IMG/VR virus record: IMGVR_UViG_3300028165_000034
Span: 1-64,000 of that record
Origin: an uncultured virus (IMG/VR IMGVR_UViG_3300028165_000034)
Lineage: Duplodnaviria; Heunggongvirae; Uroviricota; Caudoviricetes
DNA: 64,000 bases
Reading direction: 5' to 3' (one strand)
The position numbers were made by a program, and so were the translations under genes. This document shows positions 1 through 64,000 of the stretch, piece by piece. The notes under the pieces were generated by a model. It was not told the origin of the DNA, did not search any database, and worked only from the letters and a program-made list of their open reading frames with translations. Within the stretch, counting starts at the first letter, position 1, and every line of letters starts with the position of its first letter.

Positions 1-160
1 CCCGAAGTTGTCTGCTCCCAAATACGCAGGCACGATGTTCTCCACGTTGCAGCATCCACGCATGACGTGGACGCGCAAGGCTATCTGGACTTCTGTGACT
101 ACGTCCTGCGACAACATCCGGACGTCCTGATATTCGACCCATTCAACAAGGACCGCACGT

Positions 161-454
161 ATGACGAACTTGTTTCCTTCCTCCGAGAGAGCAGCGGAGG
201 TGTTCTCGAAACTGACCACGCTGGCTGACGATATGGGTACAGTGATTGGTGAGTTCGACCAGTCAGCAACTACGTTCAAGCGCAAGGCTCCGCACGACAA
301 CGTGCGCATCCAAGTGACAGATACCGTGCTGGTGTTCTTCGCACGTGGACCGTACAAGGAACCACTGCGCGAGTTCTTCGAGAACCCTGTACATAGCAAT
401 GATCCAGTCAGACTGCGCAGTGCCATACGCGCAATGGCAATACGGGAGCCCTAG
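161..454 (+). CDS. hypothetical protein
   Basis: 97-aa ORF with AAGGA upstream, followed by a terminator hairpin. Confidence 0.6.
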   Translation: MTNLFPSSERAAEVFSKLTTLADDMGTVIGEFDQSATTFKRKAPHDNVRIQVTDTVLVFFARGPYKEPLREFFENPVHSNDPVRLRSAIRAMAIREP

Positions 455-467
455 TGGTTCCCGTTTT
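442..467 (+). terminator. rho-independent terminator
   Basis: ACGGGAGCC-ctagt-GGTTCCCGT followed by T run. Confidence 0.7.
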
Positions 468-512
468 CATTTCCCTTGGTAATTTTTCCAGCATTGACTG
501 GGAGGTTACCGT

Positions 513-1016
513 ATGCAAGGTCTGTTTGGAAACAACGCACCGATGAAGAAACGCAGACAGAAGCGTTCCGAGAAGTACAAGCAGTACCACTATGAGTTCC
601 ACGGTCGGCAACTGCTGGTTCAAGGCTACGAGCGACAAGCGCTGGAGTACCTTGTCGAGAAAGGCGGATTCGACCCGGCCGACATTCGTACCGAGTGCGA
701 AATGGGTAACGCCCTGAACATTCGCTACAAGTACGGCAAGCGCTGGCGTACCTACATGCCTGATATCTTCATTCGCAACCACAACATCATCGTGGAAGTG
801 AAGTCGAAGGCAACGATGGGCCTGATCAACAACAAGAAGCGCGGCTGGAGCATGAACAAGGCTAAGGCCAAGGCATGCCAAGAGCGCGGCTTCAAGTTCT
901 GCGTGCTGCTCATGACGGGCTCTGGTAAGCGCATCCCGTTACCGAAGCGCTGGATGTTCATGCAGAAGGATGAGTGCCTGCGCATCATGCGTGAGGAACT
1001 CGGAGTGGTGATCTAA
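513..1016 (+). CDS. PD-(D/E)xK endonuclease (TnsA N-terminal / head-completion nuclease-like)
   Basis: YMPDIFI...IIVEVKS motif and KAKACQERGFKF helix; GGGAGG RBS. Confidence 0.65.
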   Translation: MQGLFGNNAPMKKRRQKRSEKYKQYHYEFHGRQLLVQGYERQALEYLVEKGGFDPADIRTECEMGNALNIRYKYGKRWRTYMPDIFIRNHNIIVEVKSKATMGLINNKKRGWSMNKAKAKACQERGFKFCVLLMTGSGKRIPLPKRWMFMQKDECLRIMREELGVVI

Positions 1017-1024
1017 ACTGTAAA
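1016..1024 (+). promoter_or_regulatory. candidate phage promoter motif AACTGTAAA
   Basis: Identical 9-mer at 3176 and 30481, each at a gene or operon boundary. Confidence 0.5.
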
Positions 1025-1050
1025 CTCCAGACAAACCACTGGAGAATGCT

Positions 1051-1284
1051 ATGGCACATTCAGCACAAAACGACCGTAAAACGTTCGCCCTCATCCTTCT
1101 GGCTGTTGCGGGCGTGGTAGTATTCATCATGTTGATGATCTACGGGTTCACTGCATGGAGTCGTTGGATGGCAGCGACTTCCGTGCAAAAGCAAGTTTAC
1201 TCGCCGCGGCCCGGCATCGAGTGTTTCATCGCAACTGGCACGGACGGTGTCGCGACCGACTGCTACCCAATTCCCAAGAACTAA
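1051..1284 (+). CDS. small membrane protein
   Basis: One hydrophobic segment FALILLAVAGVVVFIMLMIYGF; GGAG RBS. Confidence 0.65.
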   Translation: MAHSAQNDRKTFALILLAVAGVVVFIMLMIYGFTAWSRWMAATSVQKQVYSPRPGIECFIATGTDGVATDCYPIPKN

Positions 1285-1299
1285 CAGGCTATTAAGCAA

Positions 1300-2106
1300 A
1301 TGGCAGAATTGACCATCAAGGACCTCAAAGAGGCCAAGTATAACCCGCGTGTCATCAGTGAAAAGCGACTGGACAACCTGCACCTGTCCATGACTACCTA
1401 CGGTGACCTGTCCGGCGTCGTCTTCAACAAGAAGACCCAGAACCTGATTTCCGGTCACCAGCGCTTGAAGCGTCTGCGCGGTAAGGACGTCAAGACCAAG
1501 ATCGTCACAAAGCCTGTGAAGGACGCCTTCGGTACCGTTGCAGAAGGTCACATCGTTGCGAAGACTGCGAGCGGCGAAATCCGTATCCCACTACGCATCG
1601 TGGACTGGAGCGACAAGAAATCCGAGATGGCGGCCAACATCGCAGCGAACGCGCACGGTGGCGACTTCGACCGTACCAAGCTGGGCGTTATGCTGGAGAA
1701 GCTCGACGCCGGCAAGTCGTTCGACGTGAACGTTCTGGGTATCGACCCACTGAGCCTGCGTGGCTTGATGCCAAAGATGCCAACGCTCGACTCCAAAGGT
1801 CGCGAAATCGACAACGATGGCGAAGGCAAGGAGTCGTTCCAAGAGTTCGGCGAGGACAGCTTCGAGTTCGAGCATTGCTGCCCGAAGTGCAAATTCCAGT
1901 TCAACACCAGTGCCAAGTCGCAGCCTGCGGCCAAGGCTGAGCCGAAAGCTCCGAAGCTCAAGCTGAAAGAGAAAGACGGCAAGAAGGAAAAGTCGAAAGA
2001 CAAAGAGAAGGTCAAGAGTAAGGACAAGGGTGACAAGCCCAAGAAATCCAAGCTCGCGGCTCCGAAGAAAACAGAGCTGAAAATGCCAGCGAAGAAAAAG
2101 AAGTAA
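1300..2106 (+). CDS. ParB/Srx-like N-terminal domain protein with CxxC motif and Lys-rich tail
   Basis: YNPRVI...LISGHQRL ParB signature; CCPKC; basic C-terminus. Confidence 0.75.
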   Translation: MAELTIKDLKEAKYNPRVISEKRLDNLHLSMTTYGDLSGVVFNKKTQNLISGHQRLKRLRGKDVKTKIVTKPVKDAFGTVAEGHIVAKTASGEIRIPLRIVDWSDKKSEMAANIAANAHGGDFDRTKLGVMLEKLDAGKSFDVNVLGIDPLSLRGLMPKMPTLDSKGREIDNDGEGKESFQEFGEDSFEFEHCCPKCKFQFNTSAKSQPAAKAEPKAPKLKLKEKDGKKEKSKDKEKVKSKDKGDKPKKSKLAAPKKTELKMPAKKKK

Positions 2107-2116
2107 GGACGCAGCC

Positions 2117-3130
2117 ATGGCCAATGAGAAACGCATTCCCAAGATCCCTTCGATGAAGAAGATCAACGCGCTGCCCAAGCACTTCAAAGGCATCAGTTCT
2201 TTCAGTGGCTGTGGCGGCTCGTCTACTGGCGTGAAGATGGCGGGCATCCAAGTGCTCGCGGCTACCGAGTTCATCAAGCCGGCCATCGAAACCTACCAGA
2301 AGAACCACAAAGGCACCATGGTCATCGGCGAAGACATTCGCAAGGTTGACTGGGCAGCCATTCGCAAAGAGCTTGGCCTGAAACGTGGCCAGCTCGACTT
2401 CTCGGAAGGTAGCCCACCGTGCAAGTCATTCTCCACGTCTGGTACTGGCAGTGATGACTGGGGCAAGGAGAAGCTGTACAGCGAGAACGTCTACCAGCGC
2501 ACAGACGACCTCTTCTACGAGGAAATGCGCAAGCTGGAAGCCTTCATGCCGAAGGTATTTGTTTGCGAGAATGTCAAAGGCATGGTCGAGGGTGACGCGA
2601 AAGGCTACTTCGTCGAAATTCTCCGTGACTTGAAGGCGATCGGTTACAGCGTGCGTGCGCAAGTGCTCAACGCTGCATACCTTGGTGTGGCGCAAGCCCG
2701 TGAGCGTGTGATCTTCGTCGGCGTGCGTGACGATCTGGTGAAGAAAGGTTTCGACCCTGTATTCCCAACGCCGCACAAGTATGCCATCAACGTGAATGAC
2801 GTTCTACCTCACGTGGCGTACCTGAAGTCGAAGCACAAGGGTGACCTGAAGTACGTGCCTGCGTCGATCCCGTCACCTACAATCGTGGCTTCGGATGGCA
2901 CCAACAGCGAGACTGCTGGATTCTCCTCAGGTGGATTCATCGAGACGCTGAGCGGTGAGCGCCGTAAGTACACCATCGACGAGTTGAAGACCATCTTCAC
3001 CTTCCCCGAAGACTTCATCTTCACTGGTACCTACAAGCAGCAGTTTGAGCGCATCGGCCGCTCGGTACCACCGCTCATGATGTACCACGTTTGCCGCGAG
3101 CTTCGCCGCAATATCCTCGAAAAGCTGTAA
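2117..3130 (+). CDS. C5-cytosine DNA methyltransferase family; candidate carboxymethyltransferase
   Basis: Motif I FSGCGG, IV PPCKSFS, VI ENVKG, VIII QARERVIFVG, X IGRSVPP (Arg where Asn is usual). Confidence 0.92.
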   Translation: MANEKRIPKIPSMKKINALPKHFKGISSFSGCGGSSTGVKMAGIQVLAATEFIKPAIETYQKNHKGTMVIGEDIRKVDWAAIRKELGLKRGQLDFSEGSPPCKSFSTSGTGSDDWGKEKLYSENVYQRTDDLFYEEMRKLEAFMPKVFVCENVKGMVEGDAKGYFVEILRDLKAIGYSVRAQVLNAAYLGVAQARERVIFVGVRDDLVKKGFDPVFPTPHKYAINVNDVLPHVAYLKSKHKGDLKYVPASIPSPTIVASDGTNSETAGFSSGGFIETLSGERRKYTIDELKTIFTFPEDFIFTGTYKQQFERIGRSVPPLMMYHVCRELRRNILEKL

Positions 3131-3136
3131 GCCTCG

Positions 3137-3168
3137 CACAAAGGGAGCCATCGCGCTCCCTTTTTGTG
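3137..3168 (+). terminator. rho-independent terminator
   Basis: AAAGGGAGC-catcgc-GCTCCCTTTTT. Confidence 0.75.
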
Positions 3169-3175
3169 GCCTTGA

Positions 3176-3184
3176 AACTGTAAA
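3176..3184 (+). promoter_or_regulatory. candidate phage promoter motif AACTGTAAA
   Basis: Directly after a terminator and upstream of the cmoA-like gene. Confidence 0.5.
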
Positions 3185-3227
3185 TGACCAGTAAGCCCAC
3201 ATGGGCATCAAACATGGAGTTACGGAC

Positions 3228-4013
3228 ATGCAACCAATCGAAACCCTGCGCGACGATCACGTACCCGGCCAGAAGTGGGAGTTCAACGAGGACGTCGCCA
3301 AGAAGTTTGACAACATGCTGGAGCGCAGCATCCCCGGCTATGGTTCGATGCGTGAATTGGTGTGGCGACTGGGCAAGAACTTCGTCAAGACACCGTGCAA
3401 CGTCATTGACCTCGGTGCAAGCCGCGGTGAAGCGAGTGCCAAGTTCATTGGTGCGTTCCCAGAAGCCCAGTTCTATCTGAGCGAAATCTCGGACCCGATG
3501 CTTGAAGAAATGCGTGGGCGCTTCGCCGACCAGTTCAACGTACACCCGTGCAGCTACGACCTGCGCAAGAAGGCCAAAGAGATTGCCGACGCCATTCGCT
3601 GGCCGAGTGCGCACATGAGTGGCAGTGTGGAATTCCACAAAGTGCAGACGCTGCCGACTAACCTCGTGCTGTCGATCCTTACCATGATCTTCGTGCCGAT
3701 CAATTTCCGACCGTCCATCCTAAAGGGCGTGTACGATGGTCTGGAATCTGGCGGTGCCTTCTTCATGGTAGAGAAGGTGCTGGGCAACACGGCAGTGATG
3801 CAAGAACTGCTGGTCGATGCCTACCATGAGTACAAGCACGACAACGGCTATAGCTGGGAAGACATTGAGCGCAAGCGTGCAGCCCTCGAAGGTGTTCAGG
3901 TCCCAGTGACCCATGAGAACAATATCGAAATGCTGCGCACCGCTGGCTTCCGTAGCGTCGAGACGTTCTTCCGCAACCTCAACTTCGTGGGCTACATCGC
4001 CATCAAGGACTAA
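3228..4013 (+). CDS. cmoA: CmoA-like carboxy-S-adenosyl-L-methionine synthase (alternative start 3201)
   Basis: WEFNEDVAKKFDNMLERSIPGY, DLGASRG SAM-binding motif, and ERKRAALEGV matching the CmoA KRxxLE segment; GGAG upstream of 3228. Confidence 0.8.
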   Translation: MQPIETLRDDHVPGQKWEFNEDVAKKFDNMLERSIPGYGSMRELVWRLGKNFVKTPCNVIDLGASRGEASAKFIGAFPEAQFYLSEISDPMLEEMRGRFADQFNVHPCSYDLRKKAKEIADAIRWPSAHMSGSVEFHKVQTLPTNLVLSILTMIFVPINFRPSILKGVYDGLESGGAFFMVEKVLGNTAVMQELLVDAYHEYKHDNGYSWEDIERKRAALEGVQVPVTHENNIEMLRTAGFRSVETFFRNLNFVGYIAIKD

Positions 4014-4016
4014 GCA

Positions 4017-4469
4017 ATGCGCGAACTCCAATTGCTCCGCAAGCGTGTGAAAACGCTGTGGAAAATGGAAGAGGGCCTGAGCCCGAATGAGCGTCGCCTT
4101 CATCAGTGGCAAGTGTCTGCAACCCAAGCAGGCATCATGTACACCGTTGGTAAGGGCGATGCCAACACGTTCTTCTATGCCGTCAACGGCAACGATATGA
4201 AGTTCGTGATGCCAGACGTGATGATGAAGTTGCTGGACGATTGGACCAACAGCGATTACGTGGCGTACACGATCACCAAGAAGAAGGATATCAGCGGCAT
4301 GCCTTTGCGCACGTCGCCAGCCGCCTTCCTTAAAGTGACGAAGGACAAGTACCTGGGTTACTACATCGTGGGCATCAAGTCCAACGGTGACATTGTTCGC
4401 CTGCACAAACTTGAAGGCGGACTCCAGGGTAATCACTGGGTAAAATTCAAAGGCAAGAAGAAACGCTAG
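4017..4469 (+). CDS. hypothetical protein within the modification cluster
   Basis: 150-aa ORF tightly coupled to both neighbours. Confidence 0.7.
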   Translation: MRELQLLRKRVKTLWKMEEGLSPNERRLHQWQVSATQAGIMYTVGKGDANTFFYAVNGNDMKFVMPDVMMKLLDDWTNSDYVAYTITKKKDISGMPLRTSPAAFLKVTKDKYLGYYIVGIKSNGDIVRLHKLEGGLQGNHWVKFKGKKKR

Positions 4470-4477
4470 GAGCGATC

Positions 4478-5335
4478 ATGGATCAGAAGACGCGAGCCAG
4501 AAAGCTCCGTAAAGCCCTTGTTGAACGGGCAGCGTCGTACGGCGTGAAGAAGGTAGCCGTGCCAATGAGCAGCGGTGTGGACAGTCACTGCGCCCTGTTC
4601 GCTTGCCTTGAGGCTGGGTTGAAGCCGCATGTGTACAGCTTCCACCTCGAAGGTGTCGAGAGCCGCGACGTGCGCATCGCCCAACTGACTGCGAAAGAGT
4701 TCGGACTGCCGTTTACCAAAGTCACATTGCCCACTGGTCAGAAGCGTTTGATGAAGGACGTCGTGAAGCTCGCCGAGTTTGGCTGCCGATCGAAGACCGA
4801 CTTCGAGTGCTTCTGGCCAATGTACCATCTGCTGCCCAAGATCAAGGAAGACGTGTTCTTCACTGGTCACGGTGCAGACAGCCTGTACTGCCTGAGTCGC
4901 AAAGCCTGCCAGCACTACGCTGGGCGCGAAGACGAATTCCGTGCGCTCGCATTCTCGTCCAACAAAGCCTTCCAGAAGGGCTTGATCGAGAAGTGGTGTG
5001 CAGAGAACGGCGGTGACCTTGCGTACTGCCCGATCTTCTTCACACCGAAGATTCTGAAAATCTTCCAGGGTGCGACCCCTGCTGACCTGAACAAGCCTAT
5101 TCAGAAGGCAGTCAGCCGCATGGCATTCGAGGAGTATTTCGAGCGCGTGCGTGTGTACGTTCACCAACCGTTTCAGTTGGGTGACACTGGCATCAAGGCT
5201 GGCTTCGAGGAGCATCTGCTCGAAAGCCCACTGAACACCAAAGGCTACAAGTCTGTAGTCGGCATCTACAACGAGCTGGTGCGTACTCACGGTCCAGCAG
5301 TAAGCGAACCAGATACAGGGTGGGACGACGAATGA
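4478..5335 (+). CDS. asparagine synthetase-like ATP pyrophosphatase (amide ligase) lacking a glutaminase domain
   Basis: PP-loop MSSGVDS near the N-terminus, FTGHGADSLY (AsnB GxGADE-like), QKAVSRMAF; only 285 aa. Confidence 0.8.
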   Translation: MDQKTRARKLRKALVERAASYGVKKVAVPMSSGVDSHCALFACLEAGLKPHVYSFHLEGVESRDVRIAQLTAKEFGLPFTKVTLPTGQKRLMKDVVKLAEFGCRSKTDFECFWPMYHLLPKIKEDVFFTGHGADSLYCLSRKACQHYAGREDEFRALAFSSNKAFQKGLIEKWCAENGGDLAYCPIFFTPKILKIFQGATPADLNKPIQKAVSRMAFEEYFERVRVYVHQPFQLGDTGIKAGFEEHLLESPLNTKGYKSVVGIYNELVRTHGPAVSEPDTGWDDE

Positions 5336-5967
5336 GCACCGTGATGACCAAGTACACTCGGATCAACCTGAACACGGCCGAGCTGTACTTCAAACAAGCC
5401 TGCGCCGAGTTGTACCCAACGTTCGATCATCCGAACAAGGCACAGTTGCGCGCAGCCTACGACAAGATCATGGACGGCGGTGTTGATCGTCCAGAATTTG
5501 AGCGTCCTGCTGAGTGTCCAGCACTGACGCCTCTCCAGATCGAGTTCGCAGAAGGTGTGGCCAAGCTGGTTGAAGAATACTTCGACTCGGCATCGCCAAG
5601 CGCGACCGCCGTGTACACCTTCCTCGCGTTCGAAGGCCTCGACCCGAAAGAAGGCTACCACATCAGCGAAGACAAGCATGTGATCGACCTGTTCGCTCGC
5701 TTCGTTGACCTAGGCAAAGGTGCCTACGACTACATCGCTCGCCGTGCAATCCAGCAGACCCATGTCGATCCCCGTTTCATCGTGATCCGTTTGGCTGACG
5801 ACTGCAAGCGCTACGGCGTGCGTACTCTGCGTGCTCCAACGTCGGAAGGTGAAGTGATGTTCAGCCTCGATCCGCTTGAGCACCACAAGAAGTTCGACAA
5901 TCAAATCTTCATCCCAGCGATCGGCGGTTACTACGGCATCGTTGGCAAGACTCGTTCCGAGGGCTGA
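5332..5967 (+). CDS. hypothetical protein
   Basis: ATGA overlap with upstream stop. Confidence 0.7.
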   Translation: MSTVMTKYTRINLNTAELYFKQACAELYPTFDHPNKAQLRAAYDKIMDGGVDRPEFERPAECPALTPLQIEFAEGVAKLVEEYFDSASPSATAVYTFLAFEGLDPKEGYHISEDKHVIDLFARFVDLGKGAYDYIARRAIQQTHVDPRFIVIRLADDCKRYGVRTLRAPTSEGEVMFSLDPLEHHKKFDNQIFIPAIGGYYGIVGKTRSEG

Positions 5968-5969
5968 CC

Positions 5970-6572
5970 ATGTCTCAGTACAAGCTGAAAGATTTCCCAA
6001 TGGAGGAATACGACTATCCAACTGCGCAGATCATGCGCGATGGAGGTATCGCCTTCGACACCCGCTACGACTACGTTGCTAGTTCGTTTCTCGATGGTCT
6101 GGTAAACTACGGGAAGAACCACGTCGCGTTCCTGCTGGCGCGCTACGGTCTTGAAAAGCCAGAGGGTGAGCGCGTTGACAATGACGAAGACAACGATGCC
6201 AACTGGATCGCACCTACTGTCGAGAACTACCAAGCGTTTGCAGATGCTGCAACCGCGAAACACCACTTCAAGGCCAAAGGCGACGACTGGTTGGTACTGT
6301 ACGAAACCGACAACAGCTACTTTCTGATGTGGTACGATCAGGACAGTAGCGATTGCAGTGTTGAGCGTTACAGCCGCCGCTCGCTTGCAGAGCCGCAGTA
6401 CGGCATCAAGACACTCGACGAGTTTGTCGAAGCCCGCATCGCCATGTTCCGTGAAGCGCACTTCCGTGACGATCCACGTGGCGGTTACTATCCACGCGGG
6501 CAAACCCCGCAAGAGCGTGTGGACATTCTCGTTCGCGCTGCCAACAACCCACGTGGCTGGATCAGCTCGTAA
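5970..6572 (+). CDS. hypothetical protein
   Basis: 200-aa ORF in operon, typical codon usage. Confidence 0.7.
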   Translation: MSQYKLKDFPMEEYDYPTAQIMRDGGIAFDTRYDYVASSFLDGLVNYGKNHVAFLLARYGLEKPEGERVDNDEDNDANWIAPTVENYQAFADAATAKHHFKAKGDDWLVLYETDNSYFLMWYDQDSSDCSVERYSRRSLAEPQYGIKTLDEFVEARIAMFREAHFRDDPRGGYYPRGQTPQERVDILVRAANNPRGWISS

Positions 6573-6581
6573 GGAATTCCC

Positions 6582-7607
6582 ATGGCCAAGAAAGACAAAG
6601 AGAAGAAAAAGGAGAAGAAGTCCAAGTCTCCTGCGATGATGGCGATCCAGAAGGACAGCTACATCATCGTGCGTGTTGGCACCAAGCATCATCTGTGCCT
6701 CGCGATCAACCCTGAGCGCAATCGCGCAGTGATCGACCGCACTCTGGCTGACGAAGAACACCAGACCATTGAGTACGATGACCAAACACTGGTTGCCAAC
6801 CTCGGTCTGAACCCGAAGCCAGGTGGTAATGCGTTCGGCGTGAAGATCAACCCATACATCACCAGCGTCGATTCCAAGTACGGACCGATGCACTTCTTCC
6901 GTGTGCTGGAAGACCTGGAGAAGAAAGCGCTCAAGTCTGCGCTGCGTCGTACCTACGATGCGATGCTGGAGAACAACCTGAACATCTTCCCGCTTGGCAG
7001 CATCAAGCTGTTCCCGAAGCGTGGAAAGTACGCAGGCTGCTACCACATCAAGCGCTCCATGAGCGAGTTCACTGACGGCATCGACCTGTACCCAGACACG
7101 TTCACCGACCGTGCGTACAACGAGTATGTCCTGTACCACGAGTACGCGCACGCAGTCTGGTTCCGCATGGTGCCTGGTGCGTACAAGGCGCGCTGGATCA
7201 AGCTCTACCACAAGCGTCTGGAGCTGAACAGCATCCTGAAAGATCGGTTGGAGTCGATGCTTGGTGAACTGATCGAGTTCAGCGGCACGTTCAAGGAATT
7301 CTATAAAGAGCTTGAAGATCAAGACTCTCTGGTGTTCCGCGAAGTGCTCAGCCACTACAAGCGCTACCACAAGCTCGACGGCCGCAGCCTCGAAATCCTC
7401 TATCTTGAGGACAGCGAGAAGTTCGCCTCGATGTGGCCGAAGCGTACAACGATCGTGGAGTCGCGTCCTGATCTGTCCGAATACTCCATGGTGAGCCCGG
7501 ACGAGTTCTTTGCAGAGGCATTCGCATTCCACATGACTGGGAAGACGATGCCTAAAGACATTACCAAGGCTATGGAGAAAACCCTGAAGGCGCTCCAGAG
7601 CATCTAA
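6582..7607 (+). CDS. zincin-like metallopeptidase
   Basis: HEYAH (HExxH) with downstream SEYSMVSPDEFFAEAF. Confidence 0.65.
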   Translation: MAKKDKEKKKEKKSKSPAMMAIQKDSYIIVRVGTKHHLCLAINPERNRAVIDRTLADEEHQTIEYDDQTLVANLGLNPKPGGNAFGVKINPYITSVDSKYGPMHFFRVLEDLEKKALKSALRRTYDAMLENNLNIFPLGSIKLFPKRGKYAGCYHIKRSMSEFTDGIDLYPDTFTDRAYNEYVLYHEYAHAVWFRMVPGAYKARWIKLYHKRLELNSILKDRLESMLGELIEFSGTFKEFYKELEDQDSLVFREVLSHYKRYHKLDGRSLEILYLEDSEKFASMWPKRTTIVESRPDLSEYSMVSPDEFFAEAFAFHMTGKTMPKDITKAMEKTLKALQSI

Positions 7608-7619
7608 AGGAGTTCACTG

Positions 7620-8186
7620 ATGAACGACCTCGCTACCTTGAAGTCCCTTACGAACATTATGCCGATCGCTACTCTCGGCAATCGCCCGCGTGACATTGCG
7701 TTCAACCGCTTCAAGTTTGAACGCCTCAGCGCGCATGGCTCTGTGGAAAACGGCATCGTCCTGACAATCAACGACGACGCCTTCGAAGATGTTGAGGAGT
7801 GGATGGACTACATCCGCTCGCCCATTGGAACTCAGACGGTGCATCGCACTGCTACAGCTGAGGACCTGCAGAGCCTATCGTTGGCTATGCCTGCAAATAT
7901 GCTGCGCAAACGCAACGTCACCAACTACGTGACTATGCTGACCGACGACAAAGTGGTGTTTCGTTTCGTGACGGCTCGGTGGCGAGGCGTGGACTATCCG
8001 ATCGAAGAACTCAATCGGTACTTCACCCAGCTGCGACTCGCGTACTACCTGAGCGACGAAGTGGGCGTTATTGATCTGCGAATTGCGCTGGGTAGTGTAA
8101 ACCATCATTACACCAGCATACATCAACTCGAGGACATCCTGTACACGATGGCCTACCATTTCTTCCGCGAAGATACGGAGCTCTAA
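7620..8186 (+). CDS. hypothetical protein
   Basis: AAGGAG RBS, 188 aa. Confidence 0.7.
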   Translation: MNDLATLKSLTNIMPIATLGNRPRDIAFNRFKFERLSAHGSVENGIVLTINDDAFEDVEEWMDYIRSPIGTQTVHRTATAEDLQSLSLAMPANMLRKRNVTNYVTMLTDDKVVFRFVTARWRGVDYPIEELNRYFTQLRLAYYLSDEVGVIDLRIALGSVNHHYTSIHQLEDILYTMAYHFFREDTEL

Positions 8187-8190
8187 TAGC

Positions 8191-9327
8191 ATGGCGAAGA
8201 AGCAGAAGGCTGCGATTGAAGAGACGGCATCAGCCACTCAGTCTCTCGCCGTTACTCACCGACCGCGCACACTCAAAGACGTTGTTGGTCAAGACGACAG
8301 CGTTTCCATCATCAAGGGTATGATTAAGCGCAACCGTTTCCCGGGCGCGATCCTGATTAGCGGTGTCACAGGCACTGGCAAGACGACACTGGCGCGTATC
8401 CTTGCGACGTACATGAACGCCGACGATCCGAAGAACGTCCGTGAGTCCATGGCGTACAAGCTGGGCGAGAAGCATCCAGACGTCACCATCGTCAACGCAG
8501 GTACTCACGGTAAGGTCGAGGACATTCGCTCTCTCGTCCGTGGTGCCAACGCTGCGCCGCACACCAACTACCGCGTGTTCATCATCGACGAGGCTCACAA
8601 GCTCACCGGTGCGTCCGCAGAAGCGCTGCTGGTTCCTATCGAAGAGCCGAGCATCCACACCATCTGGATTCTCTGCACGACGAACCCGGAGAAACTGGTC
8701 GACACCATCGCAGGTCGTTGCACCAAGATCAACCTGAACCGCATCGAACCAGAGCACATCGTCTCTCGCCTGCAGTACATCGTCGAGCAAGAGAAGATGG
8801 ACTTCGTTAAAGGCAAGGAAGGTAAGAAGGCGCTGGAGCTGATCGCTGCCATGTGCGACGGCAGTATGCGCAACGCCATTGCCCACCTTGAAGCTGTGAT
8901 GTTCGCAGGCTTCGGCGGCAAGAAGCTCGACGCAGAAGGTGCACTCAAGGCATACGTCGAATCGTCGGCAGCAGACCTCGACAAGGCCGCAGCGTCTGTC
9001 GTTGCGGCCACGATGAACCTCGACCTGCCTGGGTTGATCGCCATCATCCGTAAAGCGCAGAACCCACGCGGCATCGTGTACAAGACACGCGCCCTGCTCG
9101 ACTACCTGATTGGCGCAAAGACCAAGACGGCGAAGTTCCTGCCGTACTCCGGGCGCATCTTCGAGCAGCTTGCAAAGAAAATGGATATCAAGTACGGGCT
9201 CAAGGGCCTGGTGATGCTCCAGCACACCATCGTTGAACTGGAGCTGCAACTCAACTCGACCAGCATCGACGAATCGGTGCTCCTGCAAACCTATCTCGGC
9301 CGTTTCGTGATCGAGAACAAAGGCTAA
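8191..9327 (+). CDS. dnaX: clamp loader AAA+ subunit, DNA polymerase III gamma/tau-like
   Basis: HRPRTLKDVVGQ, Walker A GVTGTGKTT, IIDEAHKL, IEEP, TIAGRC, GSMRNA. Confidence 0.9.
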   Translation: MAKKQKAAIEETASATQSLAVTHRPRTLKDVVGQDDSVSIIKGMIKRNRFPGAILISGVTGTGKTTLARILATYMNADDPKNVRESMAYKLGEKHPDVTIVNAGTHGKVEDIRSLVRGANAAPHTNYRVFIIDEAHKLTGASAEALLVPIEEPSIHTIWILCTTNPEKLVDTIAGRCTKINLNRIEPEHIVSRLQYIVEQEKMDFVKGKEGKKALELIAAMCDGSMRNAIAHLEAVMFAGFGGKKLDAEGALKAYVESSAADLDKAAASVVAATMNLDLPGLIAIIRKAQNPRGIVYKTRALLDYLIGAKTKTAKFLPYSGRIFEQLAKKMDIKYGLKGLVMLQHTIVELELQLNSTSIDESVLLQTYLGRFVIENKG

Positions 9328-9333
9328 TCGAAC

Positions 9334-11760
9334 ATGCTCAAGCTGACTGACGTTGAACTCACCGACGTCGTCAACTTCAAAAAAGTGAAACTGGACATTA
9401 CCCGACATCCTTTTACGGTCATCACTGGCCATAATAAGGATAGTCGCATTTCCACAGAGACCAGCAACGGTGCGGGCAAGTCCCTGCTGTTGTCCTCTGT
9501 GCCAAACCTTCGTTATGAAGCCGCTCCCCTCGCCACCACCAAAAGCAAGAAAGATATGCTTGAGACGGCGAAGTCGAGCATCCGAATTGGGCTTATCGGA
9601 AATGACGGCAAGCCCTATTCGATCACTCAAACAAATTCCAAGTTCATCATTGAATGTGACGGCACCGACAAAGAAGTCAGAACCATCCCTCTCCAGAAGA
9701 AGGAGATTGAGCGGATTTTCCCGCTGACTGAGGATGAGTTCTATTCGTATGTGTACCTGCAGTCGCAACGCCCGCTGTCGTTCCAAAGCGACAAGCCAGC
9801 GGCGCGTCTCCAGTACATCACCTCGCTGTTCCAACTGGACGTGTACGATCGGTTGAAGCGGCACTTCACCCAGAAGCTGGGCGAAATCAAGAACAAGCAG
9901 GTCGAGTTTGACGTGGTGAATGCGCAGTTGGTGAAAATCAACGGCATCCTCGAACGTCTCGACTGGGACAAGGAGAAGGCGGAGAAGCTGGAAGAAGCAC
10001 GTGGTGTCATCAAGGCGCTGGGTGACGAATCCAAGAAGCTGCACTCCAAGATCGAAAAGCTCAAGGGTGCCATCGCCGCAAGCGAGCGAATCTCCAAGCT
10101 CAAGAAGCAACGGAAGAAGCTCAAGCCCAAGCTGTCACGCAAAGCTGCACAGGCCGAGTTGCAACTGCACGAAGACCTGGCCGAGTACGAGTCCGACCTG
10201 AAGTCGTTCCGCGCTCAGGTTAAGCAATACACCAACCAGCTTACCGAAATCGGTGAAGTGAGCGCGCCTGCTGTGCTAAAGGCGCACATGGCCAAGATCG
10301 AGAAGGAGCTGGAGAAGGAAGAAGAGTGGTTGACCGAAGCGCATAGCAAGCGCCAGCAGGTCAAGCAGATCGCCAAAGACTTGGAAGAGGCGGAAGAAGC
10401 CTACAAGGCCGTTGGTGGTAAGCTCAAAGAGGTGAACGTTGCTGTCGCATTCGGCACTGCCGAGTTCGAGCGCGTGCTCCTGCAATACCAACCTGTGATG
10501 CAACTGGCTTCGATTGTCGATGACTGTGCAGATGGTGAGTGTCCAACTTGCCAGCAGACGGTTAACGTCAAGAAGTTCAGGAAGCAGATTGATCAGGCGA
10601 AAGGCAAGATCAAGGAAGCCAAGCGGTCCATCAAGATCGCTGACGCCGCCGTGGTGCTCGCCAAACTGCGTACCAAAAGCCGCAAGCTGGAGTTCAACGA
10701 GGAAGAGTTCGTTGAGCGCCGTGAGAAGTATCGCAAGCGCGATGCCAAGCTTGACGAGCTCCGTGAGAAGCTGAACGATGCCCGCCAAGCGCAGAAGTTG
10801 AAAGATCGACTGGGTGAACTGAAACAGCCGAAGGAGCCTAAGGCGATTCCGAACTACACTCGGAAGGACCTACGCGCCATGCTGGAAGATCACTCGGAGA
10901 TTGCACGCATCGACTCCGTGCTTGAAAGTTTATTGGAAGATTACGGAACTATTGATGTAGATTCGTTGTCTAATAAGCTAGCAGAGGCAAAGCAGCGGTA
11001 TGCAAAAGTCGAGCGCAAGTACAGCCGTGCGCAGGACATTGTAAGCTCCTACGGTTCCAAAGCCAGTGAGTTCAAGGTGCTCAAGCGCGAGCGCAACGAC
11101 GCCCTTGTGAAGCTGGAAGACCTGAAGCCCATCATTGCTCAACGCGACCTCATTAAGTCGCTGGAGAAGGCGTACTCCGCCAAGGGCTTGAAAGTAAACG
11201 CCGCGAACGAGATTCTCTTCCAGATCGAGGAGCAACTCAATCGCAACTCCCACCTGATCTTTGCCGAGCCGTTCAAGTTCAACGTCTTCGCAAAGGAGAA
11301 TGGTGTGCATTGCATCGTTGACCGTGGCAACGGGAAGAAGCCGACTGACGTCCGCTTGCTCTCTGGTGCCGAGAGTGACTGTTTCAGGTTGCTCTGGTTC
11401 TTTGTAATGCTCATTATGGTGGAAGATGATCGTCGTACAAACTTCGCCGTACTGGATGAACCAGATAGCCACATGGACCCGACCACTCGGTCGTTGTTCG
11501 TTGAGCGCTACCTGCCAGCACTGCGTTCGCTGGTGCCGCATGTGTTCCTGATTACTCCTCTGGATAAACACCTGTACACCGAATGCGCGTACCTGACGGT
11601 TGTCAAACACAAAGGCGTTTCACAGGTCATGGAGAACTACAATGAAGATGGTGAGCTTCGGGTGCCACGCGCCAGACGAAGTGCTGGTGAGGCTGAATCG
11701 AGAAAAGGGCGTAAAAAGAAGCCACGTTCTGATGATCGAGCCCGAAGGAAAGCTGCCTAA
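9334..11760 (+). CDS. sbcC: SbcC/Rad50-like ATPase (recombination nuclease subunit)
   Basis: NGAGKS Walker A, coiled coil with CPTC zinc hook, LSGAE signature, LDEPDSHMD. Confidence 0.88.
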   Translation: MLKLTDVELTDVVNFKKVKLDITRHPFTVITGHNKDSRISTETSNGAGKSLLLSSVPNLRYEAAPLATTKSKKDMLETAKSSIRIGLIGNDGKPYSITQTNSKFIIECDGTDKEVRTIPLQKKEIERIFPLTEDEFYSYVYLQSQRPLSFQSDKPAARLQYITSLFQLDVYDRLKRHFTQKLGEIKNKQVEFDVVNAQLVKINGILERLDWDKEKAEKLEEARGVIKALGDESKKLHSKIEKLKGAIAASERISKLKKQRKKLKPKLSRKAAQAELQLHEDLAEYESDLKSFRAQVKQYTNQLTEIGEVSAPAVLKAHMAKIEKELEKEEEWLTEAHSKRQQVKQIAKDLEEAEEAYKAVGGKLKEVNVAVAFGTAEFERVLLQYQPVMQLASIVDDCADGECPTCQQTVNVKKFRKQIDQAKGKIKEAKRSIKIADAAVVLAKLRTKSRKLEFNEEEFVERREKYRKRDAKLDELREKLNDARQAQKLKDRLGELKQPKEPKAIPNYTRKDLRAMLEDHSEIARIDSVLESLLEDYGTIDVDSLSNKLAEAKQRYAKVERKYSRAQDIVSSYGSKASEFKVLKRERNDALVKLEDLKPIIAQRDLIKSLEKAYSAKGLKVNAANEILFQIEEQLNRNSHLIFAEPFKFNVFAKENGVHCIVDRGNGKKPTDVRLLSGAESDCFRLLWFFVMLIMVEDDRRTNFAVLDEPDSHMDPTTRSLFVERYLPALRSLVPHVFLITPLDKHLYTECAYLTVVKHKGVSQVMENYNEDGELRVPRARRSAGEAESRKGRKKKPRSDDRARRKAA

Positions 11761-12370
11761 AAAGAAACCTGACGGCGTCCAGTACGTCGTCGCGTTCTCT
11801 TTGAAGGACCTACGGCGTAATCTGGTTTGTCACGCTTCCTTCAAGGATGTGACCTTCCTAGTGTTCGATACACCAATTGCGCTTAGCGCTTTCAACATCC
11901 CGCGTATGGATTTCAAAATCGGCGGTGACATTCACATCGACGGCTTTGAGTGCTCTCCTCTGAATCTCAATTTGGATGTAGAGCCCACTACGCTTGCGCG
12001 CACTGGGTTCGATATCGTTCAAGCGTCGGTGGATGAAGTGAAGACGCTGCGGACTCTGCTCAACCAACTGATGACATTCATCTATCAGCTTCCCAGGGCT
12101 ACGCACCAAACTCCGATCAAGGAGCTCGTCTGTGGTTGGATGTGCTCCACTCGGACACTGGTGACACTCAACAACAACCTGGATAAGTTGAAGGGAAGTC
12201 CATTAACGCCAAAGCAGCGCGCACGGCTCAACGAAATCCTGTCTTCCGAGACCGCCTTGATCTACAAGGAGGCTATGCGTGAAGGCGGGGAGTCGAATGA
12301 CCTAGCCCGTCGCTATGGCATCAGCGCGTATGAGATAAACTACATGCGCGCCATCGTAGCCAAGAGTTGA
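11642..12370 (+). CDS. hypothetical protein
   Basis: ORF overlapping the sbcC 3' end; start uncertain. Confidence 0.6.
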   Translation: MKMVSFGCHAPDEVLVRLNREKGVKRSHVLMIEPEGKLPKKKPDGVQYVVAFSLKDLRRNLVCHASFKDVTFLVFDTPIALSAFNIPRMDFKIGGDIHIDGFECSPLNLNLDVEPTTLARTGFDIVQASVDEVKTLRTLLNQLMTFIYQLPRATHQTPIKELVCGWMCSTRTLVTLNNNLDKLKGSPLTPKQRARLNEILSSETALIYKEAMREGGESNDLARRYGISAYEINYMRAIVAKS

Positions 12371-12378
12371 GGTCTATC

Positions 12379-13239
12379 ATGCCCAAGGTCGTTCTTTACC
12401 ACGCAGAATGCAATGACGGCATCATGGCCGCCGCCGTTGTGTCTTACTTTGAACGTGATCCAACCATCACGTATCATCCCGTGAACTACAAGGTACCTCT
12501 GCCTGAGATTCCCAACGGTGCAGAGGTAATCATGGTAGATTTCTGCCATGACGACCTGGGCATGATGCTCAATATCCTCGACACTTGCCAGCACCTTACG
12601 GTGATCGACCACCACGCGAAAGCGGTGCCGATTCTTGAAGCGCTGTGTAAGGCCAACGAGGACAAGATCACAGTGGCGTATCACAGCCATGAGTCTGGTG
12701 CGTCGGCTACGTGGAAACACTACACGCAGAACCCGATGCCGAAGGTTGTGGAGCTGGTGCGCAATCACGACCTCCACGTTCACAAGACAATCGAGGACGA
12801 CTACTTCTTCTACGGCGTGATGACCAAGGAACAGACCATTGCGTACTGGACCTCGCTCATTCTCGACAACAAGGAAGTGAACAACCTCGTTCTTGCCGGG
12901 CGTTCCGTCCACGCTTTCATCAGCAACACGGCAATCCCGCAGATCACGTCGAAGGCACGCTTTGCTTCACTGCAAGGTTACATGGTCCCTGTCGTGAACT
13001 GCAACCGCGTGCTGCAATCCTTGGTCTTGGACTCGCTACTGCCGATTCACATGGTGGCGATTGCCTACGAAGACTGGGGCGATGGAAAGCGTAAATGGAG
13101 TGTACGATCTGCACCACAAACGAACGGTGTCGCTCAGCGCATTGCTGAGGAGTTCTTTGGCTCTGGCCATGAGAACGCGGCCGGCTTCCTGAGTGATGTG
13201 GACTTCCAGCTCCCATACATTTCCACGGATACCGCATAA
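12379..13239 (+). CDS. DHH-family phosphoesterase
   Basis: YHAECNDG, MVDF, IDHH, WSVRS, GSGHENAAGF. Confidence 0.85.
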   Translation: MPKVVLYHAECNDGIMAAAVVSYFERDPTITYHPVNYKVPLPEIPNGAEVIMVDFCHDDLGMMLNILDTCQHLTVIDHHAKAVPILEALCKANEDKITVAYHSHESGASATWKHYTQNPMPKVVELVRNHDLHVHKTIEDDYFFYGVMTKEQTIAYWTSLILDNKEVNNLVLAGRSVHAFISNTAIPQITSKARFASLQGYMVPVVNCNRVLQSLVLDSLLPIHMVAIAYEDWGDGKRKWSVRSAPQTNGVAQRIAEEFFGSGHENAAGFLSDVDFQLPYISTDTA

Positions 13240-14300
13240 TGCTCGAAGCTCTCTCAACCAGCGACTGGCACCTTGACGGGATGAACAAGCACTTCTTGGA
13301 TGCTGTCCAACGACAGCTCCGAGAGGTGGAGAAAATCTACAAGTACGCGCTGTCCAAAGGCATTCAGCACGTCTTCATCCCAGGTGATATCTCCGACACG
13401 CCGCACATGCCGGAGTCCACCTACCTGTCGCTGCTCCTGTTCTTGAAGAAGTACGACGGGATTCTGAACAGCTACTACATCGGCGGCAACCACGATCGCA
13501 GTGACTCCACCACGACGTCCTGCGACCTGCTCCAGTTGTTGTGTGAGCACAAGTTCTTCAAATCGTTCCGTATCTTCCTGAAGCCTGATCAGGATCGGAT
13601 CGACGGACAGTTGGTCAACTTCTGTGCATGGCCGTGTTACGAGACGCTGACCGAGAAGGAAGGCGCGTTGAACTTCGCCCACGTCGAATACAATGGAGCA
13701 ATCGGTGACAACGGTCGCTCCTTGAAGACCAAGCATGAGTTCGCAGCCCACAAGCGCGACTTCACGATCAGTGGCCACATCCACCAGTACCAGCACATCA
13801 AGTCCCGACGTGTTGTGTTCAACGGTAACCCGTTCCAGAAGAACTTCGGTGAGAGCCTACCGAAGGGCTTCATCCACTTCAAGGCCAAGTGCGAAAAGAA
13901 CGAAATGCAGTTCCGCCATCGGTTCATCGACAACCAGCCGAACTTCCGACTGGAGACCGTGTTGATTGAATCGCCGGCCGACTTTGCCAAGCTTCGGCAG
14001 GACAACAACATCAGGTACAAGCTCCTCATTGCGCCTGACGTATTGATCCCGGCCGACCTGCGAATCAACTACCCGAACATCACCGGTGGCTTCTTCAACG
14101 CCGAGACCAAGGCCAAGAAGACGGACGATGGGGAGATTGTGGAACACGTTGGTGAGGTGGTTGCTCGTCCACGGGTGAAACCTACCCACGGCCTGAAGGA
14201 TTACTTGGCGGCGGCCGGCCACAACAAGAAGGAAATCAAGTATGCCCGGGATTTAGTACGGGATGCCATGAACTCCTTGGGAATCCAAACGGACTCCTAG
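13239..14300 (+). CDS. sbcD: SbcD/Mre11-like metallophosphoesterase nuclease
   Basis: SDWHL, PGDISD, GGNHD, SGHIH. Confidence 0.88.
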   Translation: MLEALSTSDWHLDGMNKHFLDAVQRQLREVEKIYKYALSKGIQHVFIPGDISDTPHMPESTYLSLLLFLKKYDGILNSYYIGGNHDRSDSTTTSCDLLQLLCEHKFFKSFRIFLKPDQDRIDGQLVNFCAWPCYETLTEKEGALNFAHVEYNGAIGDNGRSLKTKHEFAAHKRDFTISGHIHQYQHIKSRRVVFNGNPFQKNFGESLPKGFIHFKAKCEKNEMQFRHRFIDNQPNFRLETVLIESPADFAKLRQDNNIRYKLLIAPDVLIPADLRINYPNITGGFFNAETKAKKTDDGEIVEHVGEVVARPRVKPTHGLKDYLAAAGHNKKEIKYARDLVRDAMNSLGIQTDS

Positions 14301-14334
14301 GAGATTCCTAGGACATTCCAAAAACATTCCTGGG
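14280..14334. repeat. degenerate 11-bp tandem repeats
   Basis: ggaatccaaac / ggactcctagg / agattcctagg / acattccaaaa / acattcctggg. Confidence 0.5.
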
Positions 14335-14368
14335 TTTTCTCTGTGCGCTCGTCTCTTGCTGTAGATAA

Positions 14369-14377
14369 TGCTAATTT
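14369..14377 (+). promoter_or_regulatory. candidate late promoter motif TGCTAATTT
   Basis: Recurs at 15559, 39971 and 50962 ahead of putative virion genes. Confidence 0.5.
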
Positions 14378-14472
14378 TTTCTACATCGAGAGACTTGCAT
14401 ACCTTGGCGCTAAGGTTGTGTCCTGCGTCCTCGATGCAAAATACAACCCTTACCCAGATGGAGATTGCCAAA

Positions 14473-15477
14473 ATGGCAAAGACCCGTGCCGTAAAAGACC
14501 CGAAGGCTGGTAAGTTCGCCAAGCCGAAGATGGTCAAAGTGGACAACAGTCCAGAAGCGAAAGCCAAGGCCAAGAAAGCCAAGCAAGCTCGCCAATCGAC
14601 CAAAGCCGCCACCAACGCCAAAGCTCGTACCGAGCGCAAAACCCGCACCCCGGCCGAGCGCCTGGAAGCCGGTGAAAAACGCGCCATCCGCCGCGCTCAG
14701 AAAGAAGGCCGCGACCCGCGCGCTGCCGCCAAAGAGTACCGCGCCTGGTTCAAAAAGCAGCAGTCTCACGGCGCTGCCAAGTCGAAGTCGAAAGAAGCCG
14801 TTGGCAAGGCTCGCGAAAAGGCCAAGTCCGCTCGCACCGCTCTGTCCGCCGCTGGCAAGCAACTGTCCGCGAAGTACAAGCAAGCTCGCGCTGCTCTGAA
14901 AGGCCTGCCGGCTGACAAGCGCAAAGCGAAAGCTGCTGCCCTGCGCACCAAGTTCGCCGCGGCCAAAGCCAAGCTGGCTACCAAGCGTACCAAGCTGTCG
15001 GCTTCGCACAAGAAGACCATCGAGAGCATCAAGTCGAAGCTGGCGAAAAAGCACCCAGGCGCCAACCCGCACCGTAAGGTGAAGGCTGCTCCTGCTGCTG
15101 CCGCTGCTCCAGCGAAAAAGACTCGCGCCACCAAGGCTCCGGCCAAGGCAGCGACCACCAAGGCAGTCAAGGCTCCGGCCAAGAAAGCCGTAAAAGAAGC
15201 CGTTAAGTCGGCTCCGGTGAAGAAGGCAATCAAAGCCGAAGTCAAGAAAGCAGTTAAACCTGCTGCCAAGACCGAAGCCAAGAAAGCTGTGAAGGCTCCG
15301 GCCAAGAAGGCTACCAAAGCCGCGGCTACCAAAGCCGTTAAAGCTCCTGCCAAGAAAGCGACCAAAGCGGCCGCCACCAAGGCAGTAAAAGCTCCGGCCA
15401 AGAAAGCCGTCAAGACCGCAGCAAAAGCACCAGCCGCGAAGACCTCGACTCGCGCGCGTAAAGTCGCCCGCGGTTAA
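14473..15477 (+). CDS. histone H1-like (AlgP/Hc2-like) Lys/Ala-rich DNA-binding protein
   Basis: Extreme K/A content with repeats of KAPAKKA(T/V)KAAATKAV; GGAG RBS. Confidence 0.8.
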   Translation: MAKTRAVKDPKAGKFAKPKMVKVDNSPEAKAKAKKAKQARQSTKAATNAKARTERKTRTPAERLEAGEKRAIRRAQKEGRDPRAAAKEYRAWFKKQQSHGAAKSKSKEAVGKAREKAKSARTALSAAGKQLSAKYKQARAALKGLPADKRKAKAAALRTKFAAAKAKLATKRTKLSASHKKTIESIKSKLAKKHPGANPHRKVKAAPAAAAAPAKKTRATKAPAKAATTKAVKAPAKKAVKEAVKSAPVKKAIKAEVKKAVKPAAKTEAKKAVKAPAKKATKAAATKAVKAPAKKATKAAATKAVKAPAKKAVKTAAKAPAAKTSTRARKVARG

Positions 15478-15501
15478 TTCCCGCGCCGGCTAAGCTACAC
15501 C

Positions 15502-15544
15502 AAAATACCCGGGTCTCCTAACAGAGGCCTGGGTATTTTCGTTT
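15502..15544 (+). terminator. rho-independent terminator
   Basis: AAAATACCCGGGTCTC-loop-GAGGCCTGGGTATTTT. Confidence 0.75.
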
Positions 15545-15558
15545 CTGAGGTCCAAATC

Positions 15559-15566
15559 GCTAATTT
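15559..15566 (+). promoter_or_regulatory. candidate late promoter motif GCTAATTT
   Basis: Directly after a terminator, upstream of the operon starting at 15599. Confidence 0.5.
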
Positions 15567-15598
15567 ATTGTCACGAACTAACGTGGCAGAGCATTCCG

Positions 15599-16600
15599 AT
15601 GCAACTACAACCAAAGTCAATTGATACCAGCCAGAATGTCGTGGACATTCGTAAGGCTCGAAATGCCAATGAGCTAATCACTGTCATTGGTCGGATCAAT
15701 ACTGCCTTGCGTGCTCAGCAAACTCTCAACAGCACCGAGCGGACGAAAGTCAAATTCGGCCCGCTGTCGAAGCTGTATGAAAGCCTCAGTTGGGTGTTGC
15801 AGACGCAAGCTGAACTGCAATGCGCCATGTCTATGGTGCAGCATCTGAACGATGCCAAGCGCGAGCGCTGTATCTCCGCTATCCGAATTCTCAACGCTGA
15901 TCTGCTTGACCTCAAGCGGACGCTAATCTCCAGAGTCAACTCGGCTTCACGGCCGCTGATTGGCGAACGCATGAATGACCTAGCCAATGTCATTCACGAC
16001 TTCCTGCGCCCGCTGTGCGAGAAGCTGTATTCGATCCACATGGCAGACCAAGATGCCACTTATGTGGCTTTTGTCGCCCGTGACGTGCGCGCCAATAGCG
16101 GGTTCGTATCGCCTGAGGTCTGCATCAAGCTCAAGGAAGAAGACGGCCAGTTCTATGTCTCCCTCCCGTATTCGCCTTTCGTCGAGACAGACAACATCCC
16201 AGTGTCGTCGACCAAAGACCTCAACTACTTCCTCAAAGGCACGCTGAACTATCAGTCTGCTGCGGCTCCCAAGCCCAAGGAAGAGAAACTGCTGCGCATT
16301 GAAGGCGTCACCAAAGTCGATATCACGGATTCCCTGAACCTGTGGTTAGACTCGGCCGTTCGTCCAGTCGATATCAGCAATATCCTGCGCGCGGTCCTGC
16401 CCTTGATCAAGGTTGCCTTGGCTCAGAAGCCCATGGAGATTCTCCACCGCTTCAACAATGAGCCGGGCAGTAAGCGCCTGCAGTTCATCATCGCCAAGCG
16501 CAAAGTGATTGACCAACGTGCGCTCAATCGCTTGACCAAGATGCTGGCACTGTCGCGCTCCCAAGTAACCCAAATGAATTCCATACTGGAGAAGCCATGA
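15599..16600 (+). CDS. hypothetical protein
   Basis: 333-aa ORF. Confidence 0.7.
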   Translation: MQLQPKSIDTSQNVVDIRKARNANELITVIGRINTALRAQQTLNSTERTKVKFGPLSKLYESLSWVLQTQAELQCAMSMVQHLNDAKRERCISAIRILNADLLDLKRTLISRVNSASRPLIGERMNDLANVIHDFLRPLCEKLYSIHMADQDATYVAFVARDVRANSGFVSPEVCIKLKEEDGQFYVSLPYSPFVETDNIPVSSTKDLNYFLKGTLNYQSAAAPKPKEEKLLRIEGVTKVDITDSLNLWLDSAVRPVDISNILRAVLPLIKVALAQKPMEILHRFNNEPGSKRLQFIIAKRKVIDQRALNRLTKMLALSRSQVTQMNSILEKP

Positions 16601-17649
16601 GTGCCATTGATATTGAAGGCATGAGCGACCAGCAGCTCATTGACTATGCCACCAAGAAGATGCCGAAGTATCGGCTAATCACCGCGCGTCTGCGCTCCTT
16701 CATGAAGTCCCTGTTCGGCTTCCGTCGCAACACTGCAACGGCCGCTGGTGACTACAAGATCGACGTGACCGAAGGTGACGGCATCAAGACTGGTGGTGGC
16801 CTGCGTCTGAGTTCGTTCAAGGCACCCAGCTTCACCAAGCTGAAAGCTCACATCGGCGCACTGCAGGACAGCGACGACATTGACGAGTTGGATCGCATCG
16901 TCACCAAGCTGTCGCGCTCCGACAACCCGAACAACTCGCGTGCTGCCAAGGCAATCTTTGCCCAGCACGCCGCCATGACCGAAGAGTACAACAACGCTCT
17001 CGAGGCCGTGGAGAACTTTGCCAACAAGCACATCCCAAGTGAAGTGGCAGAAGAGTTCCAGAAGGCACAAGACGCGGTCAACGCTTTCCTGAGCGTGTAC
17101 GCCGACACCAAGGTTGCTCTCGACCCAATGGTGCTCGTTGGTAGTGAAGACGACCGCATCGACTTCGTCCAGTACCACGAAGCGACTGAGTACACCGAGT
17201 CCAAGCTCTGGATTGTGGTCACCTGCTCGCTCGCTGTCGTCGGCCGCGAATACGTGCTGACCACACACGTCAACATCCTTGATCGGTTCCAAGCACCGTT
17301 CAACTATGACGTGGGCGATGCGGTCAAGGATATCAAGAACGACGTGCGCTTCCTGTTCGCGTCCGAAGGTGTCGTGGCCGTCACAGGTGCTCTTGCGTTC
17401 AAGGTCGATGCAACACGCATCACCAAAGCTCTCAAGGCACTGGACTTCGTCAAGGATGTGCAGATCAGCAAAACTGCCATCAACGTTTGGGTGAAGTTCA
17501 ACAAGAAGACACCTGCGCAGGAGACTGAAATCTTCGCCGTCATCGCGTCCGATGTTGAAGTTCGTCGCAAGCTGGGTCGTTCCAATCGCTTGCACAGCAC
17601 CTGGACCGAAGACAAGCACTGGCAGTTCGTGATTACCCAGCGAGGCTAA
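16597..17649 (+). CDS. hypothetical protein (possibly virion)
   Basis: ATGA coupling, GGAG RBS. Confidence 0.7.
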   Translation: MSAIDIEGMSDQQLIDYATKKMPKYRLITARLRSFMKSLFGFRRNTATAAGDYKIDVTEGDGIKTGGGLRLSSFKAPSFTKLKAHIGALQDSDDIDELDRIVTKLSRSDNPNNSRAAKAIFAQHAAMTEEYNNALEAVENFANKHIPSEVAEEFQKAQDAVNAFLSVYADTKVALDPMVLVGSEDDRIDFVQYHEATEYTESKLWIVVTCSLAVVGREYVLTTHVNILDRFQAPFNYDVGDAVKDIKNDVRFLFASEGVVAVTGALAFKVDATRITKALKALDFVKDVQISKTAINVWVKFNKKTPAQETEIFAVIASDVEVRRKLGRSNRLHSTWTEDKHWQFVITQRG

Positions 17650-17651
17650 TC

Positions 17652-18581
17652 ATGTACCAACATTTCCCTGACCCGCTGTCGTTTCGACTGTCAGCATGGC
17701 CGTGGGGTGGTTCGTCCTACATAGGGACGTTCAACTACCGCGCCCACAACATCCTGTTCAAGCCCATCCTCGACTACCTGAAACAGGAGTTGGAGAATAG
17801 CCCAACGGTGAAGGTTCGTGATACCACGTTCACTCTGGTCAACGTGTTCAGCGGGTTCACGGATATGAGCTACGGTCCGATGCTCAAGCCACATGCGCGC
17901 GTGCGCAGAGGACCCGTGTCATTCACCTTCGCCATGACGCGCCGTCAACGTGAGTTCGCGCTGCCCCGCCAGATCATCTGGAACACAGGTATGACTGCTC
18001 TCTGGGGTCCGAACCTGCAAGAAGGTCACGACTACCTGACGATCAACTTGCCGATTGATTTGTGCGTGCAGTGCAGGCTGAACAACACCCTGCGCCGTCA
18101 GCTGGAATGGTTGTACAAGATTTGTGGCGGCTTCACCAAAGCGATTGCGCTGGATCGAAACAGTTTCAGCCTGCGTAGCGACGACGTGAAGTTGATCCAC
18201 GACAACCTGTACTTCAAGACCATCCCGCAGATGATGTGGCGTTACCCATGGGAAGACTGGAAGTATGCGCGTGAGTTCTGGGATAGGGCTCCTGATGTTC
18301 TGGAGCTGGACACCAGTGATGAATTCGTGCGCTACTTCCTGACGTATCAGACGAAGTTCTTCAAGAAGATCGACGATCCCAACGTCAAGCCCTTCTTTGA
18401 AGAAGTCCAGCACATCGTGCGTTCTGGTGTACTGGACATGGTGCAGAAACAACCCACTTCGGTGAGTAGTCTCGTTGCGCCTTTCGTTTCATCCATGGAT
18501 CGCCACGACATTGACGCTGGTGTAGCCGTTAACGTTGAGCGCATCGTTCTCGACATTTGCACAGGTAAAGGCAATGGCTAA
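17652..18581 (+). CDS. hypothetical protein
   Basis: 309-aa ORF in operon. Confidence 0.7.
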   Translation: MYQHFPDPLSFRLSAWPWGGSSYIGTFNYRAHNILFKPILDYLKQELENSPTVKVRDTTFTLVNVFSGFTDMSYGPMLKPHARVRRGPVSFTFAMTRRQREFALPRQIIWNTGMTALWGPNLQEGHDYLTINLPIDLCVQCRLNNTLRRQLEWLYKICGGFTKAIALDRNSFSLRSDDVKLIHDNLYFKTIPQMMWRYPWEDWKYAREFWDRAPDVLELDTSDEFVRYFLTYQTKFFKKIDDPNVKPFFEEVQHIVRSGVLDMVQKQPTSVSSLVAPFVSSMDRHDIDAGVAVNVERIVLDICTGKGNG

Positions 18582-19791
18582 CATCCATAAGTGCATGGAG
18601 GGCGTCACGCTGCCGATTATCGAGGTTATCCTCGACGAGTTTGAGCAGCCAGTCCATCCAGCAAACGATACGGCGGGCCCTCTGGTACGCTTGTACGACA
18701 CGGACAAGTCGATCATCGCAGAGGTTATTGCGACGGTCGATGCGCGTGAGCCTGGCGCTTGGCGTGCAGACCTTCCGATTCCGATGATGGGCCTCACTGA
18801 TGTAGTGGAGCTCAAAGCTGTCTGGATCATGAAGGGTAACGACGGTGAGTCGTACCGCATCACTCATGGCATTCAGGTCAGCCCCGATTCCGAAGAGCGC
18901 ACTGGTGATATCGTCGTGCTCTACGGTGATGGTTCCAGCTTGAACGTGGCGCTCCCGTTCGCATTCAACAAGGGTAAGAAGAAGGTCGAAGCAAACCCAC
19001 GCAAGGGTACGCCAGCACAACCTGCAGTCGCTGGTGATATGCTCACCTTCAGCCTGTACCGCAACAACCAGCCACTCATGGTCAACCTGCCTTGGGATAA
19101 CGCTGGCGTAGCGATGGAGTGCTTCTCCAATCGCACGATGGTACGCTTGCCGAACGCTGCTGGTCTGCCGAAGCTGGAGCCGTTGCTGCTGACTGTCGAA
19201 CACACGCCGCTCAAAGCGTTCACGCCGACCATGTACACCTTCAAGGTCTGGGTCATCACACCTCAGATTCTCGTGGGTTGCGCATCGTTGGAGCAGTACA
19301 TCAACAAGGCGCGCCTGAGCAACGTGATCCCTGAGCTGGACTACACGCAGAGCGACCTGCTGGAGTATCTCGCCCGTGGCCTGAACCTGTTTAACTCGTT
19401 CCCGCCACAATTGACGTCCTTCACAGGCACGAACATGCAGGGCCTGATCTTCGACGGTTGGTTGCAGTGCAGCGCCTACTACGCGCTTGGCGCACAGCTT
19501 CAAGCAGAAGGTGCAATGGCGTTCGACTTCTCGGGTCAGACCGTGAGCTTGAACGTGGACCGTACGCCTGCGATTGAGTCTGCTCTGGGTCGTATCGAAT
19601 CTGCCCTCGACAACCATGTGAAGCCTGCCAAGAAGCTGCTCGCCCGCGCTGGCGTCAACTCTGGTGATGGTTCGCAAGGTGGACAGTTCATCGACGGCAG
19701 CCGCCAACTGGGTCGCCTGTCTGTTATCAACGCACCTACCACGAAGTTCGGCTATGGTCGCAACACGTCGTGGCTGCGCAATGTCACGTAA
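18574..19791 (+). CDS. putative virion structural protein (neck/adaptor-like by context)
   Basis: About 405-aa ORF; function inferred from context only. Confidence 0.5.
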   Translation: MANIHKCMEGVTLPIIEVILDEFEQPVHPANDTAGPLVRLYDTDKSIIAEVIATVDAREPGAWRADLPIPMMGLTDVVELKAVWIMKGNDGESYRITHGIQVSPDSEERTGDIVVLYGDGSSLNVALPFAFNKGKKKVEANPRKGTPAQPAVAGDMLTFSLYRNNQPLMVNLPWDNAGVAMECFSNRTMVRLPNAAGLPKLEPLLLTVEHTPLKAFTPTMYTFKVWVITPQILVGCASLEQYINKARLSNVIPELDYTQSDLLEYLARGLNLFNSFPPQLTSFTGTNMQGLIFDGWLQCSAYYALGAQLQAEGAMAFDFSGQTVSLNVDRTPAIESALGRIESALDNHVKPAKKLLARAGVNSGDGSQGGQFIDGSRQLGRLSVINAPTTKFGYGRNTSWLRNVT

Positions 19792-19810
19792 TTTCAAGGA
19801 GAGACAGCCA

Positions 19811-20260
19811 ATGTCGCAACTCACTCCCAACTTCAAGCTCGCTGAGTTCGAGCGTTCGGATACCGCTACTCAACATGGGCTCGACAACACCGTGCCCAAG
19901 GCGCTGCTGCCGAACATCCAACGCCTCGCAGAGTTCCTGCAGAAGCTGCGCGATTCCATGCAGTTGAAGCGCATTGATATCACCTCGGGTTACCGCGGTG
20001 ATGCACTGAATCGTATGGTTGGCGGTGTCAGTACCTCCAGCCACTCGAAAGCTCTGGCCGCTGATATCCGCGTGCCGGGCATGACCGTTGAGCAGTTGTA
20101 CGTGGCTATCCGCGACTCTGATCTGGAATTCGATCAGGTCATTCAAGAGTTCGGTAGCTGGGTACACGTTGGCCTCGCTGATGCTGGCGTGAAGCCACGT
20201 CGGCAGAAGCTGCGTGCAACGAAAAACTCGGCCAATAAAACGGTCTACACCCTCGACTAA
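19811..20260 (+). CDS. peptidase M15 (Zn D-Ala-D-Ala type), candidate endolysin
   Basis: NFKLAEF, ITSGYR, SSHSKALAADI, WVHVG. Confidence 0.88.
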   Translation: MSQLTPNFKLAEFERSDTATQHGLDNTVPKALLPNIQRLAEFLQKLRDSMQLKRIDITSGYRGDALNRMVGGVSTSSHSKALAADIRVPGMTVEQLYVAIRDSDLEFDQVIQEFGSWVHVGLADAGVKPRRQKLRATKNSANKTVYTLD

Positions 20261-20272
20261 CGGAGACAGCCA

Positions 20273-21136
20273 ATGTCCACCATGTCCGCACATAAACACG
20301 CCCGCAACAATGTCACCGCAGCAATTCGCACTGTCCGCAAAGGCGGCCCTGAACTCAACCTGCGTCGCGCTACTGCCTGCGCTGGTAACAAGTTCGCTCG
20401 CATCACCGGCACCATTCTGGCTACTGCCAGTGCTACCGATATCGCAGCCGCCGTACGCAAGCTGAACGGCAAGCTGTCTCCGATCGAAGGCACCTTCGTC
20501 ACCGTAGCGTCTGACGGCACCACCAAGACCATCGAAGGTGTTGTTGGTCTGCTGCAAGAGCGCATCGTGCTCTCCGACGAAAACCGTGACCAGTTCGAGT
20601 CCATCGCATCCAACATGTACCTCGATTCCGAGGAGCGTCTCTGGAGCGCGAAGAAGACCGACGCTGGCGAAATCCTGATCAAGTCGCACGCCGGCGATGA
20701 TCTGGAAGTCATGAAGGGTCTGATGCAGTGCGTCGCCTCGTCCACCACCTGGGAACGTGAAACTTCCGTGGCGACTGCCAATCTCGGCACCGCGCGTAAC
20801 GAAGTCGAAGGCGGTGACCTGATCACCTACGTCAACCACGACGGCCGCGTCACCATGGGCTTCGCTCTGGCCTCTGTGTACGAGACCGAAGAATCGACTG
20901 CCAGCGTGCTGCTGGTTGTTGACCGTGAAAACGACATGGAGCAGATCGACCGCAATTTGGTCGTTGCCTGCGTCAAAGCTGCCGATATCGAAGCCGACGA
21001 GACTGCCGAGTTCGAGGCCGTGGCTGCTGGTAGCCTGAGCATCGAGCGCATCCGCGAATACTACCGCAAGATGTTCATTCGCCGTCCGGAATACTTCGAG
21101 AAGTTCTGGGCTCGCTTCACCAGCCACGTTCGTTAA
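20273..21136 (+). CDS. putative head/scaffold-associated structural protein
   Basis: Strongly biased codon usage, terminator downstream, repeated Ala-x-Ala/Ser motifs. Confidence 0.5.
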   Translation: MSTMSAHKHARNNVTAAIRTVRKGGPELNLRRATACAGNKFARITGTILATASATDIAAAVRKLNGKLSPIEGTFVTVASDGTTKTIEGVVGLLQERIVLSDENRDQFESIASNMYLDSEERLWSAKKTDAGEILIKSHAGDDLEVMKGLMQCVASSTTWERETSVATANLGTARNEVEGGDLITYVNHDGRVTMGFALASVYETEESTASVLLVVDRENDMEQIDRNLVVACVKAADIEADETAEFEAVAAGSLSIERIREYYRKMFIRRPEYFEKFWARFTSHVR

Positions 21137-21156
21137 TCAGTGGCTTCCTAGCGGTC

Positions 21157-21184
21157 AAGGGGAGCCTCCGGGTTCCCCTTTTTA
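21157..21184 (+). terminator. rho-independent terminator
   Basis: AAGGGGAGCC-tccg-GGTTCCCCTTTTTT. Confidence 0.8.
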
Positions 21185-21188
21185 GGTC

Positions 21189-22049
21189 ATGCGTATGCCA
21201 AAAAGATCGAAAGACTCTAAATTTGACGTCTCTGGCGACGTGGACGAACGTGGACGCTTTGTAAATCGCGACGTTCCAGACGATGCTCGACGTGGCGCCA
21301 AGACGGGTAAGAAGAAACGCACCTCGGCTGATGCCAAGAAGGAGCGCGTAGCCAAGCTCGTTGCTGATGCCGAAGAAGCTCCGAAGAAGAAACGTTCGCA
21401 CAAGAAGAAAAAGCCTGAGGATGACCTTGACCTCGCCATTGCGGAGAAGCCAAAGCGTTCTCACAAGAAGAAAAAGGCAGACGGTGAAGCTGTTCCCAAG
21501 GAGCCCAAGAAGAAACGGGTACGGGAGAAGAAAATCCGCGCTGTCGATGGCGACGCAACCATGCGCCAAGTCACCAAGATGGTGAAGCGCAAGGAGAAGC
21601 TGGACAAAGAATTCGCAATGGTTCCACTCGACAAGAACACGGATGAGTTTGACTCGCAGTACCGTGAAATGTTCGAGAACCTGCAGACCATCATCGGCCT
21701 CTTTGAGGACAAGATGCTGGACAACCCTAACGGTCGGGACGTGTACGCACTCAGCACGCTGTATTCGCAGATGCGAGAGGTGATTGCGGACATCCGTAGT
21801 GCGAAAGACGTGAGCCAGCAGATTCTGGAACTGGAGAACCGTGCATACGGCTCCTTCCTGACGCTCGTCGGCCAATCGTTCGTTCACCTGTTCTACCAGA
21901 TGCACACCAACATCAAGGCCACAGTTAAGAGCCGTGACCAGCAAGAGCAGTTGATCGCCAGCCTCAAAGGACTCTGTAAAGACGAGTCAGACAAGATTCA
22001 ATTGGGCTACCAAGCCATGCTTGAGCGTGTACGGACGGTACTCACATGA
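21189..22049 (+). CDS. hypothetical protein with basic N-terminus and helical C-terminus
   Basis: 286-aa ORF with duplicated KRSHKKKK. Confidence 0.7.
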   Translation: MRMPKRSKDSKFDVSGDVDERGRFVNRDVPDDARRGAKTGKKKRTSADAKKERVAKLVADAEEAPKKKRSHKKKKPEDDLDLAIAEKPKRSHKKKKADGEAVPKEPKKKRVREKKIRAVDGDATMRQVTKMVKRKEKLDKEFAMVPLDKNTDEFDSQYREMFENLQTIIGLFEDKMLDNPNGRDVYALSTLYSQMREVIADIRSAKDVSQQILELENRAYGSFLTLVGQSFVHLFYQMHTNIKATVKSRDQQEQLIASLKGLCKDESDKIQLGYQAMLERVRTVLT

Positions 22050-22420
22050 AGCGGCCTAAGGTCCACAAATCGAAAGCGCGTATCACCTCGGGGCCGAAGA
22101 AAGCAAGCACCGTGGCGAAGATACGTCGCACCAAGGAGCAGTCATATGGTGATCGTTGGACCTGGGCCGCTATCTGCGCAGAAGTGAAACGGCGTGCCGG
22201 ACACAAGTGCCAGAAGTGCAGTCGGCCTGAGTCCGAGTACGGGTTGCAGGTTGACCACATCATCGAGGTGTCGAAAGGCGGTCAGACTGCCTTCTACAAC
22301 TTGAGAGCCTTGTGTCCGTACTGCCATGCTGCACGTCCAAGCCACAAAGCTGCCAAGAACCTCATCCTCCATGAAGCTAAAAATCGTGAAAGACGTCGAG
22401 TTTCCAAAGGACGTAACTGA
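22046..22420 (+). CDS. HNH endonuclease
   Basis: CQKC...VDHIIEVSKGG...NLRALCPYCH. Confidence 0.9.
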   Translation: MKRPKVHKSKARITSGPKKASTVAKIRRTKEQSYGDRWTWAAICAEVKRRAGHKCQKCSRPESEYGLQVDHIIEVSKGGQTAFYNLRALCPYCHAARPSHKAAKNLILHEAKNRERRRVSKGRN

Positions 22421-23054
22421 GGATTATCGTCCTGTTTGGGACGCATTCTTGAACATGAAGGCAGTCTCCCAACTTCGAGTGTACTCTAACTCGGACAAGG
22501 CTGTTCCAGAGTGCTTCCGAATCCTCATCAACCAGGCAGGTGCACGAACACGGCTCGCGAACAAGGTCACCGACTTCGTGGACGTGCGTAAGCCATCGGG
22601 TTTGTTGCGTGGCTTCCTGCGTAAGACCAACATTCTTGACCACATGCGCGTGCGCTCCCATCAGCAGTCTATCTTGCTGTCGGAAGCTGCAAGCATCTGC
22701 GCCGCTTTTGAACCCACGTTTGTGGGTACAGTCGTTTTACGGCCGCAGCGTTTCGACCTGAAGTACCTGATTCAGCGTACCCAAGGTTTGCTGTACAAGG
22801 ACATGCCCATTCAACTGATGGCTACCATGCCCAACGGTGACAAGCGCAAGTTTCCTAAGCTCCAGACGATGAAGGATCGCGACTTCTTCATTGCCTTTGA
22901 GTCGCCGGACTTACGTGTGCTCATGGCACGCACCGAGAAAGACCTGATCATCAAGTATGAAGCGAAGTTTGGTGTCATTGTGCCTCTTTACCAACGCCTA
23001 GACGTTGCTCTAAAAGGACTTTGGCGAAAATCAATGATGGGAGTTTTCGCATGA
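22371..23054 (+). CDS. hypothetical protein
   Basis: ORF overlapping the HNH 3' end. Confidence 0.65.
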   Translation: MKLKIVKDVEFPKDVTEDYRPVWDAFLNMKAVSQLRVYSNSDKAVPECFRILINQAGARTRLANKVTDFVDVRKPSGLLRGFLRKTNILDHMRVRSHQQSILLSEAASICAAFEPTFVGTVVLRPQRFDLKYLIQRTQGLLYKDMPIQLMATMPNGDKRKFPKLQTMKDRDFFIAFESPDLRVLMARTEKDLIIKYEAKFGVIVPLYQRLDVALKGLWRKSMMGVFA

Positions 23055-23437
23055 GCGAAGCACTTGATAAAGTCCAGAAAGCTCTGACGGACTTGGCGGC
23101 CGACGCCAAGAGCGCAGACGCAATCAAGATCGTGGACACGCTGAGCAAGGCTCTGGCTACGGCGCAGCAAGACCTACTGTACGAGCGCATGCCTTCCGAG
23201 GACAATCTGCCGAGCGATGGTGAAGTCACCGCGTTCAAGAAGCAGGTGTACGACCAGCTGCACAAAGAGCGGGTTACTGACCTGTTCATCGCCTACGATA
23301 GCAAATACTTCGCGCAGTTCAAGCCGATCACTCGGCTGTCCATCGTGCAGGTGCTGATCGTGATTGCAGGCGAGCAGACGCAACCAGTGCCGCCGTACTG
23401 GCAAGCCATCCTCGACTCCCGTGGGCATAAAGCGTGA
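23051..23437 (+). CDS. hypothetical protein
   Basis: GGGAG RBS, ATGA-type coupling. Confidence 0.7.
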   Translation: MSEALDKVQKALTDLAADAKSADAIKIVDTLSKALATAQQDLLYERMPSEDNLPSDGEVTAFKKQVYDQLHKERVTDLFIAYDSKYFAQFKPITRLSIVQVLIVIAGEQTQPVPPYWQAILDSRGHKA

Positions 23438-23444
23438 GGTTATC

Positions 23445-26400
23445 ATGGGTTCCACATTTGAATTGAACCGCATTTCTGCGGCGATTGACCTCGCGAATGC
23501 CCAGCAGGCCGAAGCGAGAGAAGGTGAGTTCCGTAGTGAACTGGCCGAGATGTACAAGGTGCTGGCGTCAACCCCAGATTCCGACTTTGAAGCGAACATG
23601 GTGTCGCTTTCCAACGTCGGTTCCACGCAGCTTATCAAGTCGCTGCAACCAGTCAGCCTCGAACCGAAGCTGTACTCGGCTTTCAACGCATTCTTCTTCC
23701 GGAAGAGCCGCGCGTCGATCCTGGAGTTGTTCAAAGAACTCTCCGAGGTCACCAACAGCCTGAACGTCCTGTTCACGTTCATGCGTCGCCTGCTGGAGAA
23801 CGGCCGCACGCTGTTCGCCATGGAAAGCAACAAGCCTCAGTGGACTGCACGCATTCAGGAAATGGCGGCTGACGCTATCCGCTTCCGTGAAATCCTGCAG
23901 ACCGAAGCTGACGGCTCCAGCCCACTGACCGCGTCGATGTACTCGCTCATTGGCGCGATGATGGCTGGCAACAAGCACTCGGTGACTCCTTCGACCACGT
24001 ACGCTGGCGGTGTGGACGTCAACCTGCTGCGCTCGACGCACGACTCCATCCTGATGTGCTCGGACCTGGGCTATGGCGACTACCTGGAATCGAACCGTAC
24101 CCAGATGGGCTACGACTCGAACAAGCTCCAGTCGTACAGCACCAACACCTCGCTGGCTGTCATCAAGGCCGCGCGTGGTATCTTGGCTACCCTGTTCGGC
24201 GCCAGTGCAGAGTACGCATCGTTCGAGCCGCAGCGCGTCAACCTGCCGCTGTACTTTGACTTCACCGAACTCCAGTCCATCCTTGAGAAGGAACTGGGTG
24301 TTGATCTGGGTGTCAACTTCTTCGACAACATCACCTTCGGTAGCGATGGCAAGACCTTCGCCGAGCGCTTCTGCCGCCTGACTCTGGTGTTGCATGCGGA
24401 GAGCATGGCTGGTGAAGCACTGTCGAAAGAGTACAGCGACCTGCTGGCAACCAACCCGCCAGAAGAGTTGCTCAACTCGGAGACCCTGCTCAAGAAGCGT
24501 GTGCAGGACAACGTCACCGAAGAGGCGTCGCTGCTCAACCGTAAGGTGGGTTCGACTATCACCTTTACCTTCGACAAGCCGACTGCCGCGTTCATCACGC
24601 AAACCGAGAAGTCGGAGCAGCTCAATTACACCACCTTCGACAACTGGTTCAGCATCTGGGCTTCCCAGTACCTGCGCAAGAAGGGCACGTCTGCCAAGAA
24701 CGCCCTGACCGACGGCCGGATGAAGATTCGCAACATCCCGCGCTACGTCCTGCCAGTGTCGAAGATGGCTGCTGTCACCGACGCTCGTAAGGCCAGCGGT
24801 ATGTCCGTTGAGTCGACCCGTGCGAACGAAGACGGTCTGTACGTTGCACCTGATGGTACCCTGGCCTACCTGCCGACTGCCGCTGATCGCTCCAAGGTTA
24901 CTGGCATCCAGGAGTTCGAACGCCTGGGTAACGAAGTGGGCAAGATCGCTGCGCAGTACGGCATCAGCTCCAGCCTGTTCAGCGAACCGTACGACAAGTT
25001 GGCGCGTTACGGTATCCCGTACAACGTCTATCAGGAAGTGCAGGAGAACTGGAAGAAGCTGATCGGCTTTGAAGACAGCCTGCTGAGCTACGACTGGGAC
25101 TACGGTCTCCGTGTGTACGCTTCTGGTCGTCCTGGCATCGTGCGTTGCCGCCAGCAGATCGGTGCAGTGAAACCTGATGCGTTGACCATCGCTGACTACC
25201 TCGGCTACAACATGGCCAAGGAAGGCGAAGCGCCGATGCAGAAGTCGTTCGCCGACGCATTGGCTCTCATGACCCACGCCGATCCGCTGGGTATGGAAAA
25301 CCCTCCGAGCTTCTACTACGGCAGCTCGGGTGAACCAGGCCGTTTCATCAAGGATAGCCTGTTCCACGACATTTTCCTGACGTACTTCTTCCACGCGTAC
25401 AAGAACGAAGTGCCGGGCCTGCAGGAACTGATTACCAGAGCGTTCAACGACCTGGGCATTCAGAAGCTCGACGAGGAAACCCCACGTCGCCAAGACCGTA
25501 TCTACAAAGGTCTGCTGAGCGAGGCGGGTGAAATCAAGGGCGCTGGCCGCAATCAGGACAAGGATATCGAGCTTCTCCAAGAGCTGATTTCTCGTACCAC
25601 CGACGCGTGTAGTGGCAAGTCTGGTTCGTGGGTATACAACGACGTGCGTGAGAGTGGTGGTGCCGACATGGACTACTTCACCACGAACGAACAGATCGCG
25701 GATCACGAAGACTACTTCGTTCCAGATCGTAGCCCCGCGCATCACTTCGCTCGCCTGTTCAACTTCATCGGTGGTAACGTCCTCAAGCAGATTCTGGACG
25801 GCATCAACTCGCTGACCGTTGAGCAACTCACCTCTGGTGAGAAGTCGATGGTGACCGAAGAAAACATTGCCGAGGAAGGTCAAACTCCGAAGATGGTCAA
25901 GCGCACTGCGCTACGTCCTAACTCGGGCACCATCCTCGACAAGGTCAAGCCGATTGCTATTGTCTTCGGCAAGTACGCGCAGAACTACGAGGCCATCGAG
26001 GCAGAAGCCGAAGAAGGCATCAAGTCGATTGAGCGCGACACTAGCGTCGGTGTGGAAGACATTCACTTCGCTGGCTCGACCGAAAAGTTCTCCGTGTTCC
26101 CACACCAGCTGGACACTCACCGCTTCCTGCGTAAGAAAGAGCCGCCGAAGTTTGCTGTGCTCGACATTGCGCCTGGTGGCGGTAAGACCTCGATTGGTTT
26201 GGGCGACATGGCCTGTATCATCAAGGACCTGCAGTCCATCAACAAGAAGGTCAAGCCACTGGTGCTCTGCCCAGACGGTCTGATCCTCAACTGGTGTGAC
26301 GACATGCGCCAGTTCGCTGGTGACACGTGGAACATGATCCCGATCAACGGTGCGATCTTCAACCGTTGGGGTGCTGACCGCCTGCAGGAAATCATCGCGA

Positions 26401-29387
26401 CTGCGCCACCGAACACCATCTGCGTTGCAGGTTTCAACTTCCTGCGCAACAACAAGATGTCGGTGGTTATCGGTAACGCCGTGATCGACGTTGGCACCAA
26501 CCTGGAGTTCATCAAGGCCTTCAAGTTCAACTACGTCATCATCGACGAAAGCCACAAGCTGAAAGGGCAGAAGACTGCGAAGCACAAGGTCGTCAAGCAG
26601 TTGACCACAGCTTCGTTCATCGACTACCTGCGTATCGCCACCGGTACCCTGATTGCTGACCGTGTCACTGACATTGAAGGCCAGGTAGCGCTGTACTCGC
26701 CGCACATCTTCCGTAAAGGTGAGCTGGCTGGCTCGAACTTGGCCGAGGCCTTGGAAGAGACACTGACGCTGGGTGACGATTCTGTCCAGCTGTGGAAGGT
26801 GAACACGCCGCAACGCGCACGGCAACGTCTGTCGCGCTACGCCGCAGTTGTCACCAAGAAGAAGAAAGAGTGGGCGTTCATGTTGCCTTCTCCGATCGAA
26901 GAGTTCCACGCTGTCAAGTTCCATGTGGACACCGATCCAGCTGACGAGCAACGTAAAGGCGAACTGCATCGCCAACTCTATGACCTCGTTGTTGACGAGT
27001 CTGTGGAGGAACTGCAAAAACTCGTGGCCGCCGCCAAGAAGCGTACTCGTTCGGCTGATGAAGACGAAGACGATGATGATGACGGTGACGACGGGGAATC
27101 GTCCGAAGACGGCGAACGCTCGCAGGACATGGAGCTGGGCGACGAAGACGAACTCGGCATGCTGGACGCCGATCTTGTCAAGGCGTACCTGCAACGTATC
27201 GAGCGGCTGATTATCGCGCCCGAGCAAGACCCTGCGTTCCCCAAAATCTTCGGTGCGTACGGCATCAAGAAGTACACCTCGCGTAAGGCGAACGTGATCG
27301 CTGGCATTGTCAAAGATCACTTCAATCCGCCTGAGTGGGACCCGGGTGTTATCTACACCGAGTACCAACTCGTTGCGCGTAAGGGTGACCTGTACCTGGC
27401 TCGTAAGCAGGATCAGTCGTCGTACCGTCGTGCGTTGCTGCCTCGCGACACCATGGGCAAACGCCCTGAGGACAACAACGATATCTGGAAGAAGGAGCCG
27501 CCTGGTAAGGTTATCATCTTCTGCCGCTACACCAACTCGGTGAATGCTGTATACGACGCGCTGCCTGAGAAGTACAAGGCAATGGCTGTCAAGTTCACGG
27601 GTAAGGAAGTGGACAAGTGGGGCAACCTGAACGCCTTCAAGTCTGACCCGAAGGTGAAGATTCTCATTGCGAACGAAATGGGCATGTCCGAAGGCCACAA
27701 CCTTCAGATCGCATCGCGCCTGATTCGTGTTGAATCGCCGTGGGGTCCAGGTGAACTCGACCAGTCTGCATCGCGTATCTTCCGTCCTGATCCTAAGGGC
27801 GCTGCTGAAGGTGAGATTTACCGCGAAGTCGTGTTCCTCGACTGGGTGCTCGCTGACAACACCATGGAAGTACCGAAGCAGGCACGTCTGATCGCTAAGG
27901 TCTTCAACAAGACCCGCTTCGACGAGGCCGAGAACCCGCTGTACAACGACGTGCTTGGTAAGAACGCGCTGCCTGAGGTGAGTCTGTCGATCACCAACGT
28001 GCTGCAGGAACGTCCTTCCTTGCATGACTTCCAGAAGTACGTGAACAGCTACGCGCAACTCAACGGCATCATGCGTGCCGAGTTCCACGAAATGCGCGTG
28101 ACTCAGCCTGCCGAAATGCTGCCTGTTCCTCAGACTCCGGTCATCGAGGGCAGTGCGCAGATCAAGACCCCGTTCGTGTCCGCGCAAAACATCAAGGACC
28201 CGAATGGTTGGAAACCGCTGCCGCTGTCGAAGCTGCTGCGCGATCCAGAAGGTCAGCCGTACGTTGACAACCCACAGTCGCTCGTCGGTCAGCCGATGAT
28301 TACTGACATGGGCAACGGCATGGTTGTCTCGGTCAAGGTCCGCTACGTCGGCACTGCGAAAGAAGGCGTGGTCAACAAGGATCGCCCGATCTCCAGCCTG
28401 CAGATCAAGCTCAAGGAAACTGGCGAGCTGGTTACCTTCAACGACATGGGTATTGTCTACGCACCGACTGTCATCAGCAAGAAGGCAATCGAGCAAAACT
28501 TCGCGGTGAGCCTGGCTTATCGTAAAGCGGACATTGCCCGTGCAGAGCGTGCAGCGAAGGATCAGGAACTCCTGGACCAGAAGGAAGCTGCGAAAGAGGC
28601 ACGTCGCAACAAGCGTGAGACGCGCCAAGCCAACGTTCGCGTGCGCTCCATTGACGCTGGCGAGAAACGTTCGCGCAACATCAAGGAAGGCAAGCCTGTC
28701 AATCAGGGTGTGAAGTATGACCCTGGCATGAAGATTCCTACGACCGTACGTCGTGAGGATGAGGAGACGGAAGATACTCCGTTGAAGTTGGCCCCGGCAT
28801 ATTACCACGGCTTCCTGACGCTTGAGACTGACGACTTGGATTACACCAAGGCGTTGAAGAAGTTCAAGTTCAAGGAAATCGGCGAGTATGCGTTCATCAC
28901 CGTGAAGCGTCGTGATCAGGCGAACAAGGTGATGGACTACATCGAGGACAACTTCCACCTGAGCGATCAGACGATCGACCGACTGGATGCGTTCTTCAAA
29001 ACGTTCGCTAAAGGTCGACGTGGTCTGTATCAGATGGAGCTGGCTTCGCAGCATGAGCTGCCGCACTTCTTCGCCACGCGCAAGCAGATGGTTAAGGATC
29101 GCAAAGAGGTCCGCATCTATCCGTTCTTCATGGAAGACAAGGTGATGCTGGTGGTCGACGTTGCTACTTCGCCGATCATCAAGAAGCACATTGGTAAAGC
29201 AATCGAAGGTGCAGCGACCAAATGGCAGCTGTCTCCGGGCGCACTGATGTACTTCCCTGCCAACAAGGCTGACTTGAATGCCAAGGTCAAGGAGCTGAAA
29301 GCGGCGGGCATCAACATTGCCGAGCCTGACGTGCTCAAGGCAGAGATTGCGGAAATCAAGTTCCGCGCTGCCAAGAAACGCAACTAA
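23445..29387 (+). CDS. large SNF2-family (SF2) helicase/ATPase
   Basis: FPHQ, APGGGKT, IIDESHKLK, ATGT, KVIIFC, EGHNLQ, QSASRIFR; GAGG RBS. Confidence 0.85.
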   Translation: MGSTFELNRISAAIDLANAQQAEAREGEFRSELAEMYKVLASTPDSDFEANMVSLSNVGSTQLIKSLQPVSLEPKLYSAFNAFFFRKSRASILELFKELSEVTNSLNVLFTFMRRLLENGRTLFAMESNKPQWTARIQEMAADAIRFREILQTEADGSSPLTASMYSLIGAMMAGNKHSVTPSTTYAGGVDVNLLRSTHDSILMCSDLGYGDYLESNRTQMGYDSNKLQSYSTNTSLAVIKAARGILATLFGASAEYASFEPQRVNLPLYFDFTELQSILEKELGVDLGVNFFDNITFGSDGKTFAERFCRLTLVLHAESMAGEALSKEYSDLLATNPPEELLNSETLLKKRVQDNVTEEASLLNRKVGSTITFTFDKPTAAFITQTEKSEQLNYTTFDNWFSIWASQYLRKKGTSAKNALTDGRMKIRNIPRYVLPVSKMAAVTDARKASGMSVESTRANEDGLYVAPDGTLAYLPTAADRSKVTGIQEFERLGNEVGKIAAQYGISSSLFSEPYDKLARYGIPYNVYQEVQENWKKLIGFEDSLLSYDWDYGLRVYASGRPGIVRCRQQIGAVKPDALTIADYLGYNMAKEGEAPMQKSFADALALMTHADPLGMENPPSFYYGSSGEPGRFIKDSLFHDIFLTYFFHAYKNEVPGLQELITRAFNDLGIQKLDEETPRRQDRIYKGLLSEAGEIKGAGRNQDKDIELLQELISRTTDACSGKSGSWVYNDVRESGGADMDYFTTNEQIADHEDYFVPDRSPAHHFARLFNFIGGNVLKQILDGINSLTVEQLTSGEKSMVTEENIAEEGQTPKMVKRTALRPNSGTILDKVKPIAIVFGKYAQNYEAIEAEAEEGIKSIERDTSVGVEDIHFAGSTEKFSVFPHQLDTHRFLRKKEPPKFAVLDIAPGGGKTSIGLGDMACIIKDLQSINKKVKPLVLCPDGLILNWCDDMRQFAGDTWNMIPINGAIFNRWGADRLQEIIATAPPNTICVAGFNFLRNNKMSVVIGNAVIDVGTNLEFIKAFKFNYVIIDESHKLKGQKTAKHKVVKQLTTASFIDYLRIATGTLIADRVTDIEGQVALYSPHIFRKGELAGSNLAEALEETLTLGDDSVQLWKVNTPQRARQRLSRYAAVVTKKKKEWAFMLPSPIEEFHAVKFHVDTDPADEQRKGELHRQLYDLVVDESVEELQKLVAAAKKRTRSADEDEDDDDDGDDGESSEDGERSQDMELGDEDELGMLDADLVKAYLQRIERLIIAPEQDPAFPKIFGAYGIKKYTSRKANVIAGIVKDHFNPPEWDPGVIYTEYQLVARKGDLYLARKQDQSSYRRALLPRDTMGKRPEDNNDIWKKEPPGKVIIFCRYTNSVNAVYDALPEKYKAMAVKFTGKEVDKWGNLNAFKSDPKVKILIANEMGMSEGHNLQIASRLIRVESPWGPGELDQSASRIFRPDPKGAAEGEIYREVVFLDWVLADNTMEVPKQARLIAKVFNKTRFDEAENPLYNDVLGKNALPEVSLSITNVLQERPSLHDFQKYVNSYAQLNGIMRAEFHEMRVTQPAEMLPVPQTPVIEGSAQIKTPFVSAQNIKDPNGWKPLPLSKLLRDPEGQPYVDNPQSLVGQPMITDMGNGMVVSVKVRYVGTAKEGVVNKDRPISSLQIKLKETGELVTFNDMGIVYAPTVISKKAIEQNFAVSLAYRKADIARAERAAKDQELLDQKEAAKEARRNKRETRQANVRVRSIDAGEKRSRNIKEGKPVNQGVKYDPGMKIPTTVRREDEETEDTPLKLAPAYYHGFLTLETDDLDYTKALKKFKFKEIGEYAFITVKRRDQANKVMDYIEDNFHLSDQTIDRLDAFFKTFAKGRRGLYQMELASQHELPHFFATRKQMVKDRKEVRIYPFFMEDKVMLVVDVATSPIIKKHIGKAIEGAATKWQLSPGALMYFPANKADLNAKVKELKAAGINIAEPDVLKAEIAEIKFRAAKKRN

Positions 29388-29395
29388 CTGAGAAC

Positions 29396-29411
29396 GGGGA
29401 CTTCGGTCCCC
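29396..29411 (+). other. GC hairpin with cUUCGg tetraloop
   Basis: GGGGAC-TTCG-GTCCCC, no clear T tail. Confidence 0.55.
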
Positions 29412-29431
29412 TGACTCTTGAGGAGAGTGCA

Positions 29432-29941
29432 ATGCAAATCACCAAAGAGAAGATGATGGCGCAGCAGCTGGTGCTGTTCCATCTCGGCTACTACAAGGGT
29501 AACATCGACGGTATCTGGAGCGCCGCCACCATCCAAGCCAAGAAAGACTTCGAGGCCGATGTGTCGTTCCTGCCTGCGTACCCGAACGGCGGCCTGCCTT
29601 TCGGTGAGCGCGACAAGTTGCCGAAGAACTGGGTCTATCAGGCCAAGGGTTTGATCGGCCATCGCTCGCTCGACGCTGAGAAGGCGAAAGAAATCATGGC
29701 AGACCACACCAAGCGCATCGAAGCCTCGCAAGCCCGTGCGCAGGCAGAAGTTGCCAAGACCGCTGGTCAAGTCCAAACGCCGCAGCCTACTGCCGACGTG
29801 AACGACAAGACCACGGTCAAGGAAGAGCGCCTTGTCACCGACAGTCCACAGCGCGAAGACACTGTGCAGTCGAAGACAGCGCGTGCCCAGGTCCTCGAAA
29901 CCAACGAGGGTAACCACGACAAGAACAAAAGGAACGGCTAA
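29432..29941 (+). CDS. peptidoglycan-binding domain protein
   Basis: QQLVLFHLGYYKGNIDGIWSAATIQAKKDFE resembles PG_binding_1. Confidence 0.7.
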   Translation: MQITKEKMMAQQLVLFHLGYYKGNIDGIWSAATIQAKKDFEADVSFLPAYPNGGLPFGERDKLPKNWVYQAKGLIGHRSLDAEKAKEIMADHTKRIEASQARAQAEVAKTAGQVQTPQPTADVNDKTTVKEERLVTDSPQREDTVQSKTARAQVLETNEGNHDKNKRNG

Positions 29942-30445
29942 GTGAAACACCCTGCTGAGTTGACCTATGCAGCATTCAGACTCCGGGGTGCCACGCGACG
30001 TTACCTGTTCTGCCGTACCGACGAGAAGCCTCACTTCGGTGACAACACGTTCGACTTCCTCGGTTACTTTGGTTTCGGCAGTGGTGAGTTTGGAGGTGAG
30101 CACCCACAGCAGTTCGACGGACTGCGCGTCAAGGTGCAAGTCTTCACGGACCCTGAATTCGCTCTGGCCTATATCTCGACGCTGATGACTCAGCCGACGG
30201 ATGGGTTCAGTGGCTTCTTCACCCACGACGGCTACACGTTCCATGTCGTGACCGAGGACGCAGAGGGTGTTCCACTGACTCACCTGAAAGCGCTCAACTG
30301 GCACTACTACACCAACGTTGGCGGCTCCAAGAAACTTGCGCATGACCACATCGTGACCTTGAATCGTCGCCATGTGCTGTTCGCAACCTACGAGGAGCAG
30401 AGTGCGTTACTCACGCGCTACGCCAAACTCGCTGGAGTTTTCTAG
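29942..30445 (+). CDS. hypothetical protein
   Basis: GTG start abutting upstream stop. Confidence 0.65.
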   Translation: MKHPAELTYAAFRLRGATRRYLFCRTDEKPHFGDNTFDFLGYFGFGSGEFGGEHPQQFDGLRVKVQVFTDPEFALAYISTLMTQPTDGFSGFFTHDGYTFHVVTEDAEGVPLTHLKALNWHYYTNVGGSKKLAHDHIVTLNRRHVLFATYEEQSALLTRYAKLAGVF

Positions 30446-30449
30446 CACC

Positions 30450-30478
30450 AAGGCGGCCTTCGGGTCGCCTTTTTCTTT
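30450..30478 (+). terminator. rho-independent terminator
   Basis: AAGGCGGCC-TTCG-GGTCGCCTTTTT. Confidence 0.85.
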
Positions 30479-30480
30479 GG

Positions 30481-30489
30481 AACTGTAAA
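30481..30489 (+). promoter_or_regulatory. candidate phage promoter motif AACTGTAAA
   Basis: Between the terminator and the DNA polymerase start. Confidence 0.5.
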
Positions 30490-30516
30490 CACACCATAGT
30501 CTTTGACTAGAGGTCC

Positions 30517-33500
30517 GTGACAATGCCGAAGTGCGATCACGTCGAGTTGGACTATACATACTCCAAGAAGTTCCGTAGAGTCGAGAACAACTATGGGTAT
30601 GTCCGGCTCGCCAAATCTTCCAAGAAGAACGCGAAGAGGAAAATCCTGTTCGTGCTCGATTATGTGCCGACCGAAGACCTACGCTCTGGTCGGATGCTGT
30701 CTGGTGCCACTGGTCAGTTGTTTGACAACCTGATCGCCGTGGTCGAACGCCACTATCACTCTGAGGTCAAACTCTCCGAGTGCAACTGGCTGGCTGTGAG
30801 TTACAACGCTTTCAAGACTGCTGGCATGCCTGAGCAATTCCGCACAGAAGCCAAGCAGGAGTTTACCGAGCGCATCAACCACATCATCACCGAGTACAAG
30901 CCTGACGTTGTGATGACGTTTGGTATGGACCCGCTGCGTGCGCTCAATGGGGAATACATCAGCAAGTTCCGCGACAAGAAAGGCATTCACTGGGAGCACT
31001 TCTACGGTGTGCCAATCAAGACGAAGGCCAAGTCTGGTGGCAAGACGCACAAGTACAAGCACGTCAGTTCGTTCAGCCTGAACACGTTGGTGGGTGCCAC
31101 AGGTAAGGGTGAGCCAATGTACCTAGCCGGGTACGTGGCACGCAACATTATGAACGCGCTGTACGGCAAGCTTCGATACGAAATGCCGAAGCTGGAGTTC
31201 AAGACTCGACTGGTTGACTCCATCGAGAAGTTTGACAAGATGATGGAGACTCTGTACGACGCGCCTGTTGTCGCAATCGACACAGAGACCAAGAACCTGA
31301 ACCGCATCGTGAACCGAATGCTGACTATCCAGTTCGCAGTCGATGAACATGCGGCGTACATCGTTCCTATCGGGCACAAGGACAGTCCTTGGCTGCCTGA
31401 GGAATTGAAGTACATCAAGAAGAAGCTCAAGGCCTACTTCGAGCATCGCAACAAGAACAAGGAACACATCTACGCCAACGCCGTGTTCGACCTGAATCGG
31501 ATTCGCGTTGACCTGGGTGTGCGGCATTTCAAGAATGCCGTGTGGGACGTGTTCGCAGGTGAGTTTGGTCTGGACGAGAACATGAAGATCATGAACTCGT
31601 ACGGCAACACCTACTACACCTTGTTGAACATCACCATGCAGTACGGGTGCCATGCGTACTACGAGTCGGACTTCGGTAAGGACAAGCGTGCCACGATTGA
31701 AACCGTGGACTTGGACAAGCCGCTCCTGAACTACTGTGCGCTGGACGTTATCACCCTGATCCACATTCGTCGCCTGCAGATACAGCGTGCGAAGGACTTT
31801 GGCTATCGCAAGTTCAAGTCCATCGTGCGCGAGCAGATCAGCGATATGCTCCACGTGTTCTCCTGTCTGGAGACCAACGGATGTAAGACGGATATCAACT
31901 GGTTGTTCTACCTCAAGTCGAACGACAGTCCGATCATCCAGCATCGCGAGGCAGTCATCAAGGCGTTGGAAGAAACGGCAGGTGCCGAGAAGACCAACAA
32001 CCGACTCCAGAAGAATACCGGCGCGCCAGCGAAAGGTATCTGGGGCAAGACCAAGATGAAGATTTTCAACGTGGCGAAGAAAGCGCACTTGAACATGATG
32101 ATGTTCGACGTGCTCAAGTTGAAACCCACGTCTGTCGGCAAGAACGGTCAAGGCGCCGTCGACAAGGACTTCCAGAAGAAGTATGCGGACGTCCCAGAGG
32201 TCGCGCTGTATAACGAGCTCCAGAAGATCAAGAAAATCTTCAACAGCTACGTCAAGGCGTTCGTGAAGCAATGGGGTTCCGACCCTGATATGCGGTTCGA
32301 CTCCTGCATCCGACCGTTCTTCAACTTCCGTGACGTTGTGACGGGCCGTACTTCTGCGAAGAAGCCGTCGCTCCACCAGTTGCCAAGTCGAAACGACATT
32401 ACCGAGTTCATCAAGAAGATGTTCCCGGGACGTGCCGACCTTGGTAAGTTCATCAAGCGATTGTTCATTGCGGACAAGGGCCGTCTGATCCTAAAGATCG
32501 ACTATGCGGCTCACGAAGTTCGTGGTTGGTCGATCATCACTGGTGACAAGGAAGTAGCTGACCTGTTCTGGCACGGCTTGCGTATGCGTAACCAGTACAA
32601 GCTGTTCCCGACGCCTGAGCTTGCGCACAAGATCGCGATGGAAGGTGACGTCCACCGTATCAACGCCGCGTACTTCTTCGGCATGGATATCAACGACGTT
32701 GACAAGCCGAAGCGTAACAGCGTTAAGCAGGTAGTCTTCGGTCTGATCTACCAGCAGGGTGTTGAAGGTTCTGCGAAGTCTACTGGCCAGACGGTCGAAG
32801 CGATTAAGGCACTGATCAAGGCGTTCTTCAAACGCTTCCCAGTTGGTGCTGGTTGGTTCGACAAGATCAAGAAGAAGGCTGCCGACCAGTTGTTCGTCGA
32901 GTCTCCTCTGGGTCGCCGTCGTAACCTGTGGGCGTTCCTGATTCCGAAAGATGCCAAGTCGTTTGATGGTGTGTACGCGGCTACTGGTCGTCGTGCAGTG
33001 AACTCGCCGATTCAGGGCATGGGTTCTGACTTCCTCGTGTCTGGTGCTCGCCTGATTGAGCAACTGCGCTGGAAGCACTACAAAGAGACCAAGCACTACC
33101 CAGACTTCTACATGACCAACTCGGTACACGACTCCCTTGAGTTCTCGGTTGCTTATGAAGACGTGTGGAACGCGATCCGTATTATCGAACACGGTCTTAC
33201 CTACGGTGTGATGGACGTCATGGAGAAACGCCATGGCATGAAGTTCCTCGTGCCGCTGGAGATTGACTTCGAGATTGGTGCGAACATCCGCGACTGCGCT
33301 GGTTGGGACTACAGCCTCAAGTCTGCCGATCCTGATTTCAAGGACAACGTGGCAGGCAAGAAGCCAGTGGACAAGAAAGGCGAGAAGAAGGAAGACGATG
33401 GAAGTATCGAGAACCTGATCTACCAAGCGCTCAAGCAGCAGCGCGACGAGTTCAAGTACGATGTGGACGTCGATGCCGTATTCAAGCAAATCATGTCCAA

Positions 33501-33693
33501 GCAGTATGTCGATATGCCTGACTGGGCGAAGAAGCAAGCCTGGAACACTGGCATGAAGATGGAAGGCATGAAGAAGGACCCACGCACTACCGACGAGGTG
33601 ATCGACAAGAAGAAGTCGAAGTCTCTGATGGAGAAGCTGGTCGCCAAGCCTGCCGAGAAGAAAAAGAAGAAGTCCCTTAAGGAGGCTGCATGA
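30517..33693 (+). CDS. family A DNA polymerase with 3'-5' exonuclease and UDG-like N-terminal domain
   Basis: ExoI AIDTET, ExoIII YCALD, TGRTS, motif A IDYAAHEVR, motif B KQVVFGLIY, motif C VHDS. Confidence 0.93.
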   Translation: MTMPKCDHVELDYTYSKKFRRVENNYGYVRLAKSSKKNAKRKILFVLDYVPTEDLRSGRMLSGATGQLFDNLIAVVERHYHSEVKLSECNWLAVSYNAFKTAGMPEQFRTEAKQEFTERINHIITEYKPDVVMTFGMDPLRALNGEYISKFRDKKGIHWEHFYGVPIKTKAKSGGKTHKYKHVSSFSLNTLVGATGKGEPMYLAGYVARNIMNALYGKLRYEMPKLEFKTRLVDSIEKFDKMMETLYDAPVVAIDTETKNLNRIVNRMLTIQFAVDEHAAYIVPIGHKDSPWLPEELKYIKKKLKAYFEHRNKNKEHIYANAVFDLNRIRVDLGVRHFKNAVWDVFAGEFGLDENMKIMNSYGNTYYTLLNITMQYGCHAYYESDFGKDKRATIETVDLDKPLLNYCALDVITLIHIRRLQIQRAKDFGYRKFKSIVREQISDMLHVFSCLETNGCKTDINWLFYLKSNDSPIIQHREAVIKALEETAGAEKTNNRLQKNTGAPAKGIWGKTKMKIFNVAKKAHLNMMMFDVLKLKPTSVGKNGQGAVDKDFQKKYADVPEVALYNELQKIKKIFNSYVKAFVKQWGSDPDMRFDSCIRPFFNFRDVVTGRTSAKKPSLHQLPSRNDITEFIKKMFPGRADLGKFIKRLFIADKGRLILKIDYAAHEVRGWSIITGDKEVADLFWHGLRMRNQYKLFPTPELAHKIAMEGDVHRINAAYFFGMDINDVDKPKRNSVKQVVFGLIYQQGVEGSAKSTGQTVEAIKALIKAFFKRFPVGAGWFDKIKKKAADQLFVESPLGRRRNLWAFLIPKDAKSFDGVYAATGRRAVNSPIQGMGSDFLVSGARLIEQLRWKHYKETKHYPDFYMTNSVHDSLEFSVAYEDVWNAIRIIEHGLTYGVMDVMEKRHGMKFLVPLEIDFEIGANIRDCAGWDYSLKSADPDFKDNVAGKKPVDKKGEKKEDDGSIENLIYQALKQQRDEFKYDVDVDAVFKQIMSKQYVDMPDWAKKQAWNTGMKMEGMKKDPRTTDEVIDKKKSKSLMEKLVAKPAEKKKKKSLKEAA

Positions 33694-34019
33694 TACAACA
33701 CGCGCTGGAGCTGCTCAATGAGGCAGCAACGCTTGACCCGCGCGTGTTTGACTTGTTTGCTGTCAACACTCCCATCAGTCCGCTGGTGGGAGCGACAACC
33801 GATATCGAAGTGATGATGGTTGGTCCTGACACGGGCATGCTCAATGCGCTCGGACTTATCAACGGGCTGCTGGCTTCTTCGGGTCAGCGCCTGATCATTC
33901 AAACGGAGACAGTCGATGGGCATATTCGGCGCTCTTTCTCCTCCGCCGACATACCGGGATTTGCGGATCGAGGTGAAGTTCAGCGAAGCCTTGATGCACC
34001 GGATTCGTCGCTCGGGTGA
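33690..34019 (+). CDS. hypothetical protein
   Basis: AAGGAGG RBS, ATGA coupling. Confidence 0.65.
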   Translation: MIQHALELLNEAATLDPRVFDLFAVNTPISPLVGATTDIEVMMVGPDTGMLNALGLINGLLASSGQRLIIQTETVDGHIRRSFSSADIPGFADRGEVQRSLDAPDSSLG

Positions 34020-34302
34020 TCGCACTGCGCAAGACCAGATCGAAAACGGAACCATGCGCGACTGGCAAGCTCGCTATCAACAGCGATTCATTGACCTGTG
34101 CCAGAGTATGGAACAGGTTGATGTTCTGCGCCACGCCGCCGTGAGTGTAAAGCATATGCTGATGCACCATGTGCGCGATGCACTGGACGGCCATGATATT
34201 TCCGTGGGTATGCAACTCGGCGAAGTCATTATCCTATACGCTGACATTACACCCAAGGGCGTCAAGTGTACGACCGTAATGCCTAGCGTGCTGCTACAGT
34301 AA
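33973..34302 (+). CDS. hypothetical protein
   Basis: ORF fills the gap before the clamp gene; start uncertain. Confidence 0.5.
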   Translation: MKFSEALMHRIRRSGDRTAQDQIENGTMRDWQARYQQRFIDLCQSMEQVDVLRHAAVSVKHMLMHHVRDALDGHDISVGMQLGEVIILYADITPKGVKCTTVMPSVLLQ

Positions 34303-34310
34303 GGACAGGT

Positions 34311-35459
34311 ATGAAAATCTCCCAATCTCCGAATCTGCAATTCGAGGCTCAGGCCAAAGAGTTGCAGCAAGCGATCCAAAAGGTAGTGAGCATCACGTCC
34401 TTCGTGGACTGTCTCGATACCGAGCGACGCCATGCGATGCTGGTCAGTGATGGCAAGGCTTACATCGTAGGTATTACCCCAGATGCGTTCGCGTGCGTCT
34501 GCGTCGGCAAGTCTGCTGGCGGCAAGAACGGCGCGTTCATCTTCGAGCCCGCGAAAGTGCAGGGCCTGATCAAGAATCGTGACGGCCTGTCGATCAGTGG
34601 TGACAAAGCCGAGTTGATCGTGCAAGCGCTCAAGGGCAAGTATCGAGCGACTACCGAACTGCAACTGCTCGACGATGCCGACATTGTTCGCCTGAAGGAC
34701 GTGTTCAATCCGCCGAAGTCCAAGAAGCTCAGCCGTGAAGTTATCAAGGCGATCCGCGAAGGTATCAAAGCCGCATCGCTCACCAACTTCTACACCGACG
34801 ACATTATCCTTTCGTTCGTCAAGGTCTCCGAGAAGGGTGTGGTGATCGAGTCCGCAGACAACTTCCACCTGAGCCAATACAAGGCGAAAGTGAAGTCTGA
34901 CGTGACGCTGCGCTTCGCAATTCCAACTCGCACGTTCAACATGCTGGACCGTTTCATCGGCGACAGTGAGCCGAAGATCAGTCTCAACGGTAGCCAGTTG
35001 TGCATCCGTGGTGACGACTACGTTGTGTCGGTACCTGAGATTCAGGAAGACGAGTTCAAGTTCAGCATGGTGGCCGAGTTCCTGAAGTCGCTGCCAGCAC
35101 CGTCCATGACCGTGACGTTCAACCCGGAATCGCTCAAGGCCGTGGACAATATGTTCGCCATCGTCACCGAAGATACCAAGATGGCAATGCAGTTCAAGGA
35201 CAAGGGCATCAAGATGAAGATGCTCACCAAGAGCGGCAGCGTCGAGGATGCGTGCAAGGCGCAGATCAAAGGTGACCCACGTACCATTCACGTCGACCCG
35301 CGCATCCTCAAGGACTTGTTCGACAAGATCAAGGACGACGAAGTGCCGATGAACCTGTTCAAGGCGCGCAACAAAGGTGCGACCTCGACCTTCTGCATCG
35401 TCACTCAGCCCGCTAAGGGTGTGCAGTTGACCCAGCTTGGGACCTTCTATGACGAATGA
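34311..35459 (+). CDS. sliding clamp, DNA polymerase III beta-like
   Basis: 382 aa (beta-clamp size), IESADNFHLS resembles the vATDghRLa motif, next to polymerase, DnaX present in window. Confidence 0.6.
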   Translation: MKISQSPNLQFEAQAKELQQAIQKVVSITSFVDCLDTERRHAMLVSDGKAYIVGITPDAFACVCVGKSAGGKNGAFIFEPAKVQGLIKNRDGLSISGDKAELIVQALKGKYRATTELQLLDDADIVRLKDVFNPPKSKKLSREVIKAIREGIKAASLTNFYTDDIILSFVKVSEKGVVIESADNFHLSQYKAKVKSDVTLRFAIPTRTFNMLDRFIGDSEPKISLNGSQLCIRGDDYVVSVPEIQEDEFKFSMVAEFLKSLPAPSMTVTFNPESLKAVDNMFAIVTEDTKMAMQFKDKGIKMKMLTKSGSVEDACKAQIKGDPRTIHVDPRILKDLFDKIKDDEVPMNLFKARNKGATSTFCIVTQPAKGVQLTQLGTFYDE

Positions 35460-35886
35460 CGTGAGCCTGATTTTCAGTCTTGCGGATGAAGTCGAAATCA
35501 CCAGCAAAAGCATCAACGAGTTTGTCAAGCTGGGCACTGCGCACGATGGCTACCACGCCGCCGTGTTCTTTCGCCCAGTGGTGCAGACCTTACTTCTGAT
35601 CGACCACAAGAATCCCGTGGTGCTCAATCGGTTCTGCACCATGTACAACTTCGTCAACCGACGCGGTACCGTATACGGGCACCTATTTGTGGTCGACGAG
35701 TCCAAGCTGGAGATTGTGGACAACCGCATGATCGTCCGTTGCAACGTCAGGGAGAAGTATGACTTTGAGACCTTGACCATCAGCAACGACAAAACCAAAC
35801 TCCTGTTCTTCAAGTCAAGCAGTGGATGCTTGCTGACGCTGATCGCAGGGCAAGAAGATTCAGCCTATCTGGTGCGGGAGGGTTAA
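35449..35886 (+). CDS. hypothetical protein
   Basis: Overlaps the upstream stop. Confidence 0.65.
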   Translation: MTNDVSLIFSLADEVEITSKSINEFVKLGTAHDGYHAAVFFRPVVQTLLLIDHKNPVVLNRFCTMYNFVNRRGTVYGHLFVVDESKLEIVDNRMIVRCNVREKYDFETLTISNDKTKLLFFKSSSGCLLTLIAGQEDSAYLVREG

Positions 35887-36422
35887 TGAATAAGGTTGAT
35901 CTGGAGCACGTTCGGAAACTTGTAAAGCGTGACGAGAAGTACAAGCGCTTCCGTGCAGCCGTCGAGAAGAACCCAAATCTGAAACTGGCCTTCGATGACC
36001 TGCACGACGAACTCAACTCGATGCACAAGATGCGCCTGACGCGCAGCCTGAATCGGAAGAGTAAGCGCTTCACCAAAGACGTGATCGACGCAATGACCCA
36101 CGACACCAGTTGTCGTAGCCGTTGCGCAGAGATTCTCATGTCCTGCTTGGCAATCACCGGTGACTTCCAGGACACGCTGAATAATTTGCGTGACTACCTG
36201 ATGTTGGAGTACGGTGGGAGAATCACCACAGGCCGCAGCTCCAAAGAGGAGAGGCGCCAATTCATGGAGAACGTACTGCGTCCGTTCTTCCGTTACATTC
36301 ACAAGGTCGAGCAGTTGAAAAAGCACGCCGAGTACCTCGTTGAGGATATTGACAAGGCGAGCTACCGCTTCCGTGATGTTATCGAGGCGATCAAGCTGCT
36401 GGGCAAACCAGAGAGTCTGTAA
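35886..36422 (+). CDS. hypothetical helical protein
   Basis: TAATG coupling at both ends; GGAGG RBS. Confidence 0.7.
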   Translation: MNKVDLEHVRKLVKRDEKYKRFRAAVEKNPNLKLAFDDLHDELNSMHKMRLTRSLNRKSKRFTKDVIDAMTHDTSCRSRCAEILMSCLAITGDFQDTLNNLRDYLMLEYGGRITTGRSSKEERRQFMENVLRPFFRYIHKVEQLKKHAEYLVEDIDKASYRFRDVIEAIKLLGKPESL

Positions 36423-38023
36423 TGGGCGAAATCATTGTCCGCGAACGGATGTTCGTGCCATCGCATTTGGTGGACGAGCGTGAAGTAAAGAAGCGCTACA
36501 TCCATCGGTTCTACGAGGAATCCGCTTGCCGACGCTGTGAAAATCGTCCTGAGCGCCACAACTACATCTGCAACAAGTGCGAAGCCTACAAGGGCAAATC
36601 GGTAACGGTCAACCGTGAAATCAAAGGTGACACCGAGTACTTCGGCTTCCCGTTGGGTGATCGCAAGAACATCGCAAAGGTCTTTGGCCTAGATTTGAAG
36701 GAGCTCGGCGTTCGTGACCTACGGACCCGGGCTAAACGTCGTTATAACGTCAAGATGGTCGGCTTCAAACCGTACGACTATCAGGAGCCTGCGATCAAGC
36801 TCTTGAAGAAGCACGGATACGGTGTTCTCAAGGCACCACCGCGTTCTGGTAAGACGCCGACCATGCTGTACACTGGCATCACGCAGTACAAGTATCGTAT
36901 TGCCGTGATTGCTGACCAGAAAGAGTTTCTGGAGCAGTTCGTCGACCACATCACCGAGTTCACCAACCTGCCTGATCTGCAGGAGAAGTACAAGAAGAAA
37001 CTCTACGGCTTTGGCAAGAAGCCGCAGGACTTCGAGGACTTCGAGATTATCGTCTGCACCTACCAGACGTTCCTGAGCGACAAGGGCAAGAAGCTGCTCA
37101 AGCTCCTGAACAAGAACTTTGGTCTGGTGTTCATTGACGAGGTGCACAGCTCCGGTGCGAGTGAATATTCCAAGACCTTGAACGAGCTCCGTCAGCGCAT
37201 CCGCATTGGTGCAACCGGTACCGATGATCGCAAGGACGGCAAGTACAAGATCGTGGAGCAGATCGTCGGGCCTGTGACTGCACTGATTGAACGTGACCAG
37301 TTGCAGGCTCAAGTGTTTGTCCACCCAATGGACTTCGTGAAGACCAAAGCTGCCTACAAGGGTCGTGCAGGCTTCACCCGTTGCGTGTCGTTCCTGACAA
37401 ACCACAAGAAGCGCAACCAGTTCATCGTTGACTGGGTGCTCAAGGACTTGGAGAAAGGCCACAACCTGCTGATCCCAGTGTATCGCAAAGAGCACGTCTG
37501 GGACTTGGTCAAGATGATTAACGACCAGTACGGCAAGAAAGTGGCTGACGGGTTCACTGGTGGTGCGAAGAACAAGGCAGACATTACTCGACGCAAAGCC
37601 GTACTGGACGATGCGAAGTCTGGTAAGGTGCGTGTGGTAATCGGCATCCGCTCTCTGATGCAGCGCGGTCTGAACGTGCCTCGTTGGTCGATGATCTACT
37701 GCGTCATGCCAATCAACAACAAGCCCAACTGGAAGCAGGAGAGTTCGCGTATCCTGACTCCGTTTGAAGGCAAGCGTCCACCAGGTATTCGACTCTTTGT
37801 GGACGAGCACATTGGAATGCCGCTTGGTTGCTTTGTGTCAACCTACAAGCAGTGCATGGAATTCAAACACAAGCCTACGGAAGTAGCCCATGAGCGCGCC
37901 ATCATACTTATGGACAAACACAATAGTCGAAGGAGTGGGCACGGTGGCGGAGGTGAGCAAGCCTTCATGGAAGACACCAAAGCCGTCCGTTCCAAGTTTG
38001 GAGGAAGACCTTTCGGGTCGTGA
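36422..38023 (+). CDS. SF2 DExH helicase (UvsW/XPB-like) with N-terminal Cys cluster
   Basis: YDYQ, APPRSGKT, FIDEVH, GATGT, RGLNVP, QESSRI. Confidence 0.88.
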   Translation: MGEIIVRERMFVPSHLVDEREVKKRYIHRFYEESACRRCENRPERHNYICNKCEAYKGKSVTVNREIKGDTEYFGFPLGDRKNIAKVFGLDLKELGVRDLRTRAKRRYNVKMVGFKPYDYQEPAIKLLKKHGYGVLKAPPRSGKTPTMLYTGITQYKYRIAVIADQKEFLEQFVDHITEFTNLPDLQEKYKKKLYGFGKKPQDFEDFEIIVCTYQTFLSDKGKKLLKLLNKNFGLVFIDEVHSSGASEYSKTLNELRQRIRIGATGTDDRKDGKYKIVEQIVGPVTALIERDQLQAQVFVHPMDFVKTKAAYKGRAGFTRCVSFLTNHKKRNQFIVDWVLKDLEKGHNLLIPVYRKEHVWDLVKMINDQYGKKVADGFTGGAKNKADITRRKAVLDDAKSGKVRVVIGIRSLMQRGLNVPRWSMIYCVMPINNKPNWKQESSRILTPFEGKRPPGIRLFVDEHIGMPLGCFVSTYKQCMEFKHKPTEVAHERAIILMDKHNSRRSGHGGGGEQAFMEDTKAVRSKFGGRPFGS

Positions 38024-38051
38024 GTTCTTCGAGTATCGCTACGGCGGGTTC

Positions 38052-38573
38052 ATGGCCCTAGGTGGTTTGCCCGCCAAGTTCGATCTTCGTGCTGAACTTT
38101 CTGTCCTCAGTGGCTTCATGCAAGAGTGGGCATCGCACACGCGCGTTTGGCAATACATGGTGCGGGATGCACTTAGCCGAGCGCGTGATTGCGTGTTCAT
38201 TTGCGAAACACCTAGTGGTCGGAAGGCACTCGCCACCTATCTCAACGGACACGCACTGACCGTAATGACGTTGTCCGAATTTGAGCGTACTGTAAACAGA
38301 CCTGAGATAGTCTACTGCCCTGTGCGTCCTGCTAACATAAACGACGCCAAATTGGATGCGTTGTTGGACGCACACGAACTACACGTCATAAGGTCCGAGG
38401 ACTATGTCCAGAAAAGATTTCTTAAAGAACTTGGACAGCGATCTGCAAGCAGAGCTGCCGCCCTCCAAGCGAGCTACACCAACGTCCGAATCCGATATCA
38501 GGATGGACTTCAAGTTCGACACGCAACGTCAGAACCTCTTGAAGTCGCGCGGCGTCGATGGTCATGCGTTTAG
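38052..38573 (+). CDS. possible hypothetical protein
   Basis: Fills the gap after the helicase but overlaps the next ORF by about 170 nt. Confidence 0.35.
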   Translation: MALGGLPAKFDLRAELSVLSGFMQEWASHTRVWQYMVRDALSRARDCVFICETPSGRKALATYLNGHALTVMTLSEFERTVNRPEIVYCPVRPANINDAKLDALLDAHELHVIRSEDYVQKRFLKELGQRSASRAAALQASYTNVRIRYQDGLQVRHATSEPLEVARRRWSCV

Positions 38574-39183
38574 CCTCGCTCGCTCTCCGTTCCAAGTTGA
38601 GGAAGCGCTGATAAGGATCAAGCCAGTCGTGCGCAACATCGAGAACCTGGTGAAGAATAACCAGATCGAGTTGGCACCGAGTTCGATCACGTGGTTACCT
38701 GAAGGTTTCGTTCTGCGATCCATCAGCGTGAAGAAGCAGATCAACGGCATCCAGAAGGTGCTGGACAATCCTCTGCACGGCAACTACACGATGGCAATTG
38801 GCAGTTACCCGAGCGACGTGCGCGCCAAGGTGCTTGCAGCCAACTTCATGAACCGTGCGATTGACGCGCAGATGAAGGGTGTTCACCGTGGTCGTGCATA
38901 TCCACTCTGGCACCCGCTCATGGGCAACCAGTGGGATTCACTGCGCGATGCACGCGAACCCGAGAACATGAGTATGCTGGTCATCACCAACGTTGGTGTT
39001 GACAGCAGCCGTACCAAACTGGAGAAGCTGCGGGACTTGCTGGAGAAGTTCAACAACATCCCGAAGATCGTCGTGGTAAACGGCATCGACCCAGTCACCT
39101 TTTTCGCCGAGCGCGTGCGCTTACCTCTCAAATACGCCTTCTACCTCAGTGCTGAGCAGAAGGCCTCGATCTTGGACATTTAA
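38404..39183 (+). CDS. degenerate DnaC/IstB-like AAA+ protein
   Basis: Motif spacing like DnaC: MAIGSYPSDVRAKVLA, MLVITNVG, PKIVVVN; Walker residues not canonical. Confidence 0.4.
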   Translation: MSRKDFLKNLDSDLQAELPPSKRATPTSESDIRMDFKFDTQRQNLLKSRGVDGHAFSLARSPFQVEEALIRIKPVVRNIENLVKNNQIELAPSSITWLPEGFVLRSISVKKQINGIQKVLDNPLHGNYTMAIGSYPSDVRAKVLAANFMNRAIDAQMKGVHRGRAYPLWHPLMGNQWDSLRDAREPENMSMLVITNVGVDSSRTKLEKLRDLLEKFNNIPKIVVVNGIDPVTFFAERVRLPLKYAFYLSAEQKASILDI

Positions 39184-39933
39184 ATGTTACTAGACGAAAT
39201 CGACGAAATGGTTGAGCAGATCAACTCTGCCCAACGTGGAATGGAAAGGGTGTATGCCATTTACCTTCCACACTACCCAGTCGAAGCAGCAGTCATCGAC
39301 GACCTGAACCGAGCCATCACTGCGCAGATGGTGGACGAACAGTCCGCACCTAAGCACGGTACGATCGGCGGTGCAGTGGTTCCAGTAAGTGGTGTGATCG
39401 ACCTGAGCCACGAACTCCGTGAAGACGCCGATGCCTTGCGTAAAGAGCTGGAAGCGCAGGAACTGGCACAGGCCGAGATTGATGAGGCCATGCAGGCACG
39501 GATAGAGAAGAATCGGCAGGAGCGTCTGGAGAAGTTTAAGACGGAGAACATCCGTGCGACTTACCGACGCCTATGCCAGATGTGCCATCCAGATAAGTGC
39601 AAGCGATTCTCCTACACGGAGACTGCCAAGCTGCGCGAAATCCTAAACATGGCCCAGGATGCCTACGCTCGGAAGGACCCATACGATCTGGAGACCGCCT
39701 ACATCCGTGCGCTGTACGTTCGGGGTGAAGAGGAGAAACTCTCCAAGGATATGCGCCATGTTGTTGAGGAGAAGCACCGTAACCTGACGCTGGACATGCA
39801 GGCAACTGCCATGCACAAGCTCTACACGGTTCTCCAGTTCCATGTCCAGAAGCGCCAATACGATGCCAAGGTGGCATTCAAAACATTCGTGGACGACTAT
39901 ATCGTTCGCTTGAAGCAAAAACTCGGGGCCTAG
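39184..39933 (+). CDS. J-domain (DnaJ-like) protein
   Basis: IRATYRRLCQMCHPDK. Confidence 0.75.
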   Translation: MLLDEIDEMVEQINSAQRGMERVYAIYLPHYPVEAAVIDDLNRAITAQMVDEQSAPKHGTIGGAVVPVSGVIDLSHELREDADALRKELEAQELAQAEIDEAMQARIEKNRQERLEKFKTENIRATYRRLCQMCHPDKCKRFSYTETAKLREILNMAQDAYARKDPYDLETAYIRALYVRGEEEKLSKDMRHVVEEKHRNLTLDMQATAMHKLYTVLQFHVQKRQYDAKVAFKTFVDDYIVRLKQKLGA

Positions 39934-39950
39934 TGCCCCGTTTTTCGTTT
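39924..39950 (+). terminator. rho-independent terminator
   Basis: CGGGGC-ctagt-GCCCCG-TTTTT. Confidence 0.75.
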
Positions 39951-39970
39951 CCGTCAACCTGAATACGGTG

Positions 39971-39979
39971 TGCTAATTT
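39971..39979 (+). promoter_or_regulatory. candidate late promoter motif TGCTAATTT
   Basis: After a terminator, upstream of the tail sheath gene. Confidence 0.5.
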
Positions 39980-40075
39980 ACAGCGTACAATGTCAGTCAC
40001 GTGGCCAAGTACCATAGACGGTTGTCCTGTGTTTCCATACCAACTATATTCAGAAACTGTTGACGGAGACCTAAC

Positions 40076-41719
40076 ATGGTCAGTAAAGCAGTGCATCCAA
40101 GCGCTGGTGTGTATCCGATCGAAACGGATATGTCCACCCGTGCAACCGCCGCAGCGACTTCGATCGTCGGCGTCGTAGGTGAAGCGTCCATCGGGCCTGT
40201 CGGTGTTATCACCGATGTGTTTGACAACGAAGACCTGCGTTCCAACTTTGGGCAACCCAATGCCCAGAAGTACGGCTTCGCGCTGTACTGTGCCGCCCAA
40301 GCCCTGGGTCAAACCAAACGCCTGAAGTTCCTGCGGGTCGTCAATAAAGACGCTCTCACCGCCGGTGCATACTTCACGGTGGATGACCCGGCTCAGAACA
40401 TCCCTGAGATTCGCGTCACCGTGTTCGACGATGGTGGCAACACTCCTCTGGGCGTGTACGATCCCCTGAACAATCTCGGTTTCACCGCCGACCAGGCTGG
40501 CGTTGAGCGCATCCTTGCATACTTCGTTGCGTCCAACCCAGGCGAGTGGAACGACCAACTGAGCATCAAGATTCGTCCGGCATGCCCAGCAGGTGTGGAC
40601 ATCAGCGACGAGCGCCACTACGATCCGTACAAGTTCTACGTGGACGTCTACCTGAACTACAAGAACGCCAACAGCCGTCCTGTGGAGAGCTTCTACGTCT
40701 CCCGGAAATACGAGCTGGACGGCAACGGCAACCAGATGTTCATCGAGGATGCGATCAACCTGTCCTCGAAGTACATCCGTGTCAAGCACAACTCCTTCTG
40801 CGGTCCTGTGAAGATCAAGAAGGAAGCGTTCGAGTTCATCAAAGGCGGTAGCGACGGTACTCGCCCAACTGACGCGCAGATCATCGCGGCCTGGGAAGAG
40901 TTCGCCGACGCGGAAATCGTGGACGTCAACATCCTGTGCAACGCTGGCTACACCATTCCAGCGATCCAGCGCAAGATGGTCAGCATTTCCGAGAACCGTG
41001 CTGACTGCTTGGCGGTGCTCGACGTGCCGGACAAGGAATACGAAGCGGCACGTGCCGTGAACTACTCCGTGAACACGCTCAACGTGGACAGCAGCTACGC
41101 AGCCCTGTACGCGCCGTTCGTGCAAATCCGCGACACGTACAACGACAAGTACATCTTCATTCCGCCGTCTGGTCATGTGTGCGCTGCGATGGCCTACACC
41201 GATCACCAACGTGCGGTGTGGTTCGCCCCTGCTGGTCTGGCACGCGGCACCATCAAGATCACCGGCATCCGTACCAAGTACAACCAAGGTGCGCGTGACG
41301 CTCTCGATGCTGCCCACATCAACCCGATTCGCAACATCCCGGGTCGTGGCTACGTCATCATGGGCCAGGAGACTCTGCAAGCGTTCGCGTCTGCGTTCTC
41401 CAACATCAACGTCCGCCGTCTGGTCAACTACGTCAAGAAGTCGATTGCTTCGGCGTGCACCGTTGAGAACTTCAACCCCAACGACAGCTACACTCGCTTG
41501 TCGCTGGTGAACATCTGTGGCGACTTCCTGCGTCCGATCAAACAAGGTCGGGGTCTGTATGATTTCGAGGCCGTGTGTGACAGCCGCAACAACGTTGCAG
41601 CCGACATTGCCAATGGTGACCTGATGCTGGACGTGTACCTCGATCCAGTGATCCCAGCCAAGCGCGTCCACCTCACCTCGCACATCATGCCGACTGGCAC
41701 GTACTTCGACGAAAACTAA
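40076..41719 (+). CDS. contractile tail sheath protein
   Basis: AGVYPIETDMS, PPSGHV, WFAPAGLARG, INVRRL, ENFNPND. Confidence 0.93.
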   Translation: MVSKAVHPSAGVYPIETDMSTRATAAATSIVGVVGEASIGPVGVITDVFDNEDLRSNFGQPNAQKYGFALYCAAQALGQTKRLKFLRVVNKDALTAGAYFTVDDPAQNIPEIRVTVFDDGGNTPLGVYDPLNNLGFTADQAGVERILAYFVASNPGEWNDQLSIKIRPACPAGVDISDERHYDPYKFYVDVYLNYKNANSRPVESFYVSRKYELDGNGNQMFIEDAINLSSKYIRVKHNSFCGPVKIKKEAFEFIKGGSDGTRPTDAQIIAAWEEFADAEIVDVNILCNAGYTIPAIQRKMVSISENRADCLAVLDVPDKEYEAARAVNYSVNTLNVDSSYAALYAPFVQIRDTYNDKYIFIPPSGHVCAAMAYTDHQRAVWFAPAGLARGTIKITGIRTKYNQGARDALDAAHINPIRNIPGRGYVIMGQETLQAFASAFSNINVRRLVNYVKKSIASACTVENFNPNDSYTRLSLVNICGDFLRPIKQGRGLYDFEAVCDSRNNVAADIANGDLMLDVYLDPVIPAKRVHLTSHIMPTGTYFDEN

Positions 41720-41730
41720 GGGGCATTGCA

Positions 41731-42375
41731 ATGTCTGAAAAACGCCTGGAAACTCTGATTGACGACCTGCAGAGTGCCGCCAATCTCCAGAACCTGGACG
41801 CACTCAACCCAATCGTTGTGCGCCTCTCGCATCCAACCAACCGTACCGTGACCGTGATCGCGTGCGCGCAGAAAGAGCCAAGCACCCTCGTGCTGCCTCT
41901 GAACGTGACTTGGATCGACTTCGACCCGCTGAGCCTGAACTACCGCAAGGCTCTGCGTCGCGTCTCCAAGGAAGCTGACACGGTCACCGGCCGGGATCAT
42001 ACCTGGGAAATCATCGAGACCTACGACGAGGTGTTCGTCACCCAGTTCTACGATGACGCCGATACCGCGCTGCTGACCACGCAGAACCCGGTGCCTGCCG
42101 CCAGCACTTCGATCATGGGCGTCGCTCGCCTGTCGTATGCTCCACAGGTATCGAGCAACCCTGTGGCCGTGGCTGAAGGTGACCCGCGTCTCTCCGATGC
42201 CCGTACGCCGAAAGCGCACACCCACGAAGAAGTGCCAGCTACCCAGATCAAGACTGCCAATGGCGTCGTGACTGTCTCGGGTAGTGAACAGCCAGTTCCG
42301 GGCGCCGCCTTGGTTGCAGATAGCGCGACTACTGCCCGGTGGCGCAAGCTGACCACTTCGGACATCCAGAACTGA
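41731..42375 (+). CDS. tail/virion-associated protein
   Basis: Paralogous to the N-terminus of the next gene; GDPRLSDARTP. Confidence 0.7.
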   Translation: MSEKRLETLIDDLQSAANLQNLDALNPIVVRLSHPTNRTVTVIACAQKEPSTLVLPLNVTWIDFDPLSLNYRKALRRVSKEADTVTGRDHTWEIIETYDEVFVTQFYDDADTALLTTQNPVPAASTSIMGVARLSYAPQVSSNPVAVAEGDPRLSDARTPKAHTHEEVPATQIKTANGVVTVSGSEQPVPGAALVADSATTARWRKLTTSDIQN

Positions 42376-42388
42376 TCGGAGATCATCT

Positions 42389-45300
42389 ATGCCAACGCCA
42401 ACACTCGCTGAGTTTGTAGCTCAGACCGTGGCGCTCGCTGACTACCGCAACCTTGCACGGGAGAACCCAATCCCCGTGCAGTTGCCGCTCGGCAATGGTG
42501 AGAACATGATTGTTGTGGTTGCCTTCATGGAACCCAACAACGTCACCCTGCCGTTCAACGTCAGCTGGATCGTCGTTGATCCAGACAGCGCTTCCTATGG
42601 TAAGGTCCTGCGTCGTACTTCGGCGCTGCCTTCCGTGGGCTTCCGTAACACCTGGCAGGAACTCGACACCTTCGAGGACCTGATCGCAGAGCAGCAATAT
42701 TGGGATTTCAGTAGCGGCTTCAACCTCGGTGAAGTAGACGTTCCGCAGGTAGGTGCTGCGACTCTCGACGTTCGTGGCCTCGTAATCCTGAACCGTGAAT
42801 ATACGCCCGATCAAGACAGCCCTGTGGTTGTCGGCGGTAACGATCCGCGTATGAGCGATGCGCGTGATCCCCTTCCACACACTCACCCGAAGCTGCCGAT
42901 CACCATGATTCGCGGCGCAACGGGCGTCAACTCCTGGCTCGCCAAAGTTGGTACCAGCAACACGCCGAAGCCAGGCGAAGTGCTGACCATCACTGGCCCA
43001 GGTGCTAAAGACGGTGAGTGGATCGGTGAGTGGCGTCGCCCAGTCAAGGCTGACCTCGTTTACGACGGTCCAACCTTCGACGAACTGGAAATCGTTGGCC
43101 CAGAAGGCAACACGCTGGACGAGACCGTACCGTTCACCTTCAAGGCGAATGCGAAGTTCAGCGACGGTAGCGTGCTGAACAACGTGCAAGGTTCGTGGGC
43201 TGTCATCGGTAACGGTGCGTACGGCTCCATCAGCAACCAGACTGGTATCTTCCAGTCGCTGGACATTGACGAGGACCAAGTGCTGCGCATCGAGGTGCGC
43301 TGGACTCATCCTGAAAGTGGCCAGCTGCGCGTGAAGTACGTGGATATCACCATCGTCGACAAGACCATCAAACTGGTGCTCACCAGCATCGAACTGGTGG
43401 GTGTCAACGAGCTGGAAGAGAACTCGATTGCGACCTACTCGGTCATCGCGCACTTCGACGACGGCACCAGCGCCGGTGTTACTCCAACCACCTTCACCTC
43501 GTCCAACCCTGGCGCTGGCACGTTCAACAGCAAGACTGGTGTGCTTGAAGTTGGCGAGCTGACTACCGATCAGACCACGACCATCGCTGCGACCTACGCT
43601 TTCAACGGCGTGACCAAGGACGCGAACCTGACCGTGCGCTGCATCGACACCACCATCTACCCTTCGTCGGCTGTGATCGTTGGTCCTGCAGAAGTAGACG
43701 AAGGTACCTCGACCAACTTCACTCTGCGCGTGACGTTCACCAACGGCACCCAGAAGGACGTTGCAGTCACCGACTGGCGTTCGAGCGACGAAGAAGCTGG
43801 CACCATCAACCCGTCCAGCGGCGTCTTCGAGGCACCGAACAACCTGTTCGAGGACAAGGCTACCACGCTGTCCGCTTCGTACACCCTGGAAGGTCGTACC
43901 GTCAACGGCAGCCGTCAGATTCTGGTCAAGGACACCACTGTCTACCCACGTAGCGCAGTGATCCTCGGCTCGGCGGCAATCAACGAAAACACCGTGACGC
44001 AGTACCAGTTCCGTGTTTCGTTCAGCAACGGCACCACCAACGTTGTCACCGTCAGCAACTGGGCTCTGTCCAACCCTGCGATGGGTACGATCAACAAGAA
44101 CACCGGTCAGCTGGTCGCAGCTACCGACGTGCAGCAAGACACCAAGGGTAAGGTCTCTGCATCGTACTCCGCCTTCGGCCAGACTGTAACCGCCGAGCTG
44201 GAAGTCACGATCAAGGATATCACCAACTACCCGGTGAGCGCTCGCGTCGTGGGCAACGCCCAGATGAACGAGAACACCACGCAGACCCTGACGTTCGAGG
44301 TTACTTACCTCGATGGCACCAAGGTGAACGAGCCAGTGACCAACTGGACCTCGACCAACAGCGGTGCTGCAACGATCGGTGCTGCAAACGGCCTGGTGAC
44401 TGCTGCTGTCAACCTGCAAGCGAACGGTACCACTACTGTGGCCGCGTCGTGGAGCAAGTACGGCCGCACCGTGACTGCGGACATGCTGCTTACCGTCCGC
44501 GATATCACCAACTACCCGGTGAGCGCCGTCATCAACGGCCAGGCGACTATCAACGAAGGCTCGACTGCTGACTACACTCTGGCAGTTACCTTTGCTGATG
44601 GTACCACTTCGAACCGTTCGGGTAACTGGGCGATCACTGGCGGCAACGGTGCCAGCGTCAACACTTCGGGTCGCGTAACTGCGCCTGCAAACGTGGACGT
44701 CAACACCCCAGCGTCGCTGACCGCGTCGTACACCCTCGATGGCAAGACTGTCACCGCTTCGGCGAAGACTATCACCATCATGGACACCACTGTTTACCCA
44801 AGCAGTGCGCGTATCCTGGGTCCGAACTCTCTGCCTGAGAACACCAGCCAGACGTATCAGCTGGAAGTGACCTTCACCGATGCGACCAAGGCCATCGTGC
44901 CAGTCACCAACTGGAAGTCGTCGGTTATCTCGACTGCGACCATCGGTGCCAACACTGGTGTGCTGAACGGTCTGGACACCACTGGCAACAAGGTGACCAA
45001 GATCACTGCGTCGTATACGGCGGCTGGCAAGACTGTAGGTGCCGAGCTGGACGTTACCGTGACTGACTCGACCAACTACCCAGTTTCGGCTGTCGTAGAA
45101 GGTCCTGACTTCCTCGACGAAGGTGACACTGGCAACTACGTGCTGCGCGTGACGTTCACCGACGGTACCAGCTCGCTGGTAGGTGTAATCGACTGGGCTT
45201 CCTCGAAGACCTCTGTTGGTGTCATCAACCCAACGACTGGTGCACTGGCGACCAACGCAAACCTGAAGGCTGATGATAGCACCAAGGTAAGCGCGTCGTA

Positions 45301-46963
45301 CACCGCGTCTGGTATCACCGTGAGCGCTGAGAAGAACGTGACTGTCCGCGACAAGACCGTTTATCCAGTGAGCGCAAGCATCACCGGTGGTGCCGTGGTG
45401 GACTCCTTGAAGACCGAGCAGTACGAACTGCGCGTCACCTTCGAAGACCAGACCACTGTCGTGATGCCAGCTACCGAGTGGCTGTCGAGCAACACCAGCA
45501 CTGCTGGTACCATAGACGCGAACGGCCTGTTCACTGCCAAAGAGAACAAGTCGGGTACCAACATCAACACCATCCTGACTGGCAAGTATACGCTGGACGG
45601 CGTGACGGTTACCGCGACGAAGACCATCGCTGTGCATGACGTGACGAACTATCCAGCGTCCATCGCGATCACCGGCCCGAACTCTGTGAATTCGTCCGCT
45701 GCGAACGGTGCAGGTAGCGCGCAGTATCTCGCCAAGGTAACGTACCTTGACGGTACCAGCGCTGATGTAGTTGGTACCTGGGCTGTTGAAGGCACCACGC
45801 CTAGCGATCCAATCGGCAGCATCAACGCATCTGGCGTGTTCACTCCGAACCAGAAGCCTGGTGGCACTACCCGCAACATCACGGTGAAGGTCGCCTATAC
45901 CGAGTTCGGTCGCACCGTCAACGGCACGAAGTCTGTGTCGCTCGTCGTTGTACCAGTACCGTCGTCGCTCGCTATCAACGGTCCAGCTACCGTGAACAGC
46001 GATAGCAGCGGTACCTACTCGGCCAAGGTAACCATGACTGACGGCAGCGTCTCTGACGTACTGGCCACCTGGTCGACAACTGCCAGCTCCACTGTGGCAA
46101 CTCTGGCGACTGATGGTACGCTGGCTGTCAAGCACCTGAGTGCTGACACTGCAATCCCGCTGCACGCGACTTACACCGCAGCTGGTATCACCGTAGCCGC
46201 CGATAAGACGGTCACTGGTAAGAAAGCAGTTGAGCTGGCTTCGATCACTGTATCGGGTCCGACTCAGTTGGCATCGGGCGCCACTGGCAAGTATGTGGTA
46301 ACTGCGAACTTCACTGATTCCACGACTCAGGATGTGACCAGCACTGCCACATACAGCACCAGCGTTGCTTCGGCCGGTTCGTTCTCGCAGTCGACCAAAG
46401 GTGATTTCAACGCGGCCAACGTGTCTTCGGATACTGCGACTGTGCTGACCTTCAACTACACCGCAGCTGGCGTGAGCAAGCAGGCAACTGCGAACCTGAC
46501 AGTGAAAGCAGCCGTTGTCTCGGGCAACAATCGTCCACGCTTCGGCGTAGCGATGTTCTCCGACACTGACTTCACTGGCGGCAAGACTGGCACGAACGAG
46601 ACGTACAACATCCCGTACACTCGCTGGTCTGGCATTCAGGACTTCGGTGACAAGGTGATGACCAACGTCCTGCCGCTGGGTACTTCGGGCGAGACGTTCA
46701 ACATCAACATCGGCGATGCACAGTATGGCTACTTCATGCACTTGAAGTCGCTGGGCCGTGCGACCTTCACCGATCAAGCGATCAACGTACCGGGCGGCTT
46801 TGGCGGTATTCAGTGGACGCCAGAGGGCGAAGTTGGCGACAACTACGACCCAATCGAAGTCACCTACGATTGCCACGATGGCAACGGTCCTCAGCAGTGG
46901 CTGGTGTACCGTACGGACTGGGATAGCCTGGGTGCGGTCACCTTCAAGGTTACTTACGCTTGA
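42389..46963 (+). CDS. large virion protein with about 12 Ig-like repeats
   Basis: About 95-aa Thr/Val-rich repeats (YPxSAxIxG...F.DGT...W.SS...G.I...G). Confidence 0.85.
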   Translation: MPTPTLAEFVAQTVALADYRNLARENPIPVQLPLGNGENMIVVVAFMEPNNVTLPFNVSWIVVDPDSASYGKVLRRTSALPSVGFRNTWQELDTFEDLIAEQQYWDFSSGFNLGEVDVPQVGAATLDVRGLVILNREYTPDQDSPVVVGGNDPRMSDARDPLPHTHPKLPITMIRGATGVNSWLAKVGTSNTPKPGEVLTITGPGAKDGEWIGEWRRPVKADLVYDGPTFDELEIVGPEGNTLDETVPFTFKANAKFSDGSVLNNVQGSWAVIGNGAYGSISNQTGIFQSLDIDEDQVLRIEVRWTHPESGQLRVKYVDITIVDKTIKLVLTSIELVGVNELEENSIATYSVIAHFDDGTSAGVTPTTFTSSNPGAGTFNSKTGVLEVGELTTDQTTTIAATYAFNGVTKDANLTVRCIDTTIYPSSAVIVGPAEVDEGTSTNFTLRVTFTNGTQKDVAVTDWRSSDEEAGTINPSSGVFEAPNNLFEDKATTLSASYTLEGRTVNGSRQILVKDTTVYPRSAVILGSAAINENTVTQYQFRVSFSNGTTNVVTVSNWALSNPAMGTINKNTGQLVAATDVQQDTKGKVSASYSAFGQTVTAELEVTIKDITNYPVSARVVGNAQMNENTTQTLTFEVTYLDGTKVNEPVTNWTSTNSGAATIGAANGLVTAAVNLQANGTTTVAASWSKYGRTVTADMLLTVRDITNYPVSAVINGQATINEGSTADYTLAVTFADGTTSNRSGNWAITGGNGASVNTSGRVTAPANVDVNTPASLTASYTLDGKTVTASAKTITIMDTTVYPSSARILGPNSLPENTSQTYQLEVTFTDATKAIVPVTNWKSSVISTATIGANTGVLNGLDTTGNKVTKITASYTAAGKTVGAELDVTVTDSTNYPVSAVVEGPDFLDEGDTGNYVLRVTFTDGTSSLVGVIDWASSKTSVGVINPTTGALATNANLKADDSTKVSASYTASGITVSAEKNVTVRDKTVYPVSASITGGAVVDSLKTEQYELRVTFEDQTTVVMPATEWLSSNTSTAGTIDANGLFTAKENKSGTNINTILTGKYTLDGVTVTATKTIAVHDVTNYPASIAITGPNSVNSSAANGAGSAQYLAKVTYLDGTSADVVGTWAVEGTTPSDPIGSINASGVFTPNQKPGGTTRNITVKVAYTEFGRTVNGTKSVSLVVVPVPSSLAINGPATVNSDSSGTYSAKVTMTDGSVSDVLATWSTTASSTVATLATDGTLAVKHLSADTAIPLHATYTAAGITVAADKTVTGKKAVELASITVSGPTQLASGATGKYVVTANFTDSTTQDVTSTATYSTSVASAGSFSQSTKGDFNAANVSSDTATVLTFNYTAAGVSKQATANLTVKAAVVSGNNRPRFGVAMFSDTDFTGGKTGTNETYNIPYTRWSGIQDFGDKVMTNVLPLGTSGETFNINIGDAQYGYFMHLKSLGRATFTDQAINVPGGFGGIQWTPEGEVGDNYDPIEVTYDCHDGNGPQQWLVYRTDWDSLGAVTFKVTYA

Positions 46964-46980
46964 TAGGTTAACCATCACAG

Positions 46981-47002
46981 GAGGGGCCTTCGGGTCCCTC
47001 TT
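46981..47002 (+). terminator. hairpin, probable terminator
   Basis: GAGGGGCC-TTCG-GGTCCCTC with short T tail. Confidence 0.6.
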
Positions 47003-47016
47003 ACTTGGAGTTCGCT

Positions 47017-47949
47017 ATGCCACTTTATGCCTCCGGCTTTTTCATCCCTTCGAGTGCGGGTATCCCGTATATTCTCGAAGACGTGTATCAGAAGGGTGGC
47101 TATCGCTCAGTCGCAACCGTAGCCGAGCGCGATGCCATCAAAACAGCAGCACGAAAGCAGGGTATGCTTGTCTACGTTCGCGAGGACAACACCCTGTACG
47201 AAATCCCAGGTACAACCCTAGCGGGTGCTGATGCCTGGAAGAAGTTTGACGCCCGCAAGTATGTTGGCTTCGACTTCAAAGCTCCGCTGGCCATCAGCGA
47301 AGAATTCGAGGTCTCCATCGACGAACTGCGCCTTGTGCCAGAGATGGAAGGCGTTGAAAAAGGTAAGGTGCTCGCTGTTGGTGAAAACGGCAGTGAGTGG
47401 ATCGACGGCCTACCAGCTGGCGGTACCACGGGTGATGCGATTGTTCGCAATGCCGAAGGCGCTGCTGTATGGGCCAAGGTCAGTGGCTTGCCATCTACCG
47501 AAGGTGTTGACGAAGGCTCTGCGCTTGTTGTTGGCGAAGACGGTAATGCCAAGTGGGGCGAAGCTGCAGGCGGTAAGCGTGCGCGCTCCGTACTCAACTC
47601 TACCTACCTGAACGTCGGTCAAGGCGCCAGCGTGCAAAACACCATTCAGGTGCCTAGCCCAACGCTGATGATCCTCAAGCTCTCTGTGGATCAGCCCGAC
47701 ATTACTGTCGAGTTGCACAGCAGCCCAGCGTACAGCGACACCAACCCGTACACCTTCACCTCCAGTAACCTCAAGCTGGAAGACGACGGCATCACCACCT
47801 TTGAAGATGGTGGTGAAGTTGTCTCGCGTCGCTACGGCTTCTGGTCGGCAAACAGCGGTGGTGACAACAAGGTGTATGTCCGGATCACCAACGCGGGCCA
47901 AGCACACGCCGCAGTTGCGCTCCAGATGACTGTACTTCCGATGGAGTAA
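47017..47949 (+). CDS. putative tail fibre/virion protein
   Basis: GGYRSVATVAERDAI...GMLVYV head and LPxGG...W repeats typical of fibre proteins. Confidence 0.55.
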   Translation: MPLYASGFFIPSSAGIPYILEDVYQKGGYRSVATVAERDAIKTAARKQGMLVYVREDNTLYEIPGTTLAGADAWKKFDARKYVGFDFKAPLAISEEFEVSIDELRLVPEMEGVEKGKVLAVGENGSEWIDGLPAGGTTGDAIVRNAEGAAVWAKVSGLPSTEGVDEGSALVVGEDGNAKWGEAAGGKRARSVLNSTYLNVGQGASVQNTIQVPSPTLMILKLSVDQPDITVELHSSPAYSDTNPYTFTSSNLKLEDDGITTFEDGGEVVSRRYGFWSANSGGDNKVYVRITNAGQAHAAVALQMTVLPME

Positions 47950-47953
47950 TGTA

Positions 47954-49144
47954 ATGCAGTGGACAGCCGAAGCTAAGGTAAAAGACCTGGCGACGCTGAC
48001 TTGGTACACCTTCGAGGGTGACCGATCAGTCAAGCTCGGCGCCGACAAGGAATTCAACCAGAAGCACCCTCTCGTGGTGCGTCCGGGCGAGCTGGTCGGC
48101 ATGAAGCAAGCGACTCGTGGCTCAGGCGCAGGTAACTACCAAGTTGTCCTGGGTCACGCACTGCACGTCCTCTTCCGTAACGTGCCTGAAGCCCAGATCA
48201 ACAAGATCATCAAGAAGCTGGTGAAGTACAAAGGCAAAACGCCTGAGCACAACCAGCTTCTCGATGGGCAGAAGCGCGTGAAGAAGGTGACCATCAGTGA
48301 CAAGGTCAGCTCCGACAAGCAGACTGACGACCTGTTCAAACCTACGGGCACGATCAGGGAAAACACCATGTATGACCGTGCCAACTATCAGTGGCGCAAA
48401 GTCATCCATGCTGGTGCCAAAGTCAAGTCGCTGAAACAGGGCCGTAGCAAGTACACGACCCAAGAAGGCGATATCATCGGTCTGCGTTACATGACCAAAG
48501 CCCGTGGCGGGTTCGTTATCCTGCCGAACGAGCAGCGTGTCAACATCAGTCACGAGACCTACATGGAGCTTGTATCTGGTGCACGCATTCTGCCAACGAG
48601 CAAACAGCAGAAGGGTTTGGTGATTCTCGCCGATCTGAAAGCTGGTCAGCCCAAGCAGACGCGCATTCGCAAGCCCAAGGAAACTGCGGTTGCTCCACGT
48701 GAAGCTATCTCACCGAAGTCGCCAAGTCGCATCAAGCGCGATATCCACGATGACCTTGTCAGCAATCACGACATTGACGACGATGAAATCGAGGACGATG
48801 AGGACATCCACGAGATTCCTCTGGACGAGCCTGAAGTGCCGAAGGGTCACCAGCCTAGCCAAGTGCTGAAAGTTGGTGCCATCGTGCAGTCTGCCAAGCG
48901 CCCGAGCAACGAGTTCGTTGTAGTCGATGCCACAAAGCACGAAGGCTACACCGAGTTTGCGCTGTACTCGGTAGCGAAGAAGGATGTGCGCAAGTTGCGC
49001 CTCGCAGACGGCGTCGATATGGCGAACTACAAATCTGTATCGGTGAAAGGCGAAGCCACCAAATCGGAGTTGGCGGCAGGCAAACGAGCCTTCAATGGAG
49101 CTGTAAAGAACAAGAAGTTCACCACCGCATCCATTCACGATTAG
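47954..49144 (+). CDS. hypothetical protein
   Basis: 396 aa, GGAG RBS, acidic linker. Confidence 0.7.
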   Translation: MQWTAEAKVKDLATLTWYTFEGDRSVKLGADKEFNQKHPLVVRPGELVGMKQATRGSGAGNYQVVLGHALHVLFRNVPEAQINKIIKKLVKYKGKTPEHNQLLDGQKRVKKVTISDKVSSDKQTDDLFKPTGTIRENTMYDRANYQWRKVIHAGAKVKSLKQGRSKYTTQEGDIIGLRYMTKARGGFVILPNEQRVNISHETYMELVSGARILPTSKQQKGLVILADLKAGQPKQTRIRKPKETAVAPREAISPKSPSRIKRDIHDDLVSNHDIDDDEIEDDEDIHEIPLDEPEVPKGHQPSQVLKVGAIVQSAKRPSNEFVVVDATKHEGYTEFALYSVAKKDVRKLRLADGVDMANYKSVSVKGEATKSELAAGKRAFNGAVKNKKFTTASIHD

Positions 49145-49153
49145 TGAGTCCAC

Positions 49154-51082
49154 ATGAACCTCGCGCAGATCAAACGGAATCCAAGAGCAGCAGCCCAGGG
49201 TATGACTCTGGGCGAGTTGCGTAAGCTCCTCCAAAAGTTCGACTACGAGTACCACGACCAGAACAAGCCAAGCGTAGGCGACAAAGTGTACGACACCCTG
49301 CGCGATGTTCACGACGAACGCGCCAAGAAGCCGTATGCTCGCGTCGGCTCCAAATCCACTCATGTAGCGCGCCGCACTAAGCTGGCCGTTGCCATGGGTA
49401 GTCTTAGCAAACTCAAGCCCGGCTCGTCCGGGCTTTTGGCGTTCTTGGAAAAAGGCCCATTCGTTGTCAGCGACAAGGAAGACGGCATCAGCCTGCAGTT
49501 GGTGTATGAAAACCATGTGCTGGTGAAGGCAGTACAGCGCGGTGACGGTAAGATCGGCACTGATTCGTCTGGAGTAATCCCGGCGTTGAAAGTGCCGCAT
49601 CGCGTCAAGCCGAAAGACCTGATTGTGCGTGTCGAGTTCACCATGAGTGAGCAGACCTTCAATCGACATTTCAACAAGGAGAACGGTGGCGAGTACGACA
49701 ACCCGCGTAACGGCGCTGGTGGCCTGCTCAACCGTAACCAACCGACGACTGCGATCACCAAGGTCAAGTGCATTGCGCACGAAATCATGGCTGGTCCAAA
49801 TGCTCGCGTTGCACCCTCCAAGCAGTTCGCATACCTCAAAGCTCTGGGCTTCGACGTAGTACCACACAAGGTCTACCCGAAACTCAACGAGACCATCCTC
49901 ACGAATCTCCTGAACATCCGTCGCACTCGCGCCAAGCGTGCAATCGACGGCATCGTGGTTGCACAAGACCGCTCGTACACCGTTGTCGGTAAGTATCCAA
50001 CACATTCCTTCGCCTTCAAGATCAACGATCTGGAAGCTGCTGTGGAAGTACCTGTGCTGGACGTCGAGTTCAACGAGTCGCGCTATGGTCGCTTGGCACC
50101 ACGCATCCTGATCAAGCCAACTCGCATTGGCGGAGTCATGGTCGAGCACTTCACTGGGCACAACGGGTTCTACATCGAGCACGGCTACACGTCGAAACTC
50201 AAAGACTCCAAGATTCCATACGAGCCACGCCCGATCAACAAGGGTGCAATCATTCGTTGCGTGCGCTCTGGTGACGTGATTCCGTACATCGTGGAAGTTG
50301 TCAAGGCCGCCAAGAAGCCTGCACAGCCAAGTGTCGCGTTCGAGTCTGATGGTGTGCATTATTACGCTGTTGAAGGCGGTGACGACCGTAAAGCCAAGTC
50401 GCTGCTCAACTTCTTCACGGCCCTTGAAGTGGATGGATTGAAGCGTGGCACCATCGACATTCTGATCGACAATGGCTTCACCACGATCAAGAAGATCATC
50501 AACGCCACGGCAGCCGACTTCGAGGAGATTCCTCGTTTCGGTCACTCCAAAGCCGTGACGCTGGAGCGCAACATCCGTAACAGTCTTGCCAAGAATGCAA
50601 CACTCGCCAAGCTCGGCGCAGGCAGTGTGCTCTTCGGTGATAAGTTCGGTGAGTCTCGCCTGAGTGATCTGTTCAAAGCCCTCCCAGGTATCGTCTATGC
50701 GGACTGGAGTGAGAAGCGCATGATCGAGGAGATTCAGCGCGTCAAGGGCTTCAAGGAATTGGCTGTCACCGCAGCGAAGGTGATGCCCAAATTCCGCCTG
50801 TTCCTGAAGAAGCTGGACGTCAAGGTTGTGCAGCCCAAGCAGACCCGTATCACTGGCCACGCAATGCGCAACATGGCTGTCCTGTTCACCTCTGTGCGCG
50901 ATAAAGAACTGGCTGAATGGATCGTGGCGAATGGTGGAAAGATGGCATCCAGTGCCAAATCTGCTAATTTACTCATTGTGAAAGACGAGTACGTATCCAA
51001 CAACAAGACGGAATACGCCAAGGACAACGATATCCCGGTCATGTCCGTCGACAAGTTCAGAACCAAGTACAAGGTGCCCTAA
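49154..51082 (+). CDS. ligA: NAD-dependent DNA ligase
   Basis: YHD...DKVYD, MGSLSK, KEDG, RGDG, NPRN, IDGIV, RSGDVIP, HhH, C-terminal BRCT-like. Confidence 0.93.
   Translation: MNLAQIKRNPRAAAQGMTLGELRKLLQKFDYEYHDQNKPSVGDKVYDTLRDVHDERAKKPYARVGSKSTHVARRTKLAVAMGSLSKLKPGSSGLLAFLEKGPFVVSDKEDGISLQLVYENHVLVKAVQRGDGKIGTDSSGVIPALKVPHRVKPKDLIVRVEFTMSEQTFNRHFNKENGGEYDNPRNGAGGLLNRNQPTTAITKVKCIAHEIMAGPNARVAPSKQFAYLKALGFDVVPHKVYPKLNETILTNLLNIRRTRAKRAIDGIVVAQDRSYTVVGKYPTHSFAFKINDLEAAVEVPVLDVEFNESRYGRLAPRILIKPTRIGGVMVEHFTGHNGFYIEHGYTSKLKDSKIPYEPRPINKGAIIRCVRSGDVIPYIVEVVKAAKKPAQPSVAFESDGVHYYAVEGGDDRKAKSLLNFFTALEVDGLKRGTIDILIDNGFTTIKKIINATAADFEEIPRFGHSKAVTLERNIRNSLAKNATLAKLGAGSVLFGDKFGESRLSDLFKALPGIVYADWSEKRMIEEIQRVKGFKELAVTAAKVMPKFRLFLKKLDVKVVQPKQTRITGHAMRNMAVLFTSVRDKELAEWIVANGGKMASSAKSANLLIVKDEYVSNNKTEYAKDNDIPVMSVDKFRTKYKVP
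50962..50970 (+). promoter_or_regulatory. candidate late promoter motif TGCTAATTT inside the ligA 3' end
   Basis: About 110 nt upstream of the basic-protein cluster. Confidence 0.4.
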
Positions 51083-51501
51083 TGGCCAAGATTCTCATTG
51101 GTGCTGACGATAGCTTCAAGGCCGTTGCGTCCGACGACGATCCGGACTGGAAGACGATTCAGAAGCACCCGTACTACAAACATGCGACGGAGATTCTCCA
51201 CTCGGAGGGTCTTCGTCCAAAGGGTGTGCGTGGTTACCCGCGGCTCATGGAGCTGCTGAACGGTTACGACAACACGCACGACAAGAAAGCTTTGGTCACC
51301 ACTGACTCGAAAGCCGTCCAGCACTTGAAGCGTGATCTGGCCATCGGCCTGGAGAAGCTCAAGGTTGCTCGCGCCCGCCTCGCCAAAATGCCTGACAGTG
51401 CCGATGAAGCAGCACACGACGACGCAGCTCGCGAAGTCCGTAACGCTCAGCAGTACGTCGATGGTATCCGCAAAGGCCTCTCCCGCCTTAAGAAAATCTA
51501 A
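51082..51501 (+). CDS. putative internal head protein with shared leader
   Basis: N-terminus MAKILIGADDSFKAVAS. Confidence 0.65.
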   Translation: MAKILIGADDSFKAVASDDDPDWKTIQKHPYYKHATEILHSEGLRPKGVRGYPRLMELLNGYDNTHDKKALVTTDSKAVQHLKRDLAIGLEKLKVARARLAKMPDSADEAAHDDAAREVRNAQQYVDGIRKGLSRLKKI

Positions 51502-51511
51502 GGAGTTATTC

Positions 51512-52609
51512 ATGGCACTTCTCACCATTCGCGCCGACGGCTCCTTCGAGGCCATCGCGATGCAAGATACCTACGCGTCCAAGATCAAGGCGTACAAGAC
51601 TCTCATCAAGTCCACTCAGACTGGTATCAAAGAACGCAAAAAGAAAGTCGAGCCGTTGAAGCGCATTGCTGCGCTCAAGCTGCGCCTGCAGCACGTACCG
51701 CCAAGTCAGAAAGAATCCATTCGCAGCAAGATCAGCGCCGAGCGCCAGAAGCACGCACTGTCCACAAAGGACACAGTGCTCGGGATGCAACGCCAGATCA
51801 CCAAGCTTGAAGGGCAGATCGCCAAGCACGAAGACCGTATCGCCCGCCTGACTCAACAGGAAGCTGATGCCAAAGAGCGTGCCAAGGTACGCAAGGCCAA
51901 AGAAGCCTTGGCGCCCAAGCAGCCGAAAGTGAACATCGGTGGTCCCGGCATCGGTGGTGCTGGTGCGAAGATTCCACGCACTCCGAAAGATCCTGCTGCC
52001 AAGTTCGCGCAGCAAGCCAAGACCGCCTCTGGCAAGTTGAAGCACACCGTCAAGGTGACCCTCGACAAGCACGAAGCTCAGGCACTCAAGCCTGCGCCAA
52101 AGCCAGTAGTCAAGCCGACCGCGTCTACCAAGAAGCCAGCGAAGGTGCTGACTCACAAAGACGACAAGAACGCCACTGCGATCAAGAACACCCTGACCAA
52201 AATCTACGCGCTCAAGAAAGAGCTGGCGAACGCCACTCCTACCAAAAAGCCGCACATGCAAGCCGACCTGGCGAAGCTGCGCGGTGCGCTGCGTGAACTG
52301 CGTAAGGGTGCTACAGCCGAAGGTAAGCCGAAGCTGCCAGCCGAAGTCAACGGTCGTCGCGTCAAGCAAGTGAAGCCTGTCAAGCCGGTTGCTGTTCCTA
52401 CTCCGAAGACCAAGAGCATGGGCACCACGCCAGAAGCGCGCGCCAAGCTGGAACGCATGTTGGAGAAAGCCAAGGCTGAGGCCAAAGAATTGCGCAAGCG
52501 TGTCACCGCAGCCAAAGGTCAGGGTCCGCTGTACGGTAAGCTGAGCATTCAACTGCAAAGCCTGAATGCCAAGATCATTCGCCTCGAAGGCAAGATCAAG
52601 CAGAAGTAA
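51512..52609 (+). CDS. basic putative internal head protein with shared leader
   Basis: AAGGAG RBS; N-terminus MALLTIRADGSFEAIAM; Lys-rich. Confidence 0.7.
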   Translation: MALLTIRADGSFEAIAMQDTYASKIKAYKTLIKSTQTGIKERKKKVEPLKRIAALKLRLQHVPPSQKESIRSKISAERQKHALSTKDTVLGMQRQITKLEGQIAKHEDRIARLTQQEADAKERAKVRKAKEALAPKQPKVNIGGPGIGGAGAKIPRTPKDPAAKFAQQAKTASGKLKHTVKVTLDKHEAQALKPAPKPVVKPTASTKKPAKVLTHKDDKNATAIKNTLTKIYALKKELANATPTKKPHMQADLAKLRGALRELRKGATAEGKPKLPAEVNGRRVKQVKPVKPVAVPTPKTKSMGTTPEARAKLERMLEKAKAEAKELRKRVTAAKGQGPLYGKLSIQLQSLNAKIIRLEGKIKQK

Positions 52610-52617
52610 GGCCAGAT

Positions 52618-52640
52618 AGCGGCTCGCAACGGGCCGCTTT
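52618..52640 (+). terminator. intergenic hairpin, possible terminator
   Basis: AGCGGCTCG-caa-CGGGCCGCT-TT. Confidence 0.45.
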
Positions 52641-52665
52641 CCACAAGACCAAGGAATAGCACAGC

Positions 52666-53652
52666 ATGGGCAAGATCATCATTCGCGCGGACGACTCCTT
52701 CGAGGCTGTTGCAGCACGCGCACCAAACTCCACCCACGAGCACAAGCAGCACGTCACCAATCTTACCAAAGACTTGAAGATCGCCAAGGATATCAAGAAG
52801 CAACGCACCGCCGAAGAAAAGGCACGCGATACGCTGGCGAAACTCAAGCACGCTCCGAAGGTTGCCGGTAACATCGCCAAGCGCGACAAGGCGAAGCAAG
52901 CCGTGGCTGATGCCAAAGAGCAAGTGCGCGCTCTCAAAGGCAAGCTGTCGAACCAGCGCCACACTGATCCGGACGAAGTAGCGCAGAAGCTGGCGCATGC
53001 CAAAGAAGCGCAGAAAGAGCACAGTACCACTGTCCGTACTGCGTCCAAGGAACACGCCGCTGGCCGTGACGTCATGCGCAAAGACGTCCTCAAGAACAAA
53101 GACGCTTCCATCCGCACCTTGCAGAAGCATATCACGTCTCTGGAGCGCGCAAACGAAGCGGGCAAAGGCGATGAAGATGACTTGATCCATCGCATTCGCA
53201 GCGCCAAGCGTGACGTTCGCAAACTCGAAGCTGGCAAGGCACCTGACCTGGTCTACAGCGGTCACCTGTTCGAGAAGAAGAAAGCCACCAAGGCAACGCC
53301 TGCTGCACCGTCGGCCGACTATGATCGTGAGCGCAAAGAGCTGATGACGCGCTTCAACCAGATCGGTCGGGCTGTAGAAGCGGCCAAGCGCAAGGTTGCC
53401 AATGCGCGCACTACCGAGTCGAAAAACATGGCGGCCAAGGAGCTCAAAGCTCTGGAGAAGTCCTACAACTCCACTCGCATTGCACTGACCAAAATGAAGC
53501 CATCGGCTGCGCAGCGTGCAAAAGACGAGGCTGCCAACGAGCGCAGCAAGAAGGCCGCCACGCGCGTACACCGCAAGCAAGTGGATTCCGACAAACGCAA
53601 AGCTGCCGAATACGGTCGCGATGTGAAGCTCGGTCTGCGCGATTCGCGTTAA
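52666..53652 (+). CDS. basic putative internal head protein with shared leader
   Basis: N-terminus MGKIIIRADDSFEAVAA. Confidence 0.7.
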   Translation: MGKIIIRADDSFEAVAARAPNSTHEHKQHVTNLTKDLKIAKDIKKQRTAEEKARDTLAKLKHAPKVAGNIAKRDKAKQAVADAKEQVRALKGKLSNQRHTDPDEVAQKLAHAKEAQKEHSTTVRTASKEHAAGRDVMRKDVLKNKDASIRTLQKHITSLERANEAGKGDEDDLIHRIRSAKRDVRKLEAGKAPDLVYSGHLFEKKKATKATPAAPSADYDRERKELMTRFNQIGRAVEAAKRKVANARTTESKNMAAKELKALEKSYNSTRIALTKMKPSAAQRAKDEAANERSKKAATRVHRKQVDSDKRKAAEYGRDVKLGLRDSR

Positions 53653-53679
53653 TCACTACCTGTCCATAAGGAACCCATC

Positions 53680-54345
53680 ATGGGCAAGATCATCATTCGC
53701 GCGGACGATAGCTTCGAGTCCGTTGCTGCTGCAAAGCCGGCGAACCTGAAAGAGCACCAAGAGCGCGTCAAGGAACTCAAGAAAGACGTTTCCATTGCGA
53801 CCAAGATCGCAAGCCAGAACAAAAAGCTGGACACGTTGAAAGAAACGTTGGCCAAGCTGAAAGGTAATGGCACTCGTCGTGCTGTCACACCGCAGGCAAC
53901 AAAAGCCCGCATCGAAACCGTGCGAGGCAAGATCAAATCCGTACGCGAAGTCATCAAAGCGCTTAAGGGTGAATTGTCTACTCCTTTGAACGCCAAACTG
54001 GAGCGTGCGACTGAGCAGCTTACCAAAGCCCAGCAAGCAAAAGCCGATCACTCCAAGCGTCACCTTCCGCGCAACCAGAAGACACCACGTGCAGGCGATA
54101 GCGCCACGGTACAGCGCAGCGAGAAAGCATCCCGCGCAACGCAAGGTGGTGCAGGTCGCCCATTCTTGCGCCGCAACATTCGCAAACTAGCAAACCAAAT
54201 CGCAATCACAAAACGCCAAATCAGCGACGCTAAGACACCGCGCGCACGCAGAGAACTGGAAGCGTCGCTAGCCAAATTGGAGACCTCACTCAAGAGTGCT
54301 CAGACGAGCTTGCGTAACAGCAAGCCTGTCCGCAAAACAAGCTGA
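53680..54345 (+). CDS. basic putative internal head protein with shared leader
   Basis: N-terminus MGKIIIRADDSFESVAA; paralog of the previous gene. Confidence 0.7.
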   Translation: MGKIIIRADDSFESVAAAKPANLKEHQERVKELKKDVSIATKIASQNKKLDTLKETLAKLKGNGTRRAVTPQATKARIETVRGKIKSVREVIKALKGELSTPLNAKLERATEQLTKAQQAKADHSKRHLPRNQKTPRAGDSATVQRSEKASRATQGGAGRPFLRRNIRKLANQIAITKRQISDAKTPRARRELEASLAKLETSLKSAQTSLRNSKPVRKTS

Positions 54346-54404
54346 AAGCGCCTCGTTAATCGACAACTGCTATCTCCATGAGAAGCTAACCCGGAGTTAC
54401 CCGA

Positions 54405-55682
54405 ATGAAACTCGCCGTATACGCAATTGCAAAGAACGAAGCCAAGCACGTCTCTCGCTGGTTTGAAGGCGTCAAGGACGCTGACGAAATCGTTGTGCTG
54501 GACACGGGCTCGACAGATGGTACCCAGCAGGCCCTCAAGTCGCTGGGCGTCAAAGTCAGCTCCATGGCATTTGAACCCTTCCGATTCGACACGGCGCGTA
54601 ACTCCGCCATGAACCTCGTCAGCATGGATGTGGATTACTGCATGTTCATTGACCTTGACGAGGTCATGGAGCCGGGAAGCATTACCAAGATCAAGGAACT
54701 GATCTCCAACCGTTCGCACCACATGTACGCGGTGCGTCTGGTCTTCCAATACGATGAAGCGCGCAAGCCCATCGTCTCCTATCTGCGCGAAGCAATCCAC
54801 ACGCGCCACGGTTTCTACTGGAAGTATCCAGTGCATGAGCTCCTCGCTTGCTACGAGAACTACACGTACAAGGAACTTCCGATCGACGTGTTCCATGAGC
54901 CAGACAACGACAAGCCGCGTTCGTCCTACCTTGAACTCCTGCAAAAGGGTGTCGAGGAGAATCCAGACGACGCACGCATGGTCCAGTATCTCGGCCGTGA
55001 GTTCATGTACCAGGGTCAATACTTCGACGCGATCATGTGGCTCAAGAAGCACATCGAAATCGAAACCCATGGTCCGTTCCGCTCTGAGTCTGCGCTGTAC
55101 ATCGCCCAGTGCTACTTCGCCATGGATGGTCAACTGGAAGAAGCGCTCAACGAATGCGAAGCGTGGCATTATCGCGCAATCGCCGAGTTCCCAAGCGCCC
55201 GTGAGCCTTTCTGTGCGCTCGCCTTCTTGTACTTCCAGTGTGGCCAATACGAGCCTTGCATTGGCATGCTCCGTAATGCCCTGCGCGTCGAGACTCAGCC
55301 TCAGGTGAGCATGATCCATCGGGATGAATACTACCAGCACTGGCCGTATCACCTGCTCGCCGTCTGCTACTTCTCTCTTGGTCAGATGACCCGGGCCAAA
55401 GAAAACATTCAACACGCAATGAAGCTGGCGCCCAAGATCGACGGCCGCCTGGCGAACGATATTGCCACAATCATGGGATTCCAAAATGCTCCTCGTCAGC
55501 CTATCGCTAGCAGCGCCGCAGAAGCGCCTGAACAAGGACGACTTCCTGAGACTGGGGACGTCGGGCCAGAAGAAGTATCTGGAGAAGTATCCCAAGAGCA
55601 AGCACCGGTTCCTGCTCAAGGGCAAGACGGTAAAGAAGGGGCACACCGAGCCAGTCAAGCAGCGTCGCCTGACGCGGACTGA
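54405..55682 (+). CDS. family 2 glycosyltransferase with TPR repeats
   Basis: IAKNEAKH, VLDTGSTDGT, FDTARN, IDLDE, VHE; TPR-like helices. Confidence 0.88.
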   Translation: MKLAVYAIAKNEAKHVSRWFEGVKDADEIVVLDTGSTDGTQQALKSLGVKVSSMAFEPFRFDTARNSAMNLVSMDVDYCMFIDLDEVMEPGSITKIKELISNRSHHMYAVRLVFQYDEARKPIVSYLREAIHTRHGFYWKYPVHELLACYENYTYKELPIDVFHEPDNDKPRSSYLELLQKGVEENPDDARMVQYLGREFMYQGQYFDAIMWLKKHIEIETHGPFRSESALYIAQCYFAMDGQLEEALNECEAWHYRAIAEFPSAREPFCALAFLYFQCGQYEPCIGMLRNALRVETQPQVSMIHRDEYYQHWPYHLLAVCYFSLGQMTRAKENIQHAMKLAPKIDGRLANDIATIMGFQNAPRQPIASSAAEAPEQGRLPETGDVGPEEVSGEVSQEQAPVPAQGQDGKEGAHRASQAASPDAD

Positions 55683-56940
55683 GTACGACGGCCTCAGCGA
55701 TAAGGCGAAAGCCAAGTACGATGAACGCTACCCAAAGAGCCGTCACAAGCCTCGCTTCAAAGGCGGCAAGGGTCGTGTGCAGGATACCAAGATCAGCACC
55801 AAAGAGTCTCGCAAGGATCGCACCAAGCGCTCCAAGGAGAACATGGCAGAGGTCGATAAGCAGCGCAAGATTCTCACCGATGACGGCGCTGGCGTTATCA
55901 ATCGCGAGTCCGTGAAGGCTCTGGAGAACATCAAGCCAGAGCACTTGAAGCGCGGTGCCAACAACATCGACGAGAACCGCGACGAGATTCACGACGTGGT
56001 CGATGCCAAGGCGAAAGACAAGCCACACCTGTTCGATCGTGGCCTGAGTGCTGTACGCGATCTGATGCAAGGTGACGCCGCATCCACGCACGACGACGAC
56101 AACCGCAGCGAAGGCGATAAGGAGACTGACCCTGATCGCCAAGCAGTAGACTCTGACGGCCAGCCAGAGTTCGACGCTGATGGCAAGCCCATCACCGAAG
56201 GTGACAAGGCCAACGACCCTGAACTTAGCGACGACGCTGATGAGGAAGAAGAGGACGAGGAGGAAGACAAGAAGTCCAAGAAGAAAAAGAAGAAGGGCAA
56301 GAAGGATAAGAAAGGCGGCAAGGGTCACAAGGACAAGAAGAAACAGCGCGATGGTAAAGCCGTGCTGGGCTTCGTTGTCAAAGCTGCCATCTTAGGTGCT
56401 GGTGTCACGATGCTTGCACTCGGCGCTGGCCCACTTGGGATGATCGTTGCACGCGGCCTGCTCGATACCTGGGAAGACTTCAAAGGCATCGCATCGACCG
56501 CGGCTGATGGTAACATGACTCCTGAAGAGCAGAACTACCAGACAGTCAACGAAATCATCACGCAAACCCAGAGCTACCTACGCAACATGGATATGGACGA
56601 CCTGCACGCCCAATCGAAGGAGATGTTCAGTGCCATCGCATCTTCTCACGTGGACGTTTACGGCACAGTGTTCAACGCAGCACTGCCAATTGTCGGTGAA
56701 CGTCCGAAAGGTATTCCCGGCAAGAGCTTCTACGGACACAGCAGCGTGGACCTGAAGACACTCGCAACTACCTTCGAGAAGGCATTGAGTTCCCAAGGTA
56801 TCTTGCGTGAGCGAGACCACGTAACCGACCCAGGTGAAGAGACCTATCTCTTCTACACATCGGGTCCTAATCGCACGATTGTTGCGGTTGGAATGAACGA
56901 AGACCACGGTCTCTACCACGTATCTTTCCTCAACTGGTGA
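55486..56940 (+). CDS. hypothetical virion protein with charged tracts and a hydrophobic segment
   Basis: Duplicated KYxxxYPKSxH, D/E then K tracts, AVLGFVVKAAILGAGVTMLALGAGPLG. Confidence 0.7.
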   Translation: MLLVSLSLAAPQKRLNKDDFLRLGTSGQKKYLEKYPKSKHRFLLKGKTVKKGHTEPVKQRRLTRTEYDGLSDKAKAKYDERYPKSRHKPRFKGGKGRVQDTKISTKESRKDRTKRSKENMAEVDKQRKILTDDGAGVINRESVKALENIKPEHLKRGANNIDENRDEIHDVVDAKAKDKPHLFDRGLSAVRDLMQGDAASTHDDDNRSEGDKETDPDRQAVDSDGQPEFDADGKPITEGDKANDPELSDDADEEEEDEEEDKKSKKKKKKGKKDKKGGKGHKDKKKQRDGKAVLGFVVKAAILGAGVTMLALGAGPLGMIVARGLLDTWEDFKGIASTAADGNMTPEEQNYQTVNEIITQTQSYLRNMDMDDLHAQSKEMFSAIASSHVDVYGTVFNAALPIVGERPKGIPGKSFYGHSSVDLKTLATTFEKALSSQGILRERDHVTDPGEETYLFYTSGPNRTIVAVGMNEDHGLYHVSFLNW

Positions 56941-56993
56941 CTCCATGCAAATCACTCTGATCCTCGCAACTGCCCTCGTATAACGGAGGCTAT

Positions 56994-57341
56994 ATGGAGC
57001 GAATCCGTTACCGCTGCGATAAAGCGGAAATGCGTAAGCCGATTGCGCTACGCAAGACCTGGCACGTTCTCCTGGGTGACAAGCAGATCGCAACGATCAG
57101 CACTCGGGAAGAGCCGTCAACCGATCATAGTCACTCGCTGCGCATCTGGACGGCTAAGGTGCACGGCGGTGAGTTTGATCCGTTCGACTTCCCGCATGTG
57201 GACGAGGACGATGAAGGTGAGAGACTGCGCCCTCACGTCACACTCGCAGGCGGACAGCCGTTTCTCATTAACCCACAACCCATGACCATGAAAGAAGCGC
57301 GGTCGTGGGTTAAGCACGTAGTCCAAAGGGGCGACCGATGA
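56994..57341 (+). CDS. hypothetical protein
   Basis: GGAGG RBS. Confidence 0.65.
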   Translation: MERIRYRCDKAEMRKPIALRKTWHVLLGDKQIATISTREEPSTDHSHSLRIWTAKVHGGEFDPFDFPHVDEDDEGERLRPHVTLAGGQPFLINPQPMTMKEARSWVKHVVQRGDR

Positions 57342-58078
57342 CACACATGGTAAGTACCAGCTTCTCGCTGGGTTTGGCGCCTACGGAAATGCACCGTGTT
57401 GCTCAGACCAAGCAAGGCCTTGAGCTGGACGCGCAACAAGCTGGCGGTGACGCTCGCGTTCTCGACGCCAACATCTGGCTGAAACAGGCAGCACCGCACT
57501 ATCGCATCAGTGAGGATATCCGCGACTACATCATCGTGGCGCTGCCCTCAATCGTTACCTCGGTGCCAAACACCAACGGTGACAGTGCGTCGTTCAAGGA
57601 GCTGACCGCGTTCAACCCTGAGTTCGGCCAGATGGCGTATCGTACCTGGGTGGGCAAGCCTACTCACGTCGAGCACGACAACAAGGATATCACCAAAGCC
57701 AAGGGCGTGATCTTCGACACGTACCTGCGCCCACTGCCACGCAACAAGAAGTTTGCGAAGCTGGTGAAACTCATGGGCTTCGACCGCACCAAGGACTCGT
57801 ACCTGGTGAACAAGCTCCTGAGTGGTGAAATCAACACCTACTCCATGGGCATGTACTACTCGTCCTACACCTGCCCAGTCTGTGGCGCACGTGTCGGTAA
57901 GGGTATCGGTGCACCATGTGTACACACCCGTCCACGTCGTCCGACCTACCAGCTGCCTGATGGGCGTCTGGCTTATCGCATGTGCGAAGGCCTGGTGGGC
58001 TTTGAAACGTCCGTAGTTCTCGACCCTGCGTATGTAGCTGCGCAGTCCGACGTGATCTGGGACTTGTCGAAACTCTGA
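57338..58078 (+). CDS. prohead maturation protease (HK97/herpes-type fold) with Cys-rich insertion
   Basis: VEHD (His), YSMG (Ser), CPVCG...CVH, FETSVVLDPAYVAA. Confidence 0.7.
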   Translation: MTHMVSTSFSLGLAPTEMHRVAQTKQGLELDAQQAGGDARVLDANIWLKQAAPHYRISEDIRDYIIVALPSIVTSVPNTNGDSASFKELTAFNPEFGQMAYRTWVGKPTHVEHDNKDITKAKGVIFDTYLRPLPRNKKFAKLVKLMGFDRTKDSYLVNKLLSGEINTYSMGMYYSSYTCPVCGARVGKGIGAPCVHTRPRRPTYQLPDGRLAYRMCEGLVGFETSVVLDPAYVAAQSDVIWDLSKL

Positions 58079-58085
58079 GGCGACC

Positions 58086-58505
58086 ATGAAACTGACTATC
58101 TCACTGAGGCGTGCAATGAAAGTTTTCCTCGGCGGTACCTGTAACGATAGCACATGGCGCGAGCGTTTGATTCCGATGTTGAACATCGACTTCTTCAACC
58201 CTGTGGTCCCCAACTGGACTCCAGAGTGTATGGAGGAGGAACGCCGCCAGCGTGAAATCTGCGACTACAACCTGTACGTTATCACTCCAAAGATGACGGG
58301 CGTGTTCAGTATCGCAGAGGTCGTGTGCGACAGCATCAAACGCTCCTCCAAGACCGTGTTCTGTGCCTTGCGCTCGGATGACGGTGCTGAGTTCTCCGAA
58401 GCTCAGTGGAAATCGCTGCAACAGGTGCGTCGAATGATCGACGAGCATTGTGCCAAAACGTGCGATAGTCTGGAAGACGTGGCCGCATTCCTGAACGGAG
58501 TGTAA
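58086..58505 (+). CDS. nucleoside 2-deoxyribosyltransferase-like protein (alternative start 58116)
   Basis: KVFLGGTC...WRE...FFNP...W...SIAE. Confidence 0.75.
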   Translation: MKLTISLRRAMKVFLGGTCNDSTWRERLIPMLNIDFFNPVVPNWTPECMEEERRQREICDYNLYVITPKMTGVFSIAEVVCDSIKRSSKTVFCALRSDDGAEFSEAQWKSLQQVRRMIDEHCAKTCDSLEDVAAFLNGV

Positions 58506-58506
58506 C

Positions 58507-58911
58507 GTGAACCGTCTCGTAGACCAGACAACCTTCTACGTACCGGGAACCATCGGTGGTGGGAACTGTGCCGAAGCTGCGTGCGCTACGCTCTTTGGCA
58601 TCCCGCTCTCCGACGTCCCGCGTTTCTACAACGAAGATGACCCAGAGCCGTCGTATCGCTACTGGCGTAACTTCGAGAACTTCTGCTTCTCGCAGGGTTA
58701 TTGGGTGGTGCGTCAAGAACGCGAACGAATCATGGAAGCCACGTATCTGGCTAGTGGTTCGTCGGCTCGCGGATGCAAGCACATGGTGGTGATGCGGAAT
58801 GGTGAGTTGTTTCACGACCCGCATCCGTCACGCGCCGGCTTGGAGAAGATCGAGCAAACTTGGCTGCTGGTGCCCCTTGACCCGATCAACTTCAAAAAGG
58901 TCACGGAATGA
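58507..58911 (+). CDS. hypothetical protein, possible papain-like (C39) fold
   Basis: GNCAEAA...HMVV...HDP Cys-His-Asp pattern. Confidence 0.5.
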   Translation: MNRLVDQTTFYVPGTIGGGNCAEAACATLFGIPLSDVPRFYNEDDPEPSYRYWRNFENFCFSQGYWVVRQERERIMEATYLASGSSARGCKHMVVMRNGELFHDPHPSRAGLEKIEQTWLLVPLDPINFKKVTE

Positions 58912-59465
58912 AAATCACCATGAGCATGAAAGCCCACGATGACAATGTGGCAGAGGCTGCCAACAAGCTGATCTTCGTACCCTACACCGGCACCAACGGG
59001 CTGTACTCTGCCGTTGATGTGGTACCAGAGTACGTGGACGCCATCCTGAAACTGGCAGACGAACTGGAGCTGAGCCCAGACGAACATGCGCTGCATTGCA
59101 CCGTCGTCTACTCCAAAGTGGCTGCTACTGCGCCGCTGCCAGAAGTGCTGGACGTTGTGCAGGCCTATAAGGACAACCAGTTCTCGGCGCTGGTCAACGC
59201 TGTCGAGTCGTGGGTTGGCCACAACGGCAAGACGTACATCGTCCTGAAGCTGGTGAGTGAGTCCGTTATCTCGCTCAACGCACGCTGCCAGCAACTGGGT
59301 GCCGAGCACACGTTCATCCCGTACAGCCCGCACATTACCCTGAGCGACGAAGTGCCTGTAGACGACGCCATGAAGGCACGGATCGAATTCGTCAACAAGC
59401 GCCTGGCGCGTAACCCTGTCCAGATCATGCTGAAAAATTTCAGCGTCGGTGATCAGGACGACTGA
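58908..59465 (+). CDS. acb1: 2H phosphodiesterase, anti-CBASS Acb1 (T4 gp57B)-like
   Basis: GLYSA, LHCTVVYS, IVLKLVS, LGAEHTF, YSPHITLS. Confidence 0.8.
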   Translation: MKITMSMKAHDDNVAEAANKLIFVPYTGTNGLYSAVDVVPEYVDAILKLADELELSPDEHALHCTVVYSKVAATAPLPEVLDVVQAYKDNQFSALVNAVESWVGHNGKTYIVLKLVSESVISLNARCQQLGAEHTFIPYSPHITLSDEVPVDDAMKARIEFVNKRLARNPVQIMLKNFSVGDQDD

Positions 59466-59475
59466 GGACATTGCC

Positions 59476-59895
59476 ATGAGCATGTTGTGTGCATCACCTT
59501 ATCGACCACCCAAGCCGATCATTCCAATCGAGACGCAACTGCCGCCTCGCTTCGGCTTGGGTGCTCTGGAAAGCTACACCAACGAGCAGATGCTGACTCA
59601 AGCCCTCAGCGAGGTGCATGAGAACGCACAGCAGTACCCGTCGTTCACTCTACCCGCAGCGCCTGACGATGGTTTCTTCTACTACATGGCGCCTGTCGAG
59701 TACGGTGCTGTGACGTTCCGTGATGCTGGTGGACTCGTCGGTGGTTGGGATGGCGCTTCGTGGCCTCTCGATGACATGGCAGACACTACTGGCCCTGTCG
59801 AAGTCATGTATCAGGGTCACAAGTACAACCTGTATCGCACCGACTGGCCTGGTAGTCGTGGCGGCACCTTCACAGTGAGCTTTGCAAATGGCTAG
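59476..59895 (+). CDS. virion protein paralogous to the C-terminal domain of the Ig-repeat protein
   Basis: PRFG...GxxTFxD...GG...YRTDW...TFxV shared with the 42389 product. Confidence 0.7.
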   Translation: MSMLCASPYRPPKPIIPIETQLPPRFGLGALESYTNEQMLTQALSEVHENAQQYPSFTLPAAPDDGFFYYMAPVEYGAVTFRDAGGLVGGWDGASWPLDDMADTTGPVEVMYQGHKYNLYRTDWPGSRGGTFTVSFANG

Positions 59896-60115
59896 AATCG
59901 ACTTTGACCTAAGCGATGGGCGCTATGAGCACAACGGGCAGCGCGTCGATGAACTCGAGGAGCCGTACGTCAGACTGCCAAAAGCAAAGGTCAAAGCGCT
60001 GCTCAAGGCCAAGCGACGTAATCGCGAAGAAGGGAAAATCTCCGAGACAGATCACACGCCCGGCAAGGTGCGCGTGACCAAGATCAATTGGATCAGTCGA
60101 ATGCAACGAACCTGA
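59888..60115 (+). CDS. hypothetical protein
   Basis: Short ORF overlapping the upstream stop. Confidence 0.5.
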   Translation: MARIDFDLSDGRYEHNGQRVDELEEPYVRLPKAKVKALLKAKRRNREEGKISETDHTPGKVRVTKINWISRMQRT

Positions 60116-60123
60116 GGTGAGTT

Positions 60124-60468
60124 ATGGAAGCAATCCCCGTAGTACGCCATGACTACCCATGTGCGTGCGGTAAGCCAGTCCCGTGTTATCAGAACCCACC
60201 GTGCACGAACCTTGTGAACGGGCCAGTTGTGTTGCCTGCATTGGGTACGGTACCGATCACCACTGAGACCATGCTGCTCTCGCAGTTGCTCAAGGAAGGT
60301 GGTGTGGTAATTAATGCGACAGCCTGTAGCGCACACGAAGTCGCTGAGGCAAAAGCGGAGGGTCGGACGTATCGCGATCCACGTGGTTACACGTTCGTGT
60401 TGATGACGCCAGAGTGGTTGGAGCATGTGCGCAAGCTGGAACGCGCCAATGCCGAACTGCTAGAATGA
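60124..60468 (+). CDS. hypothetical protein
   Basis: GAGGTG RBS. Confidence 0.65.
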   Translation: MEAIPVVRHDYPCACGKPVPCYQNPPCTNLVNGPVVLPALGTVPITTETMLLSQLLKEGGVVINATACSAHEVAEAKAEGRTYRDPRGYTFVLMTPEWLEHVRKLERANAELLE

Positions 60469-60510
60469 AAAAAGGCCACTTACTCTCAGGAGCAGGTGGC
60501 CTTTTTGTTT
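60468..60510. terminator. bidirectional terminator between convergent blocks
   Basis: AAAAAAGGCCAC...GTGGCCTTTTT. Confidence 0.85.
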
Positions 60511-61216
60511 ATCGCGCGTCTTTCCCTTCTTCGTTCAGGAACTCGCTGAGACTTCCCACATTTGGCCGACGCGTTTTGCGTATCCTGCCAGCAGCGAACT
60601 TCCCAGGCAACTCCATCCCACGACTATTCCCACGCACGTCTGCAGGCGGCTCCACGAACAGTGGCTTGCCAGCAAACTTCGGCGTCTCCTGCGTACTGTT
60701 CGGCTCAAGGATCAGTACCTTCTCCAAATCCTCACGCAGCTTCGCATACACCTCGTTGTCCATGACGATGTACGCCGTGTCCTTGTCGTGTGCAACGCGG
60801 CGCAGCGTATCGAAGTCATACACATGGCCTTCCAGATAGTAGAAGTACCGAGGGTACCAGCGCGCTGTCACGAAGTCCACAGCTTGCGGCTCAGCGATCT
60901 TCCACGCGTTCGGACCTAGCTCATGGATGACGTACTGCGTCTTGGTCGTCTCAGTGACTTCGGTACCGTCGCCAACGAAGCCCACTGGGTTCTCCGTCCA
61001 CTCGATAGCCATCCAGCCACTTTTGCGCTTACCCTCAGAAAGCTTCGCGTCCTTGTCAGTGGTGACGATCAACGTGTTCTTGCCGTTGACCTCCAGGCCT
61101 TTGAACGCATCGGCATGGAACGGATCGTTGCTGCGCTCCCAGTACGCGACGCCAGACCACAACGGAGGCGGGTTGTTTTCATCGACCAGATAGGTAATCA
61201 CGACACACCTCCCCAA
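60509..61216 (-). CDS. hypothetical protein
   Basis: Minus-strand ORF ending at the terminator; start uncertain. Confidence 0.65.
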   Translation of the reverse strand: MGRCVVITYLVDENNPPPLWSGVAYWERSNDPFHADAFKGLEVNGKNTLIVTTDKDAKLSEGKRKSGWMAIEWTENPVGFVGDGTEVTETTKTQYVIHELGPNAWKIAEPQAVDFVTARWYPRYFYYLEGHVYDFDTLRRVAHDKDTAYIVMDNEVYAKLREDLEKVLILEPNSTQETPKFAGKPLFVEPPADVRGNSRGMELPGKFAAGRIRKTRRPNVGSLSEFLNEEGKDAR

Positions 61217-61458
61217 TAGCCAGGCACCCGCTTGTAGTTGAGCGCCAGCGCTTCGCTTTCTACGATCAGGGCATCCACGTTACCGAACTGCTGCAGGATG
61301 AAGTTGTACTGGTCCTTGCCCGCGTCACGCCCAGGTGCGTAAATCTCCAGGCGCTCTTTCACTGGCAACTCCATCGACGCCCATGACGTGTGCCCTATTG
61401 CCATGATTTGCTTCTTCTCATGGCACACTGCAAACACGCGTTCTCCTTCTGCCATCAC
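61198..61458 (-). CDS. hypothetical protein
   Basis: Coupled to its neighbours. Confidence 0.65.
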   Translation of the reverse strand: MMAEGERVFAVCHEKKQIMAIGHTSWASMELPVKERLEIYAPGRDAGKDQYNFILQQFGNVDALIVESEALALNYKRVPGYWGGVS

Positions 61459-62201
61459 AGTTCTCCGTTGAGTTTGACGTAGCCGTTCTCAAAGGCCTCG
61501 GCAGGAGACCACGAGGTATAGCCATCGTCGTAGATCACATAGTAGCCGCCAGATGCAGCCGAGTGCTTCACGTACCAATCACGGCTGATCGCCACCTTCT
61601 GATCGCCTTCCAGATTGAGCTCCAGACCGCAGTCACCGATCAGGTCGACAATGCTGATGATCTTGGCACCCTTGACGATCTTGCGCGACTGATACTTCGG
61701 CAGGGTGAGCGTGGCTGCTTCTGTCCAGATGCGCGTGGCGATGTTGTAGATCACCTCGTCCTCGTAGAGGTACAGCATGGCCATGGTAGTAGGCGGTACG
61801 CGAGCGTCCAGATAGATCGGCGCCTTGTTCAGCATGCCCTTGATACGGCTGTCACTGTAGGTGACGTCCTTACCCGGGTCGTACAGGTGCGCGATAGCAT
61901 TCGAGTTTGGTCGCGTGCGCAATTCTTCCAGAGCACTTGCACCCATGAGCCATACGCGCTTCGGCTGTGTCTCGTGTCTTGGTCCTGGTACGTGACGCGC
62001 TACAGGGTTGAACGCCATGATCTTGTAGGTACTGCCGCCGAGTGCCATCTGCACTTCTTGGCTTTCGTGCTTCTCGTCCTCAAACACAAAGCCCTGGTCG
62101 CCCATCTCGGTGAGCGCACGGTGCACCTCTTCGTCCAGTGCGACGTAGCCCCAGCGCAGGTAGTTGTAGTTACCACGAGCGATAAAATGATCGAGAGTCA
62201 T
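61455..62201 (-). CDS. hypothetical protein with a conserved phage C-terminal domain
   Basis: LPKYQSRK...GGYYVIYDDGYTSWSPAEAFENGY. Confidence 0.7.
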   Translation of the reverse strand: MTLDHFIARGNYNYLRWGYVALDEEVHRALTEMGDQGFVFEDEKHESQEVQMALGGSTYKIMAFNPVARHVPGPRHETQPKRVWLMGASALEELRTRPNSNAIAHLYDPGKDVTYSDSRIKGMLNKAPIYLDARVPPTTMAMLYLYEDEVIYNIATRIWTEAATLTLPKYQSRKIVKGAKIISIVDLIGDCGLELNLEGDQKVAISRDWYVKHSAASGGYYVIYDDGYTSWSPAEAFENGYVKLNGEL

Positions 62202-63367
62202 ACGGCCACCGGTGCGTTGATTACTTTGCCTGGAACATAGCCGTCGATGGTAATGTCTTCGACCTTGAAGTCCAGAATGGAGGAGTAGCTGCGGCGTTCA
62301 ATGATGACGCGCGGCTGGGATGCTTCGTTGATTGGCGTCGCCAGTTGCTCACGCACTTGGTCAACGTGGTTGCTGTAGACGTGCGCATCACCGACGGTGT
62401 GGAACAGCTTGCCTGCCTTGAGCCCGTAGATCGCGCAGAGCATGTGGGTGAAGATGGAGTAGAACGCGACGTTGTACGGCACGCCCAGGAACCAGTCACC
62501 AGAGCGTTGGTAGAGCTTGCAATGCAGCACCAGCTCGCCAGTCGCATCGCGCTCGATACCCCACTGAGCGAGAGTGTGGCAAGGCGGCAGTGCCATGTCT
62601 TCCAGATACGCGACGTTCCACGCCGACAGCACGTTGCGCCGTGCAGCGCTATCGTCACGCTCCTTGATGGCTTTCTCCAGACGTGCGATCTGGTCAATCT
62701 CGCGGCGGATCATCAGGCGACCATCATCAGCGGTGCCCATGTGGACAAAGCCGCGCTTGCCGTACTGCTCCCATGCTGCGTTGCCGTTGTACATGACGCT
62801 CGGGTCGATCAGACGCAGGTCTTCCCAGTGACGCCACTGCACGCCATACACAGGGCCCAGGTCACCGTCGAGAATCTGGTACTGGGGAATGCCGAACTTC
62901 TTGAACAGTGCTTCCTGAGCTTCGAGGCGCACGGCATCATCGTTGTACCCTTCGGATGCAGCCTGCATTTCATCCCACTGGCTGCCCTTGAGCATACGGA
63001 AGCGCTCGCCCTGCTCCAGCATACGACCGAATACTTCGGTACCTGGCTTCACCCAGTTGTTCCAGAAGGCGACCTTGTTGTCGATCAGGAACTTCAGGCG
63101 ATTGGAGCCGCTGAGCATCCAGATCAGTTCGACGACTGCCTTATCCCAAAACACGTTCTTGGTAGAGGGCAGCATCACGGTAGCGCAGCCATCGTCGGCC
63201 AGCAGGTCATACTCGACGTTCACCACACCGAAGCGCGAGTAGGTGCCAGTGCCAGTACGGTCAGCCTTGATTGCGCCGCGTTCGAGCAGATACTCGGCTA
63301 CGGTCAGATAGCCATGCTCACCGTTGAGAGCAATTGGCATCATGTTACCGCTGGGAAGTTTGCGCAT
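62198..63367 (-). CDS. thyA: thymidylate synthase
   Basis: DRTGTGT, ELIWML, LGPVYGVQWR, MALPPCH, YQRSGD, GVPYN, GDAHVYSNH. Confidence 0.95.
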   Translation of the reverse strand: MRKLPSGNMMPIALNGEHGYLTVAEYLLERGAIKADRTGTGTYSRFGVVNVEYDLLADDGCATVMLPSTKNVFWDKAVVELIWMLSGSNRLKFLIDNKVAFWNNWVKPGTEVFGRMLEQGERFRMLKGSQWDEMQAASEGYNDDAVRLEAQEALFKKFGIPQYQILDGDLGPVYGVQWRHWEDLRLIDPSVMYNGNAAWEQYGKRGFVHMGTADDGRLMIRREIDQIARLEKAIKERDDSAARRNVLSAWNVAYLEDMALPPCHTLAQWGIERDATGELVLHCKLYQRSGDWFLGVPYNVAFYSIFTHMLCAIYGLKAGKLFHTVGDAHVYSNHVDQVREQLATPINEASQPRVIIERRSYSSILDFKVEDITIDGYVPGKVINAPVAV

Positions 63368-63566
63368 CGCTTATCTCCTTTGATTTGGCAGTCGCCATTT
63401 TCAGTAGTTCGTTTAACTCGGTGTTGTCCAGAACGTTGTAGCCGCACTTAGCCAGCATCGAGTGCCGTGTCTTGTCTGGTAAGTGCTTGAAAATCCCGAG
63501 ACTCAGCAAGCTCGTTACCGTGCATCCCCAGAGTTTCTTGGATAGCCAATGCAATAGCTTCCGCAT
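63345..63566 (-). CDS. small hypothetical protein
   Basis: ORF bridging to thyA; overlaps its neighbours. Confidence 0.4.
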   Translation of the reverse strand: MRKLLHWLSKKLWGCTVTSLLSLGIFKHLPDKTRHSMLAKCGYNVLDNTELNELLKMATAKSKEISDAQTSQR

Positions 63567-63963
63567 TTTCGTGTACCCATTGTTGGCTGATGGCGCCCCA
63601 GTTCAGGACGTATAAACGCTCCAGCCGATCGGTGGCGAACTCCACACCCAAGAGCGTGACGCCATCAATGATCCTGCCGATGTTCTTTCCAGTTGTCCCA
63701 AGCTCCTTCGCCAGTTCTTTCTGGGTTAGCTTGTTCTTGTCCATGACGTACAGCAACCACAGCTTGCGCAGGAACCCTACCTGAACTCGCTGGAATGGAT
63801 CGCGTGGGATGATGGCATTGGCACACTGCCGTCGAATATCCTCGCGAGCAATCTCGCCCATGAAGCGCCAGCGCTGTACGTCACGCATTTCGATACGGAC
63901 GTTGAGCATATTGGCGTAGCGTCCAAACTTCCACCACGAGCCCTGGTGCCAATAGGCATCCAT
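63448..63963 (-). CDS. HTH DNA-binding protein
   Basis: LTQKELAKELGTTGKNIGRII. Confidence 0.65.
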   Translation of the reverse strand: MDAYWHQGSWWKFGRYANMLNVRIEMRDVQRWRFMGEIAREDIRRQCANAIIPRDPFQRVQVGFLRKLWLLYVMDKNKLTQKELAKELGTTGKNIGRIIDGVTLLGVEFATDRLERLYVLNWGAISQQWVHENAEAIALAIQETLGMHGNELAESRDFQALTRQDTALDAG

Positions 63964-64000
63964 GTAGTATTCACCCTCTACGGTGTAGTCTTGGACTGCA

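Follow-up and report, generated by a model that had tools for sequence, protein, structure and literature searches.

A putative carboxy-SAM-dependent cytosine hypermodification cassette in an uncultured soil relative of the jumbo phage PaBG

Here, we describe a group of genes in an uncultured soil phage related to PaBG that probably (we put it at roughly 85%) forms a cassette of the CmoA-CmoX-CmoY type for the post-replicative hypermodification of cytosine. Direct support for this reading comes from homology, diagnostic residues, gene linkage and co-occurrence, and we infer the chemistry from the experiments done with Synechococcus phage S-B43. In S-B43, CmoA, CmoX and CmoY act through carboxy-SAM (Cx-SAM), 5-carboxymethylcytosine (5cxmC) and an ATP-dependent amidation (Yang et al., Nat Commun 2025, PMC12783734). 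That work, published in December 2025 on a cyanophage, was the first experimental demonstration of the pathway, and its authors counted 5,615 CmoX candidates among phage sequences. The chemistry of the pathway and its wide spread among phages are thus already published, as a first-pass annotation of the sequence had cautioned might be the case under the names CmoX/CmoY, and the cassette described here is a further example.

By analogy with S-B43, the CmoA homologue would convert SAM and host prephenate into carboxy-SAM. The CmoX homologue would then flip out the target cytosine, attack its C6 with Cys102 and transfer the carboxymethyl group to C5, with Arg315 holding the carboxylate of the cofactor, leaving 5-carboxymethylcytosine in the DNA. 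The CmoY homologue would use ATP to adenylate the carboxylate of this base and then couple an amine to it through an amide bond, and the expected gain would be a phage DNA shielded from host restriction. The first-pass annotation had proposed this same succession of Cx-SAM, 5-carboxymethylcytosine and amidation, and the proposal is supported in that each step matches the S-B43 experiments and that homologues of all three enzymes are present. No chorismate mutase gene was found in the virus record, itself a fragment, so the prephenate must be supplied by the host.

The cassette and its counterpart in phage PaBG

The window analysed here is a stretch of 64,000 nucleotides from IMG/VR record IMGVR_UViG_3300028165_000034, which has 119,354 bases and an estimated completeness of 45%. 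It comes from an uncultured soil phage related to the giant (jumbo) Pseudomonas phage PaBG. The cassette (Table 1) has the order ParB-X-A-150aa-Y, with intergenic gaps of 10, 70, 3 and 8 bp. The first-pass annotation had listed a C5 methyltransferase gene, a CmoA-like gene, one intervening ORF and a stand-alone asparagine-synthetase-type PP-loop enzyme. This layout fits the plus-strand ORFs between positions 2117 and 5335, and the identities given to the three enzymes are upheld by the profile matches described below; the ParB-like gene directly upstream of the transferase, which is part of the same cassette, was absent from that annotation.

Table 1. Genes of the cassette, with positions counted from the first nucleotide of the window
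Feature	Position	Strand	Basis of assignment
ParB-like protein, 268 aa	1300..2106	+	PHROG 620 and phrog_498 matches
Putative CmoX-type DNA cytosine C5-carboxymethyltransferase, 337 aa	2117..3130	+	PF00145; SpCmoX homology
Putative CmoA-type carboxy-SAM synthase, 270 aa	3201..4013	+	TIGR00740; SpCmoA homology
150-aa protein	4017..4469	+	phrog_23597
Putative CmoY-type ATP-dependent amide ligase, 285 aa	4478..5335	+	PF00733; SpCmoY homology

The S-B43 system has the same three enzyme families, like the virus record here has no CmoB, and its ligase too consists of the AsnB synthetase domain alone. However, the window proteins are only 30-36% identical to those of S-B43, the gene order there is A-Y-X, the window adds a conserved 150-aa gene, and the host genome here is that of a PaBG-like soil jumbo phage whereas S-B43 is a cyanophage.

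A much closer counterpart is found in PaBG itself (KF147891), where genes 176-180 share 73.8% nucleotide identity with 98% of window positions 1300-5335 and stand in the same order, the ParB-like gene being syntenic with gp176. The PaBG ligase has 81.6% amino-acid identity to that of the window. These PaBG genes are annotated as a ParB-like nuclease, a DNA cytosine methylase, a tRNA (cmo5U34)-methyltransferase, a hypothetical protein and an asparagine synthase. The PaBG genome paper places the asparagine synthase under metabolism, and a term search of its text finds none of the words 'methylase', 'methyltransferase' or 'cmo5U' (PMC7412058). Yang et al. do not mention PaBG in their main text, and no entry for PaBG, Pseudomonas or Erwinia appears in the portion of their source data that was examined (PMC12783734). 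PaBG, the nearest named relative, grows on P. aeruginosa PAO1 and has the cassette of the window, although its record still labels genes of the cassette as tRNA methyltransferase and asparagine synthase. It is therefore a cultivable entry point, and the pathway could be studied through it in a jumbo phage that infects a Gram-negative host.

A scan of window positions 1-9400 for promoters and terminators gave sites no more numerous than in shuffled sequence. All 24 sequencing runs listed are available as Logan contigs only, a form in which a modification signal is unreadable, and the contigs of the four runs that were compared with the locus showed no differences, base modification being invisible in contigs. 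The RNA libraries yield contigs of 28-35 kb, so transcription cannot be read from these libraries.

Putative enzymes for the making and transfer of the carboxymethyl group

The transferase, which is the only PF00145 gene in the record, matches that family over profile positions 1-322 of 324 (E 1.5e-49) and scores 143.8 bits against TIGR00675, exceeding the cut-off of 100.65. Its best sequence match in the PDB is SpCmoX of S-B43 (8YF3, E 1e-57), followed by the HaeIII methylase (6e-23), and in direct comparison it is 36% identical to SpCmoX (E 1e-67). The catalytic SPPC motif is retained (S99-P100-P101-C102, aligned to SpCmoX S95-C98) and is invariant across the 29 relatives of our transferase alignment, as are the residues F29, E51, F52 and D73, which correspond to the cofactor contacts F25, E47, F48 and D69 of SpCmoX. 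The segment E151-N152-V153 is also present.

The diagnostic arginine is R315, which corresponds to SpCmoX R350, the transferase segment 'ERIGRSVPP' being aligned to 'ERVGRMVPP' in 8YF3. An arginine thus stands in place of the motif-X asparagine (N304 in HhaI), where HaeIII reads 'IGNAVP', and the description of this enzyme as an altered C5 transferase in the first-pass annotation fits this replacement, which is also seen in SpCmoX. R350 has been described as the arginine that contacts the carboxyl of carboxy-SAM; wild-type SpCmoX accepted Cx-SAM only, and the R350N mutant accepted neither cofactor (PMC12783734). As cited in that work, the engineered M.MpeI N374K has a basic residue at the same motif-X position, which lets a C5 methyltransferase use Cx-SAM; unlike the enzyme in the window, it is engineered, targets CG and comes without a dedicated CmoA or ligase. 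At the best 80 of the IMG/VR loci with a CmoY homologue, the arginine was conserved in 57 of 57 alignable CmoX matches (23 loci had no match at that position) and the catalytic cysteine in 64 of 64 (16 loci without a match there). The recognition region between motifs VIII and IX differs, being about 35 residues shorter than that of SpCmoX and unalignable with it, and the GC motif of SpCmoX is therefore not transferable to the CmoX of the window.

The CmoA homologue matches TIGR00740 over its full length (positions 14-239 of 239, E 1e-37), though its 130.1 bits are under the curated cut-off of 193.3. SpCmoA, which is experimentally active, scores 115.6 bits on the same profile and is likewise under the cut-off, so this threshold cannot separate a phage CmoA from a non-CmoA protein. 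The two proteins are 30% identical over residues 36-269 (E 5e-31), and PDB matches of the window protein include YecO/CmoA (1IM8, 2.7e-27) and E. coli CmoA (4GEK, 3.6e-25, residues 25-269).

These findings leave very little room for the reading in which the CmoA homologue serves cmo5U formation in host or phage tRNA by way of a host CmoB, with the transferase being an ordinary Dcm-type methylase that depends on SAM. The PaBG record does call its CmoA homologue a 'tRNA (cmo5U34)-methyltransferase', and some 3.3 kb upstream of the PaBG cassette there are tRNA genes. Against this, the asparagine of motif X is replaced by arginine as it is in SpCmoX, an enzyme that did not accept SAM, and the CmoA gene is tightly linked to transferases of this arginine type. 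Moreover, cmoB, which the first-pass annotation had not seen in the window, was not found with TIGR00452 in the whole record either, a result that at 45% completeness does not imply absence from the full genome.

The putative amide ligase and its possible amine

The last gene of the cassette encodes a stand-alone AsnB-type synthetase domain without a glutaminase domain, PF00733 (Asn_synthase) being its sole Pfam domain (E 8.4e-07, 29.4 bits, cut-off 21). It is 33% identical to SpCmoY, a glycine ligase (E 7e-35). Its AF2 model (pLDDT 92.3) has E. coli AsnB (1CT9, E 1.3e-08), human ASNS (TMq <=0.73), beta-lactam synthetase and carbapenam synthetase among its top Foldseek matches, and a profile built from 31 homologues matches AsnB residues 206-442 (E 1.8e-10). 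The PP-loop residues S31-x-G33-x-D35-S36 align with SGGLDS of AsnB, and D134 and K210 correspond to D351 and K449. The ligase has the fold and the adenylation machinery that AsnB and beta-lactam synthetase carry in their C-terminal synthetase domain. It differs from AsnB in the missing N-terminal glutaminase domain, in having His131 at the position of Glu348 and Glu110 at that of Arg325, and in its proposed carboxylate substrate, which would be a DNA base. Because CmoY has no glutaminase domain, ammonia derived from glutamine is an unlikely amine.

Co-occurrence of the three genes in other phages had been set beforehand as a test by the first-pass annotation, and among the best 80 of 492 IMG/VR loci with a CmoY homologue, a CmoX homologue was seen in 65 and a CmoA homologue in 60. 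The remaining 15 and 20 loci, respectively, include many short contigs, and the Erwinia phages have their transferase some 17 kb away. This association bears on the proposal that the end product is plain 5-carboxymethylcytosine and that the AsnB-like protein has a substrate other than DNA (for example, a nucleotide, tRNA or metabolite). Ligase-free CmoX/CmoA cassettes do exist, since 2,251 ligases were counted against 5,615 CmoX (PMC12783734), and the window ligase also weakly matches PP-loop families of the QueC type (phrog_1550, E 3.3e-06). However, the frequent presence of CmoX at ligase loci, the homology of the ligase to SpCmoY, whose substrate is 5cxmC in DNA, and the finding that S-B43 virions held the amide alone and no 5cxmC (PMC12783734) make this proposal improbable, and amidation of the modified cytosine is the reading that we prefer.

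Within that reading, the amine could be other than glycine. We built a similarity network of 175 ligase sequences (151 distinct), and at the EFI score of 56 used by Yang et al. the window ligase falls outside the component of SpCmoY, the two being joined at 40; this sample is small and skewed to relatives of the window, and the separation does not imply a separation in the 2,251-sequence network of that paper. R251 and R253, invariant in the SpCmoY group, are replaced by Y257 and S259 in the window ligase, so glycine as the amine is not assured, and further group-specific differences are found at Q166 (glycine in the SpCmoY group) and D236 (a gap there). In two loci of near relatives (L059 and L060), the ligase is only 36% identical to that of the window and is accompanied by a 2OG-Fe(II) oxygenase, which shows that the ligase module varies inside the clade.

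Based on the position in the network, these substitutions, the exchange of the module within the clade and the ligase clusters with distinct pocket residues reported in PMC12783734, it is quite conceivable, if somewhat short of even odds, that the same chemistry is used with a non-glycine amine, such as another amino acid, a polyamine or free ammonia, and that the final base differs from 5gcxmC. The composition of the network speaks against giving this more weight, as does the fact that the largest ligase cluster and several smaller ones retain the residues that bind the glycine carboxylate (PMC12783734). The clade is well suited to questions left by the 2025 paper, namely the amines of ligases outside the SpCmoY group, the role of the ParB-like neighbour and the accessory genes.

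The ParB-like and 150-aa proteins

The ParB-like protein matches PHROG 620, a 'ParB-like partition protein' family (E 5.7e-33), as well as phrog_498, a DNA methyltransferase profile (positions 37-181, E 2e-19), and has no Pfam match at E <= 0.01. A total of 243 homologues were found, and a precomputed assignment to PF02195, the family of the ParB N-terminal domain, was present on 1 of the 120 homologues listed. The protein has an N-terminal ParB/Srx-type domain that contains G52, H53, Q54 and R55 (GHQR), a conserved CPxC motif and a Lys-rich tail, and these four residues as well as C194, P195 and C197 are invariant among 37 sequences. It neighbours a CmoX gene, as Yang et al. report for 1,660 ParBc-type sequences from CmoX contigs (PMC12783734). 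A complex prediction with CmoX scored 0.59 against 0.00 for the best control, which weakly suggests that the ParB-like protein may be a partner or activator of CmoX. A comparable case is the phage thymine dioxygenase 5mYOX176, which needs ParB176 for activity on double-stranded DNA (PNAS 2026, PMC13229309). Both systems encode a ParB-like protein beside a post-replicative phage DNA-modifying enzyme, but the partner enzyme belongs to another family and, unlike 5mYOX176, SpCmoX is active without any ParB (PMC12783734).

PaBG-like and related jumbo phages may have a five-part variant of the pathway, in which the ParB-like protein binds CmoX and activates or targets it, the 150-aa accessory protein, whose fold has no known counterpart, is needed, CmoX uses a short recognition domain of its own to mark a motif other than GC, and the amine is other than glycine. 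We regard this full combination as speculative and rather unlikely; were it true, the virion DNA would contain a so far undescribed derivative of cytosine.

The 150-aa protein matches phrog_23597 (E 2.9e-47), and neither it nor 47 relatives matched a Pfam family. Its profile search was made with a 12-sequence alignment, as the 48-sequence alignment lacked a sufficiently conserved stretch. The name 'antitoxin YwqK', given by JGI to a single relative, had no profile support and was rejected. The AF2 model has a pLDDT of 95.9 and no Foldseek match in the PDB at E <= 0.001; the best VIA-align match was Pur-alpha (residues 1-79, rmsd 3.2 over 78 residues), with a Z of 6.3 that is below the meaningful level of the tool. 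In the ESM Atlas the scores reached at most 0.87, with unnamed clusters, and the BFVD match was the copy of PaBG itself only. The protein is not mentioned in the main text of PMC12783734. Its gene was inside the ParB/CmoX/CmoA/CmoY cassette at each of the 11 IMG/VR loci that have a homologue and lies within the Cmo cassette in PaBG-like and Erwinia/Dickeya/Yersinia jumbo phages, in all relatives examined, and the 150-aa protein is a candidate further accessory gene product of the pathway.

Relation to the carboxy-SAM pathway of phage S-B43

The first-pass annotation interpreted positions 2117-5335 as a carboxy-SAM (Cx-SAM) DNA-modification pathway comprising a C5 transferase, a CmoA-like gene and an amide ligase. 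The open reading frames found there match PF00145 (E 1.5e-49), TIGR00740 (CmoA; whole profile, E 1e-37) and PF00733 (E 8.4e-07, limited to the synthetase part), which confirms the gene set, and the pathway interpretation now appears right. Its caveat that the chemistry might be partly known was also well placed, since such a pathway was published in December 2025 for Synechococcus phage S-B43: CmoA is reported to produce Cx-SAM (kcat 2.33 per second for SpCmoA), CmoX to form 5-carboxymethylcytosine at GC sites and CmoY to ligate glycine using ATP, the glycine amide being present in virion DNA (PMC12783734). The same report counts 5,615 candidate CmoX, 4,257 CmoA, 2,251 ligases and 1,660 ParBc proteins in phage sequences. 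Our literature search found no further paper on a natural phage system. The main text of that report contains none of the words PaBG, Pseudomonas, Erwinia or "jumbo"; in the PaBG genome paper (PMC7412058), the asparagine synthase is placed under metabolism and a term search gave no occurrence of methylase, methyltransferase or cmo5U.

On sequence grounds, the cassette is one more example of the CmoA-CmoX-CmoY system already published, carried by a jumbo phage like Pseudomonas phage PaBG. Its proteins are just 30-36% identical to those of S-B43, but the SPPC motif, the arginine at the R350 position and the cofactor contacts are kept. PaBG is far closer, with the same gene order (genes 176-180) and 73.8% nucleotide identity over 98% of 1300-5335.

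Features of the window discussed in the text
Feature	Position	Strand	Remark
TnsA/Vsr-like nuclease, 167 aa	513-1016	+	just upstream of cassette
ParB-like protein, 268 aa	1300-2106	+	
C5 cytosine transferase (CmoX), 337 aa	2117-3130	+	
CmoA homologue, 270 aa	3201-4013	+	
Protein of 150 aa	4017-4469	+	no function assigned
Asparagine-synthetase-type protein (ligase), 285 aa	4478-5335	+	
First ORF after ligase	5320-5967	+	overlaps ligase by 16 bp
Second ORF after ligase	5970-6572	+	
DnaX-like clamp-loader gene	8191-9327	+	after further ORFs downstream of ligase
2007-aa ORF	23364-29387	+	
Thymidylate-synthase homologue, 389 aa	62198-63367	-	

The three enzymes

The top solved-structure match of the transferase is S-B43 CmoX (8YF3, E 1e-57), followed by the HaeIII methylase (6e-23). 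Pairwise alignment with SpCmoX (36% identity, E 1e-67), with residues checked by script, places S99-P100-P101-C102 on the SPPC motif, and sets F29, E51, F52 and D73 against the four residues that contact Cx-SAM (F25, E47, F48 and D69). R315 ("ERIGRSVPP") aligns with R350 ("ERVGRMVPP"), a position held in ordinary C5 methylases by the motif-X Asn, as in the "IGNAVP" of HaeIII. R350 is described as contacting the carboxymethyl group, with Cx-SAM the only cofactor used by the wild-type enzyme and neither cofactor used by an R350N mutant (PMC12783734). Judged by these residues, the window transferase is altered relative to ordinary C5 methylases. No second PF00145 gene was found in the 119,354-base IMG/VR parent record, which begins with the 64 kb of the window and is estimated to be 45% complete, and no cmoB either, which extends to the whole record what the annotation had stated for the window. 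A short recognition region is common to the CmoX of the window, PaBG and three further loci (L059, L034 and L041), and does not align with that of the SpCmoX-like group.

The CmoA homologue shares 30% identity with SpCmoA (E 5e-31) and matches E. coli CmoA (4GEK, E 3.6e-25). It scores 130.1 bits on the TIGR00740 equivalog model, under the curated cut-off of 193.3; this threshold was evidently set with cellular CmoA proteins in view and does not rule out a phage CmoA, because the active SpCmoA also scores below it, at just 115.6 bits.

The ligase, 33% identical to SpCmoY (E 7e-35), lacks a glutaminase domain and gave no detectable solved-structure relatives by single-sequence search. A confident AlphaFold2 model built from 31 homologues (pLDDT 92.3, pTM 0.89) has structural matches among synthetase domains, namely those of E. 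coli AsnB (E 1.3e-08) and human ASNS (TMq up to 0.73) and those of the beta-lactam and carbapenam synthetases. The family profile aligns with AsnB residues 206-442 (E 1.8e-10), its PP-loop, D134 and K210 corresponding to the SGGLDS loop, D351 and K449. A network was built from 175 sequences (151 distinct), of which 80 came from IMG/VR loci and 90 from database hits, the others being those of the window, S-B43, PaBG and two more phages. At EFI score 56, the threshold of PMC12783734, the window ligase falls in a 139-sequence component and SpCmoY in a separate one of 22, which merge at 40; this separation is a hint only, since the sample is biased toward relatives of the window. Conserved differences from the SpCmoY group include Q166 in place of Gly, D236 in place of a gap, and Y257 and S259 in place of two invariant Arg.

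Linkage and rearrangement in related phages

A search for the gene set in other phages, which the annotation had proposed, bears out the association. An IMG/VR profile scan gave 492 ligase relatives, and among the best 80 loci, within the sequence available around each, a CmoX homologue was found in 65 and a CmoA homologue in 60; many loci lacking either are contigs of 4-7 kb. Arg occupies the R350 position in all 57 alignable CmoX (23 of the 80 loci have no match there) and the catalytic Cys is present in 64 of 64 (16 without a match).

The relatives L059 (4558-8670) and L060, the same contigs as L097 and L098, are close kin of the window phage (CmoX 84%, ParB 75% and CmoA 63% amino-acid identity). 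Their ligase is only 36% identical to that of the window and 26% to SpCmoY, and lies between CmoX and CmoA, followed by a 223-aa 2OG-Fe(II) oxygenase (PF13640, E 1.6e-14). The ligase module has been swapped inside a single phage clade, suggesting that the final base differs.

Erwinia and Dickeya jumbo phages, including Erwinia phage pEa_SNUABM_5 (L004), carry a CmoA-ligase pair at about 12-14 kb of the record, and in Erwinia phage pEa_SNUABM_22 the ParB-like and transferase gene match lies near 29-31 kb, so that about 17 kb separates the two parts of the cassette. In these phages the 150-aa gene follows the ligase by 0.9-2.2 kb.

ParB-like protein, 150-aa protein and surrounding genes

Over positions 1-9400 the + strand carries a tightly packed row of genes, with gaps of 10, 70, 3 and 8 bp between the five cassette genes (ParB-like to ligase). 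The N-terminal 200 residues of the ParB-like protein are well conserved; 243 homologues were found, and GHQR is invariant in 37 aligned sequences. After this conserved domain, the C-terminal third is marked by an acidic segment, by a C-P-x-C that is conserved and by a long tail rich in Lys. For a thymine dioxygenase of a phage, activation by a ParB-like protein has been reported with double-stranded DNA (2026, PMC13229309). When a complex of CmoX with ParB residues 1-210 was predicted, the median score was 0.59 in three runs (best of three controls 0.00), with at least 40% of contacts agreeing between runs and a partner pLDDT of 66-68. In the calibration of the prediction tool, 116 of the 157 complexes with a solved structure reached the mark, as did 2 of the 215 mismatched pairs; these counts hold only roughly here, because custom alignments were supplied for ParB-CmoX. 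Scores up to 0.60 comprise just 18 of the 116 passing complexes but both passing mismatches. These values hint that the ParB-like protein may bind CmoX.

Homologues of the 150-aa protein occur in 53 phage records, of PaBG and Erwinia, Dickeya and Yersinia jumbo phages, host groups that also account for all but 5 of the 58 records in which the ligase has a homologue. By profile search, all 11 IMG/VR loci with a homologue have it in a cassette that also holds ParB, CmoX, CmoA and CmoY; five of them duplicate the window locus (contigs of L010-L014), and the arrangement was checked in the other six. The gene stays beside CmoA or CmoY across at least seven distinct gene orders, a linkage that is not independent co-occurrence because the carriers may all be kin. 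Its model is confident (pLDDT 95.9), and the family and structure searches made assigned no function.

The 150-aa gene recurs at 99-100% amino-acid identity in five IMG/VR contigs, and the stretch is contained in full in 20 soil sequencing runs, 6 of DNA and 14 of metatranscriptomes. In three metatranscriptome-labelled soil libraries (X13, X16 and X19), contigs of 28-35 kb with word depths of 200 to 2954 span all of positions 1-9400, which suggests phage DNA in RNA libraries or genome-wide transcription; contigs so long cannot demonstrate cassette expression.

The TnsA/Vsr-like endonuclease (DUF7487, E 1.8e-15; Tn7_TnsA-like_N, E 1.4e-05) is conserved in PaBG, L059, L060 and a further locus, L064, at 73-78% identity. 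The two ORFs after the ligase have no match in Pfam, NCBIfam or PHROG, and the first has relatives in the same four at 28-42%. The 2007-aa ORF has only two family matches, both in its middle part, to an SNF2-related domain and to a helicase C-terminal domain. Residues 19-389 of the thymidylate-synthase homologue match a 266-position Pfam profile, and the protein therefore has about 100 extra residues.

Follow-up and report, generated by a model that had tools for sequence, protein, structure and literature searches.

C5-cytosine methyltransferases usually carry an Asn in motif X (GN[S/A]V), but a predicted member of this family encoded near the start of a 64,000-nucleotide stretch of uncultured Caudoviricetes DNA (IMG/VR record IMGVR_UViG_3300028165_000034, positions 1 to 64,000; hereafter, the window) has Arg315 in that column. 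Could this single residue indicate that the enzyme uses carboxy-S-adenosylmethionine (Cx-SAM) in place of SAM? A sequence-only reading of the window had proposed exactly this, by analogy with an engineered Asn-to-Lys change in M.MpeI. The Arg itself is as that reading described it: translated in frame, the motif X codons (GAG CGC ATC GGC CGC TCG GTA CCA CCG) encode E311 R312 I313 G314 R315 S316 V317 P318 P319, as checked by script. The features discussed below are collected in Table 1.

Table 1. Features of the putative cytosine modification cluster and its surroundings in the window.
Feature	Coordinates	Strand	Basis
ParB-like protein, 268 aa, directly upstream of cmoX	1300..2106	+	phrog_620 'ParB-like partition protein', E 5.7e-33
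cmoX, predicted DNA cytosine C5-carboxymethyltransferase, 337 aa	2117..3130	+	PF00145 and 8yf3_A matches
SPPC motif (S99 P100 P101 C102) with catalytic Cys	2411..2422	+	translation
Ser122 (codon AGC), WGK-x-K-x-YS loop after motif IV	2480..2482	+	co-varies with Arg315
Motif X ERIGRSVPP; Arg315 = codon CGC 3059-3061	3047..3073	+	translation and alignments
Stem-loop followed by U-run just past the cmoX stop codon, terminator-like	3140..3163	+	RNA fold
cmoA, predicted carboxy-SAM synthase, 270 aa from ATG 3201	3201..4013	+	TIGR00740, PDB and SpCmoA matches
150-aa protein, phrog_23597, conserved between cmoA and cmoY	4017..4469	+	gene context
cmoY-like ATP-dependent amide ligase, 285 aa, asparagine-synthetase C-terminal domain only	4478..5335	+	PF00733

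Both sequence and predicted structure place the protein among C5-cytosine methyltransferases. The Pfam profile PF00145 aligns to residues 23-329 through its positions 1-322 of 324 (E 1.5e-49), and the AF2 model of the protein (pLDDT 92.0) has only enzymes of this class among its top fold matches. When the model was compared with solved structures, the best match was 8yf3 (E 7.5e-29, TM 0.77), with HaeIII (E 2.4e-21), HhaI (E 4.4e-21) and, at rank 48, M.MpeI 4dkj also recovered. The top PDB sequence match was likewise 8yf3_A (E 1e-57), the next being HaeIII (E 6e-23). Structure 8YF3 is SpCmoX from Synechococcus phage S-B43, crystallised with Cx-SAM at 1.9 A, in which Arg350 contacts the carboxylate of the carboxymethyl group; SpCmoX and the CmoX family were published in December 2025, with 5,615 candidates counted (Yang et al., Nat Commun 17:281, PMC12783734). 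The wild-type enzyme accepts Cx-SAM only, and not SAM (PMC12783734).

HMMER and BLASTP alignments both pair R315 with SpCmoX R350. In the HMMER alignments the same residue faces an Asn both in M.HaeIII ('IGNAVP'; 1dct, 3ubt) and in plant MET1 chains deposited under the name DNMT1 ('IGNAVPP'). By these alignments, R315 occupies the position of the motif X Asn. Local HMMER alignments to M.HhaI (10mh, query residues 25-230 only) and to M.MpeI (4dkj, query residues 94-212 only, E 5.6e-06) stop short of motif X, which was aligned only to 8yf3, HaeIII and MET1 when PDB sequences were searched with the whole protein and with a C-terminal fragment. The equivalence of R315 to HhaI N304 and MpeI N374 follows instead from its pairing with SpCmoX R350 together with the crystal superposition in PMC12783734. 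Across a set of 121 sequences, comprising the window protein and its 120 nearest cluster representatives, the R315 column is occupied by R in 117 cases, by N in 2 and by M in 2, which argues that Arg315 is not a chance substitution.

The remainder of the active site also resembles that of SpCmoX, to which the window protein is homologous along its full length. Its SPPC motif, one of the two criteria for the CmoX family (PMC12783734), aligns with S95-C98 of SpCmoX and is invariant at all four columns in 121/121 sequences; since Asn-type relatives carry SPPC too, the motif by itself does not set CmoX apart. Residues F29, E51, F52, D73 and C102 align with F25, E47, F48, D69 and C98, the Cx-SAM contacts and nucleophile named for SpCmoX (PMC12783734); the adenine and ribose contacts are conserved, and the five columns are close to uniform among the 121 sequences (F 121, E 121, F 119, D 120 and C 121, respectively). 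Overall identity to the S-B43 enzyme is 36%, the window protein is 35 residues shorter, and residues ~210-280, the target-recognition region between motifs VIII and IX, align poorly. Thus, the target sequence may differ from the GC recognized in S-B43. M.HhaI and M.HaeIII share the fold and catalytic motifs, but they have Asn (GN[A/S]V), use SAM and have no linked CmoA.

The adjoining gene downstream encodes a CmoA homologue. Its top NCBIfam match is TIGR00740 (CmoA; E 1e-37), at 130.1 bits below the equivalog cut-off of 193.3. The best PDB matches are YecO (1im8, E 2.7e-27) and E. coli CmoA (4gek, E 3.6e-25), and identity to the biochemically proven SpCmoA is 30% (E 5e-31). Using the 4gek alignment (chain number minus 14), we mapped by hand the residues named for E. 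coli CmoA in PMC3663124. Y39, D62, G64, S66, F137, E164 and R199 are conserved in the window protein as Y47, D70, G72, S74, F164, E191 and R226; D89 is conservatively replaced by E95, and N90, D117 and N132 are not conserved. R199, which thus corresponds to R226, forms a salt bridge with the Cx-SAM carboxylate in E. coli (PMC3663124). The real start of cmoA may be ATG 3228, which has GGAG upstream.

Farther downstream, the CmoY-like ligase matches PF00733 (Asn_synthase, E 8.4e-07, 29.4 bits against a cut-off of 21) as its sole domain, without a glutaminase domain, and is 33% identical to SpCmoY over 243 residues (E 7e-35). Residues 31-36 read SSGVDS, which we take to be a PP-loop-like motif. 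Homologues of all three S-B43 pathway genes, with CmoA and CmoY co-encoded as in that phage, lie side by side on one strand of the window. The order differs: ParB-like, X, A, the 150-aa gene, Y in the window, and A, Y, X in S-B43. A search for CmoB (TIGR00452) found none in the 119-kb record and none in the complete genome of phage PaBG, leaving CmoX as the only evident user of Cx-SAM.

The sequence-only reading had also raised the possibility that GRSV enzymes co-occur with cmoA, and this is borne out for GR(S/A/M)V enzymes generally. We collected 80 IMG/VR loci encoding relatives (39-100% identity), whose motif X column holds Arg in 72, Asn in 7 and Leu in 1. An ORF matching a CmoA profile lies on the same strand within ~2.6 kb in 68/72 Arg loci, or 69/72 when a partial copy at a contig edge (L025) is included, and is found in 0/7 Asn loci and 0/1 Leu locus (Fisher p = 1.7e-8, uncorrected for relatedness). 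The three remaining Arg-type loci (L040, L069, L073) have no CmoA in the examined flank, which for L069 and L073 extends ~10 kb on one side. Because a tree requires only 3 changes of the motif X column, the association reflects few independent events. It also depends on the profile, which was built iteratively from the same loci: single-sequence tblastn with the window CmoA finds CmoA in only 40/72 Arg loci, and the 68-69/72 rests on the iterated profile. For 10/10 sampled divergent profile matches, TIGR00740 was the best family, with every score below its cut-off. The same pairing occurs in an isolate, Moraxella phage Mcat8, which has GRMV, YS and a CmoA-like gene directly downstream.

Homology, residue equivalences, gene neighbourhood and the statistical association of Arg with CmoA together point to a CmoX-type enzyme, and on these sequence grounds we consider it highly likely that the protein transfers a carboxymethyl rather than a methyl group to cytosine C5 of phage DNA, yielding 5-carboxymethylcytosine (5cxmC). 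In the proposed pathway, CmoA would make Cx-SAM from SAM and prephenate, and Arg315 would bind its carboxylate. The usual chemistry would then apply: Cys102 of SPPC would attack C6, the C5 carbanion would take up the carboxymethyl group of the cofactor, and beta-elimination would follow. The CmoY-like ligase would activate the new carboxyl group by adenylation and couple it to an amine, and the resulting hypermodified base could shield the DNA from host nucleases. Activities and structure were shown for the S-B43 homologues only (PMC12783734); that the window CmoX behaves likewise is inferred, as are its target sequence and the amine used by its CmoY. The 36% identity to the sole characterised CmoX and the CmoA score of 130 bits against a cut-off of 193 weigh against the assignment.

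Alternatively, the protein could be an ordinary SAM-dependent enzyme making 5mC, with the motif X Arg a tolerated variant and CmoA acting elsewhere, for instance in host tRNA modification or SAM depletion. Every catalytic C5-methyltransferase motif is indeed present, databases call both the window protein and its PaBG counterpart gp309 'DNA cytosine methylase', and SAM depletion by CmoA was raised as an open question by Yang et al. (PMC12783734). Yet Asn is otherwise the rule among the aligned solved methyltransferases, CmoA lies beside 69/72 Arg loci and 0/8 non-Arg loci, no CmoB was found in the 119-kb record or in PaBG, and the natural Arg enzyme SpCmoX would not take SAM; we regard this explanation as very improbable. 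A methyltransferase remnant, catalytically dead or acting as a DNA-binding regulator, is scarcely credible: SPPC, ENV and R195/R197 are all preserved without variation in 121 relatives, close relatives keep the ORF intact, and the structural model is confident.

A third view, that the enzyme uses both SAM and Cx-SAM and that phage DNA mixes 5mC with 5cxmC-derived bases according to cofactor supply, takes its cue from the engineered enzymes M.MpeI N374K and M.MedI N377K, which carboxymethylate and also methylate with SAM (PMC12015181). In both, a positively charged residue stands in for the motif X Asn and pairs with the carboxylate of Cx-SAM to give 5cxmC, as Arg does in SpCmoX; they differ in having Lys rather than Arg, in being engineered, CpG-specific and only distantly related, and in retaining SAM use (PMC12015181, PMC12783734). 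The Cx-SAM-only specificity of SpCmoX speaks against a dual cofactor, as does S-B43 virion DNA, for which only the glycine adduct, and not 5cxmdC, was reported (PMC12783734). We therefore judge dual use improbable, and a dedicated Cx-SAM enzyme remains the preferred reading. The proposal that R315 is a natural counterpart of M.MpeI N374K gains support from SpCmoX, whose Arg350 was said to 'mirror' that change (PMC12783734). The cofactor-switch idea was right, but it is already in print there and is not a new prediction; reading the raw sequence at the level of single residues matched the logic of a DNA modification system found by experiment only recently, which favours interpreting such substitutions straight from sequence but adds no new principle. 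One experiment suggested along with it, reversion of R315 to Asn, is an unsafe discriminator and need not restore methylation, because SpCmoX R350N was inactive with both SAM and Cx-SAM (PMC12783734).

What besides Arg might set cofactor choice? Ser122 accompanies R315 in 117/117 Arg-type members of the 121-sequence set, and the four non-Arg sequences have E, a gap, R and R at this position. Similarly, Ser is found at position 122 in 71/73 Arg-type sequences from the IMG/VR loci and in 0/8 non-Arg sequences. From this co-variation, Ser122 may have a role alongside Arg315. Natural variants of the pair exist, combining Met315 with Arg122, or having Asn315 without Ser122 or CmoA, and the two residues may form a cofactor switch that has been flipped more than once in nature. 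Such a coupled switch, if true, would explain the dead single mutant R350N. The Met315/Arg122 variants (P0106, P0107) have no close relative in IMG/VR, and a scan of a single metagenome for their relatives returned only one Arg-type sequence (L134, 56% identity), with CmoA adjacent. Separately, we observed that the Asn-type relatives branch from within the CmoX clade.

The window represents part of the genome of a jumbo phage from the PaBG-like Pseudomonas lineage, which is distinct from that of the cyanophage S-B43. Genes gp309-gp306 of PaBG (NC_022096, Baikalvirus) lie in the same five-gene arrangement as in the window, with protein identities of 88.7% for the methyltransferase gp309, 70.8% for CmoA, 53.3% for the 150-aa protein and 81.6% for the ligase gp306. 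Since nucleotide identity is only 76% over 77% of the cluster, the window represents a different phage from PaBG. The PaBG genes carry the annotations methylase, tRNA methyltransferase and asparagine synthase; the passages of the PaBG paper that were consulted make no mention of DNA modification or of these genes as such a system, and neither 'PaBG' nor 'Pseudomonas' appears in the main text of PMC12783734 or in the supplementary text consulted. PaBG-like Pseudomonas jumbo phages, and by extension those of Erwinia, Dickeya and Yersinia, are likely carriers of 5cxmC-derived hypermodified cytosine, which bears on their restriction resistance and on their sequencing and cloning, and is relevant to finding carboxymethyltransferases of new sequence specificity.

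The gene between cmoA and cmoY in the window encodes a protein with no Pfam, NCBIfam or PDB sequence match. Its AF2 model is confident (pLDDT 95.7), and a Foldseek search with it against the PDB gave nothing at E <= 0.001; the best VIA-align wide hit was Pur-alpha (residues 1-79, Z 6.2, in a range the tool calls common), and protein atlas scores were <= 0.87, all to unnamed clusters, so that these matches are leads at most. Relatives occur in 53 phage records, and in 31/33 IMG/VR loci with a relative, ORFs for CmoA and a CmoY-like protein lie on its strand no more than 10 kb away. Among the sequences searched, the family is tightly linked to cmoA and cmoY in jumbo phages and hardly ever occurs apart from them. 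It may be a lineage-specific pathway component, such as a partner of the CmoY-like ligase that binds nucleic acid or presents the amine. A joint reading, in which jumbo phages (perhaps PaBG-like phages and those of Erwinia, Dickeya and Yersinia) have a four-component 5cxmC pathway that includes this protein, together with a Ser122/Arg315 two-residue cofactor switch, is possible but doubtful; if the four-component pathway is real, the final base would differ from the 5-glycylcarboxymethylcytosine of S-B43. We did not find the Ser122 co-variation, the 150-aa family or the nested Asn-type relatives in the main text of PMC12783734, and these could reveal what beyond Arg sets cofactor choice.

Two further elements flank cmoX. 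The upstream ParB-like protein has a weak match to Pfam ParB_N (E 0.14; 12.7 bits against a cut-off of 26.3); its PaBG counterpart, gp310, is annotated ParB-like, and ParBc proteins were reported in 1660 CmoX contigs (PMC12783734). The hairpin between cmoX and cmoA was spotted by eye, a consensus terminator scan not having listed it, and was then folded: the RNA from 3128 to 3185 has a predicted energy of -21.5 kcal/mol (z = -3.58), with 1/200 shuffles as stable.

The sequence-only reading held that the C5-methyltransferase (C5-MTase) encoded in the window has Arg in place of the usual motif X Asn (Arg315, in IGRSVPP), and that this predicts a switch of cofactor to carboxy-S-adenosylmethionine (Cx-SAM). 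A script check confirmed that codon CGC at 3059-3061 encodes Arg315, and HMMER alignments to solved structures pair this residue with the Asn that M.HaeIII has in 'IGNAVP' and that plant MET1, whose chains carry the name DNMT1 in the PDB, has in 'IGNAVPP'. Thus, the frame of the open reading frame (ORF) and these alignments bear out the substitution itself. HMMER searches of PDB sequences with the whole protein and with a C-terminal fragment gave no direct motif X alignment to M.HhaI or M.MpeI, and the equivalence of Arg315 to HhaI Asn304 and M.MpeI N374 is taken from published work. The ORF, whose ATG is preceded by AAGGA eight bases 5', matches C-5 cytosine DNA methylase over nearly the whole profile (Pfam PF00145, E 1.5e-49) and NCBIfam dcm over its cut-off (TIGR00675, 143.8 bits). 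The predicted hairpin that follows it may terminate or attenuate transcription before cmoA is reached.

Features of the cmoX region in the window
Feature	Position	Strand	Remarks
cmoX homologue	2117..3130	+	337 aa; long ORF seen within 1900-3400 (ORF list)
Ser122 codon	2480-2482	+	WGK-x-K-x-YS loop after motif IV
motif X	3047-3073	+	E311-R-I-G-R315-S-V-P-P319; read in frame of ORF 2117..3130
stem-loop then U-run	3140-3163	+	directly after cmoX stop; -21.5 kcal/mol, z -3.58 (RNA fold)
cmoA	3201..4013	+	CmoA is top NCBIfam family (TIGR00740, E 1e-37)
150-aa protein	4017..4469	+	phrog_23597; between cmoA and cmoY
cmoY-like	4478..5335	+	Asn-synthetase C-domain only; PF00733 over cut-off

The system is of a known kind, the CmoA-CmoX-CmoY pathway of 5-carboxymethylcytosine (5cxmC) hypermodification, in print since December 2025. 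According to Yang et al. (PMC12783734; Nat Commun 17:281), CmoX from Synechococcus phage S-B43 (SpCmoX) is a C5-MTase homologue that uses Cx-SAM, supplied by the phage's own CmoA, to make 5cxmC, and the ligase CmoY joins glycine to the carboxyl group. In the 1.9 A structure with Cx-SAM (8YF3), Arg350 stands where HhaI has Asn304 and is in contact with the carboxymethyl group. This Arg is said to 'mirror' the engineered N374K change of M.MpeI. Using SPPC and R350 as criteria, the same paper counts 5,615 candidate CmoX proteins, on contigs that also encode 4,257 CmoA, 2,251 ligases and 1,660 ParBc proteins.

SpCmoX is also the closest solved relative of the window protein. HMMER ranks 8yf3_A first (E 1e-57), followed by M.HaeIII (6e-23), and BLASTP gives 36% identity over 356 columns (E 1e-67). 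In both alignments F29, E51, F52, D73, C102 and R315 pair with SpCmoX F25, E47, F48, D69, C98 and R350, which are described as cofactor contacts, nucleophile and carboxylate-binding Arg (PMC12783734). In the BLASTP alignment the target-recognition region matches that of SpCmoX poorly, and the DNA target motif may differ from that of S-B43. The AlphaFold2 prediction, made from 31 aligned sequences (pLDDT 92.0, pTM 0.91), has 8yf3 as its closest PDB fold (E 7.5e-29, TM 0.77), with HaeIII and HhaI behind and M.MpeI (4dkj) at rank 48. The suggestion that Arg315 is a natural counterpart of M.MpeI N374K is therefore supported, through its alignment with R350 of a homologue that uses Cx-SAM only. These similarities support the prediction that the window CmoX is a further member of the known pathway, from a PaBG-like Pseudomonas jumbo phage.

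We consider it highly probable that CmoA makes Cx-SAM, CmoX transfers the carboxymethyl group and a CmoY-like enzyme carries out amide coupling. CmoA would convert SAM and prephenate to Cx-SAM; CmoX would flip out the target cytosine, attack C6 with Cys102, and transfer the carboxymethyl group from Cx-SAM to C5 while Arg315 grips the Cx-SAM carboxylate; beta-elimination would then release 5cxmC, and the CmoY-like ligase would adenylate the carboxyl group and couple an amine. The steps from Cx-SAM synthesis through 5cxmC release have been shown for the S-B43 homologues, and we infer them for the window proteins.

Three other readings have to be weighed. That the enzyme accepts both cofactors is improbable, and that it is a plain SAM methylase is more improbable still; wild-type SpCmoX uses Cx-SAM only, and its R350N mutant accepts neither cofactor (PMC12783734). 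Since R350N is dead with both, an inactive R315N would neither confirm nor refute the cofactor switch. An inactive remnant is hardly credible: across 121 sequences, the window protein plus the 120 cluster representatives nearest to it, the SPPC motif is invariant. At the motif X column the same set has 117 R, 2 N and 2 M.

The Cx-SAM reading draws further on the gene neighbourhood. The IMG/VR record whose first 64 kb make up the window is 119,354 bases long (CheckV completeness estimate 45%). Among named phages, Pseudomonas phage PaBG, a Baikalvirus of 258 kb, is closest to it, with 76% nucleotide identity across 77% of 1300-5400. Gene order in PaBG is identical: ParB-like gp310, 'DNA cytosine methylase' gp309, 'tRNA methyltransferase' gp308, hypothetical gp307 and 'asparagine synthase' gp306; in the window, too, a ParB-like gene (phrog_620) lies upstream of cmoX. 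CmoX, CmoA and CmoY-like ORFs are all encoded here, and thus all three S-B43 pathway genes are present in the cluster. The CmoA scores 130 bits, under the 193-bit cut-off of its family, and a search of PDB sequences ranks YecO (1im8) and E. coli CmoA (4gek) highest. Identity to SpCmoA, whose activity is biochemically verified, is 30%, and R226 of the window CmoA pairs in the 4gek alignment with E. coli CmoA R199, described in PMC3663124 as forming a salt bridge to the Cx-SAM carboxylate. The start of cmoA is ambiguous: because GGAG lies about 10 bases 5' of ATG 3228 and homologues align from around residue 14-25 onwards, the protein may have 261 aa rather than the 270 aa read from ATG 3201. 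The CmoY-like protein is 33% identical to SpCmoY. CmoB was not found in the 119,354-base record or the complete PaBG genome. Two genes upstream of the modification cluster, a 167-aa ORF (513-1016, + strand) matches DUF7487 (E 1.8e-15) and a TnsA-like endonuclease N-terminal domain (1.4e-05); its PaBG counterpart, gp312, is annotated as a Vsr/MutH/HJR-family endonuclease.

The sequence-only reading also asked whether GRSV MTases co-occur with cmoA. Of 80 IMG/VR loci, retrieved by means of a 31-sequence alignment together with up to 10 kb of flank, 72 encode R at the motif X column, 7 N and 1 L. Single-sequence tblastn with the window CmoA found a neighbour at 40/72 Arg loci and at 0/8 others, and a profile iterated on tblastn matches from the same loci raised this to 68/72 (always on the MTase strand, within about 2.6 kb), again with 0/8 others. 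Counting a truncated copy at the contig edge of L025, the co-occurrence holds for GR(S/A/M)V enzymes at 69/72 loci against 0/8, although Fisher's exact p = 1.7e-8 overstates the evidence, the sequences being related; on a maximum-likelihood tree the motif X column needs only 3 changes. All ten divergent CmoA matches sampled had TIGR00740 as best family, all ten under its cut-off. No CmoA was found in the flank searched at L040, L069 and L073 (Arg-type, GRAV/GRMV; about 10 kb on one side for L069 and L073), where CmoA may be encoded in another part of the genome or Cx-SAM may come from the host. CmoA homologues occur in 70 phage records, overlapping with the best MTase matches; cultured phages in the overlap are PaBG, Erwinia/Dickeya/Yersinia jumbo phages, Streptomyces phage TurkishDelight and Synechococcus phages. 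Moraxella phage Mcat8 has GRMV and a CmoA-like gene directly downstream.

The non-Arg relatives are Asn-type (L020, L030, L050, L056, L063, L070, L071) or Leu-type (L012) loci, with P0054 and P0098 as further proteins. These relatives (39-56% identity) keep SPPC and have a CmoA neighbour at none, including three Asn loci with about 10 kb searched on both sides. In the tree the Asn and Leu loci fall inside the Arg clade, five forming one group and L020, L056 and L012 lying outside it. They resemble natural changes of cofactor type and could help to locate second-shell determinants. Ser122 varies together with Arg315: it is present in 117/117 Arg-type sequences among the window protein and 120 representatives, the four non-Arg proteins being two (M315,R122), one (N315,E122) and one (N315,gap), and in 71/73 Arg-type IMG/VR sequences versus 0/8 non-Arg. 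The Met315/Arg122 forms look like a swap. The co-variation, from few independent events, suggests that residues 122 and 315 are coupled and lie close to the carboxylate of the cofactor; neither 'Ser-126' nor 'S126' appears in the main text of PMC12783734.

The 150-aa protein may be a fourth pathway component in jumbo phages. Pfam, NCBIfam and PDB sequence searches gave no family beyond phrog_23597 and no known domain, and its AF2 model (pLDDT 95.7) no convincing fold match (best Pur-alpha, Z 6.2). Relatives were found in 53 jumbo-phage records (48 from Erwinia phages, 2 each from Pseudomonas and Dickeya phages, 1 from a Yersinia phage), and a 50%-clustered library has 61 representatives. Of 33 IMG/VR loci encoding a relative, 5 with 99% or more identity to the window, all but L122 and L126 have both CmoA and a CmoY-like ORF on its strand no more than 10 kb away (31/33); at 13/31 the gene abuts one of these ORFs, and gene order varies. 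It was not found at 79/80 IMG/VR CmoX loci, the sole carrier (L010) matching the window, and so is a jumbo-phage accessory rather than a universal part.

Other CmoX architectures were also seen. In Erwinia phage pEa_SNUABM_16 (L094, record 29676-31805) the homologue is a 709-aa ORF with its MTase match in two pieces, the C-terminal part aligning with window CmoX residues 102-334; the split may reflect an intein or other insertion. A ParB-like gene precedes it and cmoA lies about 17 kb away, and this form is seen in Erwinia Alexandravirus phages. The metagenomic CmoX relative P0063 has an intein domain (PF14890).

Follow-up and report, generated by a model that had tools for sequence, protein, structure and literature searches.

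Gene organization of the locus

The DNA analysed here, called the window, is a stretch of 64,000 nucleotides at the start of a virus record of 119 kb from an uncultured member of the Caudoviricetes (IMG/VR IMGVR_UViG_3300028165_000034); the record is 45% complete. The phage, a giant phage from soil, is close to the Pseudomonas jumbo phage PaBG. Its genes are named here after the system of the Synechococcus phage S-B43 reported by Yang et al. (Nat Commun 2025; PMC12783734), in which CmoA makes carboxy-SAM, CmoX makes 5cxmC at GC in DNA, and SpCmoY, an asparagine-synthetase homologue, joins glycine to 5cxmC with ATP. The following features lie at the locus.

1300..2106, + strand: ParB-like protein (phrog_620, E 5.7e-33), directly upstream of cmoX
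2117..3130, + strand: predicted CmoX-type DNA cytosine C5-carboxymethyltransferase, 337 aa, with SPPC at residues 99-102 and R315
3201..4013, + strand: predicted CmoA-type carboxy-SAM synthase, 270 aa (TIGR00740; 30% identity to SpCmoA)
4017..4469, + strand: 150-aa companion protein (phrog_23597), between cmoA and cmoY
4478..5335, + strand: predicted ATP-dependent amide ligase of the CmoY type, 285 aa, consisting of an AsnB-type synthetase domain alone
4568..4585, + strand: PP-loop SSGVDS, the ATP/pyrophosphate-binding motif, residues 31-36 of the ligase

The ligase ORF begins with ATG, has AGGAG just 5' of it, and starts 8 bases past the stop codon of the upstream ORF. The predicted CmoX was 36% identical to SpCmoX over 356 columns, and its top PDB match was 8YF3 (E 1e-57). 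R315 aligned with R350 of SpCmoX, the type of Arg reported as the defining residue of CmoX (PMC12783734), whereas the target-recognition region did not align with that of S-B43 CmoX. For the predicted CmoA, the best profile was TIGR00740 (E 1e-37), at a score below the curated cut-off, as was also the case for SpCmoA. Its R226 aligned with the functional residue R199 of E. coli CmoA (4GEK alignment, counted by hand). A parB-like gene adjoins cmoX in PaBG and in the phages AD1, Y3 and SNUABM_5 too, and many cmoX contigs are reported to carry ParBc genes (PMC12783734).

The 150-aa gene was present in all five of the cmo-carrying jumbo phages, and was not found in the fetched DNA of three cmo-less relatives or in that of S-B43. 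Residues W31, GK45-46, NT50-51 and W141 were invariant in 11/11 of the proteins, and no Pfam or NCBIfam match above noise was obtained. The structural model of this protein had a pLDDT of 90.9. Its best PDB match, Pur-alpha (Z 6.0, rmsd 3.2, 75 aligned residues), lay within background; the BFVD search gave the PaBG orthologue only, and the best Atlas match (0.87) was unnamed.

The order of the genes is that of PaBG gp176-gp180, which are annotated as ParB-like, DNA cytosine methylase, 'tRNA cmo5U34 methyltransferase', hypothetical and 'asparagine synthase'. The identity to PaBG was 82% for cmoY (gp180), 89% for cmoX, 71% for cmoA and 53% for the 150-aa gene, and the window differs from PaBG in having an extra 200-aa ORF (5970-6572) before the peptidase gene. 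The PaBG cluster was annotated as metabolic, and no passage on DNA modification was found in the accessible part of the PaBG paper (PMC7412058), where gene 180 is listed as a metabolic asparagine synthase.

Downstream of cmoY, the ORFs at 5332-5967 (+) and 5970-6572 (+) encode 211 and 200 aa, respectively, neither with a Pfam or PHROG match; homologues of the former occur in PaBG and at one other viral locus (L058). Elsewhere in the window, a Lys/Ala-rich repetitive ORF of 369 aa (14368-15477, +) looks histone H1-like and may be DNA-binding. RNA-library contigs cover the whole stretch, and because they do so as pieces of 28-69 kb, they give no sign of transcription.

The ligase is a stand-alone synthetase domain

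The initial annotation had placed the motif SSGVDS about 30 aa from the start of the protein and had read from this that the N-terminal Ntn glutaminase domain is absent. Both points held. The PP-loop occupies residues 31-36, and S31 and G33 were found in 46/46 distinct homologues, D35 and S36 in 45/46. The Pfam family Asn_synthase (PF00733) matched residues 24-161 above the cut-off (E 8.4e-7), and no GATase family was matched in the same Pfam search. In the AlphaFold model of the ligase (pLDDT 93.7, built on 87 sequences), the top Foldseek matches were asparagine synthetases and beta-lactam synthetases. Residues 1-285 of the model aligned only to residues 225-539 of human asparagine synthetase (ASNS), with Z 22.7 and rmsd 3.1 over 271 aligned residues, and residue 1 fell at residue 206 of E. 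coli AsnB (aligned region 206-516, Z 19.4). Since the model aligns end to end with the synthetase domain of ASNS, the entire protein is this domain.

Compared with AsnB, human ASNS, beta-lactam synthetase and the carbapenam synthetase CarA, the synthetase fold and the PP-loop were alike (Z 18-23). In contrast, the sequence identity was 12-18%, the window ligase has no N-terminal Ntn domain, and the acidic aspartate pocket of ASNS (E364, E368, D400) is not kept.

The short ligase is not the product of an assembly break: three other assemblies, which may be the window's own source, cover positions 1-9400 as one contig with no letter or gap differing. The short, synthetase-only form is the norm for this ligase family. 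In a search over the length range of 156-499 aa, 90/90 matches, the window's own protein included, were 165-313 aa long, and stop-to-stop frames reached at most 323 aa in 88 homologous ligase ORFs. Fused-glutaminase forms were also sought among the relatives and were set aside. Out of 8000 scored candidates, a search for long forms (549-2000 aa) gave only three weak AsnB-like matches (E 6e-5 to 3e-4), and is a weak test of fused forms, because lengths of 500-548 aa lay outside it.

Relationship to SpCmoY and linkage with cmoA and cmoX

The ligase showed 33% identity to SpCmoY (A0A514ABJ0) over 243 aa (E 7e-35). Conservation of 90% or more was found at 24 columns in the alignment of 46 distinct homologues. 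The window ligase and SpCmoY have the same residue at 23 of these; at the remaining one, column 186, a Pro occurs one position before. Like SpCmoY, the window ligase is a stand-alone AsnB-type synthetase domain (271-285 aa for the two), encoded in a cluster with cmoA and an Arg-bearing cmoX. It differs in this respect from the A0A7T0Q3R0 cluster of ligases, for which a fused glutamine amidase domain is reported (PMC12783734). The two systems are also distinguished by the gene order, which is parB-cmoX-cmoA-150aa-cmoY in the window and cmoA-cmoY-cmoX in S-B43, and by the C-terminal motif of the ligase, which is KSVVGIYN in the window protein versus the RxRxxD type in SpCmoY.

The neighbourhood of the ligase gene was examined at the best 80 of 492 confirmed viral loci with a ligase homologue, six of the 80 being the window phage or PaBG. 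A cmoA-like gene was found at 66 of these loci and a cmoX-like gene at 72; 62 carried both and 76 at least one. Counted by the 40 distinct ligases in the same 80 loci, the numbers were 34 with cmoA, 35 with cmoX and 37 with at least one. The G-R-x-V-P-P pattern was matched at 53 of the 72 cmoX loci; among the other 19, some of which are cut off, the aligned Arg was present in 12. Neither cmoA nor cmoX was found in the fetched flanks at 4/80 loci (L031, L058, L059 and L094); more distant partners are possible there, as seen in AD1, whose cmoX is located about 17 kb from cmoA/cmoY. In five related complete phages, the three cmo genes occur as a set: AD1 has all of them, and JA11, HRDY3, Aura and NCTB have none. 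In Table 5 of PMC6143709, this trio is listed among the genes that AD1 and Y3 share and JA11 lacks.

From the homology, the cmoA and cmoX neighbours with their key residues, the co-occurrence of the genes and the missing acidic pocket of ASNS, the window protein is very likely to be a ligase that forms an amide on 5cxmC in DNA, by analogy with SpCmoY. The initial annotation had proposed that the enzyme puts an external amine on a macromolecular carboxylate such as that of 5cxmC-DNA rather than making asparagine. This proposal is supported, by analogy, by the homology to SpCmoY, and is further backed by the cmoA/cmoX context, the finding that related phages have either all three genes or none, and the pocket loss. 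The idea of amide ligation on 5cxmC is not new, because the chemistry of SpCmoY is already published; the window ligase very probably adds a new member to the described CmoA/CmoX/CmoY system. In the literature from 2025 on, no report on CmoX, CmoY or 5cxmC other than PMC12783734 was found by a search with subscription journals mostly outside its coverage.

Proposed pathway

Acyl-adenylate chemistry is established for the family of ASNS, beta-lactam synthetase and CarA. In the pathway that we propose, CmoA (3201-4013) would convert SAM and prephenate to carboxy-SAM, and CmoX (2117-3130) would use this to carboxymethylate DNA cytosines at C5. The CmoY-type ligase would then hold ATP at the PP-loop and adenylate the carboxylate of 5cxmC with release of PPi, and a free amine would attack the adenylate to give the amide and AMP. 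A glutaminase domain would be dispensable in this scheme, because the nucleophile is taken from solution. The ligase would thus be the last enzyme of a post-replicative hypermodification pathway of the phage DNA, the purpose of which would be to shield the DNA from restriction enzymes. The invariant residues K106, E110, R155, K210 and H229 may bind the base, the DNA or the carboxylate of the amine.

For the S-B43 system, SpCmoY is reported to give the glycine amide of 5cxmC in vivo and in vitro, 5gcxmdC is present in the virion DNA, and the adenylate step is the authors' proposal (PMC12783734). For the window copy, the analysis establishes the fold, homology, motifs, gene context and co-occurrence; we infer its activity, its amine and the protective role, product formation being known for the S-B43 homologues only.

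Which amine is used

Glycine, the substrate of SpCmoY, is slightly favoured as the amine of the window ligase. Another alpha-amino acid is a good deal less probable, and some other amine or ammonia is less probable again. The main variant of the proposed pathway is therefore a CmoY-like DNA amide ligase that attaches an amine other than glycine and so gives an undescribed base, a reading that we consider plausible but the less likely one.

The phylogeny and the probable pocket positions speak for this variant. SpCmoY fell in a clade of 11 rows (support 100/99) that does not contain the window ligase, which grouped with the ligases of PaBG and SNUABM_5 (support 96/93); the deep branches of the tree were weak. 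In a similarity network, SpCmoY and the window ligase were separate at scores of 50-70 and joined at 48, where the score approximates the threshold of PMC12783734 and the sample of 177 sequences is biased to the window ligase. Q166, which maps to the ASNS pocket residue D400, was found in 35/35 sequences on the window-ligase side versus G in 10/11 of the SpCmoY clade. G235-D236 was present in 35/35 of the former and absent in 11/11 of the latter; S259 (31/35) was replaced by R (11/11), and N265 (35/35) by R, S or K. Because the window ligase falls outside the SpCmoY clade and deviates from SpCmoY at Q166, GD235-236 and S259, which are probable pocket positions, its amine may not be glycine. 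The 2,251 such ligases reported in PMC12783734 fall into clusters; a glutaminase domain occurs in some of these, and pocket residues distinct from those of SpCmoY in others.

On the other hand, K106, R155, K210 and H229, the near-invariant charged or polar candidates for binding the carboxylate of an amino acid, are all common to SpCmoY, and several smaller clusters are reported to retain the glycine-carboxylate residues (PMC12783734). In addition, no amine-making gene was recognised beside the ligase gene or in 43 further window ORFs scanned, opposite-strand frames included.

An amide other than that of glycine would add a new base to those of natural DNA, whereas a 5gcxmC product would only widen the known range of the system. 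Yang et al. were able to obtain only S-B43 and expressed a wish for phages with divergent CmoY (review response, PMC12783734). PaBG is in culture on a laboratory strain, so the CmoA/CmoX/CmoY system can be tested there.

Less likely functions of the PP-loop protein

One alternative to the amide ligase is a PP-loop enzyme acting on tRNA, a nucleotide or a cofactor, like QueC, MnmA, LarE or NadE, with CmoA serving tRNA modification. The ligase did give weak matches of this kind (tRNA_Me_trans, E 0.05; a QueC-like PHROG, E 3.3e-6; QueC/NadE chains), most of them covering only 60-130 residues at the N-terminus. However, the structure scores fell from Z 17-23 for ASNS, beta-lactam and carbapenam synthetases to at most 11.6 for the other PP-loop folds of the QueC, MnmA, LarE and NadE type, and the linked gene encodes a C5-transferase of DNA that bears the Arg of CmoX. 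We therefore regard this function as highly improbable.

The PaBG homologue has been called an asparagine synthase, both in the GenBank annotation and in the metabolism listing of PMC7412058, and an auxiliary metabolic gene for an ammonia-dependent asparagine synthetase, using free NH3 or a glutaminase in trans, would agree with the ASNS/AsnB synthetase fold, its PP-loop and the retention of the Asp of ASNS D367 (D134 of the ligase, in 43/46 homologues). The active-site residues argue against it. In a profile alignment counted by hand, ASNS E364 is replaced by H131, E368 by S135, D400 by Q166 and R339 by E110, so that the GEGSDE motif of ASNS, the Glu of which is human E364, reads GHGADS in the window ligase. 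Glu was found at position 131 in 0/46 homologues and at position 135 in 0/46. E364, D367 and E368 are described as the acidic pocket of ASNS, and the human E364A and E364Q enzymes were reported to be inactive with aspartate, ATP and ammonium (PMC6748925). The ligase scored 30 against TIGR01536, for which the cut-off is 267. GATase_7 was detected in 0/6 records, namely the 45%-complete record of the window and five others including the complete PaBG and S-B43, with 14/14 controls detected. Taken together, asparagine synthesis is the least probable function considered here, and the amide-ligase assignment puts right the name 'asparagine synthase' used for this gene in PaBG-like jumbo phages. The 150-aa ORF was considered as a split or trans-acting glutaminase and was rejected, as it starts with MRE and has no family match, with the same absence of GATase_7 from the six records. 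Nothing on these enzymes was found in the accessible part of PMC7824862.

Probable sequence context of the mark

The observed/expected ratios of 6-bp palindromes were compared between the cmo-carrying genomes (the record of the window, PaBG, AD1, Y3 and SNUABM_5) and the cmo-less JA11, HRDY3 and Aura, a comparison in which the genomes are related, the hosts differ and the sites are not independent. AD1, Y3, SNUABM_5, JA11 and HRDY3 were counted on the first 200 kb. Sites were retained where every one of the eight genomes had an expected count of 8 or more, which left 41 that contain C. Of these, the 8 CC sites were higher in the carriers by a median of 0.51, whereas the 33 others were lower by 0.12. 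The p value of the CC shift was 2.2e-4, with seven dinucleotides tested, and that of GC was 0.93. In the pair AD1/JA11, which shares the same host, the shift was 0.69 at the 8 CC sites and 0.02 at 38 sites.

Of the 27 sites avoided by JA11, one was dropped for its low expectation; at the remainder, the record of the window had a median of 0.91 at 10 CC sites versus 0.49 at 16 others (p 0.0012). Release of the CC sites avoided by JA11 was seen in 5/5 carriers, although weakly in Y3 (p 0.023). Tests within a genome were significant only in the record of the window and PaBG, and not in AD1, Y3 or SNUABM_5. Against a general release, the CC site GGATCC is still avoided, at 0.25 in the record of the window and 0.00 in PaBG. 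The positive control, S-B43, gave a weak signal (GC 1.09 versus 0.87, p 0.016), and CA behaved similarly.

These sequence comparisons suggest that the CmoX of the PaBG-like lineage probably marks CC rather than GC. A CC-type target fits the target-recognition region of the window CmoX, which does not align with that of S-B43. The 150-aa companion possibly helps in marking in the CC context. The combination of both departures from S-B43 in the PaBG-like clade, an amide other than that of glycine together with a CmoX mark in the CC and not the GC context, is rather unlikely. The tolerance of CC palindromes by the carriers and their avoidance by the cmo-less relatives may be read as indirect evidence that the mark works against restriction. 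A CC-directed carboxymethyltransferase, if this target is true, would join SpCmoX (GC) and the engineered M.MpeI (CG) as labelling tools.

Depletion of the CC dinucleotide was tried as a sign of the target and discarded, as the cmo-less JA11 has the same value (0.77). Separately, CCGG was below expectation in cmo carriers (0.42-0.78) and not in non-carriers (1.04-1.35).

Variant cmo loci in other phages

Some related loci carry additional genes. A DUF1611/DgcN-like gene (NF041892, E 2e-82, under the cut-off) lies between cmoA and a divergent cmoY in Erwinia phage Alexandra (L003:4935-5990), in AD1 (L120:4016-5071) and at L033:6821-7927. It was found in 34 phage records, 32 of Erwinia and 2 of Dickeya phages, and the cmoY matches of 26-28% are equal to these records in number and make-up. 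This gene is a candidate for serving a different amine or a further step; it was not found in the 45%-complete record of the window. The gene after cmoY is Fe(II)-dioxygenase-like in Y3 (Y3_020, L005:7038-7676), with a weak NF003974 match, and in Sen-NF (L006:6829-7476). Its product might carry out a further tailoring; this gene, too, was not found in the incomplete record of the window.

The cmoX genes of the Erwinia/Dickeya jumbo phages (AD1, 29975-32065; Y3; SNUABM_5) contain an insert of about 350 aa at SPPC. This insert begins with Cys and ends with HN before the catalytic Cys, and is thus intein-like by motif.
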